From NCBI GenBank assembly GCA_964619725.1, contig CAZUFC010000053.1:1-54364 (forward strand): DNA of 54,364 bases, given 5' to 3'. Position 1 is the stretch's first letter; the number at the start of each line of letters is the position of its first letter. Positions 1 to 54,364 of the stretch are shown piece after piece. The position numbers and the translations under genes are program-made. The notes below the pieces were generated by a model, which was given only the letters and a program-made list of their open reading frames with translations, was not told the DNA's origin and did not search any database. This stretch comes from an uncultured bacterium. Its GTDB lineage: Bacteria; CSSED10-310; CAZUFC01.

Positions 1-14
1 TTTTTAATTTTTTT

Positions 15-380
15 TCAATCATAATGGATTAAAAAATACTTTGACGTAGCCCTGCGATATTCGTATTTTGTCGCTTCATTAAGACCCGTCGCCTCAAGGA
101 CCACAGTATTATATTTTTCGGTTTCTACATTCTTCCTTTCCTGTATTATCCATACCTTGCTTCCGAATTCCCGAGTTTCAAGCGTCGCTGAAGCATAACC
201 GTCAGTTTTAAGCCAGACCTTGAACCCGTTCGGAGATGGATACCCTATCCGAGGTCCGTGTGTGAGTGAAATTTCATTTTCGATTGCTGTATTTTTTTTA
301 TTTAGGAATCTTTCATTTTTTTCATCAGCGTATAATAAAATCGAATGAAAAATCAGGAATAAAACTATGATATGTTTCAT
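15..380 (-). pseudogene. Truncated PhoD/purple-acid-phosphatase-like protein (signal peptide and N-terminal FN3-like domain only)
   Basis: Signal-peptide-like start MKHIIVLFLIFHSILLYA (ATG 380, AAGGAG upstream). HGPRIG..FKVWLKT...GL...TKYEYR resembles PhoD N-terminal domains. The ORF stops right after YEYR in AT-rich sequence, with no catalytic domain. Confidence 0.5.
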
Positions 381-456
381 CTCCAAAACTCCTTACCGCC
401 TTCTAGACATCTTCAAAGCATTTTCATTTGAATTTCCCGACCTCCCATGAAAAATT

Positions 457-485
457 AAGCTAAAGGAGACAATGCAAAAAGTCAA
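457..485 (-). promoter_or_regulatory. Putative sigma70 promoter of the PhoD-like gene
   Basis: TTGACT-N17-TAGCTT on the minus strand. Confidence 0.4.
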
Positions 486-494
486 GTTTAACTT

Positions 495-570
495 GTTTTT
501 GGATCAAAAACCGCAGTGACTGTCCAGCATTAAATTTTGAATCGACAATCGAGTTTATGGACAGGCACTA
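495..570 (-). repeat. Repeat family B/C, short hairpin module C
   Basis: Reverse complement of 11890-11960 (AGTGCCTGTCCATAAAC...CGATTCAAAATTTAATGCTGGACAG.CACT...GGTTTTTGATCCA). Confidence 0.8.
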
Positions 571-577
571 GTAAGGG

Positions 578-1907
578 TTAAAAGGTCGCTCCTGTAAAAC
601 GGCTTAACATCTCCTTTTTTTTCAGTTTATCGGCGGCCCGTTCTTCTTCTTCTTTTATCTGGAGATCATGGAGGTATTTTTCTTCTGATATGCCGGGTTT
701 TGAAATAACTGAGCTTCCCGTGGATTTTGTTTCATGCCTGAGGGTTGCAGGGTCGTTCATGATGACGATATAGTCGCAGAATCCCTGGCCGTCGCCGTTT
801 CCGGTTTCAATGATTCTAAAGGAGTCAACCGTTTTATCGACGACCGCCAGGCCGTTGCAGTCCTGTCCGGGGGTGACGATGACGACGTAATCGGCTTTAC
901 CGGGAAGTACTCCCGTAAGTTCAGGTTTCAATTCGACTATCGCAGCTCCGTTCGTCAATTCTGCAGTTCCGAAATCGATCAGATCAAGATTGTTAAGGGA
1001 GGAGACGTTGCCCAGGGTGATGGTTTCCTTACCCATTTTTTTGTGAGTATAAAAATTGGTGGCGTGCACATATCCTTGAGCCCAGATAGCTCCCGCTGCA
1101 TCGTCTGGATTGTAGAATTCAGCGGAATAGTAGCCGGAGTCGCCGTTGCTGCCCCATATGCCGCAATATGTATTGCCTAAACCCATTATGCCGCGCCAGG
1201 AATAGGATGAACCGTAGACGCCTGTGGCATAGGTTGCGCTGCCCCGGATGCCGACAGCGTACAAGCTTATCCCATACAATCCGTAATTATCCCTTGAATA
1301 ACCTCTTACGCCGTACCCGTTCTGAGCTTCCACGTAAACGCCGCTGGCGGTGTCATAGGCGTATCCGGTGAGCAGGCCGTAAATCTGGGAATTTCTTGAG
1401 GAGACGGCGCTGTAGGCCGTCCCGTTACTGTTGTCTATATGAATTCCGTAATTTCTGAGCTCCTGACAATGTGCCTGAAAAGAATTGTGAATTTTTTTGA
1501 TGAAAACGGATCACGGTTCAAATCATATCAATATTGCTTGTCGTGAAATCCAAAAATATTTCACAATAATTTTGCCGATTTAGTGAGAGTAAAAATCTAT
1601 TAAAATCAATTGGTTGACTAGGGTATGTCAAGAGTTCTGAATTTGAAGCGCACGACAAACTGAATCCGCATGTCATGCCGGGTCCTGAAGGTCCGCGTGA
1701 TCCCGTCGGCCCGGATGGCCCCCTTGATCCCGTGGGTCCCATCGGACCTGACGGCCCGATTAGGCCTCGATGGCCGCTCGGACCAACGGGTCCCTGCGGG
1801 CCCTGCGTTCCCGAGGGACCTGTCGGACCGCTCGGCCCCTCAGGTCCGACAATGCCTTGAGGTCCGCTCGGTCCCGTCGGACCAGTTAAACCTTGAGGAC
1901 CGGTCGG
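578..1907 (-). pseudogene. Collagen-like (Gly-X-Y) surface/fibre protein, 5'-truncated and split by an insertion
   Basis: 1678-1907 reads ~25 GXY triplets ([12 protein letters not shown]...GSRGPSGPG) and is preceded by TGA with no start codon. The frame of ORF 578-1333 stays open upstream through 1456 (RNYGIHIDNSNG...GxYG repeats, C-terminal DFGTAELTNG..YVVIVTP..DCNGL domain). Deleting 1457-1637 fuses the two halves in frame. Confidence 0.7.
1457..1637. mobile_element. 181-bp AT-rich MITE-like insertion
   Basis: Imperfect terminal inverted repeats GAGCTCCTGACA / TGTCAAGAGTTC (10/12), AT-rich interior inside GC-rich coding sequence; excision restores the frame at codon boundaries. Confidence 0.6.
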
Positions 1908-1919
1908 TCACCGACAGAG

Positions 1920-1948
1920 AAGCCCCGGCGTATAAGCCAGGGCTTTTT
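1920..1948 (-). terminator. Hairpin after the giant beta-helix gene
   Basis: AAGCCCUGGC-UUAUAC-GCCGGGGCUU 10-bp stem on the minus strand, 30 nt after the stop; U-tract weak on this strand. Confidence 0.6.
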
Positions 1949-1977
1949 GAATTAATTTCAGTGCAGGTACAACCTTT

Positions 1978-4900
1978 TTACTCCTTAAACCTGAAACCGG
2001 CGCCGGTGATAAGCAGGCTCAGCAGGAGAACCAGGGCCAGGGATAGGGATGTCCTGGAGGCCGGGATAGCAGCGGGTGTTGGGTCGGCGCAGTTTCCCAC
2101 GTTCAGGGTTAAGTCGTAGTAGCCGCATTCTTCGACGGAATCTATGACGGCGTAGTAGTATCCGGGGGGCATTTGGGTCATGGCGATGGTTTCTCCCAGT
2201 CCTGGGCCGTTGTCGTCAGCGTAATCAATGCAATCAGCGGGATCGGGACTGGTTGAGATCAGGAGTATGGGATCGTATTGGGCTGGAGTGACGTTGCTGA
2301 TGGAGATTGTGAAGTCGCAGACCTGTTGAAGGATGAACATGGCGGAAACGTCGTCGCCTTCCAATCCTGTTATGCCGCATCCGTAATCTGTGAAATCATT
2401 GCTTTCTCCGCAGTTAGTCTGGGGGATGGGAGTGCCGGTGGTTATCGGGGTTAATGTCGAGGTGGGTTCTGGAGAATGAATTCCCGTGGGCGTAGTAGTG
2501 GGCGGTGTCGGTTCTGTGGGCGTCGGCGAAAATGTGGGTTGAGTCGGTGAGGGGGAAGGCGAGCCCTGGGTGGGCGTGATTGTTGGAGTCAACGTTGGGA
2601 TGGGACTTTGCGGAATATTGTAATGATAGCCCATGTCGACCAGGCCGCTGTCCGGCACATGGTCCGTTCTGGTGTATGAATCATCCATGCACAGCATGTC
2701 GGGTCCTTCATAGAAGCATACGTTTTCGGCCGAATCGGCCCCGGCGTTGACGCAGGGACTGTCGGCGCCCTGTCCCGCAGCTATCTGACACAGGTAGAAG
2801 TTCCCCAGGGGACCCGGATAAAATAAGGGATTGGCGGATATGTTGCCTTCACCGGTGTAGCCGTTTTGAATGTTGCAATAGGTTATGAGCGGATAGCATG
2901 AGTCGTAGGCATAAATTTCATTAGAAACGTCATTCCACATTATGCAGTTGACTATAGACGGTGATGAATCGTTCAGATATACGGCGCCGCCGTTTGAGTC
3001 AGCCGTATTGGATGTAAAGGTGCAGTTGAGTATCGGGCAATCGCATGACATCAGGTATATGCCTCCGCCGTAGCGTGTGGCATGATTGCCTGAGAAGACG
3101 CAGTTCAAGATTTTAACGGGGGTGAATTCGACAAAAAGGCCGGCTCCGTCCCGGGAGGTTCTGGTTACGGCATTATCCATTACGAAACAATCCATGAGGT
3201 TTAATTTTACATATTCGGAATAGAGGCCGGCGCCGTGGTCGTAGGCGGAGTTTTCAGCTATCGTGCAGTGTGTTATCGATGGCGAACCCAGGTAGAGATA
3301 GGCGCCGCCGCCCGGATACTCCGACGTGTTTCTGGATATGGCCGTGCTGCTTATAAGAGGCGAGGAATATTCCGAATATATCCCTCCTCCGTAACCGTTG
3401 GAATGAGCGCTGTTTTCCGTGACGGTGCAATGAGTTATGTTTATGTGAGAATCAAAGCAGTAAACGCCGCCGCCTTTTCTATATTGGCCTGCGGTGTTGT
3501 TTTTGATCAGACAATCCTTGATGGTCGGAGAACTGGATGTGCAATAGATGCCTCCTCCGTCCTCACCCGCCTTATAACCGTTGATGATTGAGAATCCATT
3601 AACGACTGAATCGAGATCTTCACCGTTATGGAAATAGAATCCTCGCGCTGATAATTCGCAATCTATGATGCAGTCGTCTGGGCCGTTTTCAGATTTGACT
3701 ATTATGCGTTTCCCAAGAAAATCCAGGTCCCTGTTGCCGGGGCCCTGCCAGGTTCCGTCAGCGACCAGAACCATATCTCCATCGCTTGCCGCATCAATGG
3801 CCGCCTGAATTGTGGCGTATTGAGACGGAACATGCAGAACGGTTATGGGAGTCGGCGACAGCGGGACAATGGTCGGCGCCGGCGTCGGACTGGGCGTAGG
3901 GGAGGGAGAAACGGCCAGATAGTGATAGCCCATGTCCACCGTATCGGCATCCGTTTCATGGTCGCTTCTCGTCGTCTGGTCGCCCAGGCATCTTGAAGTT
4001 CCGTCGCCCAATGAATAGCAGATGCTTTCAGCGTATGCGCCGCCGGTATCGGCGCACGGACTGTCGGAGGATTGACCGGCTGCAGTCTGGCTGAGGTAAT
4101 ACTCACCGTAAAAACCCGGATAAAACAGCGGATTCGCTTCAATATTGCCGTATCCCGAATAACCGCTTTGAATGTCGCTGAAAGATACCCGCGCTTCTCT
4201 GGCGCCGTCGTCGGATATTTCGTCGGGAACGTTTCCCCACATTATGCAATTAGTGACGACAGGAGAAGACTGTTCGCAATGGAGCGCCCCGCCTGATCGA
4301 GAAGCCGTATTCTGCGTGAAAGTGCAGTTTACTATGTCAGCATCTACATAGCTGCAGTAAACGGCTGCGCCTTCATCGCTGCCGCCGGCGTAATTATCGT
4401 GAAACAGGCAATTGATGATGTCGGGTTCAGTAAAGTAACAGTAAATTCCTCCTCCGCCTCGATCATTGGATGTATTAAAACTCAAGGTCGTATTGACTAA
4501 ACTCAATGAAGCGACATTGCAGTAGATGCCTGCGCCTTCATCCTCACTGCGGTTTCGAGTAATGACGGAATCAATGACTTGCGGAGATTCGCTGTAGAAG
4601 TATAAACCTGCTCCGTTTTCTGCAGTGTTTTGAAGGATGGTGCAATTTCTGATGACAGGTGAGGCATATTCGGAGCACAGACCGCCTCCTTTGCCGTTGG
4701 TAACTTCATTTCTGCTGATGGTGCAGTTTTCAAAAAGAGAAGAGGATTCCGTGCAGTAGATTCCCGCGCCTTTCTGATAATCAGAAACGGAATTGCCTGT
4801 AACAGTGCAATGGATAAATGTGGGAGAAGAGCCGGAGCAGTATATGCCGCCGCCTTCGGCATTGACGTTGCCTCTTTGCACCCTGAAACCTCGAACGACC

Positions 4901-7900
4901 GAGGTTTTGTTTTCTCCGGAATGAAAATTGAAGCCTCGCCCGCTGTCTTCGCAGTCAATAACGCAGTGTTCGGCGCCGTTTTCCGAAGCGAGGATGATGT
5001 TTTTACCGTTAAAATCCAGGTCCTTGTTGCCGGTTCCGGTATAGGTTCCATCTGCAACAAGCACCATGCCGCCTGGATAAGCGGCATCGATGGCATCCTG
5101 GATTGTAGCGTAATCGTCCGGGACATAAATGACGGAAAGGGGCGTGGACGTGGGAGGCGGCAGGGTGGCGGTCGGCGTGGGAGATGGCGTGAAAGTCGGA
5201 TCGCCGCTGAAGTAGTGGAAGCCCATATCCGCAATTCCCGAATCGAAAACGGCATCGCTTCTTGTCGTCAATTCGCTGAGACAGTCTCTCCGACCCACTG
5301 TCGTTTTGAAACAAACGGCATCGGCCTGATCGTTTCCGGCATCCACGCAGGGACTGTCTCCGGGTTGACCGGCAGCATTTTGACTCAGATAAAAATCACC
5401 ATATATTCCGTCATAGAACAGCGGATTGGAATCGATGTTGCCTGGTCCCGAATAGCCGTTTTCAACGTCGGAATATATCACGTTCGGCTCTAGCGAATTG
5501 TCGTCGGAAATTTCATTGGGCGTATTTCCCCACATTATGCAATTGATGATCCAGGGAGATGACCGCTCGCAATAAAGCGCTCCTCCCACCCTGGAAGCCC
5601 CATTGTCGTAGAAGGTGCAGTTCATGATCACCGGGTCGGCATGACTGCAGAAAATCGCAGCTCCCTCGTCGTTGCCCCCGGCATAATTATCATGGAAGAT
5701 GCAGTTTGTTATGTTTATGGGATTGAAATAACAGAACATGCCGGCGCCGCCTCTGTCCTGACTGATATTGGACGATATGACGCTGTTCGTCAGGTTCAGC
5801 GAAGCGACGAAGGAATAAATGCCGGCGCCGTTGTAACGGGTTGTGTTTTCGGTGATCGTGCATCCTGAAACCGTCGGAGAATGATTGTAAAAGTTTAAGC
5901 CGCCTCCGTAATCGCAATAGTTGTTTCTGATGGTGCAGTCTACGATCGACACCGAGGAATACCCCGTGTATATTCCCCCGCCGAATCCATATTGAGCGGA
6001 ATTGTCCGATATAAGGCAATTTTTGATCAAGGCTTCGGAGTTGCTGCAGTATATGCCGGCTCCGTAACGGTAGTCGCTGACCCTGTTGCCTTTGATCCGG
6101 CAATCGAGGATAGCGGGAGAGGAGTATTCACAGCAAATGCCGGCGCCCGATCCGTTGTTTAAATAACCTCTTTGAATAGTGAAACCTTTAACGACGGCAT
6201 TGTTGGTTTCACCGTTATGAAAATGAATTCCCCGGCCGCTGTCCTCGCAATCTATAATGCAATGTTCGTATCCGTTTTCTGAGGCGAGAATGATCTCTTT
6301 TCCTGTGAAATCGAGATTCTTGTTTCCTGCGCCGACGTAGGTTCCGTCAGCGACGAGGACCATATCGCCGAAATAAGCCGCGTCAATGGCTGCCTGTATG
6401 GTGTCGTAGTCTGCAGGAACATGGATGACCCGGGAGGGAGTCGAAGTCGGCGGGGCTTCAGTATAGGTGGGTTCAGGCGTCGGCGTTTCCGTTGGATCGT
6501 CCGTGGCGTAGTGGAAACCCATATCCGCTATGCCTGAGTCGGGAACAGAATCGGTCCTGGTGGTCGATTCATCCAGACAGACCAGTTGGTCACTGCCGTT
6601 GAAATAACATATATCTCCGGCAAGCTCCGCACCCGCGTCGACGCATGCGCTGTCGACCGTCTGACCCGCAGCGGTCTGGCTTAAATAGTGAGGTCCGTAA
6701 GTACCGGAAGCGAAGGAGGGATTCTCGTTTATATTGCCCGAACCGCTGTAACCGCCCTGGATGTCGGAATACATCACTATGGGCTCCAAAGCCGCATCGG
6801 TCGTCAATTCATCAGGATAATTTCCCCACAGAACAGAATTAAGTATGAGCGGAGATGACAGGTCGCAGTAAATCGCGCCTCCGGTCCTGGCTGCAGTATT
6901 TATCGTGAAGGTGCAATTCACTATGACGGCATCGGAATAATCGCAGTAAATGCCGGCTCCTTCATCGTTGCCGCTGACGTAATTGTCCGTAAAAATGCAG
7001 TTGATGACCTCTGCTGGGGTGAAAAAACTGTATAAACCGCCGCCGCCTCTATCCTGACAATAATTTCCGGAAATATCTGAATCGACGATCAGCAGAGATG
7101 ATGCGTCAGAATAAACGCCCGCTCCCTCCTGGCGGGAGGTGTTCCCGGTAACCGTGCAGTTTTCCACCACCGGAGAATAGCTGTAAAAATACATGCCGGC
7201 CCCGTAATCGCAATAGTTCAGGTTTAAAATGCAGTCGATGATCCTGGGTGAGGAATATTCCGTGTAAATACCGGCGCCCTTGCCGTATGTCGCCGTATTT
7301 CGAGTAACGGTGCAGTTCTTCACCACGGCATCAGACTCATAACAGTATATTCCGCCTCCGTTTCGATAATCATTGACGCTGTTGCCTCGTAAGACGCAAT
7401 TCATGATCGTGGGCGAAGAATTATCGCAATGAATGCCTCCTCCGTCCTGATTGGCGTTATATCCTCGCTGAATGCAGAAACCGTTTACGACGGCATTGGC
7501 CGATTCGCCCATATGGAAATAGAAGCCCCTGCCGCTGTTTTCGCAATCAATGACGCATTTTTCAGGTCCGCTTTCCGAAGTGAGAAAAATGTCTTTTCCG
7601 TTGAAATCCAGGTTCTTGTTGCCTGTGCCCGTATAAGTGCCTTCAGATACGATTATCATATCCCAGTTATAAGCAGCATCAATGGCCGCTTGAATAGTCG
7701 CATAATCATCAGGAACATGAATGACGTTCACTGGAGTGGAAGTGGGAGAGGTTTGAGTGGGAGTAAACGTAGGCGTCGGGGTGGCGGTGGGCGAACCGGG
7801 AAGGGAGTAGTGGAAACCCATGTCGACGGTTCCTGCATCAGCGCCGTTGTCGGAGCGAGTGGTCAACTGATCCAGGCATACGAATCCGGACTGCGAGTCG

Positions 7901-10900
7901 TAGCAGACCGACGAAGCATCGGCTGAACCCGCATTAAGACAGGGGCTGTCCTGACTCTGGCCGGCGGCAGTCTGACTCAGGTAATAATCACCAAAGAATC
8001 CCGAACAGAAAAGAGGAGCAGAGTCGATATTGCCTGTTCCTGAATACCCGCCTTGAACGTCGCAATAAGAAATTTCCGGAGCATAATCGCCGGTAACATG
8101 AATTTCGTTCGGATAGTCGTTCCAGAATATGCAATTAGTGACGATGGGGGCTGCATTGTCTGAATAGAGGGCGCCGCCCTGGCCCGAAGCGGTGTTTTCG
8201 ATAAAGGTAGTATTCCTGATGATAGAATCGGAATAATCGCAGTATATGCCGGCTCCGTCATCGCTGCTTGCCGTGTAATTATCCGTGAAGAGGCAGTTGA
8301 CGATTTCTATCGGCGTAAAGTAACAGTAAATTCCGCCGCCGCCCCTGTCCTGACATAAATTTTCAGTTATTTTACAGTCCGTCATGGCTAAATCTGTCGC
8401 ATCGCAATATATGCCGGCTCCTTCCCGCCGTGAAGTGTTGTTTATGACAGTCGAAGCATGAATTGTCGGCGAATGTCCGTAGAAATTTATTCCTCCGCCG
8501 TAATCAGCGTAATTAACCGATATGGTGCATTCGATGAAGAGCGGGGAAGAGTAGGCGGTATAAACGCCGCCGCCCTGGCCGTAATTGGCGGTGTTTCTGG
8601 TTATGGTGCAGTTGATGAATGAGGCGTCAGCGTATTCGCAATAGATACCGCCGCCGTGACGATAATCGCTGACCCTGCTGCTGTCGAAAATACACTCTTT
8701 GAAAGTGGGAGAAGAATTTACGCAGTATAAGCCGCCGCCGTCCTGGTTCGCCAGGTATCCTCTTTGAACGGTGAATCCCCGAACCACTGCCGATGAGGTC
8801 TCTCCGGAATGAAAATGGAAGCCGCGTCCGCTGTCTTCACAATCTATAATGCAGTATTCAGGTCCGTTTACCGAAGCCAGTAAAATGTTCTTGCCGCTGA
8901 AATCAAGATTCTTGTTGCCGGCGCCGAAATAAGTTCCGTCTGCGACCAGCACCTGATCGCCGCTGTATGCTGCATCAATAGCCGCCTGTATGTTCGTGTA
9001 ATCAGCGGGTACGTGAATAACCGTCGCCGGAGTCGGGGATGCCGGCAAGTCGGTCGGAGTGACCGTCGGCGTCGGCGTCGGGGTGGCTTGAGCCTCCGCC
9101 TTGAAATGATAACCCATATCAGCCTGTCCCGAATCAGTCACGCTGTCGGTTCTAGTGGTCAAATCATCCAGGCAGACCGTGCCGCCTTCCTCCGATGCGA
9201 AACACAATTCTGAAGCCAGGGCGCTTCCCGCATCAATGCAGGGACTGTCCGCCGCCTGGCCCGCCGCTGCGTGCGACAGGTAGTCATCACCGTAAAATCC
9301 GTCTACGAAGAGAGGATCAGCATTAATGTTTCCCGTTCCTGCGTAACCTCCTTCAACATCTGAATATGTTACTACAGGGTAGCAGTATCCGTAGGTTTGA
9401 ATCTCGTTCGGGCTGTTGTTCCACAAAATGCTGCCGGTTATCGCCGGGGAAGAATCATCGCAATATACAGCTCCGCCCTGTGATGCCGTTCCGTCGACAA
9501 TCGTTACGTTTCGTAGAGCGGGTGAGGATAAAAGACAATAAATGCCGCCGCCGGGATCGTTTCCTCCCGCATAATTGCCGGAAAAGATACAGTTGACTGC
9601 TTCGCACTCGGAATATGTGATGTAAACGCCTCCGCCCCCGTTATTTTCGGAATAATTATCCATGACGGCTGTGCCGGTCATCGAAAATTCAGATGCCTCC
9701 GAATATATGCCGCCGCCCTGAAGGCGGGCATTGTTTTCCGTTATATCGCAATTGACCAGCACAGGAGAGTAGCTCACGAAATAGGTTCCGGCTCCGTTAT
9801 CCGCAGAGTTACGGGTTATGGTGCAATTGATTATTTCCGGCGAGGAGTAGGAACAATAAATGCCGCCGCCTTTTCCTCTGTACGACGTATTCCTGGTAAC
9901 GGTGCAGTTGGCGAATGATGCTTCGGAGAGATTACAGTATATTCCTGCTCCGTCCCGGTAATCCGATGTTCTGTTGCTGTCGATTATACAATTGCGGAAA
10001 GAAGGCGACGAACCGTCGATATAAATGCCGCAACCATTCTGATTGACGGCTAAGCCTCGCTGTATTTTGAATCCTTCCACGATTGCATTTCGATCTTCTC
10101 CTGAATGAAAATAGAATCCGCGCCCGCTATCCTCGCAGTCAATAACCGTAACCTCAGGACCGTTCAATGATTGAAGCCGTACGGATTTTCCCGTAAAATC
10201 CAGATTCTTGTTCCCGGACCCATAATAGGTCCCGTCGCTGACGAAAATGGTATCTCCATCAAAAGCTGCATTGAGTGCATCCTGTATCGTTGTATAATCG
10301 GCCGGAACGTTTATCGTCGAGCCGGGTATCAGGGTCGGCAGGGGCGTGGGCGTAGGGGGCGACGCCGGAGGAAACAGATGAGAACCCATATCCGCCTGTC
10401 CTGAATCTGCAGCATGGTCGGTCCCGGTCGTTAAATCGCTCAAACAAACCGTTCCGTTGACGGTCGTGAAACAGATGCTCGCTGCCGTTCCGCTGCCCGC
10501 ATCCAGACACGGACTGTCGGATGACTGTCCTGCAGCCGTTTGACTGATATAATACGAACTCAACATCCCGCGTACAAATAATGGATCAACATTTATATTT
10601 CCCGTTCCCGCGTAACCGCCCTCCACATCGGAATAAGTCACGCTGATGGTAGCTGTTCCGTCAAGATATATCTGGTCCGGCACGTTACCCCAAATTATGG
10701 AATCCATTACCGTCGGAGAACAATCGACGCAGTATATCCCGCCTCCGTCCTCACTTGTTCGCGTCGTGTTCCTTACGAAAGTGCAATTTTTTATATCCGG
10801 CGACATGTCAGCCGCATACAGGCCGGCGCCCTCGTTGCGACATGAATTTTCGGCTATCGTGCAATTGTATAATGATATCACGGAACCGGTGCAGTAGACC

Positions 10901-11430
10901 CCGCCTCCCGATGCATACGAGGCGGTGTTTCTTATTATTGAACAGTGGTAAATCTTTGACGTGGAAGAGGTGCAATATATCCCGCCGCCGTTTCGATAGT
11001 CGCCGGTCTTGTTCCACTTCAAAATGCAACGCTGTATCGTCGGCGATGAATTTTCTATGTAAATGCCCGCTCCATGCTGACTGCCGCTCATTGCCCTCTG
11101 AATGGTAAAACCCTTGACCAGCGCCGACTGTGATTCTCCTGAATGAAAATAGAATCCTCTTCCAGAATTTTCACAATCTATCACGCAATATTCCGGGCCG
11201 TTTTCCGACATCAGGCGTATGTTCTTTCCCTGGAAATCCAGGTTCTTGTTGCCTGATCCATAATAGGTTCCGTCTGCCGCCAAAACCGTGTCGCCCGTCC
11301 AGGCTGCATTGATGCCCGCCTGAAGCGTTGAATAATCTCCCGGGACATGCAAAACAGAGCCTGAAACAGAAATGCTCCCGAACAAAATTAAATAAATCGA
11401 TACTACACATAGAACGGCATATTTCATCAT
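1978..11430 (-). CDS. Giant (~3150 aa) surface protein: 7 tandem right-handed beta-helix (pectin-lyase-like/Pmp-like) modules with PT linkers, a C-terminal PPC-like domain and a sorting signal
   Basis: ATG 11430 with GAGGGGAG RBS; signal peptide. Seven modules begin V.VP.DY.TIQ.AI.AA..GD and end YLSQ.AAGQ..DSPC.DAG...DMG.HY; many GGGIYC repeats. C-terminus IPAS + hydrophobic helix + RFKE. Confidence 0.9.
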   Translation of the reverse strand: MMKYAVLCVVSIYLILFGSISVSGSVLHVPGDYSTLQAGINAAWTGDTVLAADGTYYGSGNKNLDFQGKNIRLMSENGPEYCVIDCENSGRGFYFHSGESQSALVKGFTIQRAMSGSQHGAGIYIENSSPTIQRCILKWNKTGDYRNGGGIYCTSSTSKIYHCSIIRNTASYASGGGVYCTGSVISLYNCTIAENSCRNEGAGLYAADMSPDIKNCTFVRNTTRTSEDGGGIYCVDCSPTVMDSIIWGNVPDQIYLDGTATISVTYSDVEGGYAGTGNINVDPLFVRGMLSSYYISQTAAGQSSDSPCLDAGSGTAASICFTTVNGTVCLSDLTTGTDHAADSGQADMGSHLFPPASPPTPTPLPTLIPGSTINVPADYTTIQDALNAAFDGDTIFVSDGTYYGSGNKNLDFTGKSVRLQSLNGPEVTVIDCEDSGRGFYFHSGEDRNAIVEGFKIQRGLAVNQNGCGIYIDGSSPSFRNCIIDSNRTSDYRDGAGIYCNLSEASFANCTVTRNTSYRGKGGGIYCSYSSPEIINCTITRNSADNGAGTYFVSYSPVLVNCDITENNARLQGGGIYSEASEFSMTGTAVMDNYSENNGGGGVYITYSECEAVNCIFSGNYAGGNDPGGGIYCLLSSPALRNVTIVDGTASQGGAVYCDDSSPAITGSILWNNSPNEIQTYGYCYPVVTYSDVEGGYAGTGNINADPLFVDGFYGDDYLSHAAAGQAADSPCIDAGSALASELCFASEEGGTVCLDDLTTRTDSVTDSGQADMGYHFKAEAQATPTPTPTVTPTDLPASPTPATVIHVPADYTNIQAAIDAAYSGDQVLVADGTYFGAGNKNLDFSGKNILLASVNGPEYCIIDCEDSGRGFHFHSGETSSAVVRGFTVQRGYLANQDGGGLYCVNSSPTFKECIFDSSRVSDYRHGGGIYCEYADASFINCTITRNTANYGQGGGVYTAYSSPLFIECTISVNYADYGGGINFYGHSPTIHASTVINNTSRREGAGIYCDATDLAMTDCKITENLCQDRGGGGIYCYFTPIEIVNCLFTDNYTASSDDGAGIYCDYSDSIIRNTTFIENTASGQGGALYSDNAAPIVTNCIFWNDYPNEIHVTGDYAPEISYCDVQGGYSGTGNIDSAPLFCSGFFGDYYLSQTAAGQSQDSPCLNAGSADASSVCYDSQSGFVCLDQLTTRSDNGADAGTVDMGFHYSLPGSPTATPTPTFTPTQTSPTSTPVNVIHVPDDYATIQAAIDAAYNWDMIIVSEGTYTGTGNKNLDFNGKDIFLTSESGPEKCVIDCENSGRGFYFHMGESANAVVNGFCIQRGYNANQDGGGIHCDNSSPTIMNCVLRGNSVNDYRNGGGIYCYESDAVVKNCTVTRNTATYGKGAGIYTEYSSPRIIDCILNLNYCDYGAGMYFYSYSPVVENCTVTGNTSRQEGAGVYSDASSLLIVDSDISGNYCQDRGGGGLYSFFTPAEVINCIFTDNYVSGNDEGAGIYCDYSDAVIVNCTFTINTAARTGGAIYCDLSSPLILNSVLWGNYPDELTTDAALEPIVMYSDIQGGYSGSGNINENPSFASGTYGPHYLSQTAAGQTVDSACVDAGAELAGDICYFNGSDQLVCLDESTTRTDSVPDSGIADMGFHYATDDPTETPTPEPTYTEAPPTSTPSRVIHVPADYDTIQAAIDAAYFGDMVLVADGTYVGAGNKNLDFTGKEIILASENGYEHCIIDCEDSGRGIHFHNGETNNAVVKGFTIQRGYLNNGSGAGICCEYSSPAILDCRIKGNRVSDYRYGAGIYCSNSEALIKNCLISDNSAQYGFGGGIYTGYSSVSIVDCTIRNNYCDYGGGLNFYNHSPTVSGCTITENTTRYNGAGIYSFVASLNLTNSVISSNISQDRGGAGMFCYFNPINITNCIFHDNYAGGNDEGAAIFCSHADPVIMNCTFYDNGASRVGGALYCERSSPWIINCIMWGNTPNEISDDNSLEPNVIYSDVENGYSGPGNIDSNPLFYDGIYGDFYLSQNAAGQPGDSPCVDAGNDQADAVCFKTTVGRRDCLSELTTRSDAVFDSGIADMGFHYFSGDPTFTPSPTPTATLPPPTSTPLSVIYVPDDYATIQDAIDAAYPGGMVLVADGTYTGTGNKDLDFNGKNIILASENGAEHCVIDCEDSGRGFNFHSGENKTSVVRGFRVQRGNVNAEGGGIYCSGSSPTFIHCTVTGNSVSDYQKGAGIYCTESSSLFENCTISRNEVTNGKGGGLCSEYASPVIRNCTILQNTAENGAGLYFYSESPQVIDSVITRNRSEDEGAGIYCNVASLSLVNTTLSFNTSNDRGGGGIYCYFTEPDIINCLFHDNYAGGSDEGAAVYCSYVDADIVNCTFTQNTASRSGGALHCEQSSPVVTNCIMWGNVPDEISDDGAREARVSFSDIQSGYSGYGNIEANPLFYPGFYGEYYLSQTAAGQSSDSPCADTGGAYAESICYSLGDGTSRCLGDQTTRSDHETDADTVDMGYHYLAVSPSPTPSPTPAPTIVPLSPTPITVLHVPSQYATIQAAIDAASDGDMVLVADGTWQGPGNRDLDFLGKRIIVKSENGPDDCIIDCELSARGFYFHNGEDLDSVVNGFSIINGYKAGEDGGGIYCTSSSPTIKDCLIKNNTAGQYRKGGGVYCFDSHINITHCTVTENSAHSNGYGGGIYSEYSSPLISSTAISRNTSEYPGGGAYLYLGSPSITHCTIAENSAYDHGAGLYSEYVKLNLMDCFVMDNAVTRTSRDGAGLFVEFTPVKILNCVFSGNHATRYGGGIYLMSCDCPILNCTFTSNTADSNGGAVYLNDSSPSIVNCIMWNDVSNEIYAYDSCYPLITYCNIQNGYTGEGNISANPLFYPGPLGNFYLCQIAAGQGADSPCVNAGADSAENVCFYEGPDMLCMDDSYTRTDHVPDSGLVDMGYHYNIPQSPIPTLTPTITPTQGSPSPSPTQPTFSPTPTEPTPPTTTPTGIHSPEPTSTLTPITTGTPIPQTNCGESNDFTDYGCGITGLEGDDVSAMFILQQVCDFTISISNVTPAQYDPILLISTSPDPADCIDYADDNGPGLGETIAMTQMPPGYYYAVIDSVEECGYYDLTLNVGNCADPTPAAIPASRTSLSLALVLLLSLLITGAGFRFKE

Positions 11431-11610
11431 TACACGACTCCCCTCTTCAATTTCGGCAAATTTAAGCCTCAATCAAAATCACGAAAAATAAAAAAAAGAT
11501 TCGGGCAGGCTTCACTTCCCGTCCTCCTCCATGAATTTTTTCCAAATGAACTTGAAATCTCAGCCAAAAAACATATCCCTCTTAATGAAATTAAGGACTA
11601 AATCATCTCC

Positions 11611-11639
11611 ATTATGCTGAAAATTCATTGTCTTGTCAA
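11611..11639 (-). promoter_or_regulatory. sigma70 promoter of the giant gene
   Basis: TTGACA-N17-CATAAT. Confidence 0.65.
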
Positions 11640-11685
11640 ATTATGGAGTAAACTCGCATCGGCCTGGATTCTAAACCGAAATCTT

Positions 11686-11845
11686 GGACAATGATCAAAA
11701 ATTCGGCATTTGAGGTTACTATTCTTACGAATATTACCGTTTTGTTTCGATTACGATTACGATTGCGATACCGATATCGACCCCGATTACCGAAAGAAAC
11801 TGGCGAATATTTTAAAAAAGTGCAATCCCGGTTTGATCAGAGCCG
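11686..11845 (+). mobile_element. MITE family A, copy 1
   Basis: TGATCAAAAAT...GAGGTTAC...TTTTGTTTCGA(hexamer array)CCCCGATTAC...AAGTGCAATCCCGGTTTGATCAG, shared with five other copies. Confidence 0.8.
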
Positions 11846-11889
11846 AAAAATGAAATTCTTGGGCGCCATGCTCAACGAAGAAGTTAACG

Positions 11890-12091
11890 AGTGCCTGTCC
11901 ATAAACTTGAATCTCGATTCAAAATTTAATGCTGGACAGCCACTTGGGTTTTTGATCCATAAACGGGCGAATTTTTCTTAAGGCAAGGAAGGCAATGATT
12001 TGCGAGGTAGGGGTATTGCTTATACGTTGACTGAGCAAATCCGCAGCCTGACGCAGTATTAGGGAAATTCGCCGTTTATGGACAAAAACTA
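11890..12091 (+). repeat. Repeat family B/C, full composite copy (REP/MITE-like)
   Basis: Hairpin AGTGCCTGTCCA..TGGACAGCCACT, then a ~25-bp inverted repeat GTTTTTGATCCATAAACGGGCGAATTT..AAATTCGCCGTTTATGGACAAAAAC; closely matching inverted copy at 54202-54364. Confidence 0.85.
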
Positions 12092-12107
12092 ACGATATCA
12101 GTGACGA

Positions 12108-12222
12108 ATACGTCTTGATTGAATTTGGGTTCGGGTTTTAAGGACAAAGGGACAAAGGGACAAAGGGACAAAGGGACAAAGGGACAAAGGGACGTAAGGG
12201 ACCTATGGGACAGAAGGGACGG
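12108..12222 (+). repeat. Repeat family D with (GGACAAAG)x6 tandem array
   Basis: Six exact 8-mers at 12142-12189 followed by 9-bp variants; inverted homologue at 14615-14700. Confidence 0.85.
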
Positions 12223-12387
12223 TTGTGTTATCAGATACTTGCAGCGGGAAATTAAGCTTGTCAAAAAAACGGACCGTATATGCGGAAATGTTGCATTCTT
12301 GACTTTGCTCTTCAGCGGTGTTTAAATTCCGTCGCGACCGTATGCCGGACGCTGAGAGATATTAGAATGGAGAAGGGAGGCAAAAGA

Positions 12388-12825
12388 TTGAATTGGGAAG
12401 AAGAGAACGATTCTGAGAACTATATGAATCTGTCGCACGACGATTTTATGCTGGAGATGCAAAAGAAGTATCTGGATTCTAAGGATGAAAAAATTGGGGA
12501 AGTCAAAGATGCTCTTGAAGCTTTAAAAAAGAACCCGTCCGATCCTGCTTTGGTCAAGGAAGCTTTTAGAGCGGCTCATTCTCTGGAAGGCGGAGCAGGT
12601 TCCTATGGTTTTGAGAAATCTTTAATGCCTGTTGCGGAGGTTATGTCTGAGGCGCTCAGACCTCATTATGACGATAAGACGGAGGTGCCGGAGGAGTTAT
12701 TTCCCTTCCTGGAGGAATGTCTGGATTTATTGATCGAGACGTTTAATAAAGCGGAGCCGGGGAAGGATGAGCCTGTCGGCGAATTGCCGGAATATCCGTC
12801 AGATATGTTTCCCGATGAGGAATAA
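12388..12825 (+). CDS. Stand-alone Hpt (histidine phosphotransfer) domain protein
   Basis: EAFRAAHSLEGGAGSYGF motif; TTG start 12388 after GGAGG; acidic tail. Confidence 0.8.
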   Translation: MNWEEENDSENYMNLSHDDFMLEMQKKYLDSKDEKIGEVKDALEALKKNPSDPALVKEAFRAAHSLEGGAGSYGFEKSLMPVAEVMSEALRPHYDDKTEVPEELFPFLEECLDLLIETFNKAEPGKDEPVGELPEYPSDMFPDEE

Positions 12826-12843
12826 GTCGGTGTGTTTTTTTTT

Positions 12844-12992
12844 GGCATTGATCAAAAATGCGTCTGTTAAGGTTACAATTTTTCCGAGTATCCCCTCATT
12901 TTGTTTCGATTTCGATCCCGATACCGACCCCGATTACTGGAACAAACCGTCAAAAGTTTTGAAAGAAGTGTAACCCCGGTTTGCTCAGTCCC
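12844..12992 (+). mobile_element. MITE family A, copy 2
   Basis: GGCATTGATCAAAAATGCG...TTGCTCAGTCCC, flanked by T-tracts, between convergent genes. Confidence 0.85.
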
Positions 12993-12999
12993 GTTTTTT

Positions 13000-14349
13000 T
13001 TAAATAGAATCTGAATCGGGGACGCGCATCCTATTCCGGAAAAAAGCAATACAACAGCCGAAAAAGATTAAAATCAACGCCTTCCCCGGACCGTGCAGCG
13101 CCGGAACTATGGGTTGCTCTACATAATTATAGTGATATCCCATATCTGCCGGGCCCTCATCGTAGAGACATCCGGTACTCTTTTCATCCATGCACGAAAT
13201 GCCCTCTATCGTATTCATACAAACATTTTCAGCAGAATTATGGCCTCCGTCAATGCAGGGGCTTTCCTGATACTGGCTGCATATTATTTGACTGAGGTAA
13301 TAATTTCCCAGTGCACCCTGAGTGAACAAAGGGTCTGAGTTAATATTTCCCTGTCCCTGGTATCCGTCTTGAATATCCGAAAAGGTTACTGAGGGAGAAG
13401 ACACGGCATCGCAGAATATTTCATCGGGAATATCTTCCCAGAGAATGCTGTTTTTAACGACGGGATTTGAATACATCTGGCATTCGATACCGCTGCCGTA
13501 GGGGGATGCGTTCAGTGAAAAGGTGCATTGCATGATGAAGGGTGAGGATTCAAAGCATGATATTCCGGCCCCGTAATATGCGGCGACGTTTTCTGTTACA
13601 AGGCAGTTAAAGAAGGTTGGATCGGATGCGTAACAGTGAGCCGCTCCGCCGTGATAATCCGCATAATTCTCCTGAATTACGCAGTTGATGAATGAGGGGG
13701 ATGAATTGACGACGCATATTCCCCCGCCGTCCCAATCGGAAGAGTTACCGGAAATAATGCAATTTGAAGCGACGAGTTCCGTGCCGTTATCACAATAGAT
13801 ACCGCCTCCGCCTGAATGGTACCCGGAAGTATTTTCGGTTATTATGCAGCGATTGAGAGTCGGCGAACAGTTATGAGTGCAATAAACCCCGCCTCCGAAA
13901 TAAGCGGCTTCATTGGAGTGCAGTATGCAGTCGTTTATTAACGGGGATGCGGATGAGATGTAGATGCCTCCACCGTAATTATCCGGCCAGGTAAAACCGA
14001 AAGCGTAACCGTTTTTAACCGTAATGCCTTCCAGTCGCGAATCGGGACCTTCTCCGTTCTGAAAGATGAAGCCGCGATGAGGATCATCATGATTTCCCGC
14101 ACAATCGATTACTACGGATTCGGGTCCTGTCTCAGACTTTACCGTAATCGCTTTGCCGGAAAAGTTGATGTCGCGATTGCCGAAACCGGTATAGGTTCCT
14201 GAAGCGATTAAAACCGTATCCCCTGAACCGGCAGCATCCACAGCCTGCTGTATCCGGTCGTAATGTTCGGGGACTCTGATTACAGCTCCTTCGCAGGCAA
14301 CGCTTATAAAACACAGAATCAATACGGTAGGGGATAAATATCCAGCCAT
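13000..14349 (-). CDS. Single-module beta-helix surface protein, paralogue of the giant protein's modules
   Basis: ATG 14349 after GGAGG; signal peptide; VIRVPEHYDRIQQAVDAA, GGGIYC repeats, YYLSQ..SPCIDGG..DMGYHY; C-terminal VPAL + hydrophobic helix + RNRMR. Confidence 0.9.
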   Translation of the reverse strand: MAGYLSPTVLILCFISVACEGAVIRVPEHYDRIQQAVDAAGSGDTVLIASGTYTGFGNRDINFSGKAITVKSETGPESVVIDCAGNHDDPHRGFIFQNGEGPDSRLEGITVKNGYAFGFTWPDNYGGGIYISSASPLINDCILHSNEAAYFGGGVYCTHNCSPTLNRCIITENTSGYHSGGGGIYCDNGTELVASNCIISGNSSDWDGGGICVVNSSPSFINCVIQENYADYHGGAAHCYASDPTFFNCLVTENVAAYYGAGISCFESSPFIMQCTFSLNASPYGSGIECQMYSNPVVKNSILWEDIPDEIFCDAVSSPSVTFSDIQDGYQGQGNINSDPLFTQGALGNYYLSQIICSQYQESPCIDGGHNSAENVCMNTIEGISCMDEKSTGCLYDEGPADMGYHYNYVEQPIVPALHGPGKALILIFFGCCIAFFRNRMRVPDSDSI

Positions 14350-14437
14350 TCTTGCCTCCAGAAACAGAAACCTCTCCAAGTCACATTTACTGAAAATGAA
14401 ACAGCATTGTCAAAAAAAGCGGATTATCCGGTTCTCA

Positions 14438-14593
14438 GGCATTGAACAAAAATGCGCCTTTTGAGGTTAACAATTCTGCGGAATATCCCATAATTTTGTT
14501 TCGATTTGGATTTGGATTGAGATACCGACCCCAATTACTAAACCGAACTGTCGAAAGTTTTGAAAGAAGTGCAACCCCGGTTTGCTCAGGCCC
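14438..14593 (+). mobile_element. MITE family A, copy 3
   Basis: GGCATTGAACAAAAATGCG...AAGTGCAACCCCGGTTTGCTCAG. Confidence 0.8.
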
Positions 14594-14614
14594 TAAAAAT
14601 GATTTCATATTCCA

Positions 14615-14700
14615 GCCGTCCCTTCTGTCCCTTAGGTCCCTTAGGTCCCTTTGTCCCTTTGTCCTTTAGCATCAAGCCCGCACCCAAATCCAATCAAGGA
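14615..14700 (-). repeat. Repeat family D, copy 2
   Basis: Reverse complement reads TTGATTGGATTTGGGTGCGGG...GGACAAAGGGACAAAGGGACCTAAGGGACCTAAGGGACAGAAGGGACGG, matching 12108-12222 with fewer 8-mers. Confidence 0.8.
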
Positions 14701-15004
14701 GTAATCCCCCTTGCCGTCGTTCACCTCTTCGTTCAGCATGGCGCCCTGAATTTCAGTCCCTCCATTTCGTTTTGACCTGTATCGGCCAGGTGAATTAGTT
14801 TAGAATCGCAATTGATCAGTCCGAAAATTTGCTTTTTTTCGCTGGATTCATATTCTGAAAACAGTGGGCTTTTGTTTGGAGAAATAGAAGAACGACTCTT
14901 TCGATAAAGGATAAAAGGATCTTTTAGGGGATTGGGATTTAGTTTTTTTGTGAGTAACATCGGATAGAATAAAATTGATCATTGAAAAAACAAAAAGCTT
15001 AGCC

Positions 15005-16390
15005 ATGGAAATCCGTTTCGGGATTATTTTTTTTATATTATTCGTAACCGGCGCGCAGCCTTGCCTGTCGGAAGTGGATGTACTGAAGGTCGAGATTCAT
15101 GGCAGGAGTTACATATCGAAGGACAATGGAGCCGGGTGGATAAGGACAAATGCTCTTGTCACGGAAAAACTGAAATGCATGGAGGAGGAATCGCAACTTT
15201 ACATTCAAATGGCGGAATTGACGCTGAATGAGATGATGATCTCATCGGCGATTTGCGATGCTGACGGTGATGCATTATCGGAGATGTATGTCGGTGAATG
15301 GAGCGATTCGTCGATATTTCGTTATGAGTTTGATGAGAACTTGAGTTATGAGAGGACGGCCGTTATGGACTACGGGATACCGTGGTCGGCATGCGATATG
15401 AACGGCGACGGCAAAATGGAATTGATCGTTCAGCGAGGCGATACGGGAATGGGCGGTAAAGGTTATCTGGATATTCATACGTGGAATGATGCGGGATTTC
15501 AGTTGATGCAGCGTTTTACTTTTCCGGGTATGAAGATGGTTTACCATCCCGAAGTTTTCGATTTGAACGGAAATGGTTTGCCGGAAATAATCTTTACGAC
15601 GATGACTACTTTTTCTTCAGATTCGTATGTAAGGATTCTGGAATGGAATAATGATACTCAGGAAATGGAAATTATCTCCTCTATCCAGCAGCAGGAAGCA
15701 TACGGCGTTATCGCTGCCGCGGATTTCGACAGGGACGGCCGGGGAGAATTCGTGGTCGGCGGAGATGAAACTTATCACAGATACGAATTCGATAACGGAG
15801 CTTATGTTCACAAAGGACCTTTAGGGCAGATGATCTGCTCTTCTGATCTGGCTTTAGCCTGGAATGCGGAAGGAGCGGACGACCGGCGGCTGATTCTGGG
15901 CACATGCCTGGGAGCGGGACAAAATAACTGGCGATACGAGGTATTCAGGAGTCCTCAAGATGATAATTTCATTCTGGAAGAAGTTTTTACCGGAACATCG
16001 GAATGGATCGGCAACAATTGCGGCGGTTGCCTGGATGCCGATAACGACGGAAAACAGGAACTTCTGCTTTCTTTCTATCCTGAATGCCGGCTCTATGAAA
16101 AAATCAATGACGGCTTTCAGTCGACCTGGACTTTCGATCAGCAATCCGATACAGGAACTATCACCACGATGAAAATTTCAGGCTGGGATATGAACAACGA
16201 TTCATATAAAAACTGGATTCTGGGGGATTACAATCAAAAATGCTTCTTCTACGGTTATAATAACTCGATGCCTCAGGCGACCAGGAAAAAAGTGAACCAG
16301 AATAAGATTCAACTGCCCGCCGCCGGAAAAACAGCGTTGAGTTTGATTCTTTTATCACTGACGCTTTATATCAAACGGTCCTTGTCCTGA
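15005..16390 (+). CDS. Exported FG-GAP/VCBS-repeat beta-propeller protein
   Basis: Signal peptide; repeated DxDGDG..E motifs (DADGDA, DMNGDGKME, DLNGNGLPE, DFDRDGRGE, DADNDGKQE); C-terminal LPAA + hydrophobic helix + KR. Confidence 0.85.
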   Translation: MEIRFGIIFFILFVTGAQPCLSEVDVLKVEIHGRSYISKDNGAGWIRTNALVTEKLKCMEEESQLYIQMAELTLNEMMISSAICDADGDALSEMYVGEWSDSSIFRYEFDENLSYERTAVMDYGIPWSACDMNGDGKMELIVQRGDTGMGGKGYLDIHTWNDAGFQLMQRFTFPGMKMVYHPEVFDLNGNGLPEIIFTTMTTFSSDSYVRILEWNNDTQEMEIISSIQQQEAYGVIAAADFDRDGRGEFVVGGDETYHRYEFDNGAYVHKGPLGQMICSSDLALAWNAEGADDRRLILGTCLGAGQNNWRYEVFRSPQDDNFILEEVFTGTSEWIGNNCGGCLDADNDGKQELLLSFYPECRLYEKINDGFQSTWTFDQQSDTGTITTMKISGWDMNNDSYKNWILGDYNQKCFFYGYNNSMPQATRKKVNQNKIQLPAAGKTALSLILLSLTLYIKRSLS

Positions 16391-16606
16391 CCCGGCGCTT
16401 GTCCAGCAGCGGAATTTTTAACTGGACTTCAGTTTACGGACAGTCGTGAACCCGCATGCCCGGGCGGACAGACGCTGCAGGTTTCCGGGCATCAATTCAT
16501 CTGTAGAATATTAAAAACTTGTCGTCGCCGGCAATTCCGGGTAGGAAAAAAAGCGGAATCCGTTATAATAAGCTGAAGTTTAAGGAAGGACTGGTGTAAG
16601 GGGCTC

Positions 16607-18943
16607 ATGGCAGAAGGATATAAAATTTCTGAAAAAAGCGGGATGAAGATAGACGATGATGGCTTTTTCAGTTTATATCTTGATGATGTTTGCGTTCTGA
16701 AGAAAGCGGCATGTGCATTAGAATTAGTCGATGCAAAAGGAAAAAATTTCAGGGTAGAATGCACAAAGAAAAATTATCAGAGAATAACTTATTCAGAAGG
16801 AAAGAAAAACGGGGAAACCGATAAAAGAATTCCAGAAATTAAATTTGAAAGCGACGATTATCCGCAGGTCAGGTTAGCCGTTTCCTGCATGCCTGGATCG
16901 AACGGTTTTCGACTGTCAATGAACGTAGACAATGATACGGCTTCAGATTTGACGTTGAACAAAATGGTCCCCTTAATCGTTGAGTGCGAACGATATCCGG
17001 AGCTCGGAGTTTTCGACAGGTTATTCCGACTGGGCTATCAGTCGTGGAGTCCTTCGGGAACGATTTTTTTTAAATCGTTGCCGGAACGCTCTCTGTTCAG
17101 TACGGTTGGAATTATGTCCAGGGGAAGTTCTTTATGGAACCTAAAGCTCAGCGATTCGCATCGGGAGGAATGGATGGCGATGTTCCTGGATGCTTCTGAA
17201 GGCCGGAGCATGTTGATAGGTTTTTCCGATATGACGAAACGGATATGCGGCGTGGATATCGTTTTGAAGAAGCAAAAGTCTGGTTTGGAAAGCGCTGAAG
17301 CATGGGATTATGCTGAAAAACGCATATTACGGAAAGGTGAAAAGATTGATGGGCAGGAACTGATTATCCTGGCCGGTCATTGGCCGGAGAAGCTGTTGAA
17401 TGATTATATCGATTATGCGGCGTCACGAAATGAAATCGAATTAAAAGATAAGACAATGAAGGGCTGGTGTTCATGGTACGCCTATCATGATCGAATCAGC
17501 TCCCGGAACATTCTTGAAAATACGCGGAGAATAGCGGAGTTGAATTGCGATCACGGATTGGAGTATATCCTCGTTGATGACGGCTGGCAGAGTGAAGTCG
17601 GCGATTGGATGAATCATAAGGCGTCCATGGAAGGAGGAATGGAAACATTATGCGGTTCCATAAGGGAGTTGGGATTCAAACCGGCATTATGGATAGCTCC
17701 TTTTCTGGCGGCAAGGAGGTCGGAACTTTTCAAGCATCATCCCGACTGGTTCATCAGGGATGGGAAAGGGCGAGCCCGTTACGCGGGATTCAATGTCATA
17801 TGGAAATCACGCGTTTATGCGCTGGATGCCTCTAATGAAGATTTTCTCTCCTGGTTGCGTCACGTCATTGAAACTGCAGTTGAAAAATGGGGAGTTGAAT
17901 TGTTGAAGCTCGATTTTCTTTACGCTGCGGTGCTGGATGGATATCGATCCGAAAGTGATATTTGCGGCGCCCGGGCGTTGCGCAAGGGATTGGAGGCAAT
18001 AAGAGAGTCGGCCGGAAACATACCGCTCATCGGATGCGGCTGCCCTTTGGGTCCGGCGATCGGATTGGTCGATGTTATGCGCATTGGGACGGACACGGGC
18101 CGGCGATGGAGATATCCATGGATCGACAGGTTGATGGGTTTGCCGGTTATGCCGTCATTATACAATAATCTCAAAGGAACGATGACTCGTTTTTTCCTTG
18201 ACGGCAGATGGTGGAAAAACGATCCGGATTGCCTGTATCTGCAACCCTTATCGCATGACAGGTTATCCGCCACAGCGGCCGCGGCCATGATGACTTCTGA
18301 TTTTTTCTTTTTCAGTGATCTTATTGGTCATAAAATTACCGACTCGTCGTTTTTTAATGCGGTCCATCCGATTAAGGCTGGAAAATCGGGCTGTCCGGAC
18401 CTTTTTAAGAAAGAAAATCCCATGACTTTATGGCGGAAAAACGACCGGGATGCGGGACTCCTGGTGTTCGCAGGAGTAGAAAAGGGATTCACACCTTGCA
18501 TTAAATTCGATGATCTTGGAATACATCAGAAGTGTTTGATATTCGACCTGCAGAATGAAACAGCGACAGGTCGAAACAGAGACAGGCTTGAGCCGCAAAA
18601 AATAGGAGCAGGAGAATGCATCACTTATAGAATAACGCCTGAGCGTGACAGGCCGTTCACTGCGGCTTCGACTTTTCTGACCGATGCAGGAATCGATCAT
18701 ATCGATGAAAGGGTCACTTGTGAAAATGGTCAGATTGTACTGCAGATTAACCTGTCGCTGCCCTTTGATAGCAAGGGAAAGCTGTTTGTCGCTGTTCCTG
18801 ACTCATGCCGGTATAAATCGTCGGAGAGTTCAGCATTTAATGAGGAAAAGAGCTTCCAGCGGGACAACATGCTGATAATTGAAGGTACGGCATCCGTAAA
18901 AGCGGAGGTTCGTCTGACATTTCAAGATACCGGCTCGAATTAA
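16607..18943 (+). CDS. Glycoside hydrolase family 36 (alpha-galactosidase)
   Basis: GWCSWY, LVDDGWQ, LWIAPF, KLDFL (nucleophile Asp), MRIGTD (acid/base Asp), NDPDC. Confidence 0.85.
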   Translation: MAEGYKISEKSGMKIDDDGFFSLYLDDVCVLKKAACALELVDAKGKNFRVECTKKNYQRITYSEGKKNGETDKRIPEIKFESDDYPQVRLAVSCMPGSNGFRLSMNVDNDTASDLTLNKMVPLIVECERYPELGVFDRLFRLGYQSWSPSGTIFFKSLPERSLFSTVGIMSRGSSLWNLKLSDSHREEWMAMFLDASEGRSMLIGFSDMTKRICGVDIVLKKQKSGLESAEAWDYAEKRILRKGEKIDGQELIILAGHWPEKLLNDYIDYAASRNEIELKDKTMKGWCSWYAYHDRISSRNILENTRRIAELNCDHGLEYILVDDGWQSEVGDWMNHKASMEGGMETLCGSIRELGFKPALWIAPFLAARRSELFKHHPDWFIRDGKGRARYAGFNVIWKSRVYALDASNEDFLSWLRHVIETAVEKWGVELLKLDFLYAAVLDGYRSESDICGARALRKGLEAIRESAGNIPLIGCGCPLGPAIGLVDVMRIGTDTGRRWRYPWIDRLMGLPVMPSLYNNLKGTMTRFFLDGRWWKNDPDCLYLQPLSHDRLSATAAAAMMTSDFFFFSDLIGHKITDSSFFNAVHPIKAGKSGCPDLFKKENPMTLWRKNDRDAGLLVFAGVEKGFTPCIKFDDLGIHQKCLIFDLQNETATGRNRDRLEPQKIGAGECITYRITPERDRPFTAASTFLTDAGIDHIDERVTCENGQIVLQINLSLPFDSKGKLFVAVPDSCRYKSSESSAFNEEKSFQRDNMLIIEGTASVKAEVRLTFQDTGSN

Positions 18944-19078
18944 CGCTTGTTGCCGAAGAAAGCGGACTAATGCCGATGATCTCTCCGAGAATCTTTTCTT
19001 TACTTTTAATAAGCCGTATGTTAGGGTTTGGCCGTTTTGGACCGGGAAGTAAGCCGGTCGGGAGCGAAAGAAAAAATA

Positions 19079-19239
19079 GGCATTGATCAAAAATGCGTCT
19101 TTTAAGGTTACAATTCGAAAGAACAGCTCATCATTTTGTTTCGATAGCGATTGCGACCCCGACCCCGATACCGAACCCGATTACTGAAACAAACCGTAAA
19201 AAGTTTTGAAAGAAGTGTAACCCCGGTCTGATCAGTCCC
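19079..19239 (+). mobile_element. MITE family A, copy 4
   Basis: GGCATTGATCAAAAATGCG...TCTGATCAGTCCC, A-tracts on both flanks. Confidence 0.85.
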
Positions 19240-19277
19240 AAAAAACTATTATGAACTGAACCAACAAGGCGGTAAAA

Positions 19278-21545
19278 ATGTTTGACATAGAGAAACACCT
19301 GGACGATAAAATTCTTCAGTTGAAAAAACTTAAACCTACGGCCATTTTCGCCGGTATCCTGGATCGCCGGATAATATTGGCTGCTTCTCAACTCGTTCGA
19401 TTCGCCAAGATCGTCCTGCTGGCTCCTGAAAAAGATATCGATCAATTCGTACATCTCCACTGTCCGGAACTCAGCGATACGGAACGTGATTACCTGCTGT
19501 CTCACATAAAAGCGGTTGATATTTCTGAGGAAGAGGAGCTAAGGGAAAAATTCGCACGGGAGTATGTAAAAATCAGCAAGGGTAAGAAGTGGGAATTATC
19601 GCCGGATGAAGCCCGCGAAAAAATGAAAAGTCCTGCCATGTTCGCTGTGATGGCGACCAGGTTGGGATATGCCGACATGACATTCGGCGGCATTATGTAC
19701 GGACCTCGCGAGTTTTTCAGGCCGGCGCTCAATATCTTGAAAAAAGACGGGACGCCTTTTGAGGCCGGCATATTTTTGCTCCCGGAAGATCACACGGAGG
19801 AGAGCTACGAACAGAACATTGCAGTATTCAGCGATGTCGCGGTAAATGCGAGGATGACTCCGGCACGGCTGGCCGATATTGCCGTCGGAACGTGTAAGAT
19901 AACTCGAGCTTTAATTCCCGAAGATGTCCTTCCCCATATAAATGCGGCCATCGTTTCCTATTCGACCAAGGGGTTGGACGAGGGGCCGTCCGTCGACCTG
20001 GTGCGGAAAGCGGCTGATCTGGTGCCGGAGCGCCTGGAAAAATTGATTGAGCAGAACGAACAAAACAAAACCATCCGCATAGATGCTGAAGTTCAGATAA
20101 GTTGCGCTATTTCCAGAGAGGCTGCCGTAATGAAGCTGGGGCTGGCTTATCGGTCCGAGTCCCCCATCGGCAAATGCAATGTGGTCATCGCTCCTAATCT
20201 CGATCTCGGCAATTTTCTCTACAACAGCTATGCGGTGCGGTATCCCAATTCCAAAAAATTCCCCGTGTCCGGCGGCATATTCAACCAGGTCGTCGATTTT
20301 TCCAAGGAATCCACTGAAGATGACGTAAGACTGGGAACCAAAGCCAATATTTTCATGCTTCTCAAATCAAAACGCTGGAAAGGAACGCCCAATGATTATT
20401 TTTTCCCGCGATACAAAATATTGGCTTTGAATCCGGGTTCCACATCAACGAAATTCGCTTACAGTGAAGGCGATATCGAGGTGTTCACGAAAGAAATACA
20501 ACATTCTTCCGAGGAACTGGCGCCCTTCAATGTTATTACGGAACAGTATGAATTCCGCAAGGATAAAATACTGGGCGAGCTCAAAAAAGCGAAAATCGAC
20601 ATCAGGAAGCTGGATGCTGTAGTGGGAAGAGGCGGCGTCATATGGCCCGTCAGCAGCGGCGCTTATACCGTGAACGACAGAATGAAAGAAGACTTGAGTA
20701 ATTGCGTACAGGGCAGCCATGCATCCAATTTAGGAGGGCTGATCGCCGCAGAAATTGCTGAAAAACTGCATATTCCATCATATATAATCGACCCCGTGGT
20801 GGTTGATGAAGTTCCTGAGGAATACAAAATCGTCGGATTGAAAGAAATGAAACGTAAAATCATTTCTCATGCTCTCAGCCAGATCGCCACAGCAAAAAGA
20901 TATGGCGAAGAACATGGCAAGTTTTATTGGGAAATCAGGGTGATCGTCGCTCACATGGGCGGAGGAATAAGCATCGGCGCCCACCATAAAGGCAAATACG
21001 TGGACGTCAATAATGCCCTGAACGGCGAAGGTCCTTTTACTCCGGAAAGGTCCGGAACCCTCCCCGTCGGCCAGCTCATAGATATGTGCTACTCAGGAAA
21101 ATATTCCCTGGCTGAGATGAAACTGAAGAATAAGGGAAAAGGCGGTTTAGTAGACCTGCTGGGCACTTCGGATTTCCGTAAAGTAGAAAAATGGGTCCAG
21201 GAAGGCCGTAAAGATGCTGAACAGGTGTTCGTCGCTCTGGGTTACCAGGTCGCACGATGGATATGTTCCCTTATCCCGGCCTTCGAAGGCGAACCCGTAG
21301 ATCAGGTGCTCCTGACCGGCGGGCTCGCACGCTCTGAACCCCTGGTTGAGCTTATTAAATCAAGAATAGCCGGAATGAACGTGGGCCTTACCGTCTACCC
21401 GGGTGAAAATGAGATGGTTGCCTTGAGAGAAGGCGCCCTGCGCGTACTGATGGGTAAAGAACAACCGAAGGAATACCAGGGCCTGGAAGAATCCGAAGAA
21501 CAAAAAAAAGATGAATCCGAAAAAGTGATTATAAAAACCTCCTGA
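19278..21545 (+). CDS. buk: Fusion of a phosphate acyltransferase (Pta/Ptb family) and butyrate kinase
   Basis: N-terminal FSDVAVN, VSYSTKG, IDAEVQ, NVVIAPNLDLGN (PTA_PTB family); C-terminal ILALNPGSTSTK, AHMGGGISIG, GPFTPERSG, VYPGENEM (butyrate kinase). Confidence 0.9.
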   Translation: MFDIEKHLDDKILQLKKLKPTAIFAGILDRRIILAASQLVRFAKIVLLAPEKDIDQFVHLHCPELSDTERDYLLSHIKAVDISEEEELREKFAREYVKISKGKKWELSPDEAREKMKSPAMFAVMATRLGYADMTFGGIMYGPREFFRPALNILKKDGTPFEAGIFLLPEDHTEESYEQNIAVFSDVAVNARMTPARLADIAVGTCKITRALIPEDVLPHINAAIVSYSTKGLDEGPSVDLVRKAADLVPERLEKLIEQNEQNKTIRIDAEVQISCAISREAAVMKLGLAYRSESPIGKCNVVIAPNLDLGNFLYNSYAVRYPNSKKFPVSGGIFNQVVDFSKESTEDDVRLGTKANIFMLLKSKRWKGTPNDYFFPRYKILALNPGSTSTKFAYSEGDIEVFTKEIQHSSEELAPFNVITEQYEFRKDKILGELKKAKIDIRKLDAVVGRGGVIWPVSSGAYTVNDRMKEDLSNCVQGSHASNLGGLIAAEIAEKLHIPSYIIDPVVVDEVPEEYKIVGLKEMKRKIISHALSQIATAKRYGEEHGKFYWEIRVIVAHMGGGISIGAHHKGKYVDVNNALNGEGPFTPERSGTLPVGQLIDMCYSGKYSLAEMKLKNKGKGGLVDLLGTSDFRKVEKWVQEGRKDAEQVFVALGYQVARWICSLIPAFEGEPVDQVLLTGGLARSEPLVELIKSRIAGMNVGLTVYPGENEMVALREGALRVLMGKEQPKEYQGLEESEEQKKDESEKVIIKTS

Positions 21546-21934
21546 AAATAAACGATAAAACCAGGCAAGTATTGTTAACCGAAACCGCCCGGGCAACAAA
21601 CTGAAAAAACACGTTCTGAAAAACCCCGCCCCTTCAACAGAATAGTCCGAATATTAGGCTCTGCCGCAGGGCTCTGACCCCTGGGCAAACGGCCTCTTTT
21701 CATCTCATTCGGCGGGCCTGATCTGGTTGGGCTGTTGTAAATCTTCGGTTCATGTTGTATTGTAGTTATGATTTCGGATGTTCGAGAGGTTTTAATCCAT
21801 TAGGGTTATGACGGGCGGTCTCATCTGCGGGAAGCGATGGTTTTTTCGACCCCTTTCAGGCTAATCGCTCCTCTTGATCGTTTAAGGCGAGATGATTTTC
21901 ATGATTTTTCGTGCAGGAGGTTGATGTTGATATT

Positions 21935-22453
21935 ATGAGTACAGAAAAAATACAGGAGTTATCACGGGAGAAATTGATCGAATTGCTGAACATTTATGCT
22001 AAAAACTGGCTGGCGCATGACGGATGCTGGTTTTTATCCGTTGAGGATGAATTCGACATGGATACGGCAATCGCCATGGATACGGAAGCCTGGCGCAAGT
22101 TCACCGTAGTGGAAGCCGGACGCCTCATCAGGTTCCTGAATTTGGGCAAAGATTCGGGCGTCAGCGGACTCGGCGAAGCCTTGAAATTCAGGCTTTATTC
22201 CACTCTGAATGAAGATCGTGTGGAAATACTCGACGATAAGACTCTGAGGTATTACGTTAAAACCTGCCGAGTTCAAAGCGCCAGAAGAAGGAAAAAGTTA
22301 CCCGATTTTCCCTGCAAGTCAGTCGGTATCGTGGAATACGGCGGTTTCGCCAGGACGATCGATCAAAGATTCGAAACCGAATGTATTTCATGCCCGCCGG
22401 AGATAACCGATCAAAACTACGCCTGCATTTGGGAATTCGAGCTCAGGGAATAA
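21935..22453 (+). CDS. DUF6125-like (V4R/ligand-binding-like) protein
   Basis: WLAHDGCWFLSVE, CRVQSARRRK..FPCK, ECISCPP..CIWEF pattern; start could be 21911. Confidence 0.65.
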   Translation: MSTEKIQELSREKLIELLNIYAKNWLAHDGCWFLSVEDEFDMDTAIAMDTEAWRKFTVVEAGRLIRFLNLGKDSGVSGLGEALKFRLYSTLNEDRVEILDDKTLRYYVKTCRVQSARRRKKLPDFPCKSVGIVEYGGFARTIDQRFETECISCPPEITDQNYACIWEFELRE

Positions 22454-22477
22454 TGAATTGACTCCGGGCGGTATAAT

Positions 22478-22554
22478 TAGCGACTGTCAAAAAACTCGAT
22501 TTTCGATTCAAAATTTAATGCCGGACAGTCACTGCGGTTTATCGACAAAAACTG
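22478..22554 (+). repeat. Repeat family B/C, module C copy
   Basis: CGATTCAAAATTTAATGCCGGACAGTCACTGCGGTTT..GACAAAAACT matches 11890-11950 and 495-570. Confidence 0.75.
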
Positions 22555-22935
22555 ATTAAGCGGTCATACTGTCCGGGTAATGCAAATGGAAAGTCAATTC
22601 ATAATGAACGTTGAAGAATTATCGCCGGCGATATGGACGTTCGTAACAGCTTTTGTATGAGAAAGCCGGCCTGATCCTGCGTTTATAATCATCAAGTATC
22701 ATGGTTTTCGCTGCATCTTGATGGGCAATAGCTTTTAATGAAACCGGATGGAAAAGGCGGAGGACTCTTTACTTTTTTTTCCGGGCATGTTAATGTTCGG
22801 GATTGACCAAAGGGAGGCGAGGCCGGAAACAGTAATATCTACGCAGTTCATTTCGGACGGGATGACGATAGGATACGAAGAAGAATATCCGGCGAAATAA
22901 GGAGCTGAATTTATCAGGAGGAAAAGGAGTTCTGA

Positions 22936-23940
22936 TTGAGTACAGGCAAGGATGAGGCTGTAGAAATTAAGGAGGAATTGTGGAACAGTTTTTTTGCCGG
23001 CGAGCGTCTGGCGTGTTCCCGGTTGATTACGCTGGCGGACAATTATCCGGAAGCGATTCCGCAGATAAGGCACAAGCTGATTCCGCACCAGAAGCATGCT
23101 GTACGTATCGGGATAACGGGTCCGCCGGGCGTCGGCAAAAGTACGGTGACTTCATCGCTGGCGCGGCGCGCTGCGATTGAGGGCAAATCTGTAGGGGTAA
23201 TAGCGGTTGATCCGACCAGTCCTTTTACCGGCGGGGCATTTTTAGGCGATCGGGTACGCATGCAAAACCTTATTGGTATGAAGAATGTTTTCATACGGTC
23301 GCTGGCTTCCCGGGACGGCACGGGAGGATTATCGCCTGCGGCTCCTTATGCGGCCGATATTTTCGATGCTTTCGGCATGGAATGGATACTGATTGAGACT
23401 TTGGGAGTGGGGCAGGCTGAACTGGACGTATTGAATTGTGCGGACTTCGTTATTCTTGTGTTGCAGCCCGGGGCAGGGGACGTAATTCAGGCTTTGAAAA
23501 CCGGCATTTTAGAGACTGGCGATATGTTCCTGATCAACAAGGCGGACCTGCATGGTGCGGACAACCTGATGGATTCTTTGAATTTCATGTTTGATGCCGG
23601 ACTGGGCTGTCATGAGCATGAAAGACCTCCTATTCTCACATCTTCGGCGGACAGGGAAGAGGGGATGGAGGACGTTTACAGGCATTTATCAGAAAAGGTT
23701 AGGGAGTTGAAAATATCCGACCGGTTGCTGGAGAAAAGAATAGCCAGGATAGATGCGGAAGTCAGAAACAACATCAGGAAGTCTTTATGGAAAAGATTTA
23801 TCGACGTAACATCTTCTGAAGCGGATATTCGGAAAGCTGCAGCGGAGCTGGCGGAAAAGGGAAAATCGCCTTATCCTTTTATTGAAGAATTAATGTCAAG
23901 AGTTGAGATAATTTTAAGCAAAAGGGTGGAGAGTAAATGA
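22936..23940 (+). CDS. meaB: MeaB/ArgK G3E GTPase, chaperone of B12 acyl-CoA mutase
   Basis: [44 protein letters not shown]; overlaps the mutase start. Confidence 0.93.
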
Positions 23941-25577
23941 ATTCCAGTAAATGGAACGAGTGGGAAAAGAAATACCGGGAGAGCCGGAAGCGCGAGGCAG
24001 ATTTCAGTTCAATATCGGGACGCGAGTTAAAGCCTCTGTATACGCAAGAGGACTGGTCGGACACCGATGCCGGCCGGCTGGGATATCCGGGCGAGTATCC
24101 TTACACCCGGGGCGTGCATTGCACGATGTATCGCGGAAAATTATGGACTATGCGTCAATTTGCGGGAATGGGTACTCCCAGGCAGACCAACGAACGGTTT
24201 TTATTTTTACTGAAAAAAGGACAAACGGGTTTGTCGACTGCGTTTGATAATCCAACGCTTTACGGGTATGACTCGGATCATCCCCTGTCCGAGGGCGAGA
24301 TCGGCAAAACCGGCGTAGCGGTGGATACGTTGAAGGACATGGAGATCATTTTCGATCAGATACCTTTGGAGAAGGTTTCCACATCCATGACTATCAATGC
24401 ATCAGCAGCCTGGATATTCGCCATGTTTCTGGCGAATGCGGAAAAACAGGGAGTCCGTTTCGATCAGCTCGGAGGAACGCTGCAAAACGATATCCTGAAG
24501 GAGTATATAGCGCAGAAGGAATGGATATTTCCTCCCGAACCGCATCTGCGACTGATAACGGATATTATGGAATTTTGCACGCAGAACGTTCCCAGGTGGA
24601 ACACAATTTCCATCAGCGGATATCATATCAGAGAGGCCGGTTCCACAGCGGCGCAGGAGCTGGCTTTCACTCTGGCTGACGGATTCGAATACGTCGAGCG
24701 TGCTCTGAATGCGGGAATGAAAGTCGATGACTTCGCACCTCGCCTTTCGTTCTTTTTCAACGCCCATTTGGACTTCTTTGAGGAAATTGCCAAATTGCGG
24801 GCTGCCCGGCGTATATGGGCGCGGCATATGAAAGAAAAGTATCACGCAAAGAATCCAAGGTCCTGGCTTTGTCGATTTCACGTGCAAACAGCGGGATGCA
24901 GCCTGACTGCACAGCAGCCTGAAGTAAACCTCATTCGCACGGCCCTGGAAGCGTTATCCGGGGTATTGGGCGGTTGTCAGAGTCTCCATACCAATTCAAT
25001 GGACGAAGCGCTGGCGCTGCCTTCGGAAAATGCCGTGGAACTGGCCCTGCGAACTCAGCAGGTCATCGCTTTCGAAAGCGGCGCCGCTAATGTTATTGAT
25101 CCTTTGGGCGGTTCTTATTACATTGAAAAGTTGACGGATGATATTGAGGAGGAAGCTGAAGAATATTTCCGTAAAATCAATGAAATTGGCGGCGTGGTTC
25201 CGGCGATTGAAAAAGGTTTTTTCCAGAAGGAAATAACGCGTGCGGCCTATGAATATCAGAAGGCGCTGGCGCAACGGCGGAAAATTCATGTGGGAGTCAA
25301 TGATTTCGTCAATGAAGACGAGGAGCTGCATATACCGATCATTGAAATAGATGAAAAAACGGCAGCGGACCAACTGAAAATACTGAACAAGGTAAAACAG
25401 GACAGAAACAATGTTGCAGTAAAAAGTAAGCTGGAACGCCTGCAGAAAGCCGCCGGCGCTTCCGACAATTTGATGCCTCATCTTCTTGATTGCGCTCGTG
25501 AATATGCAACATTGGGAGAGATAACGGATACATTGAAGCAGGTTTTCGGAGAGTACCGGGAACCGGCTATTTATTAA
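23937..25577 (+). CDS. icmA: AdoCbl-dependent acyl-CoA mutase large subunit, isobutyryl-CoA mutase type
   Basis: [17 protein letters not shown] (Phe at the MCM Tyr89 position), [14 protein letters not shown] (Gln at the MCM Arg207 position), [20 protein letters not shown]. Confidence 0.85.
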
Positions 25578-25591
25578 TCAGGAGAAGGGGT

Positions 25592-25996
25592 ATGAAAGAG
25601 AAGAAAATAAAGGTAATAATCGCCAAACCGGGTCTGGACGGGCATGACCGGGGAGCCAAAATTGTGGCTCGCGGCCTGGTGGAAGCGGGAATGGAAGTCG
25701 TTTATCTTGGATTGAGGCAGACGCCGGAATCTATTGTGGATGCTGCAGTGGAAGAAGATGCGGACGTCATAGGATTATCTGTTTTATCGGGGGCTCATTT
25801 GACGCATTTTCAGCGAGTTCGCGAGTTGATGGAGAAAAACGGGATCGGCGACAGATTATTGACGGGCGGAGGAATTATTCCTACGAAAGATCAGAAAAAA
25901 CTTGCCGAAAAAGGCATCGAGCGTCTGTTCGGCCCCGGCGACGAAATTTCTGAAATTGTTGATTACATTCGTAACTGGAGTTCGACGAAACAATAA
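25592..25996 (+). CDS. icmB: Cobalamin-binding small subunit of the mutase
   Basis: KPGLDGHDRG, SVLSGAH, GGGIIP. Confidence 0.88.
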   Translation: MKEKKIKVIIAKPGLDGHDRGAKIVARGLVEAGMEVVYLGLRQTPESIVDAAVEEDADVIGLSVLSGAHLTHFQRVRELMEKNGIGDRLLTGGGIIPTKDQKKLAEKGIERLFGPGDEISEIVDYIRNWSSTKQ

Positions 25997-26022
25997 TAAT
26001 AATCACGGAAGGTGGATGAATC

Positions 26023-27168
26023 ATGGATTTCAAATTCTCGGAAGAACAGGAAATGATTTTTGAGGAAGCGAGGAAGTTTTCTGAGGTAAAATTAGCGCCG
26101 AAAGTAGAGGAGCTGGATGAAAAGCAGGAACCGAACATTGAGGCGATAAAGGAATTGGGCGAACTGGGGTATCTCGGCATGACGGTACCGGAAGAATACA
26201 ACGGTTCTGATCTGGGCTGCGTGGCTTATGCCGGAGCCATGGTCGAATTCAGCAAAATAGACCCCAGCACATCGGTTGCTGTTTCAGTCCAGAATTCCCT
26301 GGTCAACGATGCCGTCATCAAATTCGGGTCAGAGGAAGTAAAAAACGAATTTTTGCCCAGGCTGGCTACCGGCGAATGGATCGGATGTTTCTCTTTAACC
26401 GAACCAGGAGCGGGAAGCGATCCCGGTTCTCTTATCGCACACGCCGTGAAAGACGGCGATCATTACGTGCTTAACGGCGTGAAGAATTTCACGACGAACG
26501 GCGGATTCGCCGACCTTATGATTGCATTTTTCAACACAGACAAGTCCAAGGGGTCCAAAGGGATCTCAGCGTTCATCATTCCCAAGAATACTCCCGGTTT
26601 TGAGGTGGGAAAGCATGAAAACAAGATGGGTATACGCGGGTCCAGCACAACTGAGATGGTTTTTACGGATTGCCGGATACCCGAAAAATACCTGCTGGGA
26701 GAAATCGACAAAGGATTGAAAATCGCCCTGGCCACTCTGGACGGAGGAAGAATAGGCATAGCCGCTCAGGCCGTCGGTATCGCCGAGGGTGCCCTTAACG
26801 AAGCTATAAAATATTCCAAGGAACGGGTTCAGTTCGGGAAAACTCTGTCTCAGTTCCAGGCCCTGCAATTCATGCTCGCTGACATGGCTACGGAAGTTGA
26901 AGTAGCGAAAACCATGCTTTTTAAAGTAGCCTGGATGAAAGATGCCGGAATTAAACGGTTTACCAAGGAATCGGCCATGTTGAAACTGTTCGCTTCGGAA
27001 ATGGCCCACAGGGTCTGTCATAAAGCCGTTCAAATTCACGGCGGTTACGGATACATGAAAGATTACAAGGTCGAACACCTCTACAGGGACCAGCGAATTA
27101 CTGAAATTTACGAAGGCACCTCGGAAATACAACGGTTCGTTATAGCAAGGAGCATTCTGGCTGAATGA
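26023..27168 (+). CDS. bcd: Short-chain (butyryl-CoA type) acyl-CoA dehydrogenase
   Basis: FSLTEPGAGSD, KMGIRGS, LDGGRIGIAAQ, QIHGGYG, IYEGTSEIQR. Confidence 0.85.
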   Translation: MDFKFSEEQEMIFEEARKFSEVKLAPKVEELDEKQEPNIEAIKELGELGYLGMTVPEEYNGSDLGCVAYAGAMVEFSKIDPSTSVAVSVQNSLVNDAVIKFGSEEVKNEFLPRLATGEWIGCFSLTEPGAGSDPGSLIAHAVKDGDHYVLNGVKNFTTNGGFADLMIAFFNTDKSKGSKGISAFIIPKNTPGFEVGKHENKMGIRGSSTTEMVFTDCRIPEKYLLGEIDKGLKIALATLDGGRIGIAAQAVGIAEGALNEAIKYSKERVQFGKTLSQFQALQFMLADMATEVEVAKTMLFKVAWMKDAGIKRFTKESAMLKLFASEMAHRVCHKAVQIHGGYGYMKDYKVEHLYRDQRITEIYEGTSEIQRFVIARSILAE

Positions 27169-27594
27169 TCTGTATTGATGAAGGATTCTGCTTCCAGACG
27201 ACGTAGGTTGACAGGCATGCATACGGAAATCACGGAGGAAACAGGTGCGGTGGAAGGGGAAAATATTACAGGCCTGGAATTACAGGAAAGCAATGCAAGC
27301 GAGGCATTATTTTATAGTTTAGAAACGCAGGCTGGATAAAATTTTGTCCTGTTCCGGGGAATTTAATAAACGGTCGTTCCGACGGGTATTTTCCATCGAA
27401 AGTTCTATTCATTGATCAAACGGTATGGGTGATTGCGGAACAGGAGAATCGATTTTAAGATAAGGGAGGGCGATTTATGTAAAAGAGATTGGAGAAGGAG
27501 GGGATTCGGCTGTCAGAAAGGGTTGAGATATAGAGCAGTCGAAGAAGAGTTGGAAAGTAATGAGTAAAAAAATTGAGTGAATGGAGATACAATC

Positions 27595-28362
27595 ATGGAA
27601 TATGAAATATTACTGACCGAAGAGACAGAGGGAATCCTGACGGTTACCATTAATCGTCCGAAAGCGATGAACGCTTTGAATACTCAGTTTTTTCGCGAGA
27701 TGGATGCCCTTCTGTCGGAAGTGGAAGGTCGTGACGATCTTAAGGCGATGATAATTACCGGCGCGGGTAAAGCCTTTGTAGCAGGAGCGGATATAGCGGA
27801 AATGTCGGAAATGACGCCGGAGAAGGCTGCTGAATTTTCGCGTAAGGGGCAGAAAACGTTGGACAGGTTTGAAGCATTGAGAATACCTGTAATAGCTGCG
27901 GTGAACGGTTTTGCGTTGGGCGGCGGTTGTGAGTTGTCGATGGCCTGCGATATGCGCATAGCGAGTTCAAAGGCCAAATTCGGACAACCTGAAGTCAATC
28001 TGGGACTGACGCCCGGTTATGCCGGAACGCAACGCCTGCCGAGACTCGTCGGCCTCGGCGATGCTTTGCATATGCTGTTGACCGGCGACATGATAGGGGC
28101 TGAGGAAGCGCTCAGAATAGGCCTGGTTCAGAAGGTCGTCGAACCGGAGGAATTATTGCCGGCTGCGCAAAAAACGGCTAAAACCATCGCTTCCAAAGGA
28201 CCGAAAGCTGTCCAGCATGTCAAGCTGCTGGCGCGACAGGGGCTGATGTCTGATTTCCAAAAAGGGTGCGAGATGGAATCTGAAAAATTCGGTTCCCTTT
28301 TTAAAGATGAGGGCATTGAAGGCATGCGCGCGTTTTTGGAAAAACGGAAACCCAACTGGTAA
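27595..28362 (+). CDS. crt: Enoyl-CoA hydratase (crotonase)
   Basis: FVAGADI, GGGCEL, GQPEVNLG; both catalytic Glu present. Confidence 0.88.
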   Translation: MEYEILLTEETEGILTVTINRPKAMNALNTQFFREMDALLSEVEGRDDLKAMIITGAGKAFVAGADIAEMSEMTPEKAAEFSRKGQKTLDRFEALRIPVIAAVNGFALGGGCELSMACDMRIASSKAKFGQPEVNLGLTPGYAGTQRLPRLVGLGDALHMLLTGDMIGAEEALRIGLVQKVVEPEELLPAAQKTAKTIASKGPKAVQHVKLLARQGLMSDFQKGCEMESEKFGSLFKDEGIEGMRAFLEKRKPNW

Positions 28363-28405
28363 ATCATAATTGCAATTACTTTCATGGGTAAAAGGAGAAA
28401 CTTCT

Positions 28406-29743
28406 ATGAATTATGCAGAAAAATTGGAGAATGTGGCGGTGCTGGGAGCCGCCGGAAAAATGGGCAGCGGTATCGTTCTGCTTACCGCCATGGAGCTGAC
28501 TGATTTAAGCTACCAGCCTGAAAACGAATCCAGGGAATTCGCTGTGAACGCTATCGACGTTTCGGAAAGTGCGCTCACAGGTTTGATGAAATACCTGCAT
28601 GCTCAAGTTAAAAGAGCCGCAGAGAAAAAGACGGTATGGTTAAGGAAATTATACGAGAACAGGGACGATCTGGTTGAGAACCATGAGATGATCGACCAGT
28701 ACATAAACGACGTATTGGCGATAGTAAGGCCGTCGACGCGACTTGAAAACGCTTTTCAGTCGGGGCTGGTTTTCGAGGCCATAAATGAGAACCTGGACCT
28801 TAAAGTAAAGCTTCTTTCCAAGATAAATGAAAACTCTGACAAGGAGATATGGGTCTTTACGAATACTTCTTCCATACCCATAACGGAGCTTGACGATAAG
28901 GTCGGATTGGACGGCAGGGCGCTGGGCGTTCATTTTTATAATCCTCCTGCGGTGCAGAAGCTTGTCGAACTGATATCGGGTCATAAGACCAGGCAGGACC
29001 TGATAGATTTTGCCGAGACTTACGCGAAGAAACTCCGTAAGACCATAGTGCCGGCCAACGACGTGGCGGGTTTCATAGGCAACGGTCATTTTATGAGGGA
29101 CATTCTGCATGCGGTTTCGGAAGTGGAGCGACTATCAGGGGAGTATTCATTCCCGGAAGCCGTTTATATGATCAACAAGGTAAGTCAGGAGTTTTTAATT
29201 CGTCCGATGGGCATATTCCAACTGACGGATTATGTGGGCGTGGACGTTTGTCAGTGTATCCTCGAAGTAATGAATGAAAGAATACATGATGAGGACCTTC
29301 ACAGTTCGCTTATCGACAAAATGATGGAAATGGGTATCAAAGGCGGTCAATATTCGAGCGGCGCTCAGAAGGACGGTTTTCTGAAATATGAGAAGGGAAG
29401 ACCGCAGGGAGTGTATGACCTGGAGAAGGGAGAATATGCAGCTTTTTCCGATCTGGCGCCGAAATGTGATAAGGTATTGGGGCCGCTGCCGGAAGCGGCT
29501 TTACCCTGGAAGCTTATGCTGATGAACCCTGACAAGAATGAAGTCCTGGAGAAACATTTCGCTCAGATGAAAGAAATGGACACCTTGGGAGCTAAGCTGG
29601 CGATGAAATACGGCAGAAGGTCATGCGAAATAGGCAAAAAGCTGGTAGCGGACAATGTGGCGGCCAATAAGGAAGACGTAAACAAAGTATTACTGACGGG
29701 CTTCTATCATGTATATGGCCCGATCAATCATTACTTCTCATAA
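28406..29743 (+). CDS. 3-hydroxyacyl-CoA dehydrogenase family protein (extended form)
   Basis: GAAGKMGSG Rossmann motif, FEAINENLDLK, TNTSS, HFYNPP, GFIGN, PMGIFQLTDYVG. Confidence 0.85.
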   Translation: MNYAEKLENVAVLGAAGKMGSGIVLLTAMELTDLSYQPENESREFAVNAIDVSESALTGLMKYLHAQVKRAAEKKTVWLRKLYENRDDLVENHEMIDQYINDVLAIVRPSTRLENAFQSGLVFEAINENLDLKVKLLSKINENSDKEIWVFTNTSSIPITELDDKVGLDGRALGVHFYNPPAVQKLVELISGHKTRQDLIDFAETYAKKLRKTIVPANDVAGFIGNGHFMRDILHAVSEVERLSGEYSFPEAVYMINKVSQEFLIRPMGIFQLTDYVGVDVCQCILEVMNERIHDEDLHSSLIDKMMEMGIKGGQYSSGAQKDGFLKYEKGRPQGVYDLEKGEYAAFSDLAPKCDKVLGPLPEAALPWKLMLMNPDKNEVLEKHFAQMKEMDTLGAKLAMKYGRRSCEIGKKLVADNVAANKEDVNKVLLTGFYHVYGPINHYFS

Positions 29744-29754
29744 GAGGTGTAAAA

Positions 29755-30996
29755 ATGAAGAAGCGTAAAATTTACATGACTGCCGGATACAACACCATTT
29801 CGCTTGGTTCCGGCAGAAAGGAATTTCGTCCGAAAGACCCCAGGCCAGGACTGGAAAAGTATATTAACGAATCAGGAAAAGCAGTCCTTGAAAAAATCGG
29901 CGGCGCGGAAAAAGTTGATGAAGGAGTGATAGGAAACTTTATGGCGGCCCGTTTCAACCGGCAGGGTAACCTGGCCGCTTTTATTCCCGCTATTGATGAA
30001 GGCTTGAAATGGAAGCCCTGTACCCGTGTGGAAGGCGCCTGCGCTTCCGGCGGATTAGCTCTTACTGCTTCCATGAAATCGATCCTGGCAGAAACCGCAG
30101 AGGTTGTCCTTACGATAGGCGTTGAAGTTCAGAACACGGTCAAAGCGATTTACGGCGCTGATATTCTGGCCGGCGCCGGCTGGTACATGGGTGAAAGAAA
30201 AAAGGGTCACGCCTATTTCTTCCCTTCTCAATTCAGCGACAGGGCCGGAGCGTATTTCGAGAAATTCGGCCGCGACAGATCACGGAAAGCTTTTGCTCGA
30301 TGGTATCGCAACGCTGTAGAAAACGCCAGGCTTTGTGAAACGGCCCAGGAACACCACAACCGTATTCCTGATCTTGAAAAAACAGCCATGATGGAACCCA
30401 ATCCCAAAGTTTTCGTGGACAATTTAAACGTTTTCGACTGCTCAAAAGTTTCCGATGCCGGTTCAGCCATCGCTATTGTATCTGAAGAAGGTCTGGCCCG
30501 AATTGGCGTTCCCAAGGACCAGGCCATCGAAGTGTGCGGATGGGGACAGGTTGAAGCCGATATCACTCATCCTCCCGACGACTTGACTCAACTGGAAACA
30601 ACCAGAAGAGCCGTACAAAAAGCGCTGGAGATGGCCGGCATTACCAAAAATGATCTGGGTACCGTTGAATGCCACGATTGTTTCACGATATCAGGTATCC
30701 TTTCCACCGAAGCCATTGGATTAGCTGAACAAGGCCAGGGGCCGGATTACGTCTCAGCAGGAAATACAGCCAGGGACGGCGAAGTCCCGTTCAATACCTC
30801 CGGAGGCCTGATAGGTTGGGGACATCCCACAGGAGGCACAGGCGTAAGACAGGCCGTCACTATCTGGGAGCAACTGACCGGAAATGCCGGAGAATGGCAA
30901 ATAGATATACCCCCGGACAGACCTTACGGATTGTCCATCAACATGGGCGGAAACGATAAAACCGTCGTTGCCGTCGTTTATAAAAAAGCAGAATAA
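29755..30996 (+). CDS. SCP2-type thiolase
   Basis: VEGACASGG, HDCF, GHPTGGTG, NMGGNDKT (no C-terminal CxG). Confidence 0.85.
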   Translation: MKKRKIYMTAGYNTISLGSGRKEFRPKDPRPGLEKYINESGKAVLEKIGGAEKVDEGVIGNFMAARFNRQGNLAAFIPAIDEGLKWKPCTRVEGACASGGLALTASMKSILAETAEVVLTIGVEVQNTVKAIYGADILAGAGWYMGERKKGHAYFFPSQFSDRAGAYFEKFGRDRSRKAFARWYRNAVENARLCETAQEHHNRIPDLEKTAMMEPNPKVFVDNLNVFDCSKVSDAGSAIAIVSEEGLARIGVPKDQAIEVCGWGQVEADITHPPDDLTQLETTRRAVQKALEMAGITKNDLGTVECHDCFTISGILSTEAIGLAEQGQGPDYVSAGNTARDGEVPFNTSGGLIGWGHPTGGTGVRQAVTIWEQLTGNAGEWQIDIPPDRPYGLSINMGGNDKTVVAVVYKKAE

Positions 30997-31022
30997 TACG
31001 CCTGTATAAAATCAGTTAAACA

Positions 31023-31067
31023 GCGCTTCAGCCGATCAAACTTTATGATGTTTGATCCGCTGAAGCG
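31023..31067 (+). terminator. Long hairpin at the end of the thiolase operon
   Basis: CGCTTCAGCCGATCAAAC-N8-GTTTGATCCGCTGAAGCG, 17/18 paired; no clear U-tract. Confidence 0.55.
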
Positions 31068-31404
31068 ACTGATTCTCAATCTTCAAAAGGGCGCGAAATC
31101 CTGACTCCCGACAAAAAACGGAAGTATGGATTTCCGGGAAAAACGAACTCAGGGAAATAATGAAAATTGAGCGAATTGCCGATCTCCTTTGATGAATTTT
31201 ATTTGGACTTTTTCGTTTCCGAGACTTTTATAATCGGGCGACATATGTATTATTTCTCCTTATCGCTGCGTTTTTTTTGCAGAAAGTTTTTCATCCTGAT
31301 GATTTTAATCAGAGACAGAAGTAAAAGGATGAACAATAAGTTGAATGACTTTCGAAAGAAATTAAATGCGATGAATTGCCAACACTGATTGACTCTTGAA
31401 AGAT

Positions 31405-32312
31405 TCATTCATTATTGAAGCAGTGAATATTCGCTGAATAGACTAATTTCACCAGGATCAGTGAGTATGCCAAGGAGTCGAGAAGAATTTCAATGCCGTG
31501 GATGATAAGAAGTTCGGCCGGCAATTGATATGCGAGAATGATGTCGTATGCGTAAACCATGACGAAGTGAGCGGCGGTCAGAGAGAGAATCAACCGGCGG
31601 CGGCTTCCCTTCCATAGAATGAAGATCGGAATAGTGAATATCAAAAAAAGCGAGCTTCGCAATAACTGAACGGTGACAATCATTCCCGGCCCCGGAAGAG
31701 ACAACCCGTGAGCGCCTTCGCTGTAAATATCTGCAACGAAAGGGGAGACGAGCAGTCCGAAAAAGAAATAAACAAGAGGAAATGAGAGTAATGCAGCCGG
31801 CAATATCCAGTACCATTCTTTTAACGGTGCAATCTGAAAGAAATCAGTGCTTTTTGCTCCAATACGGAATTTTCATACGGAGATTTGATCAAGGATGCCG
31901 CTAAAAGGGATACCAGTAAAACAGGAAAAACGAAAATCATGATCATCAAATCATATCCCTCGTAGCTGGAATAAATCGCGCTTTCGACGGAAACGCTTAT
32001 GCCGAAACAGGCGTAAAGAAAGCCGAATATTGTTGAAAAACGAGTAATGAATCTCCCGCCGATTTTCATAAACAAAGGAAATACGCCCGCGGTCAACAGG
32101 AAGCTGCCGACCAGCAGATAGTACGCTGCCGCGGATTCATCAGCCTGCCGAGGCATGCGAGGCGGGACCACGCCGATTGAATGAAACAACAGCCGGCTAA
32201 TAACCAGTCCGGATGCGAAGATCAGAGAACACAGAAGAATTCGCAGCAAATAACTTAGAAATAACTTGACCCGGATCACCAAAATTTCCTTCCCCAAAAG
32301 CTTGGAAAACAT
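31405..32312 (-). pseudogene. Multi-pass membrane protein split by a frameshift
   Basis: Two hydrophobic ORFs (31821-32312 and 31405-31803). The downstream frame is open across the junction (KSTDFFQIAPLKEWYWILPAA) back to an A5 run near 31851-31855. Confidence 0.6.
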
Positions 32313-32575
32313 GAGCGCGCGACGCAGGACGAAGAAAAAAAGCCTGAAAAAAATTTAACAGATAATAGCAGAGCATTCAAACAGAAAGGGGATAAAAGAA
32401 GTCAATAAAAAAGTCAGCGCCCTTCTGCATTCAGTTTAAATGTCGATGAGTCAGACGGCAAGATCATTTACGGTGAAAGCGCTGCAGAGGAGGGGATTTG
32501 TGTGATTCATGTCAATGAAACGAAGTTGTTTAATGAGAGAAAAGTATTACTTATGAGCAAAAACTTTATTTTTTC

Positions 32576-32610
32576 TTGACAACGCTTGCCTTTTTGGTTA
32601 AATTGCCAAA
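32576..32610 (+). promoter_or_regulatory. sigma70 promoter overlapped by a putative ArsR operator
   Basis: TTGACA-N17-TAAATT; palindrome TTTGG-N8-CCAAA over the -10. Confidence 0.65.
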
Positions 32611-32626
32611 TGAGTCTGGAGGAACT

Positions 32627-32947
32627 ATGGATAGCAAAACCAGAGAAAAGTTTGAATCAAGAGCCAGAATAATTAAAGCCATGGGGCATCCGACCCGTCT
32701 TTTCATCGTTGATCAACTGTCCAGGAGCGAGCGTTGCGTTTGCGAACTGACGGAAATGATCGGAGCTGATGTGTCCACGGTTTCCAAACATCTCTCCGTT
32801 CTTAAAAATGCCGGAATTGTTCAGAATGAAAAACGCGGATCACAGGTGTTTTATAAGCTGACAGTTCCTTGTGTTCTCAATTTTTTTGATTGCGTTGAAT
32901 CAGTGTTGAAAGCAGGGCTGGAAAAACAGATGGAATTAATGGAATAA
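32627..32947 (+). CDS. arsR: ArsR/SmtB family repressor
   Basis: KAMGHPTRL, ERCVCEL, STVSKHLSVLK; GGAGG RBS. Confidence 0.9.
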   Translation: MDSKTREKFESRARIIKAMGHPTRLFIVDQLSRSERCVCELTEMIGADVSTVSKHLSVLKNAGIVQNEKRGSQVFYKLTVPCVLNFFDCVESVLKAGLEKQMELME

Positions 32948-32962
32948 TTTTTTGCAGGAACA

Positions 32963-32979
32963 ATTGGCTATTTTACCAA
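32963..32979 (+). promoter_or_regulatory. Second putative ArsR operator
   Basis: TTGGCTATTTTACCAAA resembles TTGGTTAAATTGCCAAA upstream of arsR. Confidence 0.5.
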
Positions 32980-33019
32980 AAAAGCATGAATTGAATAAGT
33001 AGTGAAAAAGGAGAGTCAG

Positions 33020-34321
33020 ATGGACAAGAGAAAGGAATGGAAAAAACTTTTGTTTATGGTATCAGTTTTTTTAATTTGTTTTTATCTGCCGGTTGGGAAA
33101 GACCGTTTTGATAATGCCGTTCTGGAATCGCTTCAACTCGTCAAATGGTATGCTCAGGAACATGTGCTGTTATGTCTGATACCAGCATTTTTTATAGCAG
33201 GAGCCATAGCAGTATTCATCAGTCAGTCTTCAGTGATGAAGTATCTTGGAGCTTCAGCAAGCAAGGTTCTAGCGTACGGCACGGCATCGGTATCCGGCAG
33301 CATTCTGGCGGTCTGCTCCTGCACCGTTTTGCCGCTGTTTGCGGGGATATACAAGATGGGCGCCGGATTGGGGCCTGCAACGGCTTTTCTGTATTGCGGT
33401 CCGGCCATAAACGTTCTGGCAATTCTTCTGACGGCCCGCGTGCTGGGTCCGGCTCTTGGGATAGGAAGAGCAGTCGGGGCGATATTATTCAGTATTGTAA
33501 TAGGATTGATGATGCACTTCATTTTCCGGAAAGAGGAAGTGGAAAAAGCCGTTCATCAGGCAGCCATGCCGGAACCTGAAGTAAGCCGACCTCTCTGGCA
33601 AAATGCGTTTTTTTTCGCTGTAATGATCGGTATTCTAGTATTTGCCAACTGGGGGAAGCCTGATCAATCAACGGGAATATGGTATGCAATATATGCCTCA
33701 AAATGGTTCATCACGTCATTTTTTTCAGCGGCGCTGGCGCTAGTGCTCGTGTTATGGTTTCAGTTCAAGCTGCATCATGTTTTAGCCGCAGCAGTTCCTC
33801 CTGTATTGTCGGCAATAATTTTCCCTGAGAATCCAATGATTGCCTTTGTCGCGGGGATTATTGCGTTATCCATAATTACAAATTTGAACGAAGGTGAATC
33901 TAAAGAATGGTTTTCATCTTCGTGGGAATTTGCCAAACAAATTTTACCTCTCTTATTCTGGGGTGTTCTGGTTGCTGGAGTGCTGTTAGGCAGACCGGGA
34001 ACAGAGGGGCTTATTCCTTCGGAATGGGTGAGCAGAGCTGTCGGCGGAAATTCTGCGGCAGCCAACCTGTTTGCATCCTTTGCAGGAGCATTCATGTATT
34101 TTGCCACTCTGACAGAAGTTCCCATTCTTGAAGGTTTAATCGGCAACGGCATGGGAAATGGTCCCGCTCTGGCACTGCTGCTTGCCGGACCTGCATTATC
34201 ACTTCCAAACATGCTGGTCATTCATAGTGTGATGGGGACAAAGAAAACCGTTGTATTTGTATTCTTAGTGGTCATTATGGCGACGATAAGCGGATTAATA
34301 TTTGGATCAATCATTAAATAG
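33020..34321 (+). CDS. DUF318/ArsP-family permease
   Basis: EHVLLCLIPAFFIAGAI, LAVCSCTVLPLF, GPAINVLA, MYFATLTEVP, GPALSLP. Confidence 0.85.
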   Translation: MDKRKEWKKLLFMVSVFLICFYLPVGKDRFDNAVLESLQLVKWYAQEHVLLCLIPAFFIAGAIAVFISQSSVMKYLGASASKVLAYGTASVSGSILAVCSCTVLPLFAGIYKMGAGLGPATAFLYCGPAINVLAILLTARVLGPALGIGRAVGAILFSIVIGLMMHFIFRKEEVEKAVHQAAMPEPEVSRPLWQNAFFFAVMIGILVFANWGKPDQSTGIWYAIYASKWFITSFFSAALALVLVLWFQFKLHHVLAAAVPPVLSAIIFPENPMIAFVAGIIALSIITNLNEGESKEWFSSSWEFAKQILPLLFWGVLVAGVLLGRPGTEGLIPSEWVSRAVGGNSAAANLFASFAGAFMYFATLTEVPILEGLIGNGMGNGPALALLLAGPALSLPNMLVIHSVMGTKKTVVFVFLVVIMATISGLIFGSIIK

Positions 34322-34333
34322 GAGGAAATTAGT

Positions 34334-34567
34334 ATGAAGAAAATCCAGATTCTGGGAACAGGTTGTCCCAAGTGTAAAAAAATGGAAGAGGCGGCGGATC
34401 AGGCTGCAAAGGAATTAGGCATCGAATACGAACTTCAGAAGGTGACTGACATCACCGACATAATGTCGTTTGGCGTTATGATGACGCCTGCACTGGTTGT
34501 AGACGGCGAGGTAAAAGTTGCCGGCAAAGTACCGAAGTACGAAGAACTTAAAAACATGATCAAATAA
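34334..34567 (+). CDS. Small redox-active disulfide (thioredoxin-like) protein, ArsE-like
   Basis: IQILGTGCPKC, GVMMTPALVVDG. Confidence 0.88.
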   Translation: MKKIQILGTGCPKCKKMEEAADQAAKELGIEYELQKVTDITDIMSFGVMMTPALVVDGEVKVAGKVPKYEELKNMIK

Positions 34568-34579
34568 TGGAGGAATGCC

Positions 34580-35044
34580 GTGAAAAATCAGAATTTTTTA
34601 ATCCTGTTGATATTTGCTGTAATGATTATTGTGCCTTTTCAGCTTTACGCTGATGAGACGATTACGAAATCCGAAGCTGATAAGCCCGCAAAGATAGACA
34701 ATTCATCAACGATATCAGTAAAAGCCTATTATTTTCATGGAGCCCGTCGATGTAAAACTTGCCTCGCTCTCGAATCAAATGCGAAGAAAGCGCTGGAAAC
34801 CTTTTTTCCCGAAGAAATGGACCAGAGAATTATAGCCTGGCAGGCTGTCAATACCGATCAGAAGGAGAATAAGCATTTCGAGAAGGAGTATGATTTGATG
34901 TTCAGTTCTCTGATTTTTGCGAAATATAAAGGAGATAAACAGGTTGAGTGGAAAAATTTGCACAAAGTCTGGCAATTAGTCCGGGATGAATCCGCTTTTG
35001 AGGAATATGTGCAAAAAGAGATGAAGGCCTATCTGGAGAATTAA
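34580..35044 (+). CDS. Exported thioredoxin-fold protein, ArsF-like
   Basis: Signal peptide, YYFHGARRCKTC, EWKNLHKVW. Confidence 0.75.
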   Translation: MKNQNFLILLIFAVMIIVPFQLYADETITKSEADKPAKIDNSSTISVKAYYFHGARRCKTCLALESNAKKALETFFPEEMDQRIIAWQAVNTDQKENKHFEKEYDLMFSSLIFAKYKGDKQVEWKNLHKVWQLVRDESAFEEYVQKEMKAYLEN

Positions 35045-35725
35045 ATGGACGAATTGATCGTATCCGCATCTTCGGCTTTATGGCTTGGGATACTGACTTC
35101 TGTCAGCCCCTGCCCGATGGCGACAAACATCGCGGGGATATCCTATATAGGAAAGCGAATTCAAAGTCCTGCCCTCGTGTTTTTAACCGGTCTTTTGTAT
35201 ACTGCCGGACGGACTGCAGCATATCTTGGTCTGAGCGTATTGCTTGTATCAAGCGTTTTGTCGACACCTGTGCTGGCGAGGTTTGTGCAGCAATACATGA
35301 ATAAAATCCTTGGTCCGGTATTGATTATTACCGGCTTGTTTCTTCTGGAGGTTCTGAAATTATCGCTGCCGGGATTGAACGTCGGTACGCGAATGCACGA
35401 AAAAGCTGATAAATGGGGTATCTGGGGAGCTCTGCCGCTGGGCATTCTCTTTGCTTTGGCATTCTGCCCGGTTTCTGCGGCCCTGTTCTTCGGCAGCTTG
35501 CTGCCGCTTGCTTTGAAGAACGGTTCAGGAATAATCATACCTTCTTTGTACGGTATCGGTACGGCATTGCCGGTGTTTGCTTTTGCTGTATTGATCGCTC
35601 TGGGCGCCCGCAGCATTGGAAATGTGTTCAACAAAATCACCCAGATAGAAAAATGGGCAAGACGAATAACAGGCATCATATTTATTTGTGTCGGGATATA
35701 TTTTTGTTTTGTCTATATCTTTTGA
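35045..35725 (+). CDS. CcdA/DsbD-like membrane protein, ArsG-like
   Basis: LGILTSVSPCPMATN, LAFCPVSAALFFG. Confidence 0.8.
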   Translation: MDELIVSASSALWLGILTSVSPCPMATNIAGISYIGKRIQSPALVFLTGLLYTAGRTAAYLGLSVLLVSSVLSTPVLARFVQQYMNKILGPVLIITGLFLLEVLKLSLPGLNVGTRMHEKADKWGIWGALPLGILFALAFCPVSAALFFGSLLPLALKNGSGIIIPSLYGIGTALPVFAFAVLIALGARSIGNVFNKITQIEKWARRITGIIFICVGIYFCFVYIF

Positions 35726-35756
35726 CTCAGATGAATTTTGTGAGGAGGAAAAGAAT

Positions 35757-36080
35757 ATGAGAATGTTGGCAGAGTTTTTCCCGGAGTTTACCGATATGCT
35801 CGACTCAATGGATGAGCTTTATGCCGCAAAACGAATGATAGATGAAAAGACATATCAATTTATTTGCTATGCTCTTTCGATAAAATCCCGATCCAAGCCA
35901 TGCGTACTGAAACATTTCCAGGGAGCGCTGGAGGCAGGAGCCACAGTAAAGGAGTTAGCTTATATCCTGGCGCTCGTTATGCGGGAAGCCGCCGGGGCTG
36001 ATGATTGCTGGACACAAGATGTTATCGGAGACTGGAAGGAGATTCTCGAGGGTAAAATCAAATGCGAATGTGAAAAATAG
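35757..36080 (+). CDS. Carboxymuconolactone decarboxylase/AhpD-like protein
   Basis: IDEKTYQFIC..SIK...PCVLKH..ALEAGAT..EL; GAGGAGG RBS. Confidence 0.75.
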   Translation: MRMLAEFFPEFTDMLDSMDELYAAKRMIDEKTYQFICYALSIKSRSKPCVLKHFQGALEAGATVKELAYILALVMREAAGADDCWTQDVIGDWKEILEGKIKCECEK

Positions 36081-36182
36081 ATTTGACTCGTTTCTGTATA
36101 GAAACTCTCAGCGCCTGTCCCGTATTAAAATTTTATTAAGGAATCAATGAACTTGGCTGCATGAATACATGAAGCATTTCTG

Positions 36183-37487
36183 CTATGGATTAAGCTGGTC
36201 CCATTGGTCTTTGCGCAGCCGCCAGGGGTCGCCGTTGCAGTAATTATACATCAGATTATCGCTGTCTGCAGGTTTATGATGGAGTCCGTTGCCGTGGCCG
36301 AGTTCGTGGCAGACGACCTGGGACATATTGCATGTGCCGGTGCATTGACCCACGTGGACATAGCCGTAACGCTGGTTGAAGTTCATGAATCCGCAGGAGC
36401 CGTCGCTGGGGTTGTCGACGAAGAAGATATTATGGTCTTTAGTATCGTCTTTGCACTCATCTCTTACAACCTGCATTTCTACCGACATCCAGGTGTTCAC
36501 GTCAATCTTGCCGTCGAGGTCCAGATCGAAATTGACGGTTTTGGCCGGTAATCGGGTCAATGTCCAGGACCAGACCGCCTGTCCATAGACTTTTTCCAGT
36601 TTGGCCGTAATGGCGGCATCGCCGAGGTTCGTACTCATAATGTCCGTTGAGTTGGCGGCGGTATTGCAAATTCCGTCCGCTCCGGTATCTATATCTTCTC
36701 CGCTAACGGAGTCGTCGCCGCTGGTCTTGGTATCCCGTTTTCCGTTCGTGCCTTTTCCGACGCATTTTTCGCCCGATTTACCTTTGCCGGAAGCGATTAC
36801 CTGAACGTCATCTCCGGATTTTGTCGTATTGCAGATTCCATCTGCTCCGGTGTGAATAGTAGTGCCGGAAACGGCATCATCACCGGCCGGCGTGGTATCC
36901 AGTGTTCCATTCGTGCCCGCAGTTATGGCGGTCTGGTTCGGTTTGCCCTGTCCTACCGGAATAACCTGAGTGTCGTCGTTATCTTCATGCACCAGCCGCA
37001 CAGCAAGCGTTTCGGTCAGCTCGTCATAGGCCGCGCCTTTCATTTTACCGGTTGTCGGCCCTGATTCTTTGCCGCCGTTGGCCTGTATTTCTGAAGTTCC
37101 TTTGGCTACCCCCGTCAAAGTGACTGTTTGCGGAGAGCCTCCGGCCTGGGTGGGAGAAACCGTGATTTTACCCGTGGCAGTCGATTTAAAAAAGATTTTA
37201 TTGGCTACGGCGGCAGGCTTGATTTCCGCCGTCACAGGATCATTACCGCCTGTTTTGACTGATTTCCACGGTACGTCGGGATTAGTAAAATCGTCATAAC
37301 CGTAATCCTGGCTCGTATCCTCCTTGTATTCGGTTTTGACCAGAGCGCCGTCTATCGATTTGCTCGTCGCCTTTTCAGCAGCTACGTCAACCTTGAAAGC
37401 GAATAACATCATCAGGAAAACCAGGAATCCGGGAAATACAATGCGGTTCAATGCCTTATGCGCGTTTTTCAATTGTCTCATACTCAT
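36183..37487 (-). CDS. Secreted metzincin-type zinc metalloprotease with internal G.DG.C.T...GDD repeats
   Basis: Signal peptide; HELGHGNGLHH + NLMY Met-turn; AGGAGG RBS before ATG 37487. Confidence 0.75.
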   Translation of the reverse strand: MSMRQLKNAHKALNRIVFPGFLVFLMMLFAFKVDVAAEKATSKSIDGALVKTEYKEDTSQDYGYDDFTNPDVPWKSVKTGGNDPVTAEIKPAAVANKIFFKSTATGKITVSPTQAGGSPQTVTLTGVAKGTSEIQANGGKESGPTTGKMKGAAYDELTETLAVRLVHEDNDDTQVIPVGQGKPNQTAITAGTNGTLDTTPAGDDAVSGTTIHTGADGICNTTKSGDDVQVIASGKGKSGEKCVGKGTNGKRDTKTSGDDSVSGEDIDTGADGICNTAANSTDIMSTNLGDAAITAKLEKVYGQAVWSWTLTRLPAKTVNFDLDLDGKIDVNTWMSVEMQVVRDECKDDTKDHNIFFVDNPSDGSCGFMNFNQRYGYVHVGQCTGTCNMSQVVCHELGHGNGLHHKPADSDNLMYNYCNGDPWRLRKDQWDQLNP

Positions 37488-37501
37488 CCTAATCCCTCCT
37501 T

Positions 37502-38497
37502 TTATCGGATCAATGTGAACTCGGTCTGTTCCGACATCCACCGGCGCGCCTGGTCGATCTCTGCATCAGAATAACCCGGGCCGACGCTCTCTATCGGAAA
37601 ATCTTCAATACACTGAGCAAGAAGGTCCAGGGCATACTGGCAGTATCTGATGCCCTTGTCTGTCTCCTTTACCGGCGGCAAACGCTTTCCGCTGTTCAGA
37701 TATTCCTGGAGAACCGGAATGATCGCGGGACGCCGAATATACGCCAGGTCCCTTAACAACCGGGAAACGCGTAATATATCGTCTGGTTCGGCCTGTACTC
37801 GTTCGATACACTGAGTAATGCGTTTTTCAACCCCCATACGCGCATTCGCTAAACCCGCACTCCACGATAAACTGCCGTACCATCTGCCCGCATCAGGACT
37901 CACCGCTCCCGGACCGTCTTCGTGAATAAGACCCCGGAAGAGCTCAATCTGATCCGTCATTTGAGCAATTCCAGCCAGCAGAATAAATTCGGAACGCATT
38001 GAATTCGACAAGAGCCCCCGTATGGCTTCTTTGGCAGACTCCGTAAAATCGACTTCCCTGAATGAATGAAGATACTCTGCTGCATTCTGCCAAACCAGAA
38101 GGCTCTCGTCGGCGCATGCATCAGTCAGTATCTCAACCGCTTTCCGTCTCATTGTTAAATCATCCGCATCCTTCGCCGCTGTCCAGGCAACTCCGATTGC
38201 AGTCCAGCGAACTTTTTCGGAAGGATCATCCAGGTAAGGCCCAAGTGACTCCAGGACCTCCAGGTCCGTAGAAGCTTTATCGACTATATTCCGGATATCA
38301 ATGGAAACGGAATTGCCCTGCTTCGTCTGTTCCATCAATTCCTCCAACCTTTCTGCAGTATCCCCGGCGGATGCCGCAGACCACGGCGTGAAACCGCTAA
38401 GCGGAATCAGCGCAGAGACGCAAATGATTAAAACCGGATAAGAAAATTTCATGATGCCGCTTCTCCCAACACCAGAAGACAATGCCTTAAATTTCAT
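37502..38497 (-). CDS. Exported HEAT-repeat-like protein
   Basis: Signal-like N-terminus; LDDPSEKVRWTA, CADESLLVWQNAA helical repeats; ends 14 nt upstream of the protease start. Confidence 0.6.
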   Translation of the reverse strand: MKFKALSSGVGRSGIMKFSYPVLIICVSALIPLSGFTPWSAASAGDTAERLEELMEQTKQGNSVSIDIRNIVDKASTDLEVLESLGPYLDDPSEKVRWTAIGVAWTAAKDADDLTMRRKAVEILTDACADESLLVWQNAAEYLHSFREVDFTESAKEAIRGLLSNSMRSEFILLAGIAQMTDQIELFRGLIHEDGPGAVSPDAGRWYGSLSWSAGLANARMGVEKRITQCIERVQAEPDDILRVSRLLRDLAYIRRPAIIPVLQEYLNSGKRLPPVKETDKGIRYCQYALDLLAQCIEDFPIESVGPGYSDAEIDQARRWMSEQTEFTLIR

Positions 38498-38705
38498 CTC
38501 ACCATCCCTCCCTCTTTCCTGTGGTGATTAATTAATGAGGATCGAGCCTGAAGACATCCTCATTTGCATTAGTGAATAATCAATCCCAAGATTAATGAAA
38601 AAACGCCGAATGTCAAGCTTAGTTGCCGTAATCCGCCGCTTCTTTACAGAAAAACGTTTCATTGTTAACATTACGGGTCCCGATTGCATGAGAGGTTGAA
38701 AAACG

Positions 38706-39254
38706 ATGAAAGATCACATAGGCAGAGAAGAAGTCACAAGAGAGGGTTATCTTCAGGTTTACACAGGTGATGGTAAAGGCAAGACTACAGCAGCAATCGG
38801 ATTGGCGATACGAGCTGCCGGGGCCGGTATGAGGGTGCTGTTGGCGCAATTCGTCAAGGGGATGAAATACAGTGAGATCAGTTTGCTGGAGCGGCTTGAC
38901 GATCTCATCACAGTGAAACAGTATGGTCGGGAATGTTTTATTTACAGGAAGGCTGAGAAAGAAGACGTGGAAGCCGCCCGTTCAGGCCTGCATGAAGTTG
39001 AAGCGGCATTAGTAAATGGAATGTATGATCTGGTTATTCTGGATGAAGCATCCATAGCCGTTCATTACGATTTGTTCAATGCCCGGGAATTGCTTCGGGT
39101 TATTTCAAAAAGGAAAAAAGAATGCGAAGTGGTGGTAACTGGAAGGAAAGCCCCGCCGGAACTCATTGAAGCCGCCGATCTGGTCACGGAAATGAAGGAG
39201 GTAAAGCATTATTATCGCCGGAAAGTCAAAGCCAGGAAGGGCATAGAATGTTGA
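38706..39254 (+). CDS. cobO: Cob(I)yrinic acid a,c-diamide adenosyltransferase (CobO/BtuR)
   Basis: YTGDGKGKTTAAIG, QFVKG, LDEA, TGR.AP, ADLVTEM..KH, RKGIE. Confidence 0.92.
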   Translation: MKDHIGREEVTREGYLQVYTGDGKGKTTAAIGLAIRAAGAGMRVLLAQFVKGMKYSEISLLERLDDLITVKQYGRECFIYRKAEKEDVEAARSGLHEVEAALVNGMYDLVILDEASIAVHYDLFNARELLRVISKRKKECEVVVTGRKAPPELIEAADLVTEMKEVKHYYRRKVKARKGIEC

Positions 39255-39442
39255 ACGGCAAGGGCTTCGACGGAACTAAGCAGCAGGATCATTAGGAAGA
39301 TTTGAAAAAATCGGAAGCGTTAATGTAGCTGTTGCTATAAATTAATGACCGTATCCGAATTTCCCCGCTCCTGTCCCTTTCTGACTTCCGAGAATTTCGC
39401 TCTTCATCTCGCCGGTCAATGCTTCCCAGAAAACAATGACCG

Positions 39443-41803
39443 TCAATCGACTTCTTGCATGAGTCGGACTATTTCCCTTTTCAATTCATTTATTGTAAAA
39501 GGTTTCGTCAGTTTGCCCGTAAAACCGTATTCGGTATAATTAGCCAGTACCGGACCTGAAGCATATCCGCTGGAGACGATCACTCGCGCTGCAGGGTCCT
39601 TTTCGAGAAGCTCCTTGACAGTTTCAGCGCCTCCTTTGCCTCCCGGAACCGTCAGGTCCATGATCACCAGATCATAGGCATCGCCGGACTCTCTTGCGCC
39701 ATCGTATTTCTTCAGGGCTTCGGAGCCTTCAGCCGCAACGTCTACAGTATGACCCAGGAATTCAAGCATTTCCGAGCCTATGTTTCTGATAATTTCTTCA
39801 TCATCCATCAGGAGTATATGAAGATTAGAAGAAAGATTCGTCTTTCCATCGGTATCGGGCGTTTCATGAATTTTTTTCGTTTCTGTTTTGCGGGCAGCAG
39901 GGAGATATATCGTAAAAACAGAGCCTTCTTCCGGCTTGGATTGGACTTCAATTTTGCCGTTGTGCTGGTCTATGATGCTGTTAACAACGGCCAGGCCTAA
40001 TCCGTGACCCGTATCTTTCGTACTGAAATAGGGGTCGAAAATTCGATCAATATGCTTAGGCGCAATACCGGTCCCTTGATCGCGGATAGCGATTCGAACA
40101 AAATCCCCGGTCGGATCAATCGTTGCGGCCTCCTCCGTCCCGGATAAATTTTGGCCTTCGACCTGCAATATTCCACCGCCGGGCATAGCCTGTTTCGCGT
40201 TGACCGTCAGATTCGCAAGCACCTGACCGATTTGTCCTTTATCCGCAATAATGGACCACAATCCATCCTGCAGATTGAATTCAGCCATGACATTGCTGCC
40301 GCGAAGATTGAATTCGACGGTATCGCGCACAAGCTTGTCAGTATTGACCGTATCCAGCACAGGAGCGCCGCCTTTTGAGAAGGTGAGTAGTTGTCCAGTC
40401 AACCGGCGTGCATCCGCAATCGTTTCGTGCGCTTTACGAAGGTAGTATCCGGCCTGCGAATCTCCGGGCATTTCCATCTGTGCCAGTTCCAGGTTCCCGA
40501 AAATAGCCGTCAACAAGTTATTGAAATCGTGCGCGATGCCTCCCGTGACCGTACCCAGCTCCTCAATTTTTTGCATCCGCCGTATTTGTTCATACGCTCT
40601 TTTGCGTTCAGTTATATCGACGATGCTTACGATGATTCCACGGGACGGCTCTTCTGGGTCCAATAAGTTTACCCGGGTAAACCCCTCGAAAAATGAACCG
40701 TGCTGAGTGCGAAACCGCGCATCAAATTCAATAGGCTGAGAAGCCTTTTGCCTCTGATATGTGATCAGGCCGATGCGGCGGTACTCAGCCTCATCCGCAT
40801 ACAACATCGCTGTGTCTTTGCCCACATAATGACTCTCATCTGTGAATCCGAACATCTTTACCATCGCATCGTTCGCCCAGACTATTTTACGGTCCACCGC
40901 ATGAGCCAGTCCCACAGAAGAAGCCTGTAATATGTTGCGCATCATCTCCTGGCTTCTTTTCAGCGCTTCCCGTATTTCATATTCATTCGTCACATCCCTG
41001 AATACCAGAACTATGCCTGTCAAAGAACCGTCGTCGTCTATTATCGGAGCGCCGGAATCCGCTATCTGATATTCTGCTCCGTCCCTGGCGATGAGCATAG
41101 TGTGATTCGCCAGGCCGACAATTTTTCCGGTTTCCAGGACCTTTTTGAACGGGGATTCCAACGTTTCGCCTGTCTTGGAGTTAACGATTTTGAAAACTTC
41201 GTCCAGCTCCTTTCCCCGAGCGCTCTCGATATCCCAGCCAGTAAGTCTCGATGCAACAGGATTTATACGTGCTATTTTTCCCTCTATATCTGTCGAGATT
41301 ACCGCGTCTCCGATTGATGCCAGGGTCGTGCGGAGATTCTCTTCTTTTTCTCTCAGCGACATTTCAGCTCTTTTATGCTCGGTAATGTCCCTTACCGATT
41401 CGATCACCCCGGTTATCTTTCCGACGGCATTCCTCATGGGATAAGACGTCAGATAAATCCAACCCTGAGGATTCTTTTCATCCGGATAGGGAACCTCAGA
41501 AGCTCTTTTTTCTCCCGTTTCAAGAGTGTAAACAGAAGGACACCATGGACATACGGTTTCTCTGTCCTGATATGCCTGATAACATTTTTTCCCTTCCAGC
41601 GGACATTTATGAGCATACATCTCTTCCATCCACTTGTTCACGCGTACTATATTCAGGTCTGAATCAAGCACGCTGAGGCCGTCCTGGATCGCATCGAAGA
41701 TGTTCTGAAGCAAGACTGTATTTTCCTGTATCGGTTCTTTGTCCGTTTTATTCTCTTTTTCGCTGTTTCTGATTAAATTGCCTTCCGCTCCGTCACCATT
41801 CAT
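39443..41803 (-). CDS. Cytoplasmic PAS-domain hybrid sensor histidine kinase (3 PAS + HisKA + HATPase + REC)
   Basis: GIAHDFNNLL, NLTVNAKQA, DQGTGI, FDPYFSTK, GLGLA, LLMDDE...MDLT; ATG 41803 after AGGAG. Confidence 0.92.
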   Translation of the reverse strand: MNGDGAEGNLIRNSEKENKTDKEPIQENTVLLQNIFDAIQDGLSVLDSDLNIVRVNKWMEEMYAHKCPLEGKKCYQAYQDRETVCPWCPSVYTLETGEKRASEVPYPDEKNPQGWIYLTSYPMRNAVGKITGVIESVRDITEHKRAEMSLREKEENLRTTLASIGDAVISTDIEGKIARINPVASRLTGWDIESARGKELDEVFKIVNSKTGETLESPFKKVLETGKIVGLANHTMLIARDGAEYQIADSGAPIIDDDGSLTGIVLVFRDVTNEYEIREALKRSQEMMRNILQASSVGLAHAVDRKIVWANDAMVKMFGFTDESHYVGKDTAMLYADEAEYRRIGLITYQRQKASQPIEFDARFRTQHGSFFEGFTRVNLLDPEEPSRGIIVSIVDITERKRAYEQIRRMQKIEELGTVTGGIAHDFNNLLTAIFGNLELAQMEMPGDSQAGYYLRKAHETIADARRLTGQLLTFSKGGAPVLDTVNTDKLVRDTVEFNLRGSNVMAEFNLQDGLWSIIADKGQIGQVLANLTVNAKQAMPGGGILQVEGQNLSGTEEAATIDPTGDFVRIAIRDQGTGIAPKHIDRIFDPYFSTKDTGHGLGLAVVNSIIDQHNGKIEVQSKPEEGSVFTIYLPAARKTETKKIHETPDTDGKTNLSSNLHILLMDDEEIIRNIGSEMLEFLGHTVDVAAEGSEALKKYDGARESGDAYDLVIMDLTVPGGKGGAETVKELLEKDPAARVIVSSGYASGPVLANYTEYGFTGKLTKPFTINELKREIVRLMQEVD

Positions 41804-42098
41804 TGAGATACTCCTGTGACAAAAAATACTATTCAATGATTGATATCAGTCCGGCCGCTTTCACAACAATGCCCCTGGCGCTTGATTTAGTTTGCCTTTC
41901 GTCAAATTCAGCTTCAGAGCACATTGCTTTTCTCAATTCGATTACCTCAGCAATCAACTCTTTTTATTATAATAGTCAGTATTCCGATCTTCAATGTCTT
42001 TCTCTGTTCGCCTCTGCCGAACTGCATTATGCCTGCGTTAGAGTTCAATCCCTATCGGATTGCTTTTGTCTCAGCCTAATTCAACTTGCTTTGTCGCC

Positions 42099-42905
42099 TT
42101 ATTGACTCATATCCAACCGCCATTTAGGCGAACGTTTTTCAAGAAAAGCTTTCATTCCTTCCTGCGCTTCATCAGAAATGCGCATGCGGGCTATGACGTC
42201 AGCGGTATGATCATAGGCTGTTTTGAGGTCCATTTCAGGGACTTTGATGAAAAGCTCCTTGCATACCGCTATAGCCCGTGGACCGCATAAACACAGCTCC
42301 TTTGCTTTTTCATGCGTGAATTCCAATAATTCGTTATGAGTCACTATGTAATTTATCAGGTTTATTTTCAACGCTTTATCCGGTTTAAAGCGCATGCCGG
42401 TTATGAACAGCTCCTTCAATGCGCCCTGGCCCACTTTTTTCATCAAATAGGGCGATATGCAAGCGGGAACCAGGCCTATTCTGACTTCGGAAAGACTGAA
42501 CCGGGCTTTTTCCGATGCTATCACTATGTCGGAGGCTCCAACGAAACCCATTCCTCCTCCAATGGCAGCGCCGTTTACAGCAGCTATTACAGGTTTTTTC
42601 AAGGTGTAGATTTTATGAAATATCTTTGAGATCATGAGGGAATCTTTGAGGTTTTCTTCGTAGGAGTAGTCCACCATTTTTTTCATCCAGTTAAGGTCGG
42701 CGCCGGCGGAAAAGGATTTGCCTTGACCCGTGAAAACGACGACGCGGATGTCATCATCGCCGGCATCATTAACGGCGTCGAGTATGTCGACCAGTTCGGA
42801 CAACATGGCGTCATTGAAGGCGTTGTGGACATCGGGACGATTCAGCCAGATGGTGATGATATGATCCTTCAGTTCATATTTCAGAGTTTCATATGTTTTA
42901 TTCAT
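42099..42905 (-). CDS. liuC: Crotonase-family enzyme, 3-methylglutaconyl-CoA hydratase (LiuC) type
   Basis: FSAGADLNWM, GGGMGFVGASD (first Glu absent), SEVRIGLVPACISPY, typical of bacterial LiuC-type hydratases. Confidence 0.7.
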   Translation of the reverse strand: MNKTYETLKYELKDHIITIWLNRPDVHNAFNDAMLSELVDILDAVNDAGDDDIRVVVFTGQGKSFSAGADLNWMKKMVDYSYEENLKDSLMISKIFHKIYTLKKPVIAAVNGAAIGGGMGFVGASDIVIASEKARFSLSEVRIGLVPACISPYLMKKVGQGALKELFITGMRFKPDKALKINLINYIVTHNELLEFTHEKAKELCLCGPRAIAVCKELFIKVPEMDLKTAYDHTADVIARMRISDEAQEGMKAFLEKRSPKWRLDMSQ

Positions 42906-43226
42906 TATTTACCTCTCTTTGTTCCGGATTTTATCGATTATTGCTAAAAAGTGAGAGCACGGCGTTGATCAAAAAGTCGCAGCGCCACTCCGTTCCGGCA
43001 TGCCGAGTAAAAATGAGTTTGTGGAGAGCCGCCTGCTATTTCAAAGTCAGCATTTCTTTACTGGGTTTTTGTGCTCGAACACATTGAAGCGGTAGCCGGG
43101 ACGAACAAAAAGCGTTTTTTCCAAGTCACGTTATGGACAAGTATCCGCAGATCGCAGCAACATTTTCCGATTTCGCCGGCGGCTTTGTTAAGAGAATCTC
43201 TTGCATAGGCGCTTGAACGACATTAT

Positions 43227-44396
43227 TTATTTAACGTCGTAGCATCCGATGTGTCTGGATATGACGAGTCGCAGGATTTCCGAAGTGCCTTCGCCGATTT
43301 CCAGGATTTTCTGGTCGCGGTAGAATCTTTCTATGTCGTATTCTTTCATAAGTCCGTAGCCGCCGTGCAGTTGAACGCCGGCATTGACGCATCGGTAAGC
43401 GACTTCTGAGCAGTAAAGTTTGGCCATGGATGCGAATTTTTTATATTCTTTTCGACCCTGGTCGCAGAGCCAGGCGGCTTTGTAGAGGAGCATTCTGGCG
43501 GCTTCAATTTCGACGTGCATATCTGCTAATTTGAACGAGTTGATCTGGAAAGTGGAGATGTGTTTATTGAACTGTTTTCGTTCTTTAGCGTAGTTCAGGC
43601 CCAGTTCAAAAGCGCCTTGAGCGCATCCCAGGCCCATGGCGGCGATGGATAGCCTTCCTCTGTCGAGAGTATCCAGCATTTGATGGAAGCCTTCGCCCTG
43701 TTTGCCCAGCATATTTTTTTCGGGCACGCGCACATCGTCAAAGAAGAGTTCGGAAGTAATGGAGGACCTCCAGAGCATTTTATCGTGCAGGGTATTGGCG
43801 GTGAATCCTTTTGTGCCGTTATCCACGATAAAGCAGGTATATTCTTTTCTGCCGTCGGGCCTTGTTCCTGTAACAGCTTGAACTGTGACGCCGAGGCAGG
43901 CATCGGTGGAGGCGTTGGTGATGAACATTTTGGAGCCGTTGATGACCCATTCGTTACCGTCTTTGACGGCCTTTGTTTTGGTACCGCCTGCGTCGGAGCC
44001 TGCGTCCGCTTCTGTCAGGCCGAATCCCCAGACATATTCGCCGGTGCATAACGGCGGCAGGTATTTCTTTTTCTGCTCTTCATTGCCGAAATAATATAAT
44101 GGGCCAATACCTAAGGAATTATGTGCGGCAACCGTGGCTGCCTGAGAACTGTCTACGCGGGCCAATTCTTCCACCGCAACCATATAAGGAATATAACCGA
44201 AACCGCATCCGCCGTATTCCTCCGTAACGCCGAATCCGAACAGTCCCAATTCGCCCATCTGCCTGGTGATTTCCGGAGAAAATTCCTCCTTTTCATCCAG
44301 TTCCCGCGCTTTGGGTCTTATGACCTCTTCAGCGAATTTTCTGACTGTTTCCCTCATAATTAATGCATCTTCCGACAAATCAAAATTCAAAGCCAT
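43227..44396 (-). CDS. Acyl-CoA dehydrogenase (probably isovaleryl-CoA/3-methylcrotonyl-CoA from context)
   Basis: FGLTEADAGSD, GRLSIAAMGLG, QLHGGYG, EIGEGTSE. Confidence 0.85.
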   Translation of the reverse strand: MALNFDLSEDALIMRETVRKFAEEVIRPKARELDEKEEFSPEITRQMGELGLFGFGVTEEYGGCGFGYIPYMVAVEELARVDSSQAATVAAHNSLGIGPLYYFGNEEQKKKYLPPLCTGEYVWGFGLTEADAGSDAGGTKTKAVKDGNEWVINGSKMFITNASTDACLGVTVQAVTGTRPDGRKEYTCFIVDNGTKGFTANTLHDKMLWRSSITSELFFDDVRVPEKNMLGKQGEGFHQMLDTLDRGRLSIAAMGLGCAQGAFELGLNYAKERKQFNKHISTFQINSFKLADMHVEIEAARMLLYKAAWLCDQGRKEYKKFASMAKLYCSEVAYRCVNAGVQLHGGYGLMKEYDIERFYRDQKILEIGEGTSEILRLVISRHIGCYDVK

Positions 44397-44492
44397 TATT
44401 TCCTCCTCGTTTCAGCATGCTGCAAGTCGTCAGTCGATAATCGCCCGCAAATGAGACGGATTAAACGTCGCTTTGCGAGAATATTAAAAGTG

Positions 44493-45092
44493 TTATTCAA
44501 TAACGAATAACGGTTCGCCTAATTTAACTTCCTGTGAATCTTCCACAAAGATTTTCTTTATTTTGCCTCTCTCTGAATTATCCGTTCCCTGAAAAATGAT
44601 ATGGTTGAATGTTTTCATCACTTCGATCAAGCCGAGCGCCTTTCCTTTTTCTATTTCCTGTCCGACCGAAACGAAAGGGGGAGCATCAGGAGAGGGTTTG
44701 GCGTAGAAAACGCCAGTGGTGAAAGCCGTCACCACGAACCCTTCTTCATGAATGTCGGATTCCGTCTCTTGACTATCGATTTCTGCATCCTGAAAGGTTT
44801 CTCCCTTGCGGAGCAGGGCTTTTTCCGTGTTAAGCCGGAAAAGTTCCTGGCCGTATTCAACGGGAATGACCAGATCGGCCTTTTCATTGGCGTTAACTTC
44901 GCCGGAGATATTGGAAGGCAGGTGCAGGTCATAGTACGTGTTAAGAATTTTAATTTTTCCGGCGAAAGCGCCGCCGGTGAGGAACGAATGATTTCCGGGT
45001 CTTTCAGAATAGTATCCGACGCCGGGCGCTAAAACAATATGCCTCTCTTCATTTTTATCCAAAAGAACTTCCATTTTGCGTTCAGCAGTCAT
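44493..45092 (-). CDS. Biotin carboxyl carrier protein with an extra N-terminal biotinyl-like domain
   Basis: C-terminal IEVMKT biotinylation motif, GVFY..PSPDAPPFV; ATG 45092 after GGAGG. Confidence 0.85.
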   Translation of the reverse strand: MTAERKMEVLLDKNEERHIVLAPGVGYYSERPGNHSFLTGGAFAGKIKILNTYYDLHLPSNISGEVNANEKADLVIPVEYGQELFRLNTEKALLRKGETFQDAEIDSQETESDIHEEGFVVTAFTTGVFYAKPSPDAPPFVSVGQEIEKGKALGLIEVMKTFNHIIFQGTDNSERGKIKKIFVEDSQEVKLGEPLFVIE

Positions 45093-45093
45093 A

Positions 45094-46836
45094 TCAACCT
45101 CCCTGGCTTCCGGATAAAGCCTCAATATCATGCAGGGACCAAATACGCGGGTTTTTGACCCTGCGGTAACCTGTCGCCTGATAAGACATTTCGATCATCG
45201 TTTCCAGGTAAGGGCGCAGCTCGTGCAGCAAAATAATTTCATCGCTGTCCAACTGCCGAGCTGAAAGAATGGGGTCCATATCCTTGGTTATGCGCCTTTC
45301 GACTTCTTCCATACCCTTTTTAACGGCCTGTCGCTCCTGTTCGTTTTCAGCAATAATATTAAAATCGTCGTCGAGTCTCGTTCTGTAAGCGCCGATAGCG
45401 AGCGTTCTTCCTTCCATGACGGCGAGTCGTGAAAGGGGTGTGGAGAGTTGGACGATGGGTTCGTATGGTCTGCCGTTCATGGCGTAATATCCGGCTCCTG
45501 AAGCTTTTCGAAGGAGGACGGTAATGACCGGCACGGTATTGGTGGAATTGGTGTAAAGGAGATTGGAGCCCCAACCGAGGAGGCCGGTTTTTTCAGCTTC
45601 GGGACCGATGTCGAAACCGGCAATATCCTGAAGCCAGATAATGGGAACGCCGTCGCTGTTGCAAGCCCTGGCGAAAGTGGTTATCTTGGCGATGCCGTCC
45701 CTGTAAAGCAATCCACCGGACCGTTTTTCGCCCCGATGGATGGTGTGTTCGGTCAAATTCTGGTTGTTCGTTATAAAACCGGCGTAAAGTCCGTTGATTT
45801 TTCCTATGCCGGTGATAATTTCCTTGCCCCTGTCCGGAAACAATTCCCAGAAAAGCGAATTGTCCGTCAGCCTGGCGATGACCTGCCTGGAATCATAGGT
45901 GACCCTGTAATCCGAAGGGAATATACCCTCTATCTCTTCCGGATCATAAAGTGGCGGAGCCGGTTCCTGTCCGTAGCAGTAATACTCGATCCCTGAAGAG
46001 GGCAGTTTGGCGATTTCTTCACGAATTTTCGTCAGGCAGGTTTCGTCGTCAGGAGCCCTGTGGTCGGCGCAATTGGAAATATTAACGTGGATGTCGGGTC
46101 CTCCGATCGTCAGCGAGGTTATTTTCTGACTTTTTCCTCCTTTGACGAGAGCCGCTCCGGCGATCACCATGTAGGCCTGTTCGGTCATATAGACCACATC
46201 GCTTATGATCGGCATATAACCGCCGCCGGCAATGCAGTCTCCGAAAACGCCGGCTATTTGGGGTACCTGTTGAGCGCTCAGCAACGCGTTCATTTTAAAA
46301 ATATAACCCGCTCCCGTTTTCCCGGCGAAAGTCCTGGATTGTTCCGGAAGGTAAAGTCCGCTGCAATCGATAAGATAGACGACGGGAATTCGCAGACGCA
46401 GCGCAATTTCCTGCGCTCTTTCAATTTTTTCCGGGGTAAGCGGCCACCAGGAACCGGAAGCGACTGTATTATCGTTAGCTATGACGACTACGTACCTGTT
46501 CTGAATCTTAACGAATGCCGTGATCACGCCGGCGCCCGGCGCCTTGCGTCTGGCGCTTCCTTCGCCGAATTCGATGCCGAAATTGACGAACGTGCCTATG
46601 GGGAAGACCCTGCTGCCGGCATCCTTTAATAATTCTATCCGTTCCCAGGTGGTGAGTTTGCCCTTTTTATGCACGCGGTCGACATATTTTTGTCCCCAGC
46701 CGGCCCTCACTTCAGCTCGTTTCTCCAGATATCCCTCATTCAATTTCTTCATATGGTCCATGTTTTTAGTGAATTCCCGCGTATCCATAAAGTTCTCTAC
46801 AGGAGAACCGATACGTTCCAACAACACTTTGGCCAT
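45094..46836 (-). CDS. Acyl-CoA carboxylase carboxyltransferase (MccB/LiuB-like, fused alpha/beta)
   Basis: [41 protein letters not shown]. Confidence 0.85.
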
Positions 46837-46860
46837 TTATTAATCCTCCATTTCCGCAGT

Positions 46861-48210
46861 TTATTCTATGATGTCGCTGAGAGAATTATTATGGTATTCG
46901 CCTTCTCTGAAAATTTTTGAATTGAGTATCTCCAGGTGGAGCGGTATGGTGGTTTTGATTCCTGTGATCTTAAAGCGATTCAATGCGTTGATCATGGTCC
47001 TGATGGCGTGGGTCCTGTCTTCACCATGCGCAATAATTTTGCATATCATTGAATCGTAGAATGTGGGTATTTCATAACCCGCTTTGACATGCGTATCGAG
47101 TCTTATTTTACCTGGTCCCTCCTGCAACGGAGGATTAAAGGTTTCTATAACGCCGGGCGACGGAGCGAAATTATTCTCCGGGTCCTCGGCATTAATGCGG
47201 CATTCAATGGCATGACCGCTGAAACCAACTTCTTCCTGTTTTATCGAAAGAGGATGTCCTGCAGCAATTTTTATCTGTTCAGCAACGATGTCGAAGCCGG
47301 TAATCATTTCCGTCACCGGATGTTCCACCTGCAGGCGTGTGTTCATTTCCATAAAGTAAAGGTTTTTGTCCTGATCCATGAGGAATTCGACCGTGCCGGC
47401 GTTGCGATAACCGATTTTATTTACGGCTTCAGCAACCAGGTTTCCCATTGAGTGTCGCTGTTCCGCGTCCACTGCTGGAGAAGGCGATTCTTCGATCAGT
47501 TTTTGATTTTTTCTTTGGATAGAGCATTCTCTTTCGCCCAGGTGTATGGAATTGCCGTAATCATCCGATAGAACCTGGAATTCGATATGCCTGCCTTTCA
47601 AAATCAATTTTTCCAGGTAAAGGTCGCCGCTTCCGAAGGCTTTTTCCGCTTCAATTTTAGCCTGATCGTAAAAAGTTTTCAGTTCGTCGTCATTATAGCA
47701 GGGCCTTATTCCTTTACCGCCGCCGCCGGCCGTCGCTTTCAGCAATACCGGATAGTTCAGTCGATTCGCCAGCTCCAGCGCCTGCTCCACACTTTTGATA
47801 TTGCCTTCCGATCCCGGAATAGTCGGCAATCCCGCCTGTTTTACGGTCTGTTTTGCTTCCGATTTGTTGCCCATAAGCCGGATGGCGCCGGAAGGAGGGC
47901 CGATGAATGTCAATTTCTGCTGCCGGCACATATAGGCGAATAAAGGGTCTTCAGCCATGAAGCCGAAACCGGGATGCACCGCCTGACATTCATGATTGAT
48001 TCCGGCCTGAAGAATGGCTTCTTTGTTAAGGTAACTGCGACTGCTGGGTCCCGGACCTATCCATACTTTGCGGTCCGCTTCGTTAAGGTGAGGAGAGTCT
48101 TTATCCGCGGTGGAGTAAACAGCAGCAGTTTCTATTCCCAACTTTCTGCACGCGTCGATGATGCGCAGCGCCACCTCGCCGCGATTGGCGATTAATATTC
48201 GTTTGAACAT
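46861..48210 (-). CDS. accC: Biotin carboxylase subunit
   Basis: ILIANRGEVA, HPGFGFMAE, KATAGGGGKG, ERECSIQR, EMNTRLQVEHPVTE, CRINAED. Confidence 0.92.
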   Translation of the reverse strand: MFKRILIANRGEVALRIIDACRKLGIETAAVYSTADKDSPHLNEADRKVWIGPGPSSRSYLNKEAILQAGINHECQAVHPGFGFMAEDPLFAYMCRQQKLTFIGPPSGAIRLMGNKSEAKQTVKQAGLPTIPGSEGNIKSVEQALELANRLNYPVLLKATAGGGGKGIRPCYNDDELKTFYDQAKIEAEKAFGSGDLYLEKLILKGRHIEFQVLSDDYGNSIHLGERECSIQRKNQKLIEESPSPAVDAEQRHSMGNLVAEAVNKIGYRNAGTVEFLMDQDKNLYFMEMNTRLQVEHPVTEMITGFDIVAEQIKIAAGHPLSIKQEEVGFSGHAIECRINAEDPENNFAPSPGVIETFNPPLQEGPGKIRLDTHVKAGYEIPTFYDSMICKIIAHGEDRTHAIRTMINALNRFKITGIKTTIPLHLEILNSKIFREGEYHNNSLSDIIE

Positions 48211-48351
48211 TTTGGCTATACCTCGTTTAAAAAAGAGTCACCGCAGAGTCCGCAGAGTCCTCCCTTACAGCCTGCTGCATGAAAAACTCAACGTTCTCCG
48301 CGGCGAGCGCTTTACAGAATAAAAACGTTCATTTCAGGGCCGGGGCTCAAT

Positions 48352-48756
48352 TCAGAGTCCCACGTCCGGCACAAATTTGAATCCGTACATAATCATTCCG
48401 CTTGTGCCTTCTTCATTGATGCGACGGAATTGGGCCGTCATACGGTCCCCAATTTTCAAATCTTCCGGATCGCAGTCGGTTATTTGAGCCATCACTCGGA
48501 TGCCTTCATCCAGTTCAACGATGCCGACGGCAAAGGGCGCCAGATCGCCGAACCCCATGGGCGCTACTCGAATGATGGTATACGTGGCCAGATGACCTTT
48601 GCCCGACAGTTTGACGGTATCGAACTCACGGGACCGACATTCCGGGCATACAAGCCGCGCCGGAAGATGGATATTACCGCATTTGACGCATTTGCCCGCT
48701 TCCATTCTATAACGTTCAGGGGTTTCCCTCCAGTGCCTCGCTACATGATGTCCCAT
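48352..48756 (-). CDS. DUF35 (Zn-ribbon + OB-fold) scaffold protein
   Basis: CxxC...P.R..CPEC, G.LATYT.I, PFAVGIVEL.EG, YGFKF; start abuts the thiolase stop. Confidence 0.9.
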   Translation of the reverse strand: MGHHVARHWRETPERYRMEAGKCVKCGNIHLPARLVCPECRSREFDTVKLSGKGHLATYTIIRVAPMGFGDLAPFAVGIVELDEGIRVMAQITDCDPEDLKIGDRMTAQFRRINEEGTSGMIMYGFKFVPDVGL

Positions 48757-49910
48757 TATCGCGCCTCCAGGATGTGAGTGATTGAACTGGCGCCGGAGCC
48801 GCCCATATTTTGCGTCAGGGCTATGCCGGCGTTTTTGATTTGTCGTTGTCCCGCTTCACCCCGCAACTGGTTGACGGCTTCAACCACCTGCGCCACGCCC
48901 GTGGCGCCTACGGGATGCCCCTTGGCTTTCAGACCCCCGGAAGGATTCACAGGAAAATCACCGTCCAACGCCGTCAGGCCGTCCATAACTGCAGGGCCTC
49001 CCTGACCGGGTTCAACTATTCCCAAAGCTTCCATGATCATTATCTCGGCAATCGTAAAGCAATCATGAACCTCGGCAAAGTCAACATCCTTAATCGATTT
49101 GTCGGCCATCTGCAACGCCCTCTCAACAGAAACCTTAACCGATTCCAACTGAGCCAGGTTCTTCCTCTGGCATAAAGCTATGGTATCGGTCGCATTGCCT
49201 ATTCCCGTAATGACCGCATAAGGTTTGTTCAGTTTTTTCGCCTGTTCCTCTGTCGTGAGCAACACTGCTGCAGCGCCGTCTGTGATCGGCGAGCAGTGAA
49301 AAAGGCGTACGGGGTCCGCTATCATTGTGGAATTCATGACGTTTTCCAGCGTTACCTTGAAAGGATATTGAGCATTAGGATTCATGCTGCCGTTATGATG
49401 ATTTTTGACCGCTACCTGAGACATTTGTTCCAGGGTAGTGCCGTATTGATGCATATGAGCGTTGGCCATCATGGCGTAGAGTCCCGGGAAGGTGACGCCG
49501 TGAAAGGCTTCGTAATCCTGATCGGATGCGGAGGCCAAACCGAATGTGGCTTCACCGCCGTCAACATCCGTCATCTTTTCCACCCCGACTGCCAGGACAG
49601 TTTCCGCCAGGCCGGAAGCTATCTCCATGTATGCCGTTTTTACCGCAAGACCACCGGATGCGCATGCTGATTCAACTCTCGTCGAAGGCACGAATCGCTG
49701 CCCCATATAGTCCGCCACCATTGAAGCCAGATGCTCCTGAGCGTTAAATAACCCGCTTGACATGCAACCGACCGTGATCGCATCCAACTTGTCCGCTTCA
49801 GCATCATCCAGACACTTCAGGGCCGCTTCTACCGCCAAATCACGCAGAGATTTTTCCCATAACTCTCCCCACTTCATAATTCCTATGCCGATTACTGCTA
49901 CATCTTGCAT
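48756..49910 (-). CDS. Archaeal-type acetoacetyl-CoA thiolase
   Basis: [38 protein letters not shown] 49910 after GGAGGTG. Confidence 0.88.
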
Positions 49911-49922
49911 GAGATTCACCTC

Positions 49923-50969
49923 CTATTCCGGTTTCCGTATTTTGCGCCTGAATTTGGCGTAGGTTCCATATTGAATGTAAATCTTATGCTCATCCAACTG
50001 CTTCCGCGTCCTCGGAGCCGCATCGCGCACCTTCGTCAAACGGTCTGTCGTTCGAAATACAAAAGCATCGCTGCCGGCTCCCGATCCGTAAGAACACAAC
50101 AATATCATCTGACCGGGCTGGGCTTCGTCCAGAGTGGCCGCCAGCCCCATGGGCGACGAGCCTGAATAGGTGTTGCCTAAGTAAGGACATAATAATCCGT
50201 ATTTATATTGCGGTTCTTTGAATCCTAAACGTTTGGCGGCATTCGCAGGAAATTTGCCGTTGGGCTGATGAAATATCACATAATCAAAATCTTCCGGCTT
50301 CATTCCTACCTTCTCCAACATGCCTTTCGTCGCTCCGTCAATGTGCTTCTCATAAGCCGGTTTGCCCGTGAAACGCCCTCCATGCTCAGGATAATGCGCA
50401 TGCTCGCGGCGCCAGAAATCCGGAGTATCAGTCATATAGCAATGAGTATCAATCAGTTCGGCGATCACATTCTCGCGGCCCATTATGAAAGCCGCCGCTC
50501 CTGCTGCAGCAGAATACTCCAGTGCATCTCCCGGCGCTCCCTGAGACGTGTCCGCTCCGATGCCCAGCGCGTACTCGACTGTGCCTGCTTTGACCAGATT
50601 AAGAGCGATGAACATCCCTTCCGTCCCTGCCTTGCAGGCGAATTCCAAATCCGCCGTGTGAACGTAAGGACAAGCGCCCAGGGCCTCTGATACTACTGTG
50701 CCGGTCGGTTTGACCGCATAAGGATGCGATTCGCTGCCCACATATACGGCCCCTATCTTCGCAGCATCAATACCGGCGCGCCTTACCGCATTGCGAGCGG
50801 CATTGACCGACAATGTCAGACAATCTTCATCCGGCGCAGGTACCGATTTCTCAATCAGATTCAATCCGCGCTTATAGGCCGGCGCATCAGTCCCCCAGAC
50901 TTTCGCTATCTCTTCTACCTTGATCCGGTACCGGGGAATATGAGTTCCGTATCCGACAATTCCTATCAT
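49923..50969 (-). CDS. mvaS: Archaeal-type hydroxymethylglutaryl-CoA synthase (UPF0219)
   Basis: GSESHPYAVKP (Glu), DLEFACKAGT (Cys), FHQPNGKFP (His), GNTYSG, SYGSGAG. Confidence 0.88.
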   Translation of the reverse strand: MIGIVGYGTHIPRYRIKVEEIAKVWGTDAPAYKRGLNLIEKSVPAPDEDCLTLSVNAARNAVRRAGIDAAKIGAVYVGSESHPYAVKPTGTVVSEALGACPYVHTADLEFACKAGTEGMFIALNLVKAGTVEYALGIGADTSQGAPGDALEYSAAAGAAAFIMGRENVIAELIDTHCYMTDTPDFWRREHAHYPEHGGRFTGKPAYEKHIDGATKGMLEKVGMKPEDFDYVIFHQPNGKFPANAAKRLGFKEPQYKYGLLCPYLGNTYSGSSPMGLAATLDEAQPGQMILLCSYGSGAGSDAFVFRTTDRLTKVRDAAPRTRKQLDEHKIYIQYGTYAKFRRKIRKPE

Positions 50970-51382
50970 TCAAACCTCCTTTTTCCTCTTTGTGCCTTCT
51001 GTGTAACTCTGGAATTTTGGGAATACACTCTATTCCGGCTTTCCAGCATTACGGACTTTTAATCCGGCCCAGTTTACAGAAAAATGAAGAATTAATCAAA
51101 TGCCGCTTACCACTTTTCCAGTCTGACGAATATCAAGTTGCTTCCGGATGCCGGATATCCTGCCCTGTTGGGTTTGCGACGGACGCTGATCCCTTTCCGA
51201 TGCCTGATGCCGTGCGGCGGATGCTGATCGCCGGACGACGGATTGCGCTGGAATATTTATGACTTTGGTGCAGGGCTTTAAACGGGAATCTGAATCTTTG
51301 ATTGCAGCTTCAGGGGATGAGTATGGACTGGCGAAGAGACGATATTCAGATGTTGCGGAGAACTATTTCCTATCTCTTCCGT

Positions 51383-53299
51383 TCAACCGTGGCGCTCATC
51401 ATTTTCAGAATGAAGAGGGCGAAGAACGCTCAGGTTTAAAAATATCACCGTCGATAAGAGGACAATGACCAGCGCTATTGCTTCGTATCCCAGGTTGGGG
51501 ACCGGTAAAGACACAGCGGTCGGGGTTGGAGAAGGGGTCGGGATAGGAGTCCTGGTGGGAGTGGGCGGGGGCGGACCTACAGCCGGGTAATCTCCGGGAG
51601 GTTTACTTTTGATCTGCTGTTGAACTATCACGGAGTCGATAATGATATCCTGGGTCGCCAGGTATAAATCATCAAAGGGAATGGGATTAATAGCTTATTG
51701 CAGGCGTTCGTCCATGATGCCTTTATGCAATGAGACGCGACAGGCATTTTTTTCTGAACTGCACTTATCGCTCCGGCTTGAAGTTCCTGCGTAGCCTGCA
51801 ATCATGTCAGACGGCAAATCCCCGGTCATGGCATCCAGAAAACCGATTTCGAAACATGAGGGTGAATTCGGCAGCAGATAACGGAATTGAGGAAGTATCG
51901 TTATTCCCGCAAGATTGAAAAACGCATAAAAATTCTTTAATTCCGGGTCATCGGTCTCCGTCAGTATAAAAACGTCGAAAGCAGGATCGAAAACCGGTAT
52001 GAAGAACGGCGCCACTTGGATGTCTAGGGTTCTGAATCCCAAATCGGCATAGCCGTGTAACAGAGGTGGAGCGGAAAAATCGCCGGTATTGCGAAAAAAA
52101 TAAATAACCTCGTCTGATGCTGCTATAAAATCGGTGTAATATGAATAATTGTAGAGGGGACCGAGCGCTATTTCAGTGATCTGATGCCCCATTTCATAGA
52201 CTGGGAGATCGTGAAGTGATATGGCGGCGTTTTCCAACTCGATGAAACCGGCGTTTTTATTCGAATTTCTTCCAACATGCTGGAGCGAATAATAAAATCG
52301 AATGTTTTTATGTTCTTCCGGAGGCAGTGAAGCATCAGACTCAAATGCGGCCATCAAATCGTCCGTATTTTGACCGAACCAGGGATTAAAAAAGTTTTCA
52401 CAAGCGATCTGGATCAGGCGACAGTCTTCGATGACGAAAGAGTAATCCTCCATTTTTTCCCCGAGGGCGAAAGAAGCGGATTCTTCGGGATCGGGGGGCA
52501 TGAGTTCAATGTCATAGGTAACGATAGCGCATCGGTAATCCTGCGGATCAACGGGATTCATAGCCAGGATAAGTTCTTTTTTTCCGTTTCCGTCAGGATC
52601 GGATGGTCCGTCGACGTCCCCGGCTGCAATGGAAACGATTGAGGCCGGAGTAAATTCTCCCGGAACGTCGTCATCAGGGATGTGAGAGGTGATGAAGGCG
52701 GCCCTGTTTAATTCCTGATGGTTGTTGACGTATATTAAACCTTCTTCAGCCGAAGCATCCCGACGTTCAAACAGGTATAAATTGTAATGAGGTTCTTGAG
52801 CCGTGCCCGGATCGGATTCATCTGTGGCGACGATGAGGTCGAGATGATAAGGATCGGAAGCGTTATCCATCAAGGGCGCAGTCGCGAGTTGAACGATTCG
52901 GCCGAAGCAGGGCGGAGACAACACAGGGGCAGGTTGAGCCTCGCCGGAAAGCAGCAGTCTTCCCGGAGTCTGCCATCGTCCATCCTGCTCCGGTTCGCAA
53001 TAATATGTGTTGCAAATCATAAATACTCTGACCTCATCGCAGTCAAGCGACTCGTTATGCGACGCAAAAGCCGCCTCCGCAAGAAGAGAACAGGGAAGAG
53101 GATTCGCAGCAGGCGTAGGAGAATGCGCCGGTGTGTGCGACGGCGTAACTGTCGCTCGATTGGATTTCGTATTGAAAATATGAGGTGCGTGATCAACAGT
53201 TCCTTGAACTGCAGGCGAGAATGACTCTATCGAACACATTAAAAAACACAGTATGAAAAATAAAAGGCATGACCTTAAATTCACAATGACTCCCCTCAT
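51383..53299 (-). pseudogene. Exported FG-GAP-like protein with PT linker and C-terminal anchor, interrupted by an in-frame TAA at 51695-51697
   Basis: ORFs 51695-53299 and 51383-51631 share one frame; the 21 codons between them (AINPIPFDDLYLATQDIIIDS) are open. Confidence 0.7.
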
Positions 53300-53395
53300 C
53301 CGCTCGCCTCCTTACAGAACCGATGATCGTATGATTTTTACATCTTCCAGTTTAATATCAATTATTGCGCTGGGTCAATAAAAACTGAAAAAAAT

Positions 53396-53550
53396 GGGAC
53401 TGATCAACCCGGGGTTACACTTCTTTCATAACTTTTAGCTGTTTGCTTCAGTAATCGGGGTCGAGGTCGGTATCGGAATCGCAATCGAAACAAAATGATG
53501 GGATATTCTGTAGAATTTTAACCTCAAAAGATGCATTTCTGATCAATGAC
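53396..53550 (-). mobile_element. MITE family A, copy 5, with 8-bp target-site duplication
   Basis: Inverted copy; AAAAAAAT at both 53388-53395 and 53551-53558. Confidence 0.88.
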
Positions 53551-54058
53551 AAAAAAATAAATCATTACCGATTCGACAACCGTCTTGCATTTTTCCCTTC
53601 GTTTCATTTACGATTTTTCATCAGAAATCAACCACGAATCACCTGAATCACACGAATAAGAGGGACGATATTGACGTAAATCGCACTTCGTCCGGGTTTT
53701 ATACAGAACGAATATCCGGGAAAGAGTTTATCCATAGTGAGGGCGCCGGTACGAACCCGGAAACCACAAAACATGTCAAAGGAGACAAATAATTATTCAA
53801 GTTCATCCGTCAAATACTACAGCGAAGTTTATCGCCCGCCCTGACCTTTCCGACGACCCCTCTTTTTTCGCGTGAATTCGTGAAATTTCGCGGATCAAAA
53901 AAATCCGCTCCTGCATCGGCAAATCATTAAAACGTTTCCTGAAAATCATTATCCGCAAATTCACGCCAATTTACGCGAAAAGAGAAGAGCATAAAGATTA
54001 GATTTTAAGGTTGGCGGCGCCGTTACGGGTCAAGAGTTCAATATCACCTTATTGAATT

Positions 54059-54150
54059 GGGGACTGGTCAAGCCGGGGTTACACTTCTTTCAAGACTTTT
54101 GACAATTTGTTTCGGTGATCGGGGGTCGGTAGCGGTATCGCAATCGGAAT
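54059..54150 (-). mobile_element. MITE family A, copy 6 (partial)
   Basis: GGGACTGGTCAAGCCGGGGTTACACTTCTTTCAA...ATCGGGGGTCGGTAGCGGTATCGCAATCG. Confidence 0.75.
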
Positions 54151-54201
54151 AGGTGATTGCAAGGAAATTTGTTTTGTCTTTATAATATTTTCAAGGCTAC
54201 T

Positions 54202-54364
54202 TAGTTTTTGTCCATAAACGGCGAATTTTCCCCAGCACTGCGTCAGGCTGCGGATTTACTCAGTCAACGTATATGCATTACCCCTGCCTCGCAAATCCTT
54301 GCCTTCCTTGCCTTAAGAAAAATTCACCCGTTTATGGATCAAAAACCCAAGTGGCTGTCCAACA
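54202..54364 (-). repeat. Repeat family B/C, inverted copy cut by the window end
   Basis: Reverse complement of ~11930-12091 at high identity. Confidence 0.85.

Follow-up and report, generated by a model that had tools for sequence, protein, structure and literature searches.

In canonical Liu operons the breakdown of isovaleryl-CoA closes with HMG-CoA lyase. Synthesis of isovaleryl-CoA has a precedent too, the AIB route of Myxococcus, as outlined in PMC5389471. Acyltransferase homologues of the Muc and Phl type, as portrayed in PMC12960953, carry neither the HMGS tetrad nor the HDxF motif of the thiolase.

The window analysed here, the whole stretch of 54,364 nucleotides, holds eight open reading frames, all on the minus strand, that span 42099-50969 exactly as the initial annotation had delimited them, with intergenic gaps of -38 to 321 nt (Table 1). 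They join an archaeal-type HMG-CoA synthase (HMGS), a thiolase and a DUF35 protein (the triad) to a split biotin-dependent carboxylase, an acyl-CoA dehydrogenase (ACAD) and a crotonase-family hydratase. We propose, with a probability of roughly 0.58, that this is a Liu-type operon by which isovaleryl-CoA is broken down anaerobically and in which a triad running in reverse would replace HMG-CoA lyase. No description of this cluster was found in the literature searched.

Identity of the encoded proteins

Table 1. Position of the operon genes and of neighbouring features in the window
Feature	Position	Strand	Remarks
HMG-CoA synthase (archaeal-type)	49923..50969	-	348 aa; first gene of the operon; TIGR00748, NF003274
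Acetoacetyl-CoA thiolase (archaeal-type; HMGS partner)	48756..49919	-	387 aa; NF004720
DUF35 scaffold protein (zinc ribbon + OB fold)	48352..48756	-	134 aa; PF01796, PF12172
Biotin carboxylase subunit (BC), stand-alone, ATP-grasp	46861..48210	-	449 aa; NF006367
Carboxyltransferase (CT)	45094..46836	-	580 aa; PF01039
Biotin carboxyl carrier protein (BCCP)	44493..45131	-	212 aa; PF00364
Acyl-CoA dehydrogenase (ACAD)	43227..44396	-	389 aa; all three ACAD domains
Crotonase-family hydratase	42099..42905	-	268 aa; PF00378
Hybrid PAS histidine kinase/response regulator	39443..41836	-	PAS, HisKA, HATPase_c, Response_reg; directly downstream of the operon
Cob(I)yrinic acid a,c-diamide adenosyltransferase	38706..39254	+	PF02572 215.1 bits; NF004637 201.4 bits (cut-off 185)
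Companion branched/short-chain acyl-CoA island	19278..30996	+	components named in the text

The sequences mark the triad as a true HMGS/ACAT/DUF35 set rather than one of the acyltransferase type, because the HMGS scores above its equivalog cut-off and the catalytic blocks and thiolase motifs are kept. The synthase, recognized as archaeal-type in the initial annotation, indeed reaches 524.4 bits against the archaeal-type equivalog TIGR00748 (cut-off 353.35) and 532.2 bits against NF003274 (cut-off 244); it matches the Methanothermococcus HMGS chain 6esq_I at 474 bits and in that alignment retains the blocks SESHPYA, EFACKAG, FHQPNGKF and GNTYSG. The genome carries one copy of the gene, which is preceded by a strong Shine-Dalgarno-like AAGGAGG. 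The thiolase scores 517.1 bits against NF004720 (cut-off 420) and 364.6 and 358.6 bits against the structures 7yvy_A and 6esq_A, and its alignment shows ACASGG, VHDCFT and GHPVGATG, by which the CxS, HDxF and GHx motifs are kept. Both proteins thus differ from the Muc and Phl acyltransferases in the very elements that the latter lack. The DUF35 protein combines PF01796 (86.3 bits) with the zinc ribbon PF12172 (35.9 bits), and its start codon and the stop codon of the thiolase gene share 1 nt.

The biotin carboxylase (639.6 bits against NF006367, cut-off 597) carries PF02786, PF00289 and PF02785 without a fused BCCP. The CT scores 324.5 bits against PF01039 and its best structural matches are nearly tied: GcdA (1pix, 236.8 bits, full length), PCC beta (236.7), AccD1 (234.7) and MCC beta (231.4 and 229.7). 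With 580 aa it belongs to another lineage than the canonical 535-aa MCC beta subunit, and its substrate is presumed to be 3-methylcrotonyl-CoA. The BCCP matches PF00364 at 37.8 bits and TIGR00531 at 82.6 bits, under the cut-off of 115.2, and shows a biotin-site-like motif, EVMKT; translation may in fact begin 13 codons further in, at an ATG, in which case the 38-nt overlap with the CT gene disappears.

The ACAD matches the structures 7szv and 5ol2_C at 367 and 351 bits and isovaleryl-CoA dehydrogenases at 265-272 bits, being nearer by sequence to enzymes of the butyryl-CoA-dehydrogenase type; it is 60-63% identical to the ACADs of Bacteroidota triad loci and from its context is presumed to be an isovaleryl-CoA dehydrogenase. 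Enzymes of the butyryl-CoA-dehydrogenase type usually reduce enoyl-CoA in fermenters. The hydratase, one of just two crotonases found in the genome, scores 188.6 bits against PF00378; its best NCBIfam match is the gamma-carboxygeranoyl-CoA hydratase NF004227 (239.3 bits, under the cut-off of 426), it is 47% identical to the ECH of a Bacteroidales cluster (L014), and we presume it to be a 3-methylglutaconyl-CoA hydratase. The earlier designations of a 'leucine-pathway' ACAD and a 'LiuC-type' hydratase agree with the gene context but have no family cut-off behind them.

The genome (G000) measures 9.17 Mb, at 90.86% completeness and 6.5% contamination. The histidine kinase downstream of the operon is a possible regulator of it, and the adenosyltransferase would supply the cofactor of a B12 mutase. 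The companion island encodes a Ptb-Buk fusion, DUF6125, MeaB and the large and small subunits of a B12 acyl-CoA mutase, together with a Bcd-like ACAD, a crotonase, a 3-hydroxyacyl-CoA dehydrogenase and a thiolase. The same pairing, with an IcmF-type fused mutase, DUF6125, ACAD, ECH, HCDH and thiolase, lies immediately upstream of the 8-gene cluster in another locus (L011).

The triad and the lyase in related gene clusters

Among the 80 best HMGS loci (39 bacterial and 41 archaeal), CT, BC, ECH or ACAD adjoins the triad in 21 of the bacterial and in none of the archaeal loci, and in 17 of these 21 a carboxylase subunit is adjacent. The linked loci come from many phyla, show at least three gene orders and use two CT lineages that are mutually just 32-37% identical. 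Approached from the CT side, 11 of 12 metagenome loci with at least 74% CT identity and at least 4 kb of upstream sequence contain the triad; the 8-gene order is complete in L094, L095, L100, L103 and L109 and recurs in L099, where the contig end cuts the ECH. At 64-70% CT identity the BC-CT-BCCP modules mostly occur without a triad, in variable contexts. The linkage seen by the initial annotation is therefore kept well beyond this genome. Neighbouring genes look catabolic: a Leu/Glu-type dehydrogenase immediately upstream of HMGS (L037), a citrate synthase (L034), a Na:alanine symporter (L009), and the mutase and beta-oxidation sets of the window and L011. No candidate for a conserved HMG-CoA consumer was found beside the clusters.

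The claim that the window contains neither HMG-CoA lyase nor reductase extends to the whole genome, in which NF004283 and PF00682 (lyase) and PF00368 (reductase, HMGR) had no matches and tblastn with the lyases of four relatives had none either. As the genome is 9% incomplete and encodes, away from the operon, a ScoAB-type 3-oxoacid CoA-transferase (its sole family-I CoA-transferase pair), a lyase absent from the assembly would in principle have a partner.

In a sample of 201 Bacteroidales genomes, the CT orthologue occurs in 90, a lyase-like gene in 48 and HMGS in 4; the CT is found in 45 of the 48 and in all 4, and no genome has both lyase-like gene and HMGS. This zero overlap is statistically weak because only 4 genomes are HMGS-positive: a hand calculation assuming independence among CT-positive genomes gives ~0.06, and related genomes are not independent. 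At the thresholds used, 41 of the 90 CT-positive genomes have neither gene, so that the either/or pattern is not universal. All five lyase-type loci that we fetched read ACAD-(BC or 5S-type subunit)-ECH-CT followed by two HMGL-like genes, and all five contain an acetoacetate-CoA ligase (TIGR01217, 875-933 bits, cut-off 521). The triad-type locus L180 reads CT-ECH-BC-HMGS-THL-DUF35-ACAD, with no lyase and no ligase at the locus; its CT and ACAD are 76% and 71% identical to those of L014, and the L014 ACAD in turn shares 70-76% identity with its counterparts in the lyase-type loci. The orthologous CT-ECH-BC-ACAD modules of Bacteroidales (70-76% identity) are accompanied either by the lyase-like pair and ligase or by the triad.

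The phylum of the window repeats the pattern: HMGS occurs without a lyase in G000 and G001, and a lyase that passes the cut-off occurs without HMGS in G003, G004 and G008; in G004 the lyase ends a CT-ECH-BC-lyase cluster. Acetoacetate-CoA ligase turned up in 2 of 44 HMGS genomes, each with a triad standing alone; the 25 linked genomes among those searched had none. Five genomes (G034, G035, G036, G047 and G057), the first three of which share the window's 8-gene order, carry an HMGL-family gene at 257-278 bits (NF004283, cut-off 246). A family-III CoA-transferase adjoins it in all five and LeuCD-like or LeuB-like genes in four, which looks like a citramalyl-CoA-lyase context, though these genes may serve as HMG-CoA lyases.

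A proposed lyase-free route and its alternatives

Since orthologous modules carry lyase and ligase or the triad, and both were never found together, we read the operon as catabolic, the triad having taken the place of lyase and ligase. Isovaleryl-CoA from leucine or isovalerate would be oxidized by the ACAD to 3-methylcrotonyl-CoA, the electrons passing to the single EtfAB pair of the genome; the split biotin enzyme (BC, CT and BCCP) would carboxylate this to 3-methylglutaconyl-CoA at the cost of one ATP, and the crotonase would hydrate the product to HMG-CoA. A reversed HMGS would then convert HMG-CoA and CoA to acetoacetyl-CoA and acetyl-CoA, pulled by a channelled and strongly exergonic thiolysis, for a net reaction of HMG-CoA + 2 CoA to 3 acetyl-CoA. 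We infer both the reverse direction of the triad and the substrates of ACAD, CT and hydratase. HMG-CoA synthase is irreversible in textbooks and we know of no demonstration of its reversal; we estimate from standard values that the sum of the thiolase and HMGS reactions may lie near equilibrium (~0 +/- 10 kJ/mol).

The triad may instead work forwards, along a counterpart of the Myxococcus route in which AibA/B and AibC are replaced by the biotin enzyme and ACAD: acetyl-CoA would be converted to HMG-CoA, dehydrated by the hydratase and decarboxylated by the biotin enzyme, which would discharge carboxybiotin or make ATP; the Bcd-like ACAD and ETF would then reduce 3-methylcrotonyl-CoA, and the isovaleryl-CoA so made would go into primers of iso-fatty acids or into isovalerate. 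This was one of two options in the initial annotation. HMGS and thiolase would work in the direction known for them, the nearest matches of the ACAD are reductive enzymes of the butyryl-CoA-dehydrogenase type, and the exchange of a lyase for a synthase could itself flip the pathway; the cluster-bearing phyla, moreover, include Bacteroidota, Acidobacteriota and Ignavibacteriota, which are rich in iso-fatty acids. Yet a carboxylase component is kept in every linked locus with enough DNA (the ATP-dependent BC, or a 5S-type carboxyl donor in some lyase-type loci), which counts against such synthesis because a mere decarboxylase needs neither. One decarboxylation yields about -25 to -30 kJ/mol, from which ATP formation would be infeasible at physiological ATP/ADP unless substrate ratios were extreme. 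No AibA/B-type or AibC-type gene lies in the cluster, and the ScoAB-type pair sits in another context. Linked Bacteroidota (G032, G033, G037, G038, G040 and G044) have LeuA-like genes and so can already make the leucine carbon skeleton, and the sister operons, whose partner genes are orthologous, clearly serve catabolism. We regard de novo synthesis as unlikely.

The other option, HMG-CoA supply for mevalonate, fares worse, and even when widened, so that acetyl-CoA by way of the triad and leucine by way of the carboxylase branch converge on HMG-CoA for mevalonate or another sink, it strikes us as very improbable. All enzymes would act in their textbook direction, a leucine-to-mevalonate shunt is put forward for archaea in PMC12979851, and one linked genome (L030) does hold HMGR. 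The window's genome, however, besides lacking HMGR, has the MEP-route gene for IspH and no mevalonate kinase above the cut-off (best match 77 bits, cut-off 163), and no conserved consumer of HMG-CoA lies next to the clusters. A strong HMGR match is found in 1 of 18 genomes with the triad beside the carboxylase as against 7 of 18 with a lone triad; counting all linked genomes, it is present in 2 of 22 and missing in 20. Of the seven stand-alone bacterial triads that are associated with HMGR, six group apart in the HMGS tree as a clade of 6 rows (support 97%), and the window's 12-row clade contains none. It is also conceivable, if highly doubtful, that two unrelated units are neighbours, a BbsAB-like or PhlABC-like thiolase/acyltransferase complex and a carboxylase for another substrate such as propionyl-, crotonyl- or glutaconyl-CoA. 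The near-equal scores of the CT and the triad-free modules at 64-70% identity would fit; the recurrence of the linkage with two CT lineages and several gene orders across phyla speaks against it, as do the intact HMGS, unlike the Phl and Muc proteins, and canonical-type CT partners orthologous to the CTs of lyase-bearing liu clusters. The initial annotation was thus right to treat triad and carboxylase set as belonging together; of its two interpretations, mevalonate supply falls and de novo synthesis stands as the weaker reading, and catabolism through a reversed triad was in neither.

Catabolism with the triad in reverse, if true, would conserve the thioester, avoid free acetoacetate and save energy. 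By textbook bookkeeping the yield would be about +2 ATP per isovaleryl-CoA, compared with about 0 for lyase and AMP-forming ligase, +1 for lyase and CoA-transferase and +1 for the excretion of isovalerate. Reversal of a hydrolytic Claisen condensation in an anaerobe has a precedent in the citrate synthase of Desulfurella acetivorans, as presented in PMC9768450. Where canonical operons employ HMG-CoA lyase at the last step, and those of Bacteroidales add acetoacetate-CoA ligase, the operon described here has HMGS, thiolase and DUF35.

The eight genes and their products

All eight genes that the initial annotation had described between 42099 and 50969 were found, in a single minus-strand run (see the table). 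The triad follows the order HMG-CoA synthase (HMGS), thiolase and DUF35; 3 nt separate the first two genes, and the second and third overlap by 1 nt. HMGS aligns at 474 bits with the Methanothermococcus enzyme of the solved complex (chain 6esq_I), and its blocks SESHPYA, EFACKAG, FHQPNGKF and GNTYSG, which we take to be the site of the catalytic E-C-H-N tetrad, are identical or near-identical to 6esq in the alignment. The thiolase aligns with archaeal thiolases at 359-365 bits (359 to the subunit of the solved complex) and keeps the motifs CxS, HDxF and GHx as ACASGG, VHDCFT and GHPVGATG (alignment to 7yvy_A). PMC12960953 gives the tetrad and these thiolase motifs as the criteria for a genuine HMGS and thiolase of the triad, and describes the bacterial homologues Muc and Phl as having lost catalytic residues and acting as C-acyltransferases. 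As the blocks around the catalytic residues are conserved, the window triad is, judged by its sequence, not of the Muc/Phl kind. At ~60% identity to subunits of the solved complex, its three proteins would be expected to form a physical, channelling complex.

The carboxyltransferase (CT) matches glutaconyl-CoA decarboxylase A (GcdA), PCC beta and MCC beta almost equally well, at 230-237 bits; none of the family models gives it a name, and its relatives are labelled MCC beta or PCC depending on the source. The hydratase that had been called LiuC-type does have a crotonase fold and is 47% identical to the crotonase (ECH) of Bacteroidales liu-type clusters; it reaches no family cut-off and the label comes from context alone. 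An acyl-CoA dehydrogenase (ACAD) is likewise present, and its assignment to the leucine pathway also comes from context alone: by sequence it is nearer to the butyryl-CoA-dehydrogenase type, with 367 and 351 bits as against 265-272 bits for isovaleryl-CoA dehydrogenases. With its counterparts in the triad loci of Bacteroidota it shares 60-63% identity. A scan of 41700-51700 returned 19 promoter-like sites where shuffled sequences gave 11.9 ± 3.0, and 11 terminator-like sites where they gave 11.7 ± 2.9; these counts have no bearing on operon structure.

Features of the cluster, of the remainder of the window and of loci (L) from other genomes and metagenomes
Feature	Location	Strand	Assignment
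Eight-gene cluster	window 42099..50969	minus	read from 50969 to 42099
HMGS (first gene)		minus	archaeal-type; TIGR00748 524.4 bits (cut-off 353.35), NF003274 532.2 bits (cut-off 244)
Thiolase (THL)		minus	archaeal/SCP-x type; NF004720 517 bits (cut-off 420)
DUF35 protein		minus	zinc ribbon PF12172, OB fold PF01796
Biotin carboxylase (BC)		minus	stand-alone; NF006367 640 bits (cut-off 597)
Carboxyltransferase (CT)		minus	580 aa
Biotin carrier protein (BCCP)		minus	212 aa; EVMKT motif
ACAD		minus	acyl-CoA dehydrogenase
Crotonase (ECH)		minus	best model NF004227 239.3 bits (below cut-off 426)
Large repeat protein	window 1978-11472		3164 aa; ten right-handed beta-helix stretches, Chlamydia PMP repeats
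Neighbour of the large protein	window 13000-14379		459 aa; paralogue-like
Phosphotransacylase-butyrate kinase fusion	window 19278-21545		one 755-aa ORF; PF01515-like part; TIGR02707 441 bits (cut-off 289)
DUF6125 protein	window 21911-22453		PF19620 245 bits
DUF6125 protein	L011:8317-8841
DUF6125 protein	L012:143-631
DUF6125 protein	L103:3399-3887
DUF6125 protein	L177:11548-12273
DUF6125 protein	L179:5971-6666
DUF6125 protein	L183:10158-10853
3-Hydroxyacyl-CoA dehydrogenase	window 28370-29743		457 aa
OadA/PycB-like protein	L177:4687-6861		724 aa; HMGL-like 5S domain, PYC_OADA, BCCP; NF006761 306 bits
CT without BC, BCCP or triad	L121:9001-10722		77% identical to the 580-aa CT of the window
HMGL-family and CoA-transferase genes	L088:5705-9834
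HMGL-family and CoA-transferase genes	L089:1763-5105
HMGL-family and CoA-transferase genes	L090:376-2890
HMGL-family and CoA-transferase genes	L091:8072-10288
HMGL-family and CoA-transferase genes	L092:769-4099
LeuB/homoisocitrate-dehydrogenase-like and LeuCD-like genes	L093, own genome C11:91.8-94.9 kb

Several other genes of the window deserve mention in their own right. The uncharacterised DUF6125 adjoins a B12 acyl-CoA mutase both in the window and in L011, a relative's locus, and lies near HMGL-like genes in three of the five Bacteroidales lyase-type loci; a consistent metabolic neighbourhood of branched-chain acyl-CoA genes thus recurs around it. The 3-hydroxyacyl-CoA dehydrogenase is unusually long owing to an insertion in its NAD-binding domain, where profile positions 1-179 are stretched across residues 21-231, and similar versions of 444-449 aa occur in L011 and L085. 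The large repeat protein and its neighbour are probably giant surface adhesins.

Conservation of the linkage and the alternation of triad and lyase

The cluster is widespread in uncultured anaerobes. When the 80 best HMGS loci in one-genome-per-species contigs were mapped with the eight window proteins, CT, BC, ECH or ACAD stood beside the triad in 21 of the 39 bacterial loci (a carboxylase subunit adjoining it in 17) and in none of the 41 archaeal loci, so the association proposed from the window alone is a conserved one. The eight-gene order recurs at ~80% identity in L011 and L013, and in L012 as far as ACAD, where the contig ends. Bacteroidales have the order CT-ECH-BC...HMGS-THL-DUF35-ACAD, and MAGs labelled Aminicenantes, Acidobacteriota, Eubacteriales, Spirochaetia and Eisenbacteria have HMGS-THL-DUF35-CT-ECH-BC, with or without ACAD. 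As the CT of these other arrangements is the canonical 535-aa type, 32-37% identical to that of the window, the triad has been joined to carboxylases of two lineages, and no fewer than three gene orders are seen.

Seen from the CT side (the 80 best metagenome loci), the triad is present in 11 of the 12 loci with a CT of at least 74% identity and at least 4 kb upstream, and at 64-70% identity BC-CT-BCCP modules mostly stand alone in variable contexts. Members of the 580-aa CT lineage that lack the triad showed no neighbouring lyase, and a fused BCKDH-E1-like gene adjoins in 2 of 10 annotated loci of this kind. A quick maximum-likelihood tree of HMGS (80 rows; L024 was left out for an in-frame stop) sets the 39 bacterial rows against the 41 archaeal ones across a branch with 100% support, and places the window HMGS in a fully supported clade of 12 rows, of which 11 are linked to carboxylase-set genes and the twelfth lies on a short contig. 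A strong match to HMG-CoA reductase was found in 2 of 22 linked genomes (those of L030 and L047); where the triad stands alone, 7 of 18 genomes have one. Two loci depart from these arrangements: L174 (contig C162 of G001, the nearest same-phylum relative) reads HMGS-THL-DUF35-ECH followed by an Rrf2 regulator, with no carboxylase within 10 kb, and the solitary CT of L121 has restriction-modification genes as neighbours, on a contig of 42% GC.

In 201 evenly sampled Bacteroidales genomes a canonical CT orthologue was found in 90, an HMG-CoA-lyase-like gene in 48 (174-204 bits, below the NF004283 cut-off) and an archaeal-type HMGS in 4. CT is present in 45 of the 48 and in all 4, no genome carries both endings, and 41 of the 90 CT-positive genomes have neither at the thresholds used. 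The five lyase-type loci retrieved (L177, L178, L179, L183 and L184) all read ACAD-(BC or 5S-type subunit)-ECH-CT followed by two HMGL-like genes, and all hold an acetoacetate-CoA ligase (TIGR01217 875-933 bits, cut-off 521). L180, a triad-type locus reading CT-ECH-BC-HMGS-THL-DUF35-ACAD, has neither lyase nor ligase, and its CT and ACAD are 76% and 71% identical to those of L014, another Bacteroidales cluster. The ligase was found in 13 of the 201 genomes, 12 of them lyase-positive and none HMGS-positive. Among 44 genomes with an HMGS, two hold the ligase, and in each of them the triad stands alone. In the window's phylum, its own genome (G000) and G001 have HMGS without lyase, and G003, G004 and G008 have a lyase above cut-off without HMGS, the lyase of G004 being the last gene of a CT-ECH-BC-lyase cluster. 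This alternation is the pattern of non-orthologous displacement: the block from HMG-CoA to acetoacetyl-CoA and acetyl-CoA is supplied either by lyase and ligase or by the triad. As a separate observation, the OadA/PycB-like protein replaces the ATP-grasp BC in four of the five lyase-type clusters (L177 and, by tblastn, L178, L179 and L183), a replacement that suggests an ATP-free oxaloacetate:3-methylcrotonyl-CoA transcarboxylase.

Proposed direction and energetics of the cluster

Contig C53, which makes up the window, belongs to an assembly of 9.17 Mb (90.86% complete, 6.5% contamination) that shares only its phylum with the nearest reference genomes. In this genome HMGS is single-copy, the cluster is the sole methylcrotonyl-CoA-carboxylase-like set, and only two crotonases were found, both within the window. 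The lack of an HMG-CoA lyase, noticed at first in the window, holds for the assembled genome, in which NF004283, PF00682 and tblastn with the relatives' lyases gave no match, and none was found in 160 related loci; nor was an acetoacetate-CoA ligase found in the genome. HMG-CoA reductase is likewise missing from the assembly, the mevalonate-kinase match reaches 77 bits against a cut-off of 163, and IspH is present. The suggestion that the operon feeds HMG-CoA into mevalonate is thereby excluded for this 90.86%-complete genome, as it is for most linked genomes. The genome has a single EtfAB pair, a single strong match to 2-oxoacid dehydrogenase E1 and 2-oxoacid:ferredoxin oxidoreductases at five loci, so that it could plausibly both supply isovaleryl-CoA and take up the electrons from ACAD.

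The absence of PF00682 (HMGL-like) matches from the 9.17 Mb also leaves the search without a LeuA, a CimA or a pyruvate carboxylase B, and the LeuB/homoisocitrate-dehydrogenase-like and LeuCD-like genes that the genome encodes have no condensing enzyme adjoining them. The organism could be auxotrophic, it could use a condensing enzyme of unknown type, or the assembly could have a gap here. The idea that the cluster substitutes for LeuA-based leucine synthesis, which this absence had raised, was rejected in view of strong LeuA-like matches in six linked Bacteroidota genomes (G032, G033, G037, G038, G040 and G044).

We propose, with a probability of about 0.55, that in many anaerobic phyla the triad acts as a CoA-dependent "HMG-CoA thiolase" that takes HMG-CoA back through the two opening reactions of the mevalonate pathway to three acetyl-CoA, replacing lyase and acetoacetate activation and making the complete oxidation of leucine or isovalerate energetically profitable for fermenters and syntrophs. 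Flux would run from isovaleryl-CoA to HMG-CoA, the direction that we favour because the carboxylase retains its ATP-grasp subunit. HMGS would then work in reverse, turning HMG-CoA and CoA into acetoacetyl-CoA and acetyl-CoA, and the channelled thiolase would cleave the acetoacetyl-CoA. The standard values of thiolase condensation (~+25 kJ/mol) and of HMGS (~-20 to -30 kJ/mol) sum to near equilibrium, and the direction would therefore be set by concentrations; citrate synthase is a mechanistically similar "irreversible" enzyme. Carboxylation would cost one ATP, to be set against the 3 ATP obtainable from three acetyl-CoA; the balance of +2 compares with ~0 for lyase and AMP-forming ligase, +1 with a CoA-transferase in place of the ligase, and +1 for isovalerate excreted through the window's Ptb-Buk fusion. 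The neighbouring genes are loosely consistent with catabolism: the window holds the B12 acyl-CoA mutase, DUF6125 and a beta-oxidation set, a combination that in L011 lies immediately upstream of the cluster, a Leu/Glu-type dehydrogenase adjoins HMGS in L037, and a citrate synthase and an amino-acid symporter are found in L034 and L009, respectively.

The retained ATP-grasp subunit speaks against the opposite direction, toward isovaleryl-CoA, which was one of the two options of the initial annotation; we consider it unlikely without dismissing it, since several points tell against a reversed triad. We know of no documented reversal of HMGS; the kinship of the ACAD points to a reductive enzyme; L030 combines a linked cluster with a reductase; the window's genome, itself incomplete, encodes a ScoAB-type transferase at another site; and in Bacteroidales 41 of the 90 CT-positive genomes showed neither ending at the thresholds used and the HMGS-positive sample is small (4 genomes). 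To these is added an HMGL-family gene just above cut-off (NF004283, 257-278 bits) in five HMGS-bearing genomes, three of which (G034, G035 and G036) share the window's gene order, the others being G047 and G057. This gene adjoins a family-III CoA-transferase in all five, and LeuCD-like or LeuB-like genes as well in four, a context that suggests citramalyl-CoA chemistry as a candidate role; the pair may form a CoA-dependent entry of the citramalyl-CoA-lyase type into a citramalate/2-oxobutyrate route. No homologue of either member was found in the window's genome. A cluster working toward isovaleryl-CoA would likewise be new, as a biotin-dependent counterpart to the AIB pathway of myxobacteria.

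A triad running in reverse, the reading that we prefer, would mean that an enzyme considered irreversible has a further physiological direction, in the way that the roTCA cycle shows for citrate synthase; it would also explain the persistence of an "archaeal" mevalonate module in bacteria that use the MEP route, and change the ATP bookkeeping of branched-chain amino-acid fermentation. When anaerobes oxidise isovalerate and leucine, they work near the limit that thermodynamics sets. In a large ecogenomic study of anaerobic digesters, the degradation of isovalerate is defined by "carboxylation + lyase + beta-oxidation" (PMC7382037); as triad-type organisms have no lyase, they would be counted as non-degraders of isovalerate under such rules. 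A full-text literature search, which covered neither subscription journals nor supplementary files, found no account of the triad beside a methylcrotonyl-CoA-type carboxylase and none of a reversed HMGS in leucine catabolism.

Comparison with known systems

The archaeal complex of HMGS, acetoacetyl-CoA thiolase and DUF35, reportedly described by Voegeli et al. in 2018 (PDB 6ESQ/6ET9), has the same three adjoining genes in the same order, with conserved motifs and with scores of 474 and 359 bits to the solved subunits. The window triad differs in belonging to a separate bacterial clade, in residing in a bacterium without a mevalonate pathway, inside an operon of the leucine-catabolic type, and in the reversed direction that we propose. 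With the Liu pathway (liuABCDE in Pseudomonas) the cluster shares its implied chemistry, that is, ACAD, a biotin-dependent 3-methylcrotonyl-CoA carboxylase, 3-methylglutaconyl-CoA hydratase and HMG-CoA, and Liu-like relatives are seen in the CT-ECH-BC-lyase cluster of the same-phylum G004 and in the ACAD-ECH-CT-lyase clusters of Bacteroidales. Unlike Liu, the window cluster and its assembled genome have the triad in place of the lyase; the Liu carboxylase has a fused alpha and a 535-aa beta subunit, whereas that of the window is split into BC, a 580-aa CT and BCCP, and the Liu ACAD is IVD-like whereas that of the window is Bcd-like.

The alternative isovaleryl-CoA biosynthesis (AIB) of Myxococcus xanthus, which PMC5389471 describes as MvaS, LiuC, AibA/B and AibC, likewise employs an HMGS together with a LiuC-like hydratase in the metabolism of isovaleryl-CoA, with no part in the mevalonate pathway. 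The window HMGS differs in being archaeal-type and accompanied by thiolase and DUF35, an ATP-dependent biotin carboxylase and ACAD stand where AIB has the cofactor-free decarboxylase AibA/B and the reductase AibC, and the favoured direction is the opposite one. AibA/B resembles glutaconate CoA-transferase; no PF01144 gene was found in the cluster, and the sole PF01144 pair of the genome is of the ScoAB/PcaIJ type (TIGR02429 and TIGR02428 above cut-off), among pyrimidine-degradation-like genes. The reversal of citrate synthase known in Desulfurella acetivorans (PMC9768450) offers an analogy, in that an "irreversible" thioester-hydrolysing condensing enzyme is reversed in an energy-limited anaerobe; the enzyme family and the pathway are others and we claim no homology. 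The Bacteroidales lyase-type clusters are orthologous to the triad-type L014 (CT 72-73%, ECH 56-67% and ACAD 70-76% identical), and differ in that BC gives way, in four of five, to an OadA/PycB-like subunit of the 5S type with BCCP, and in ending with two HMGL-like genes and acetoacetate-CoA ligase.
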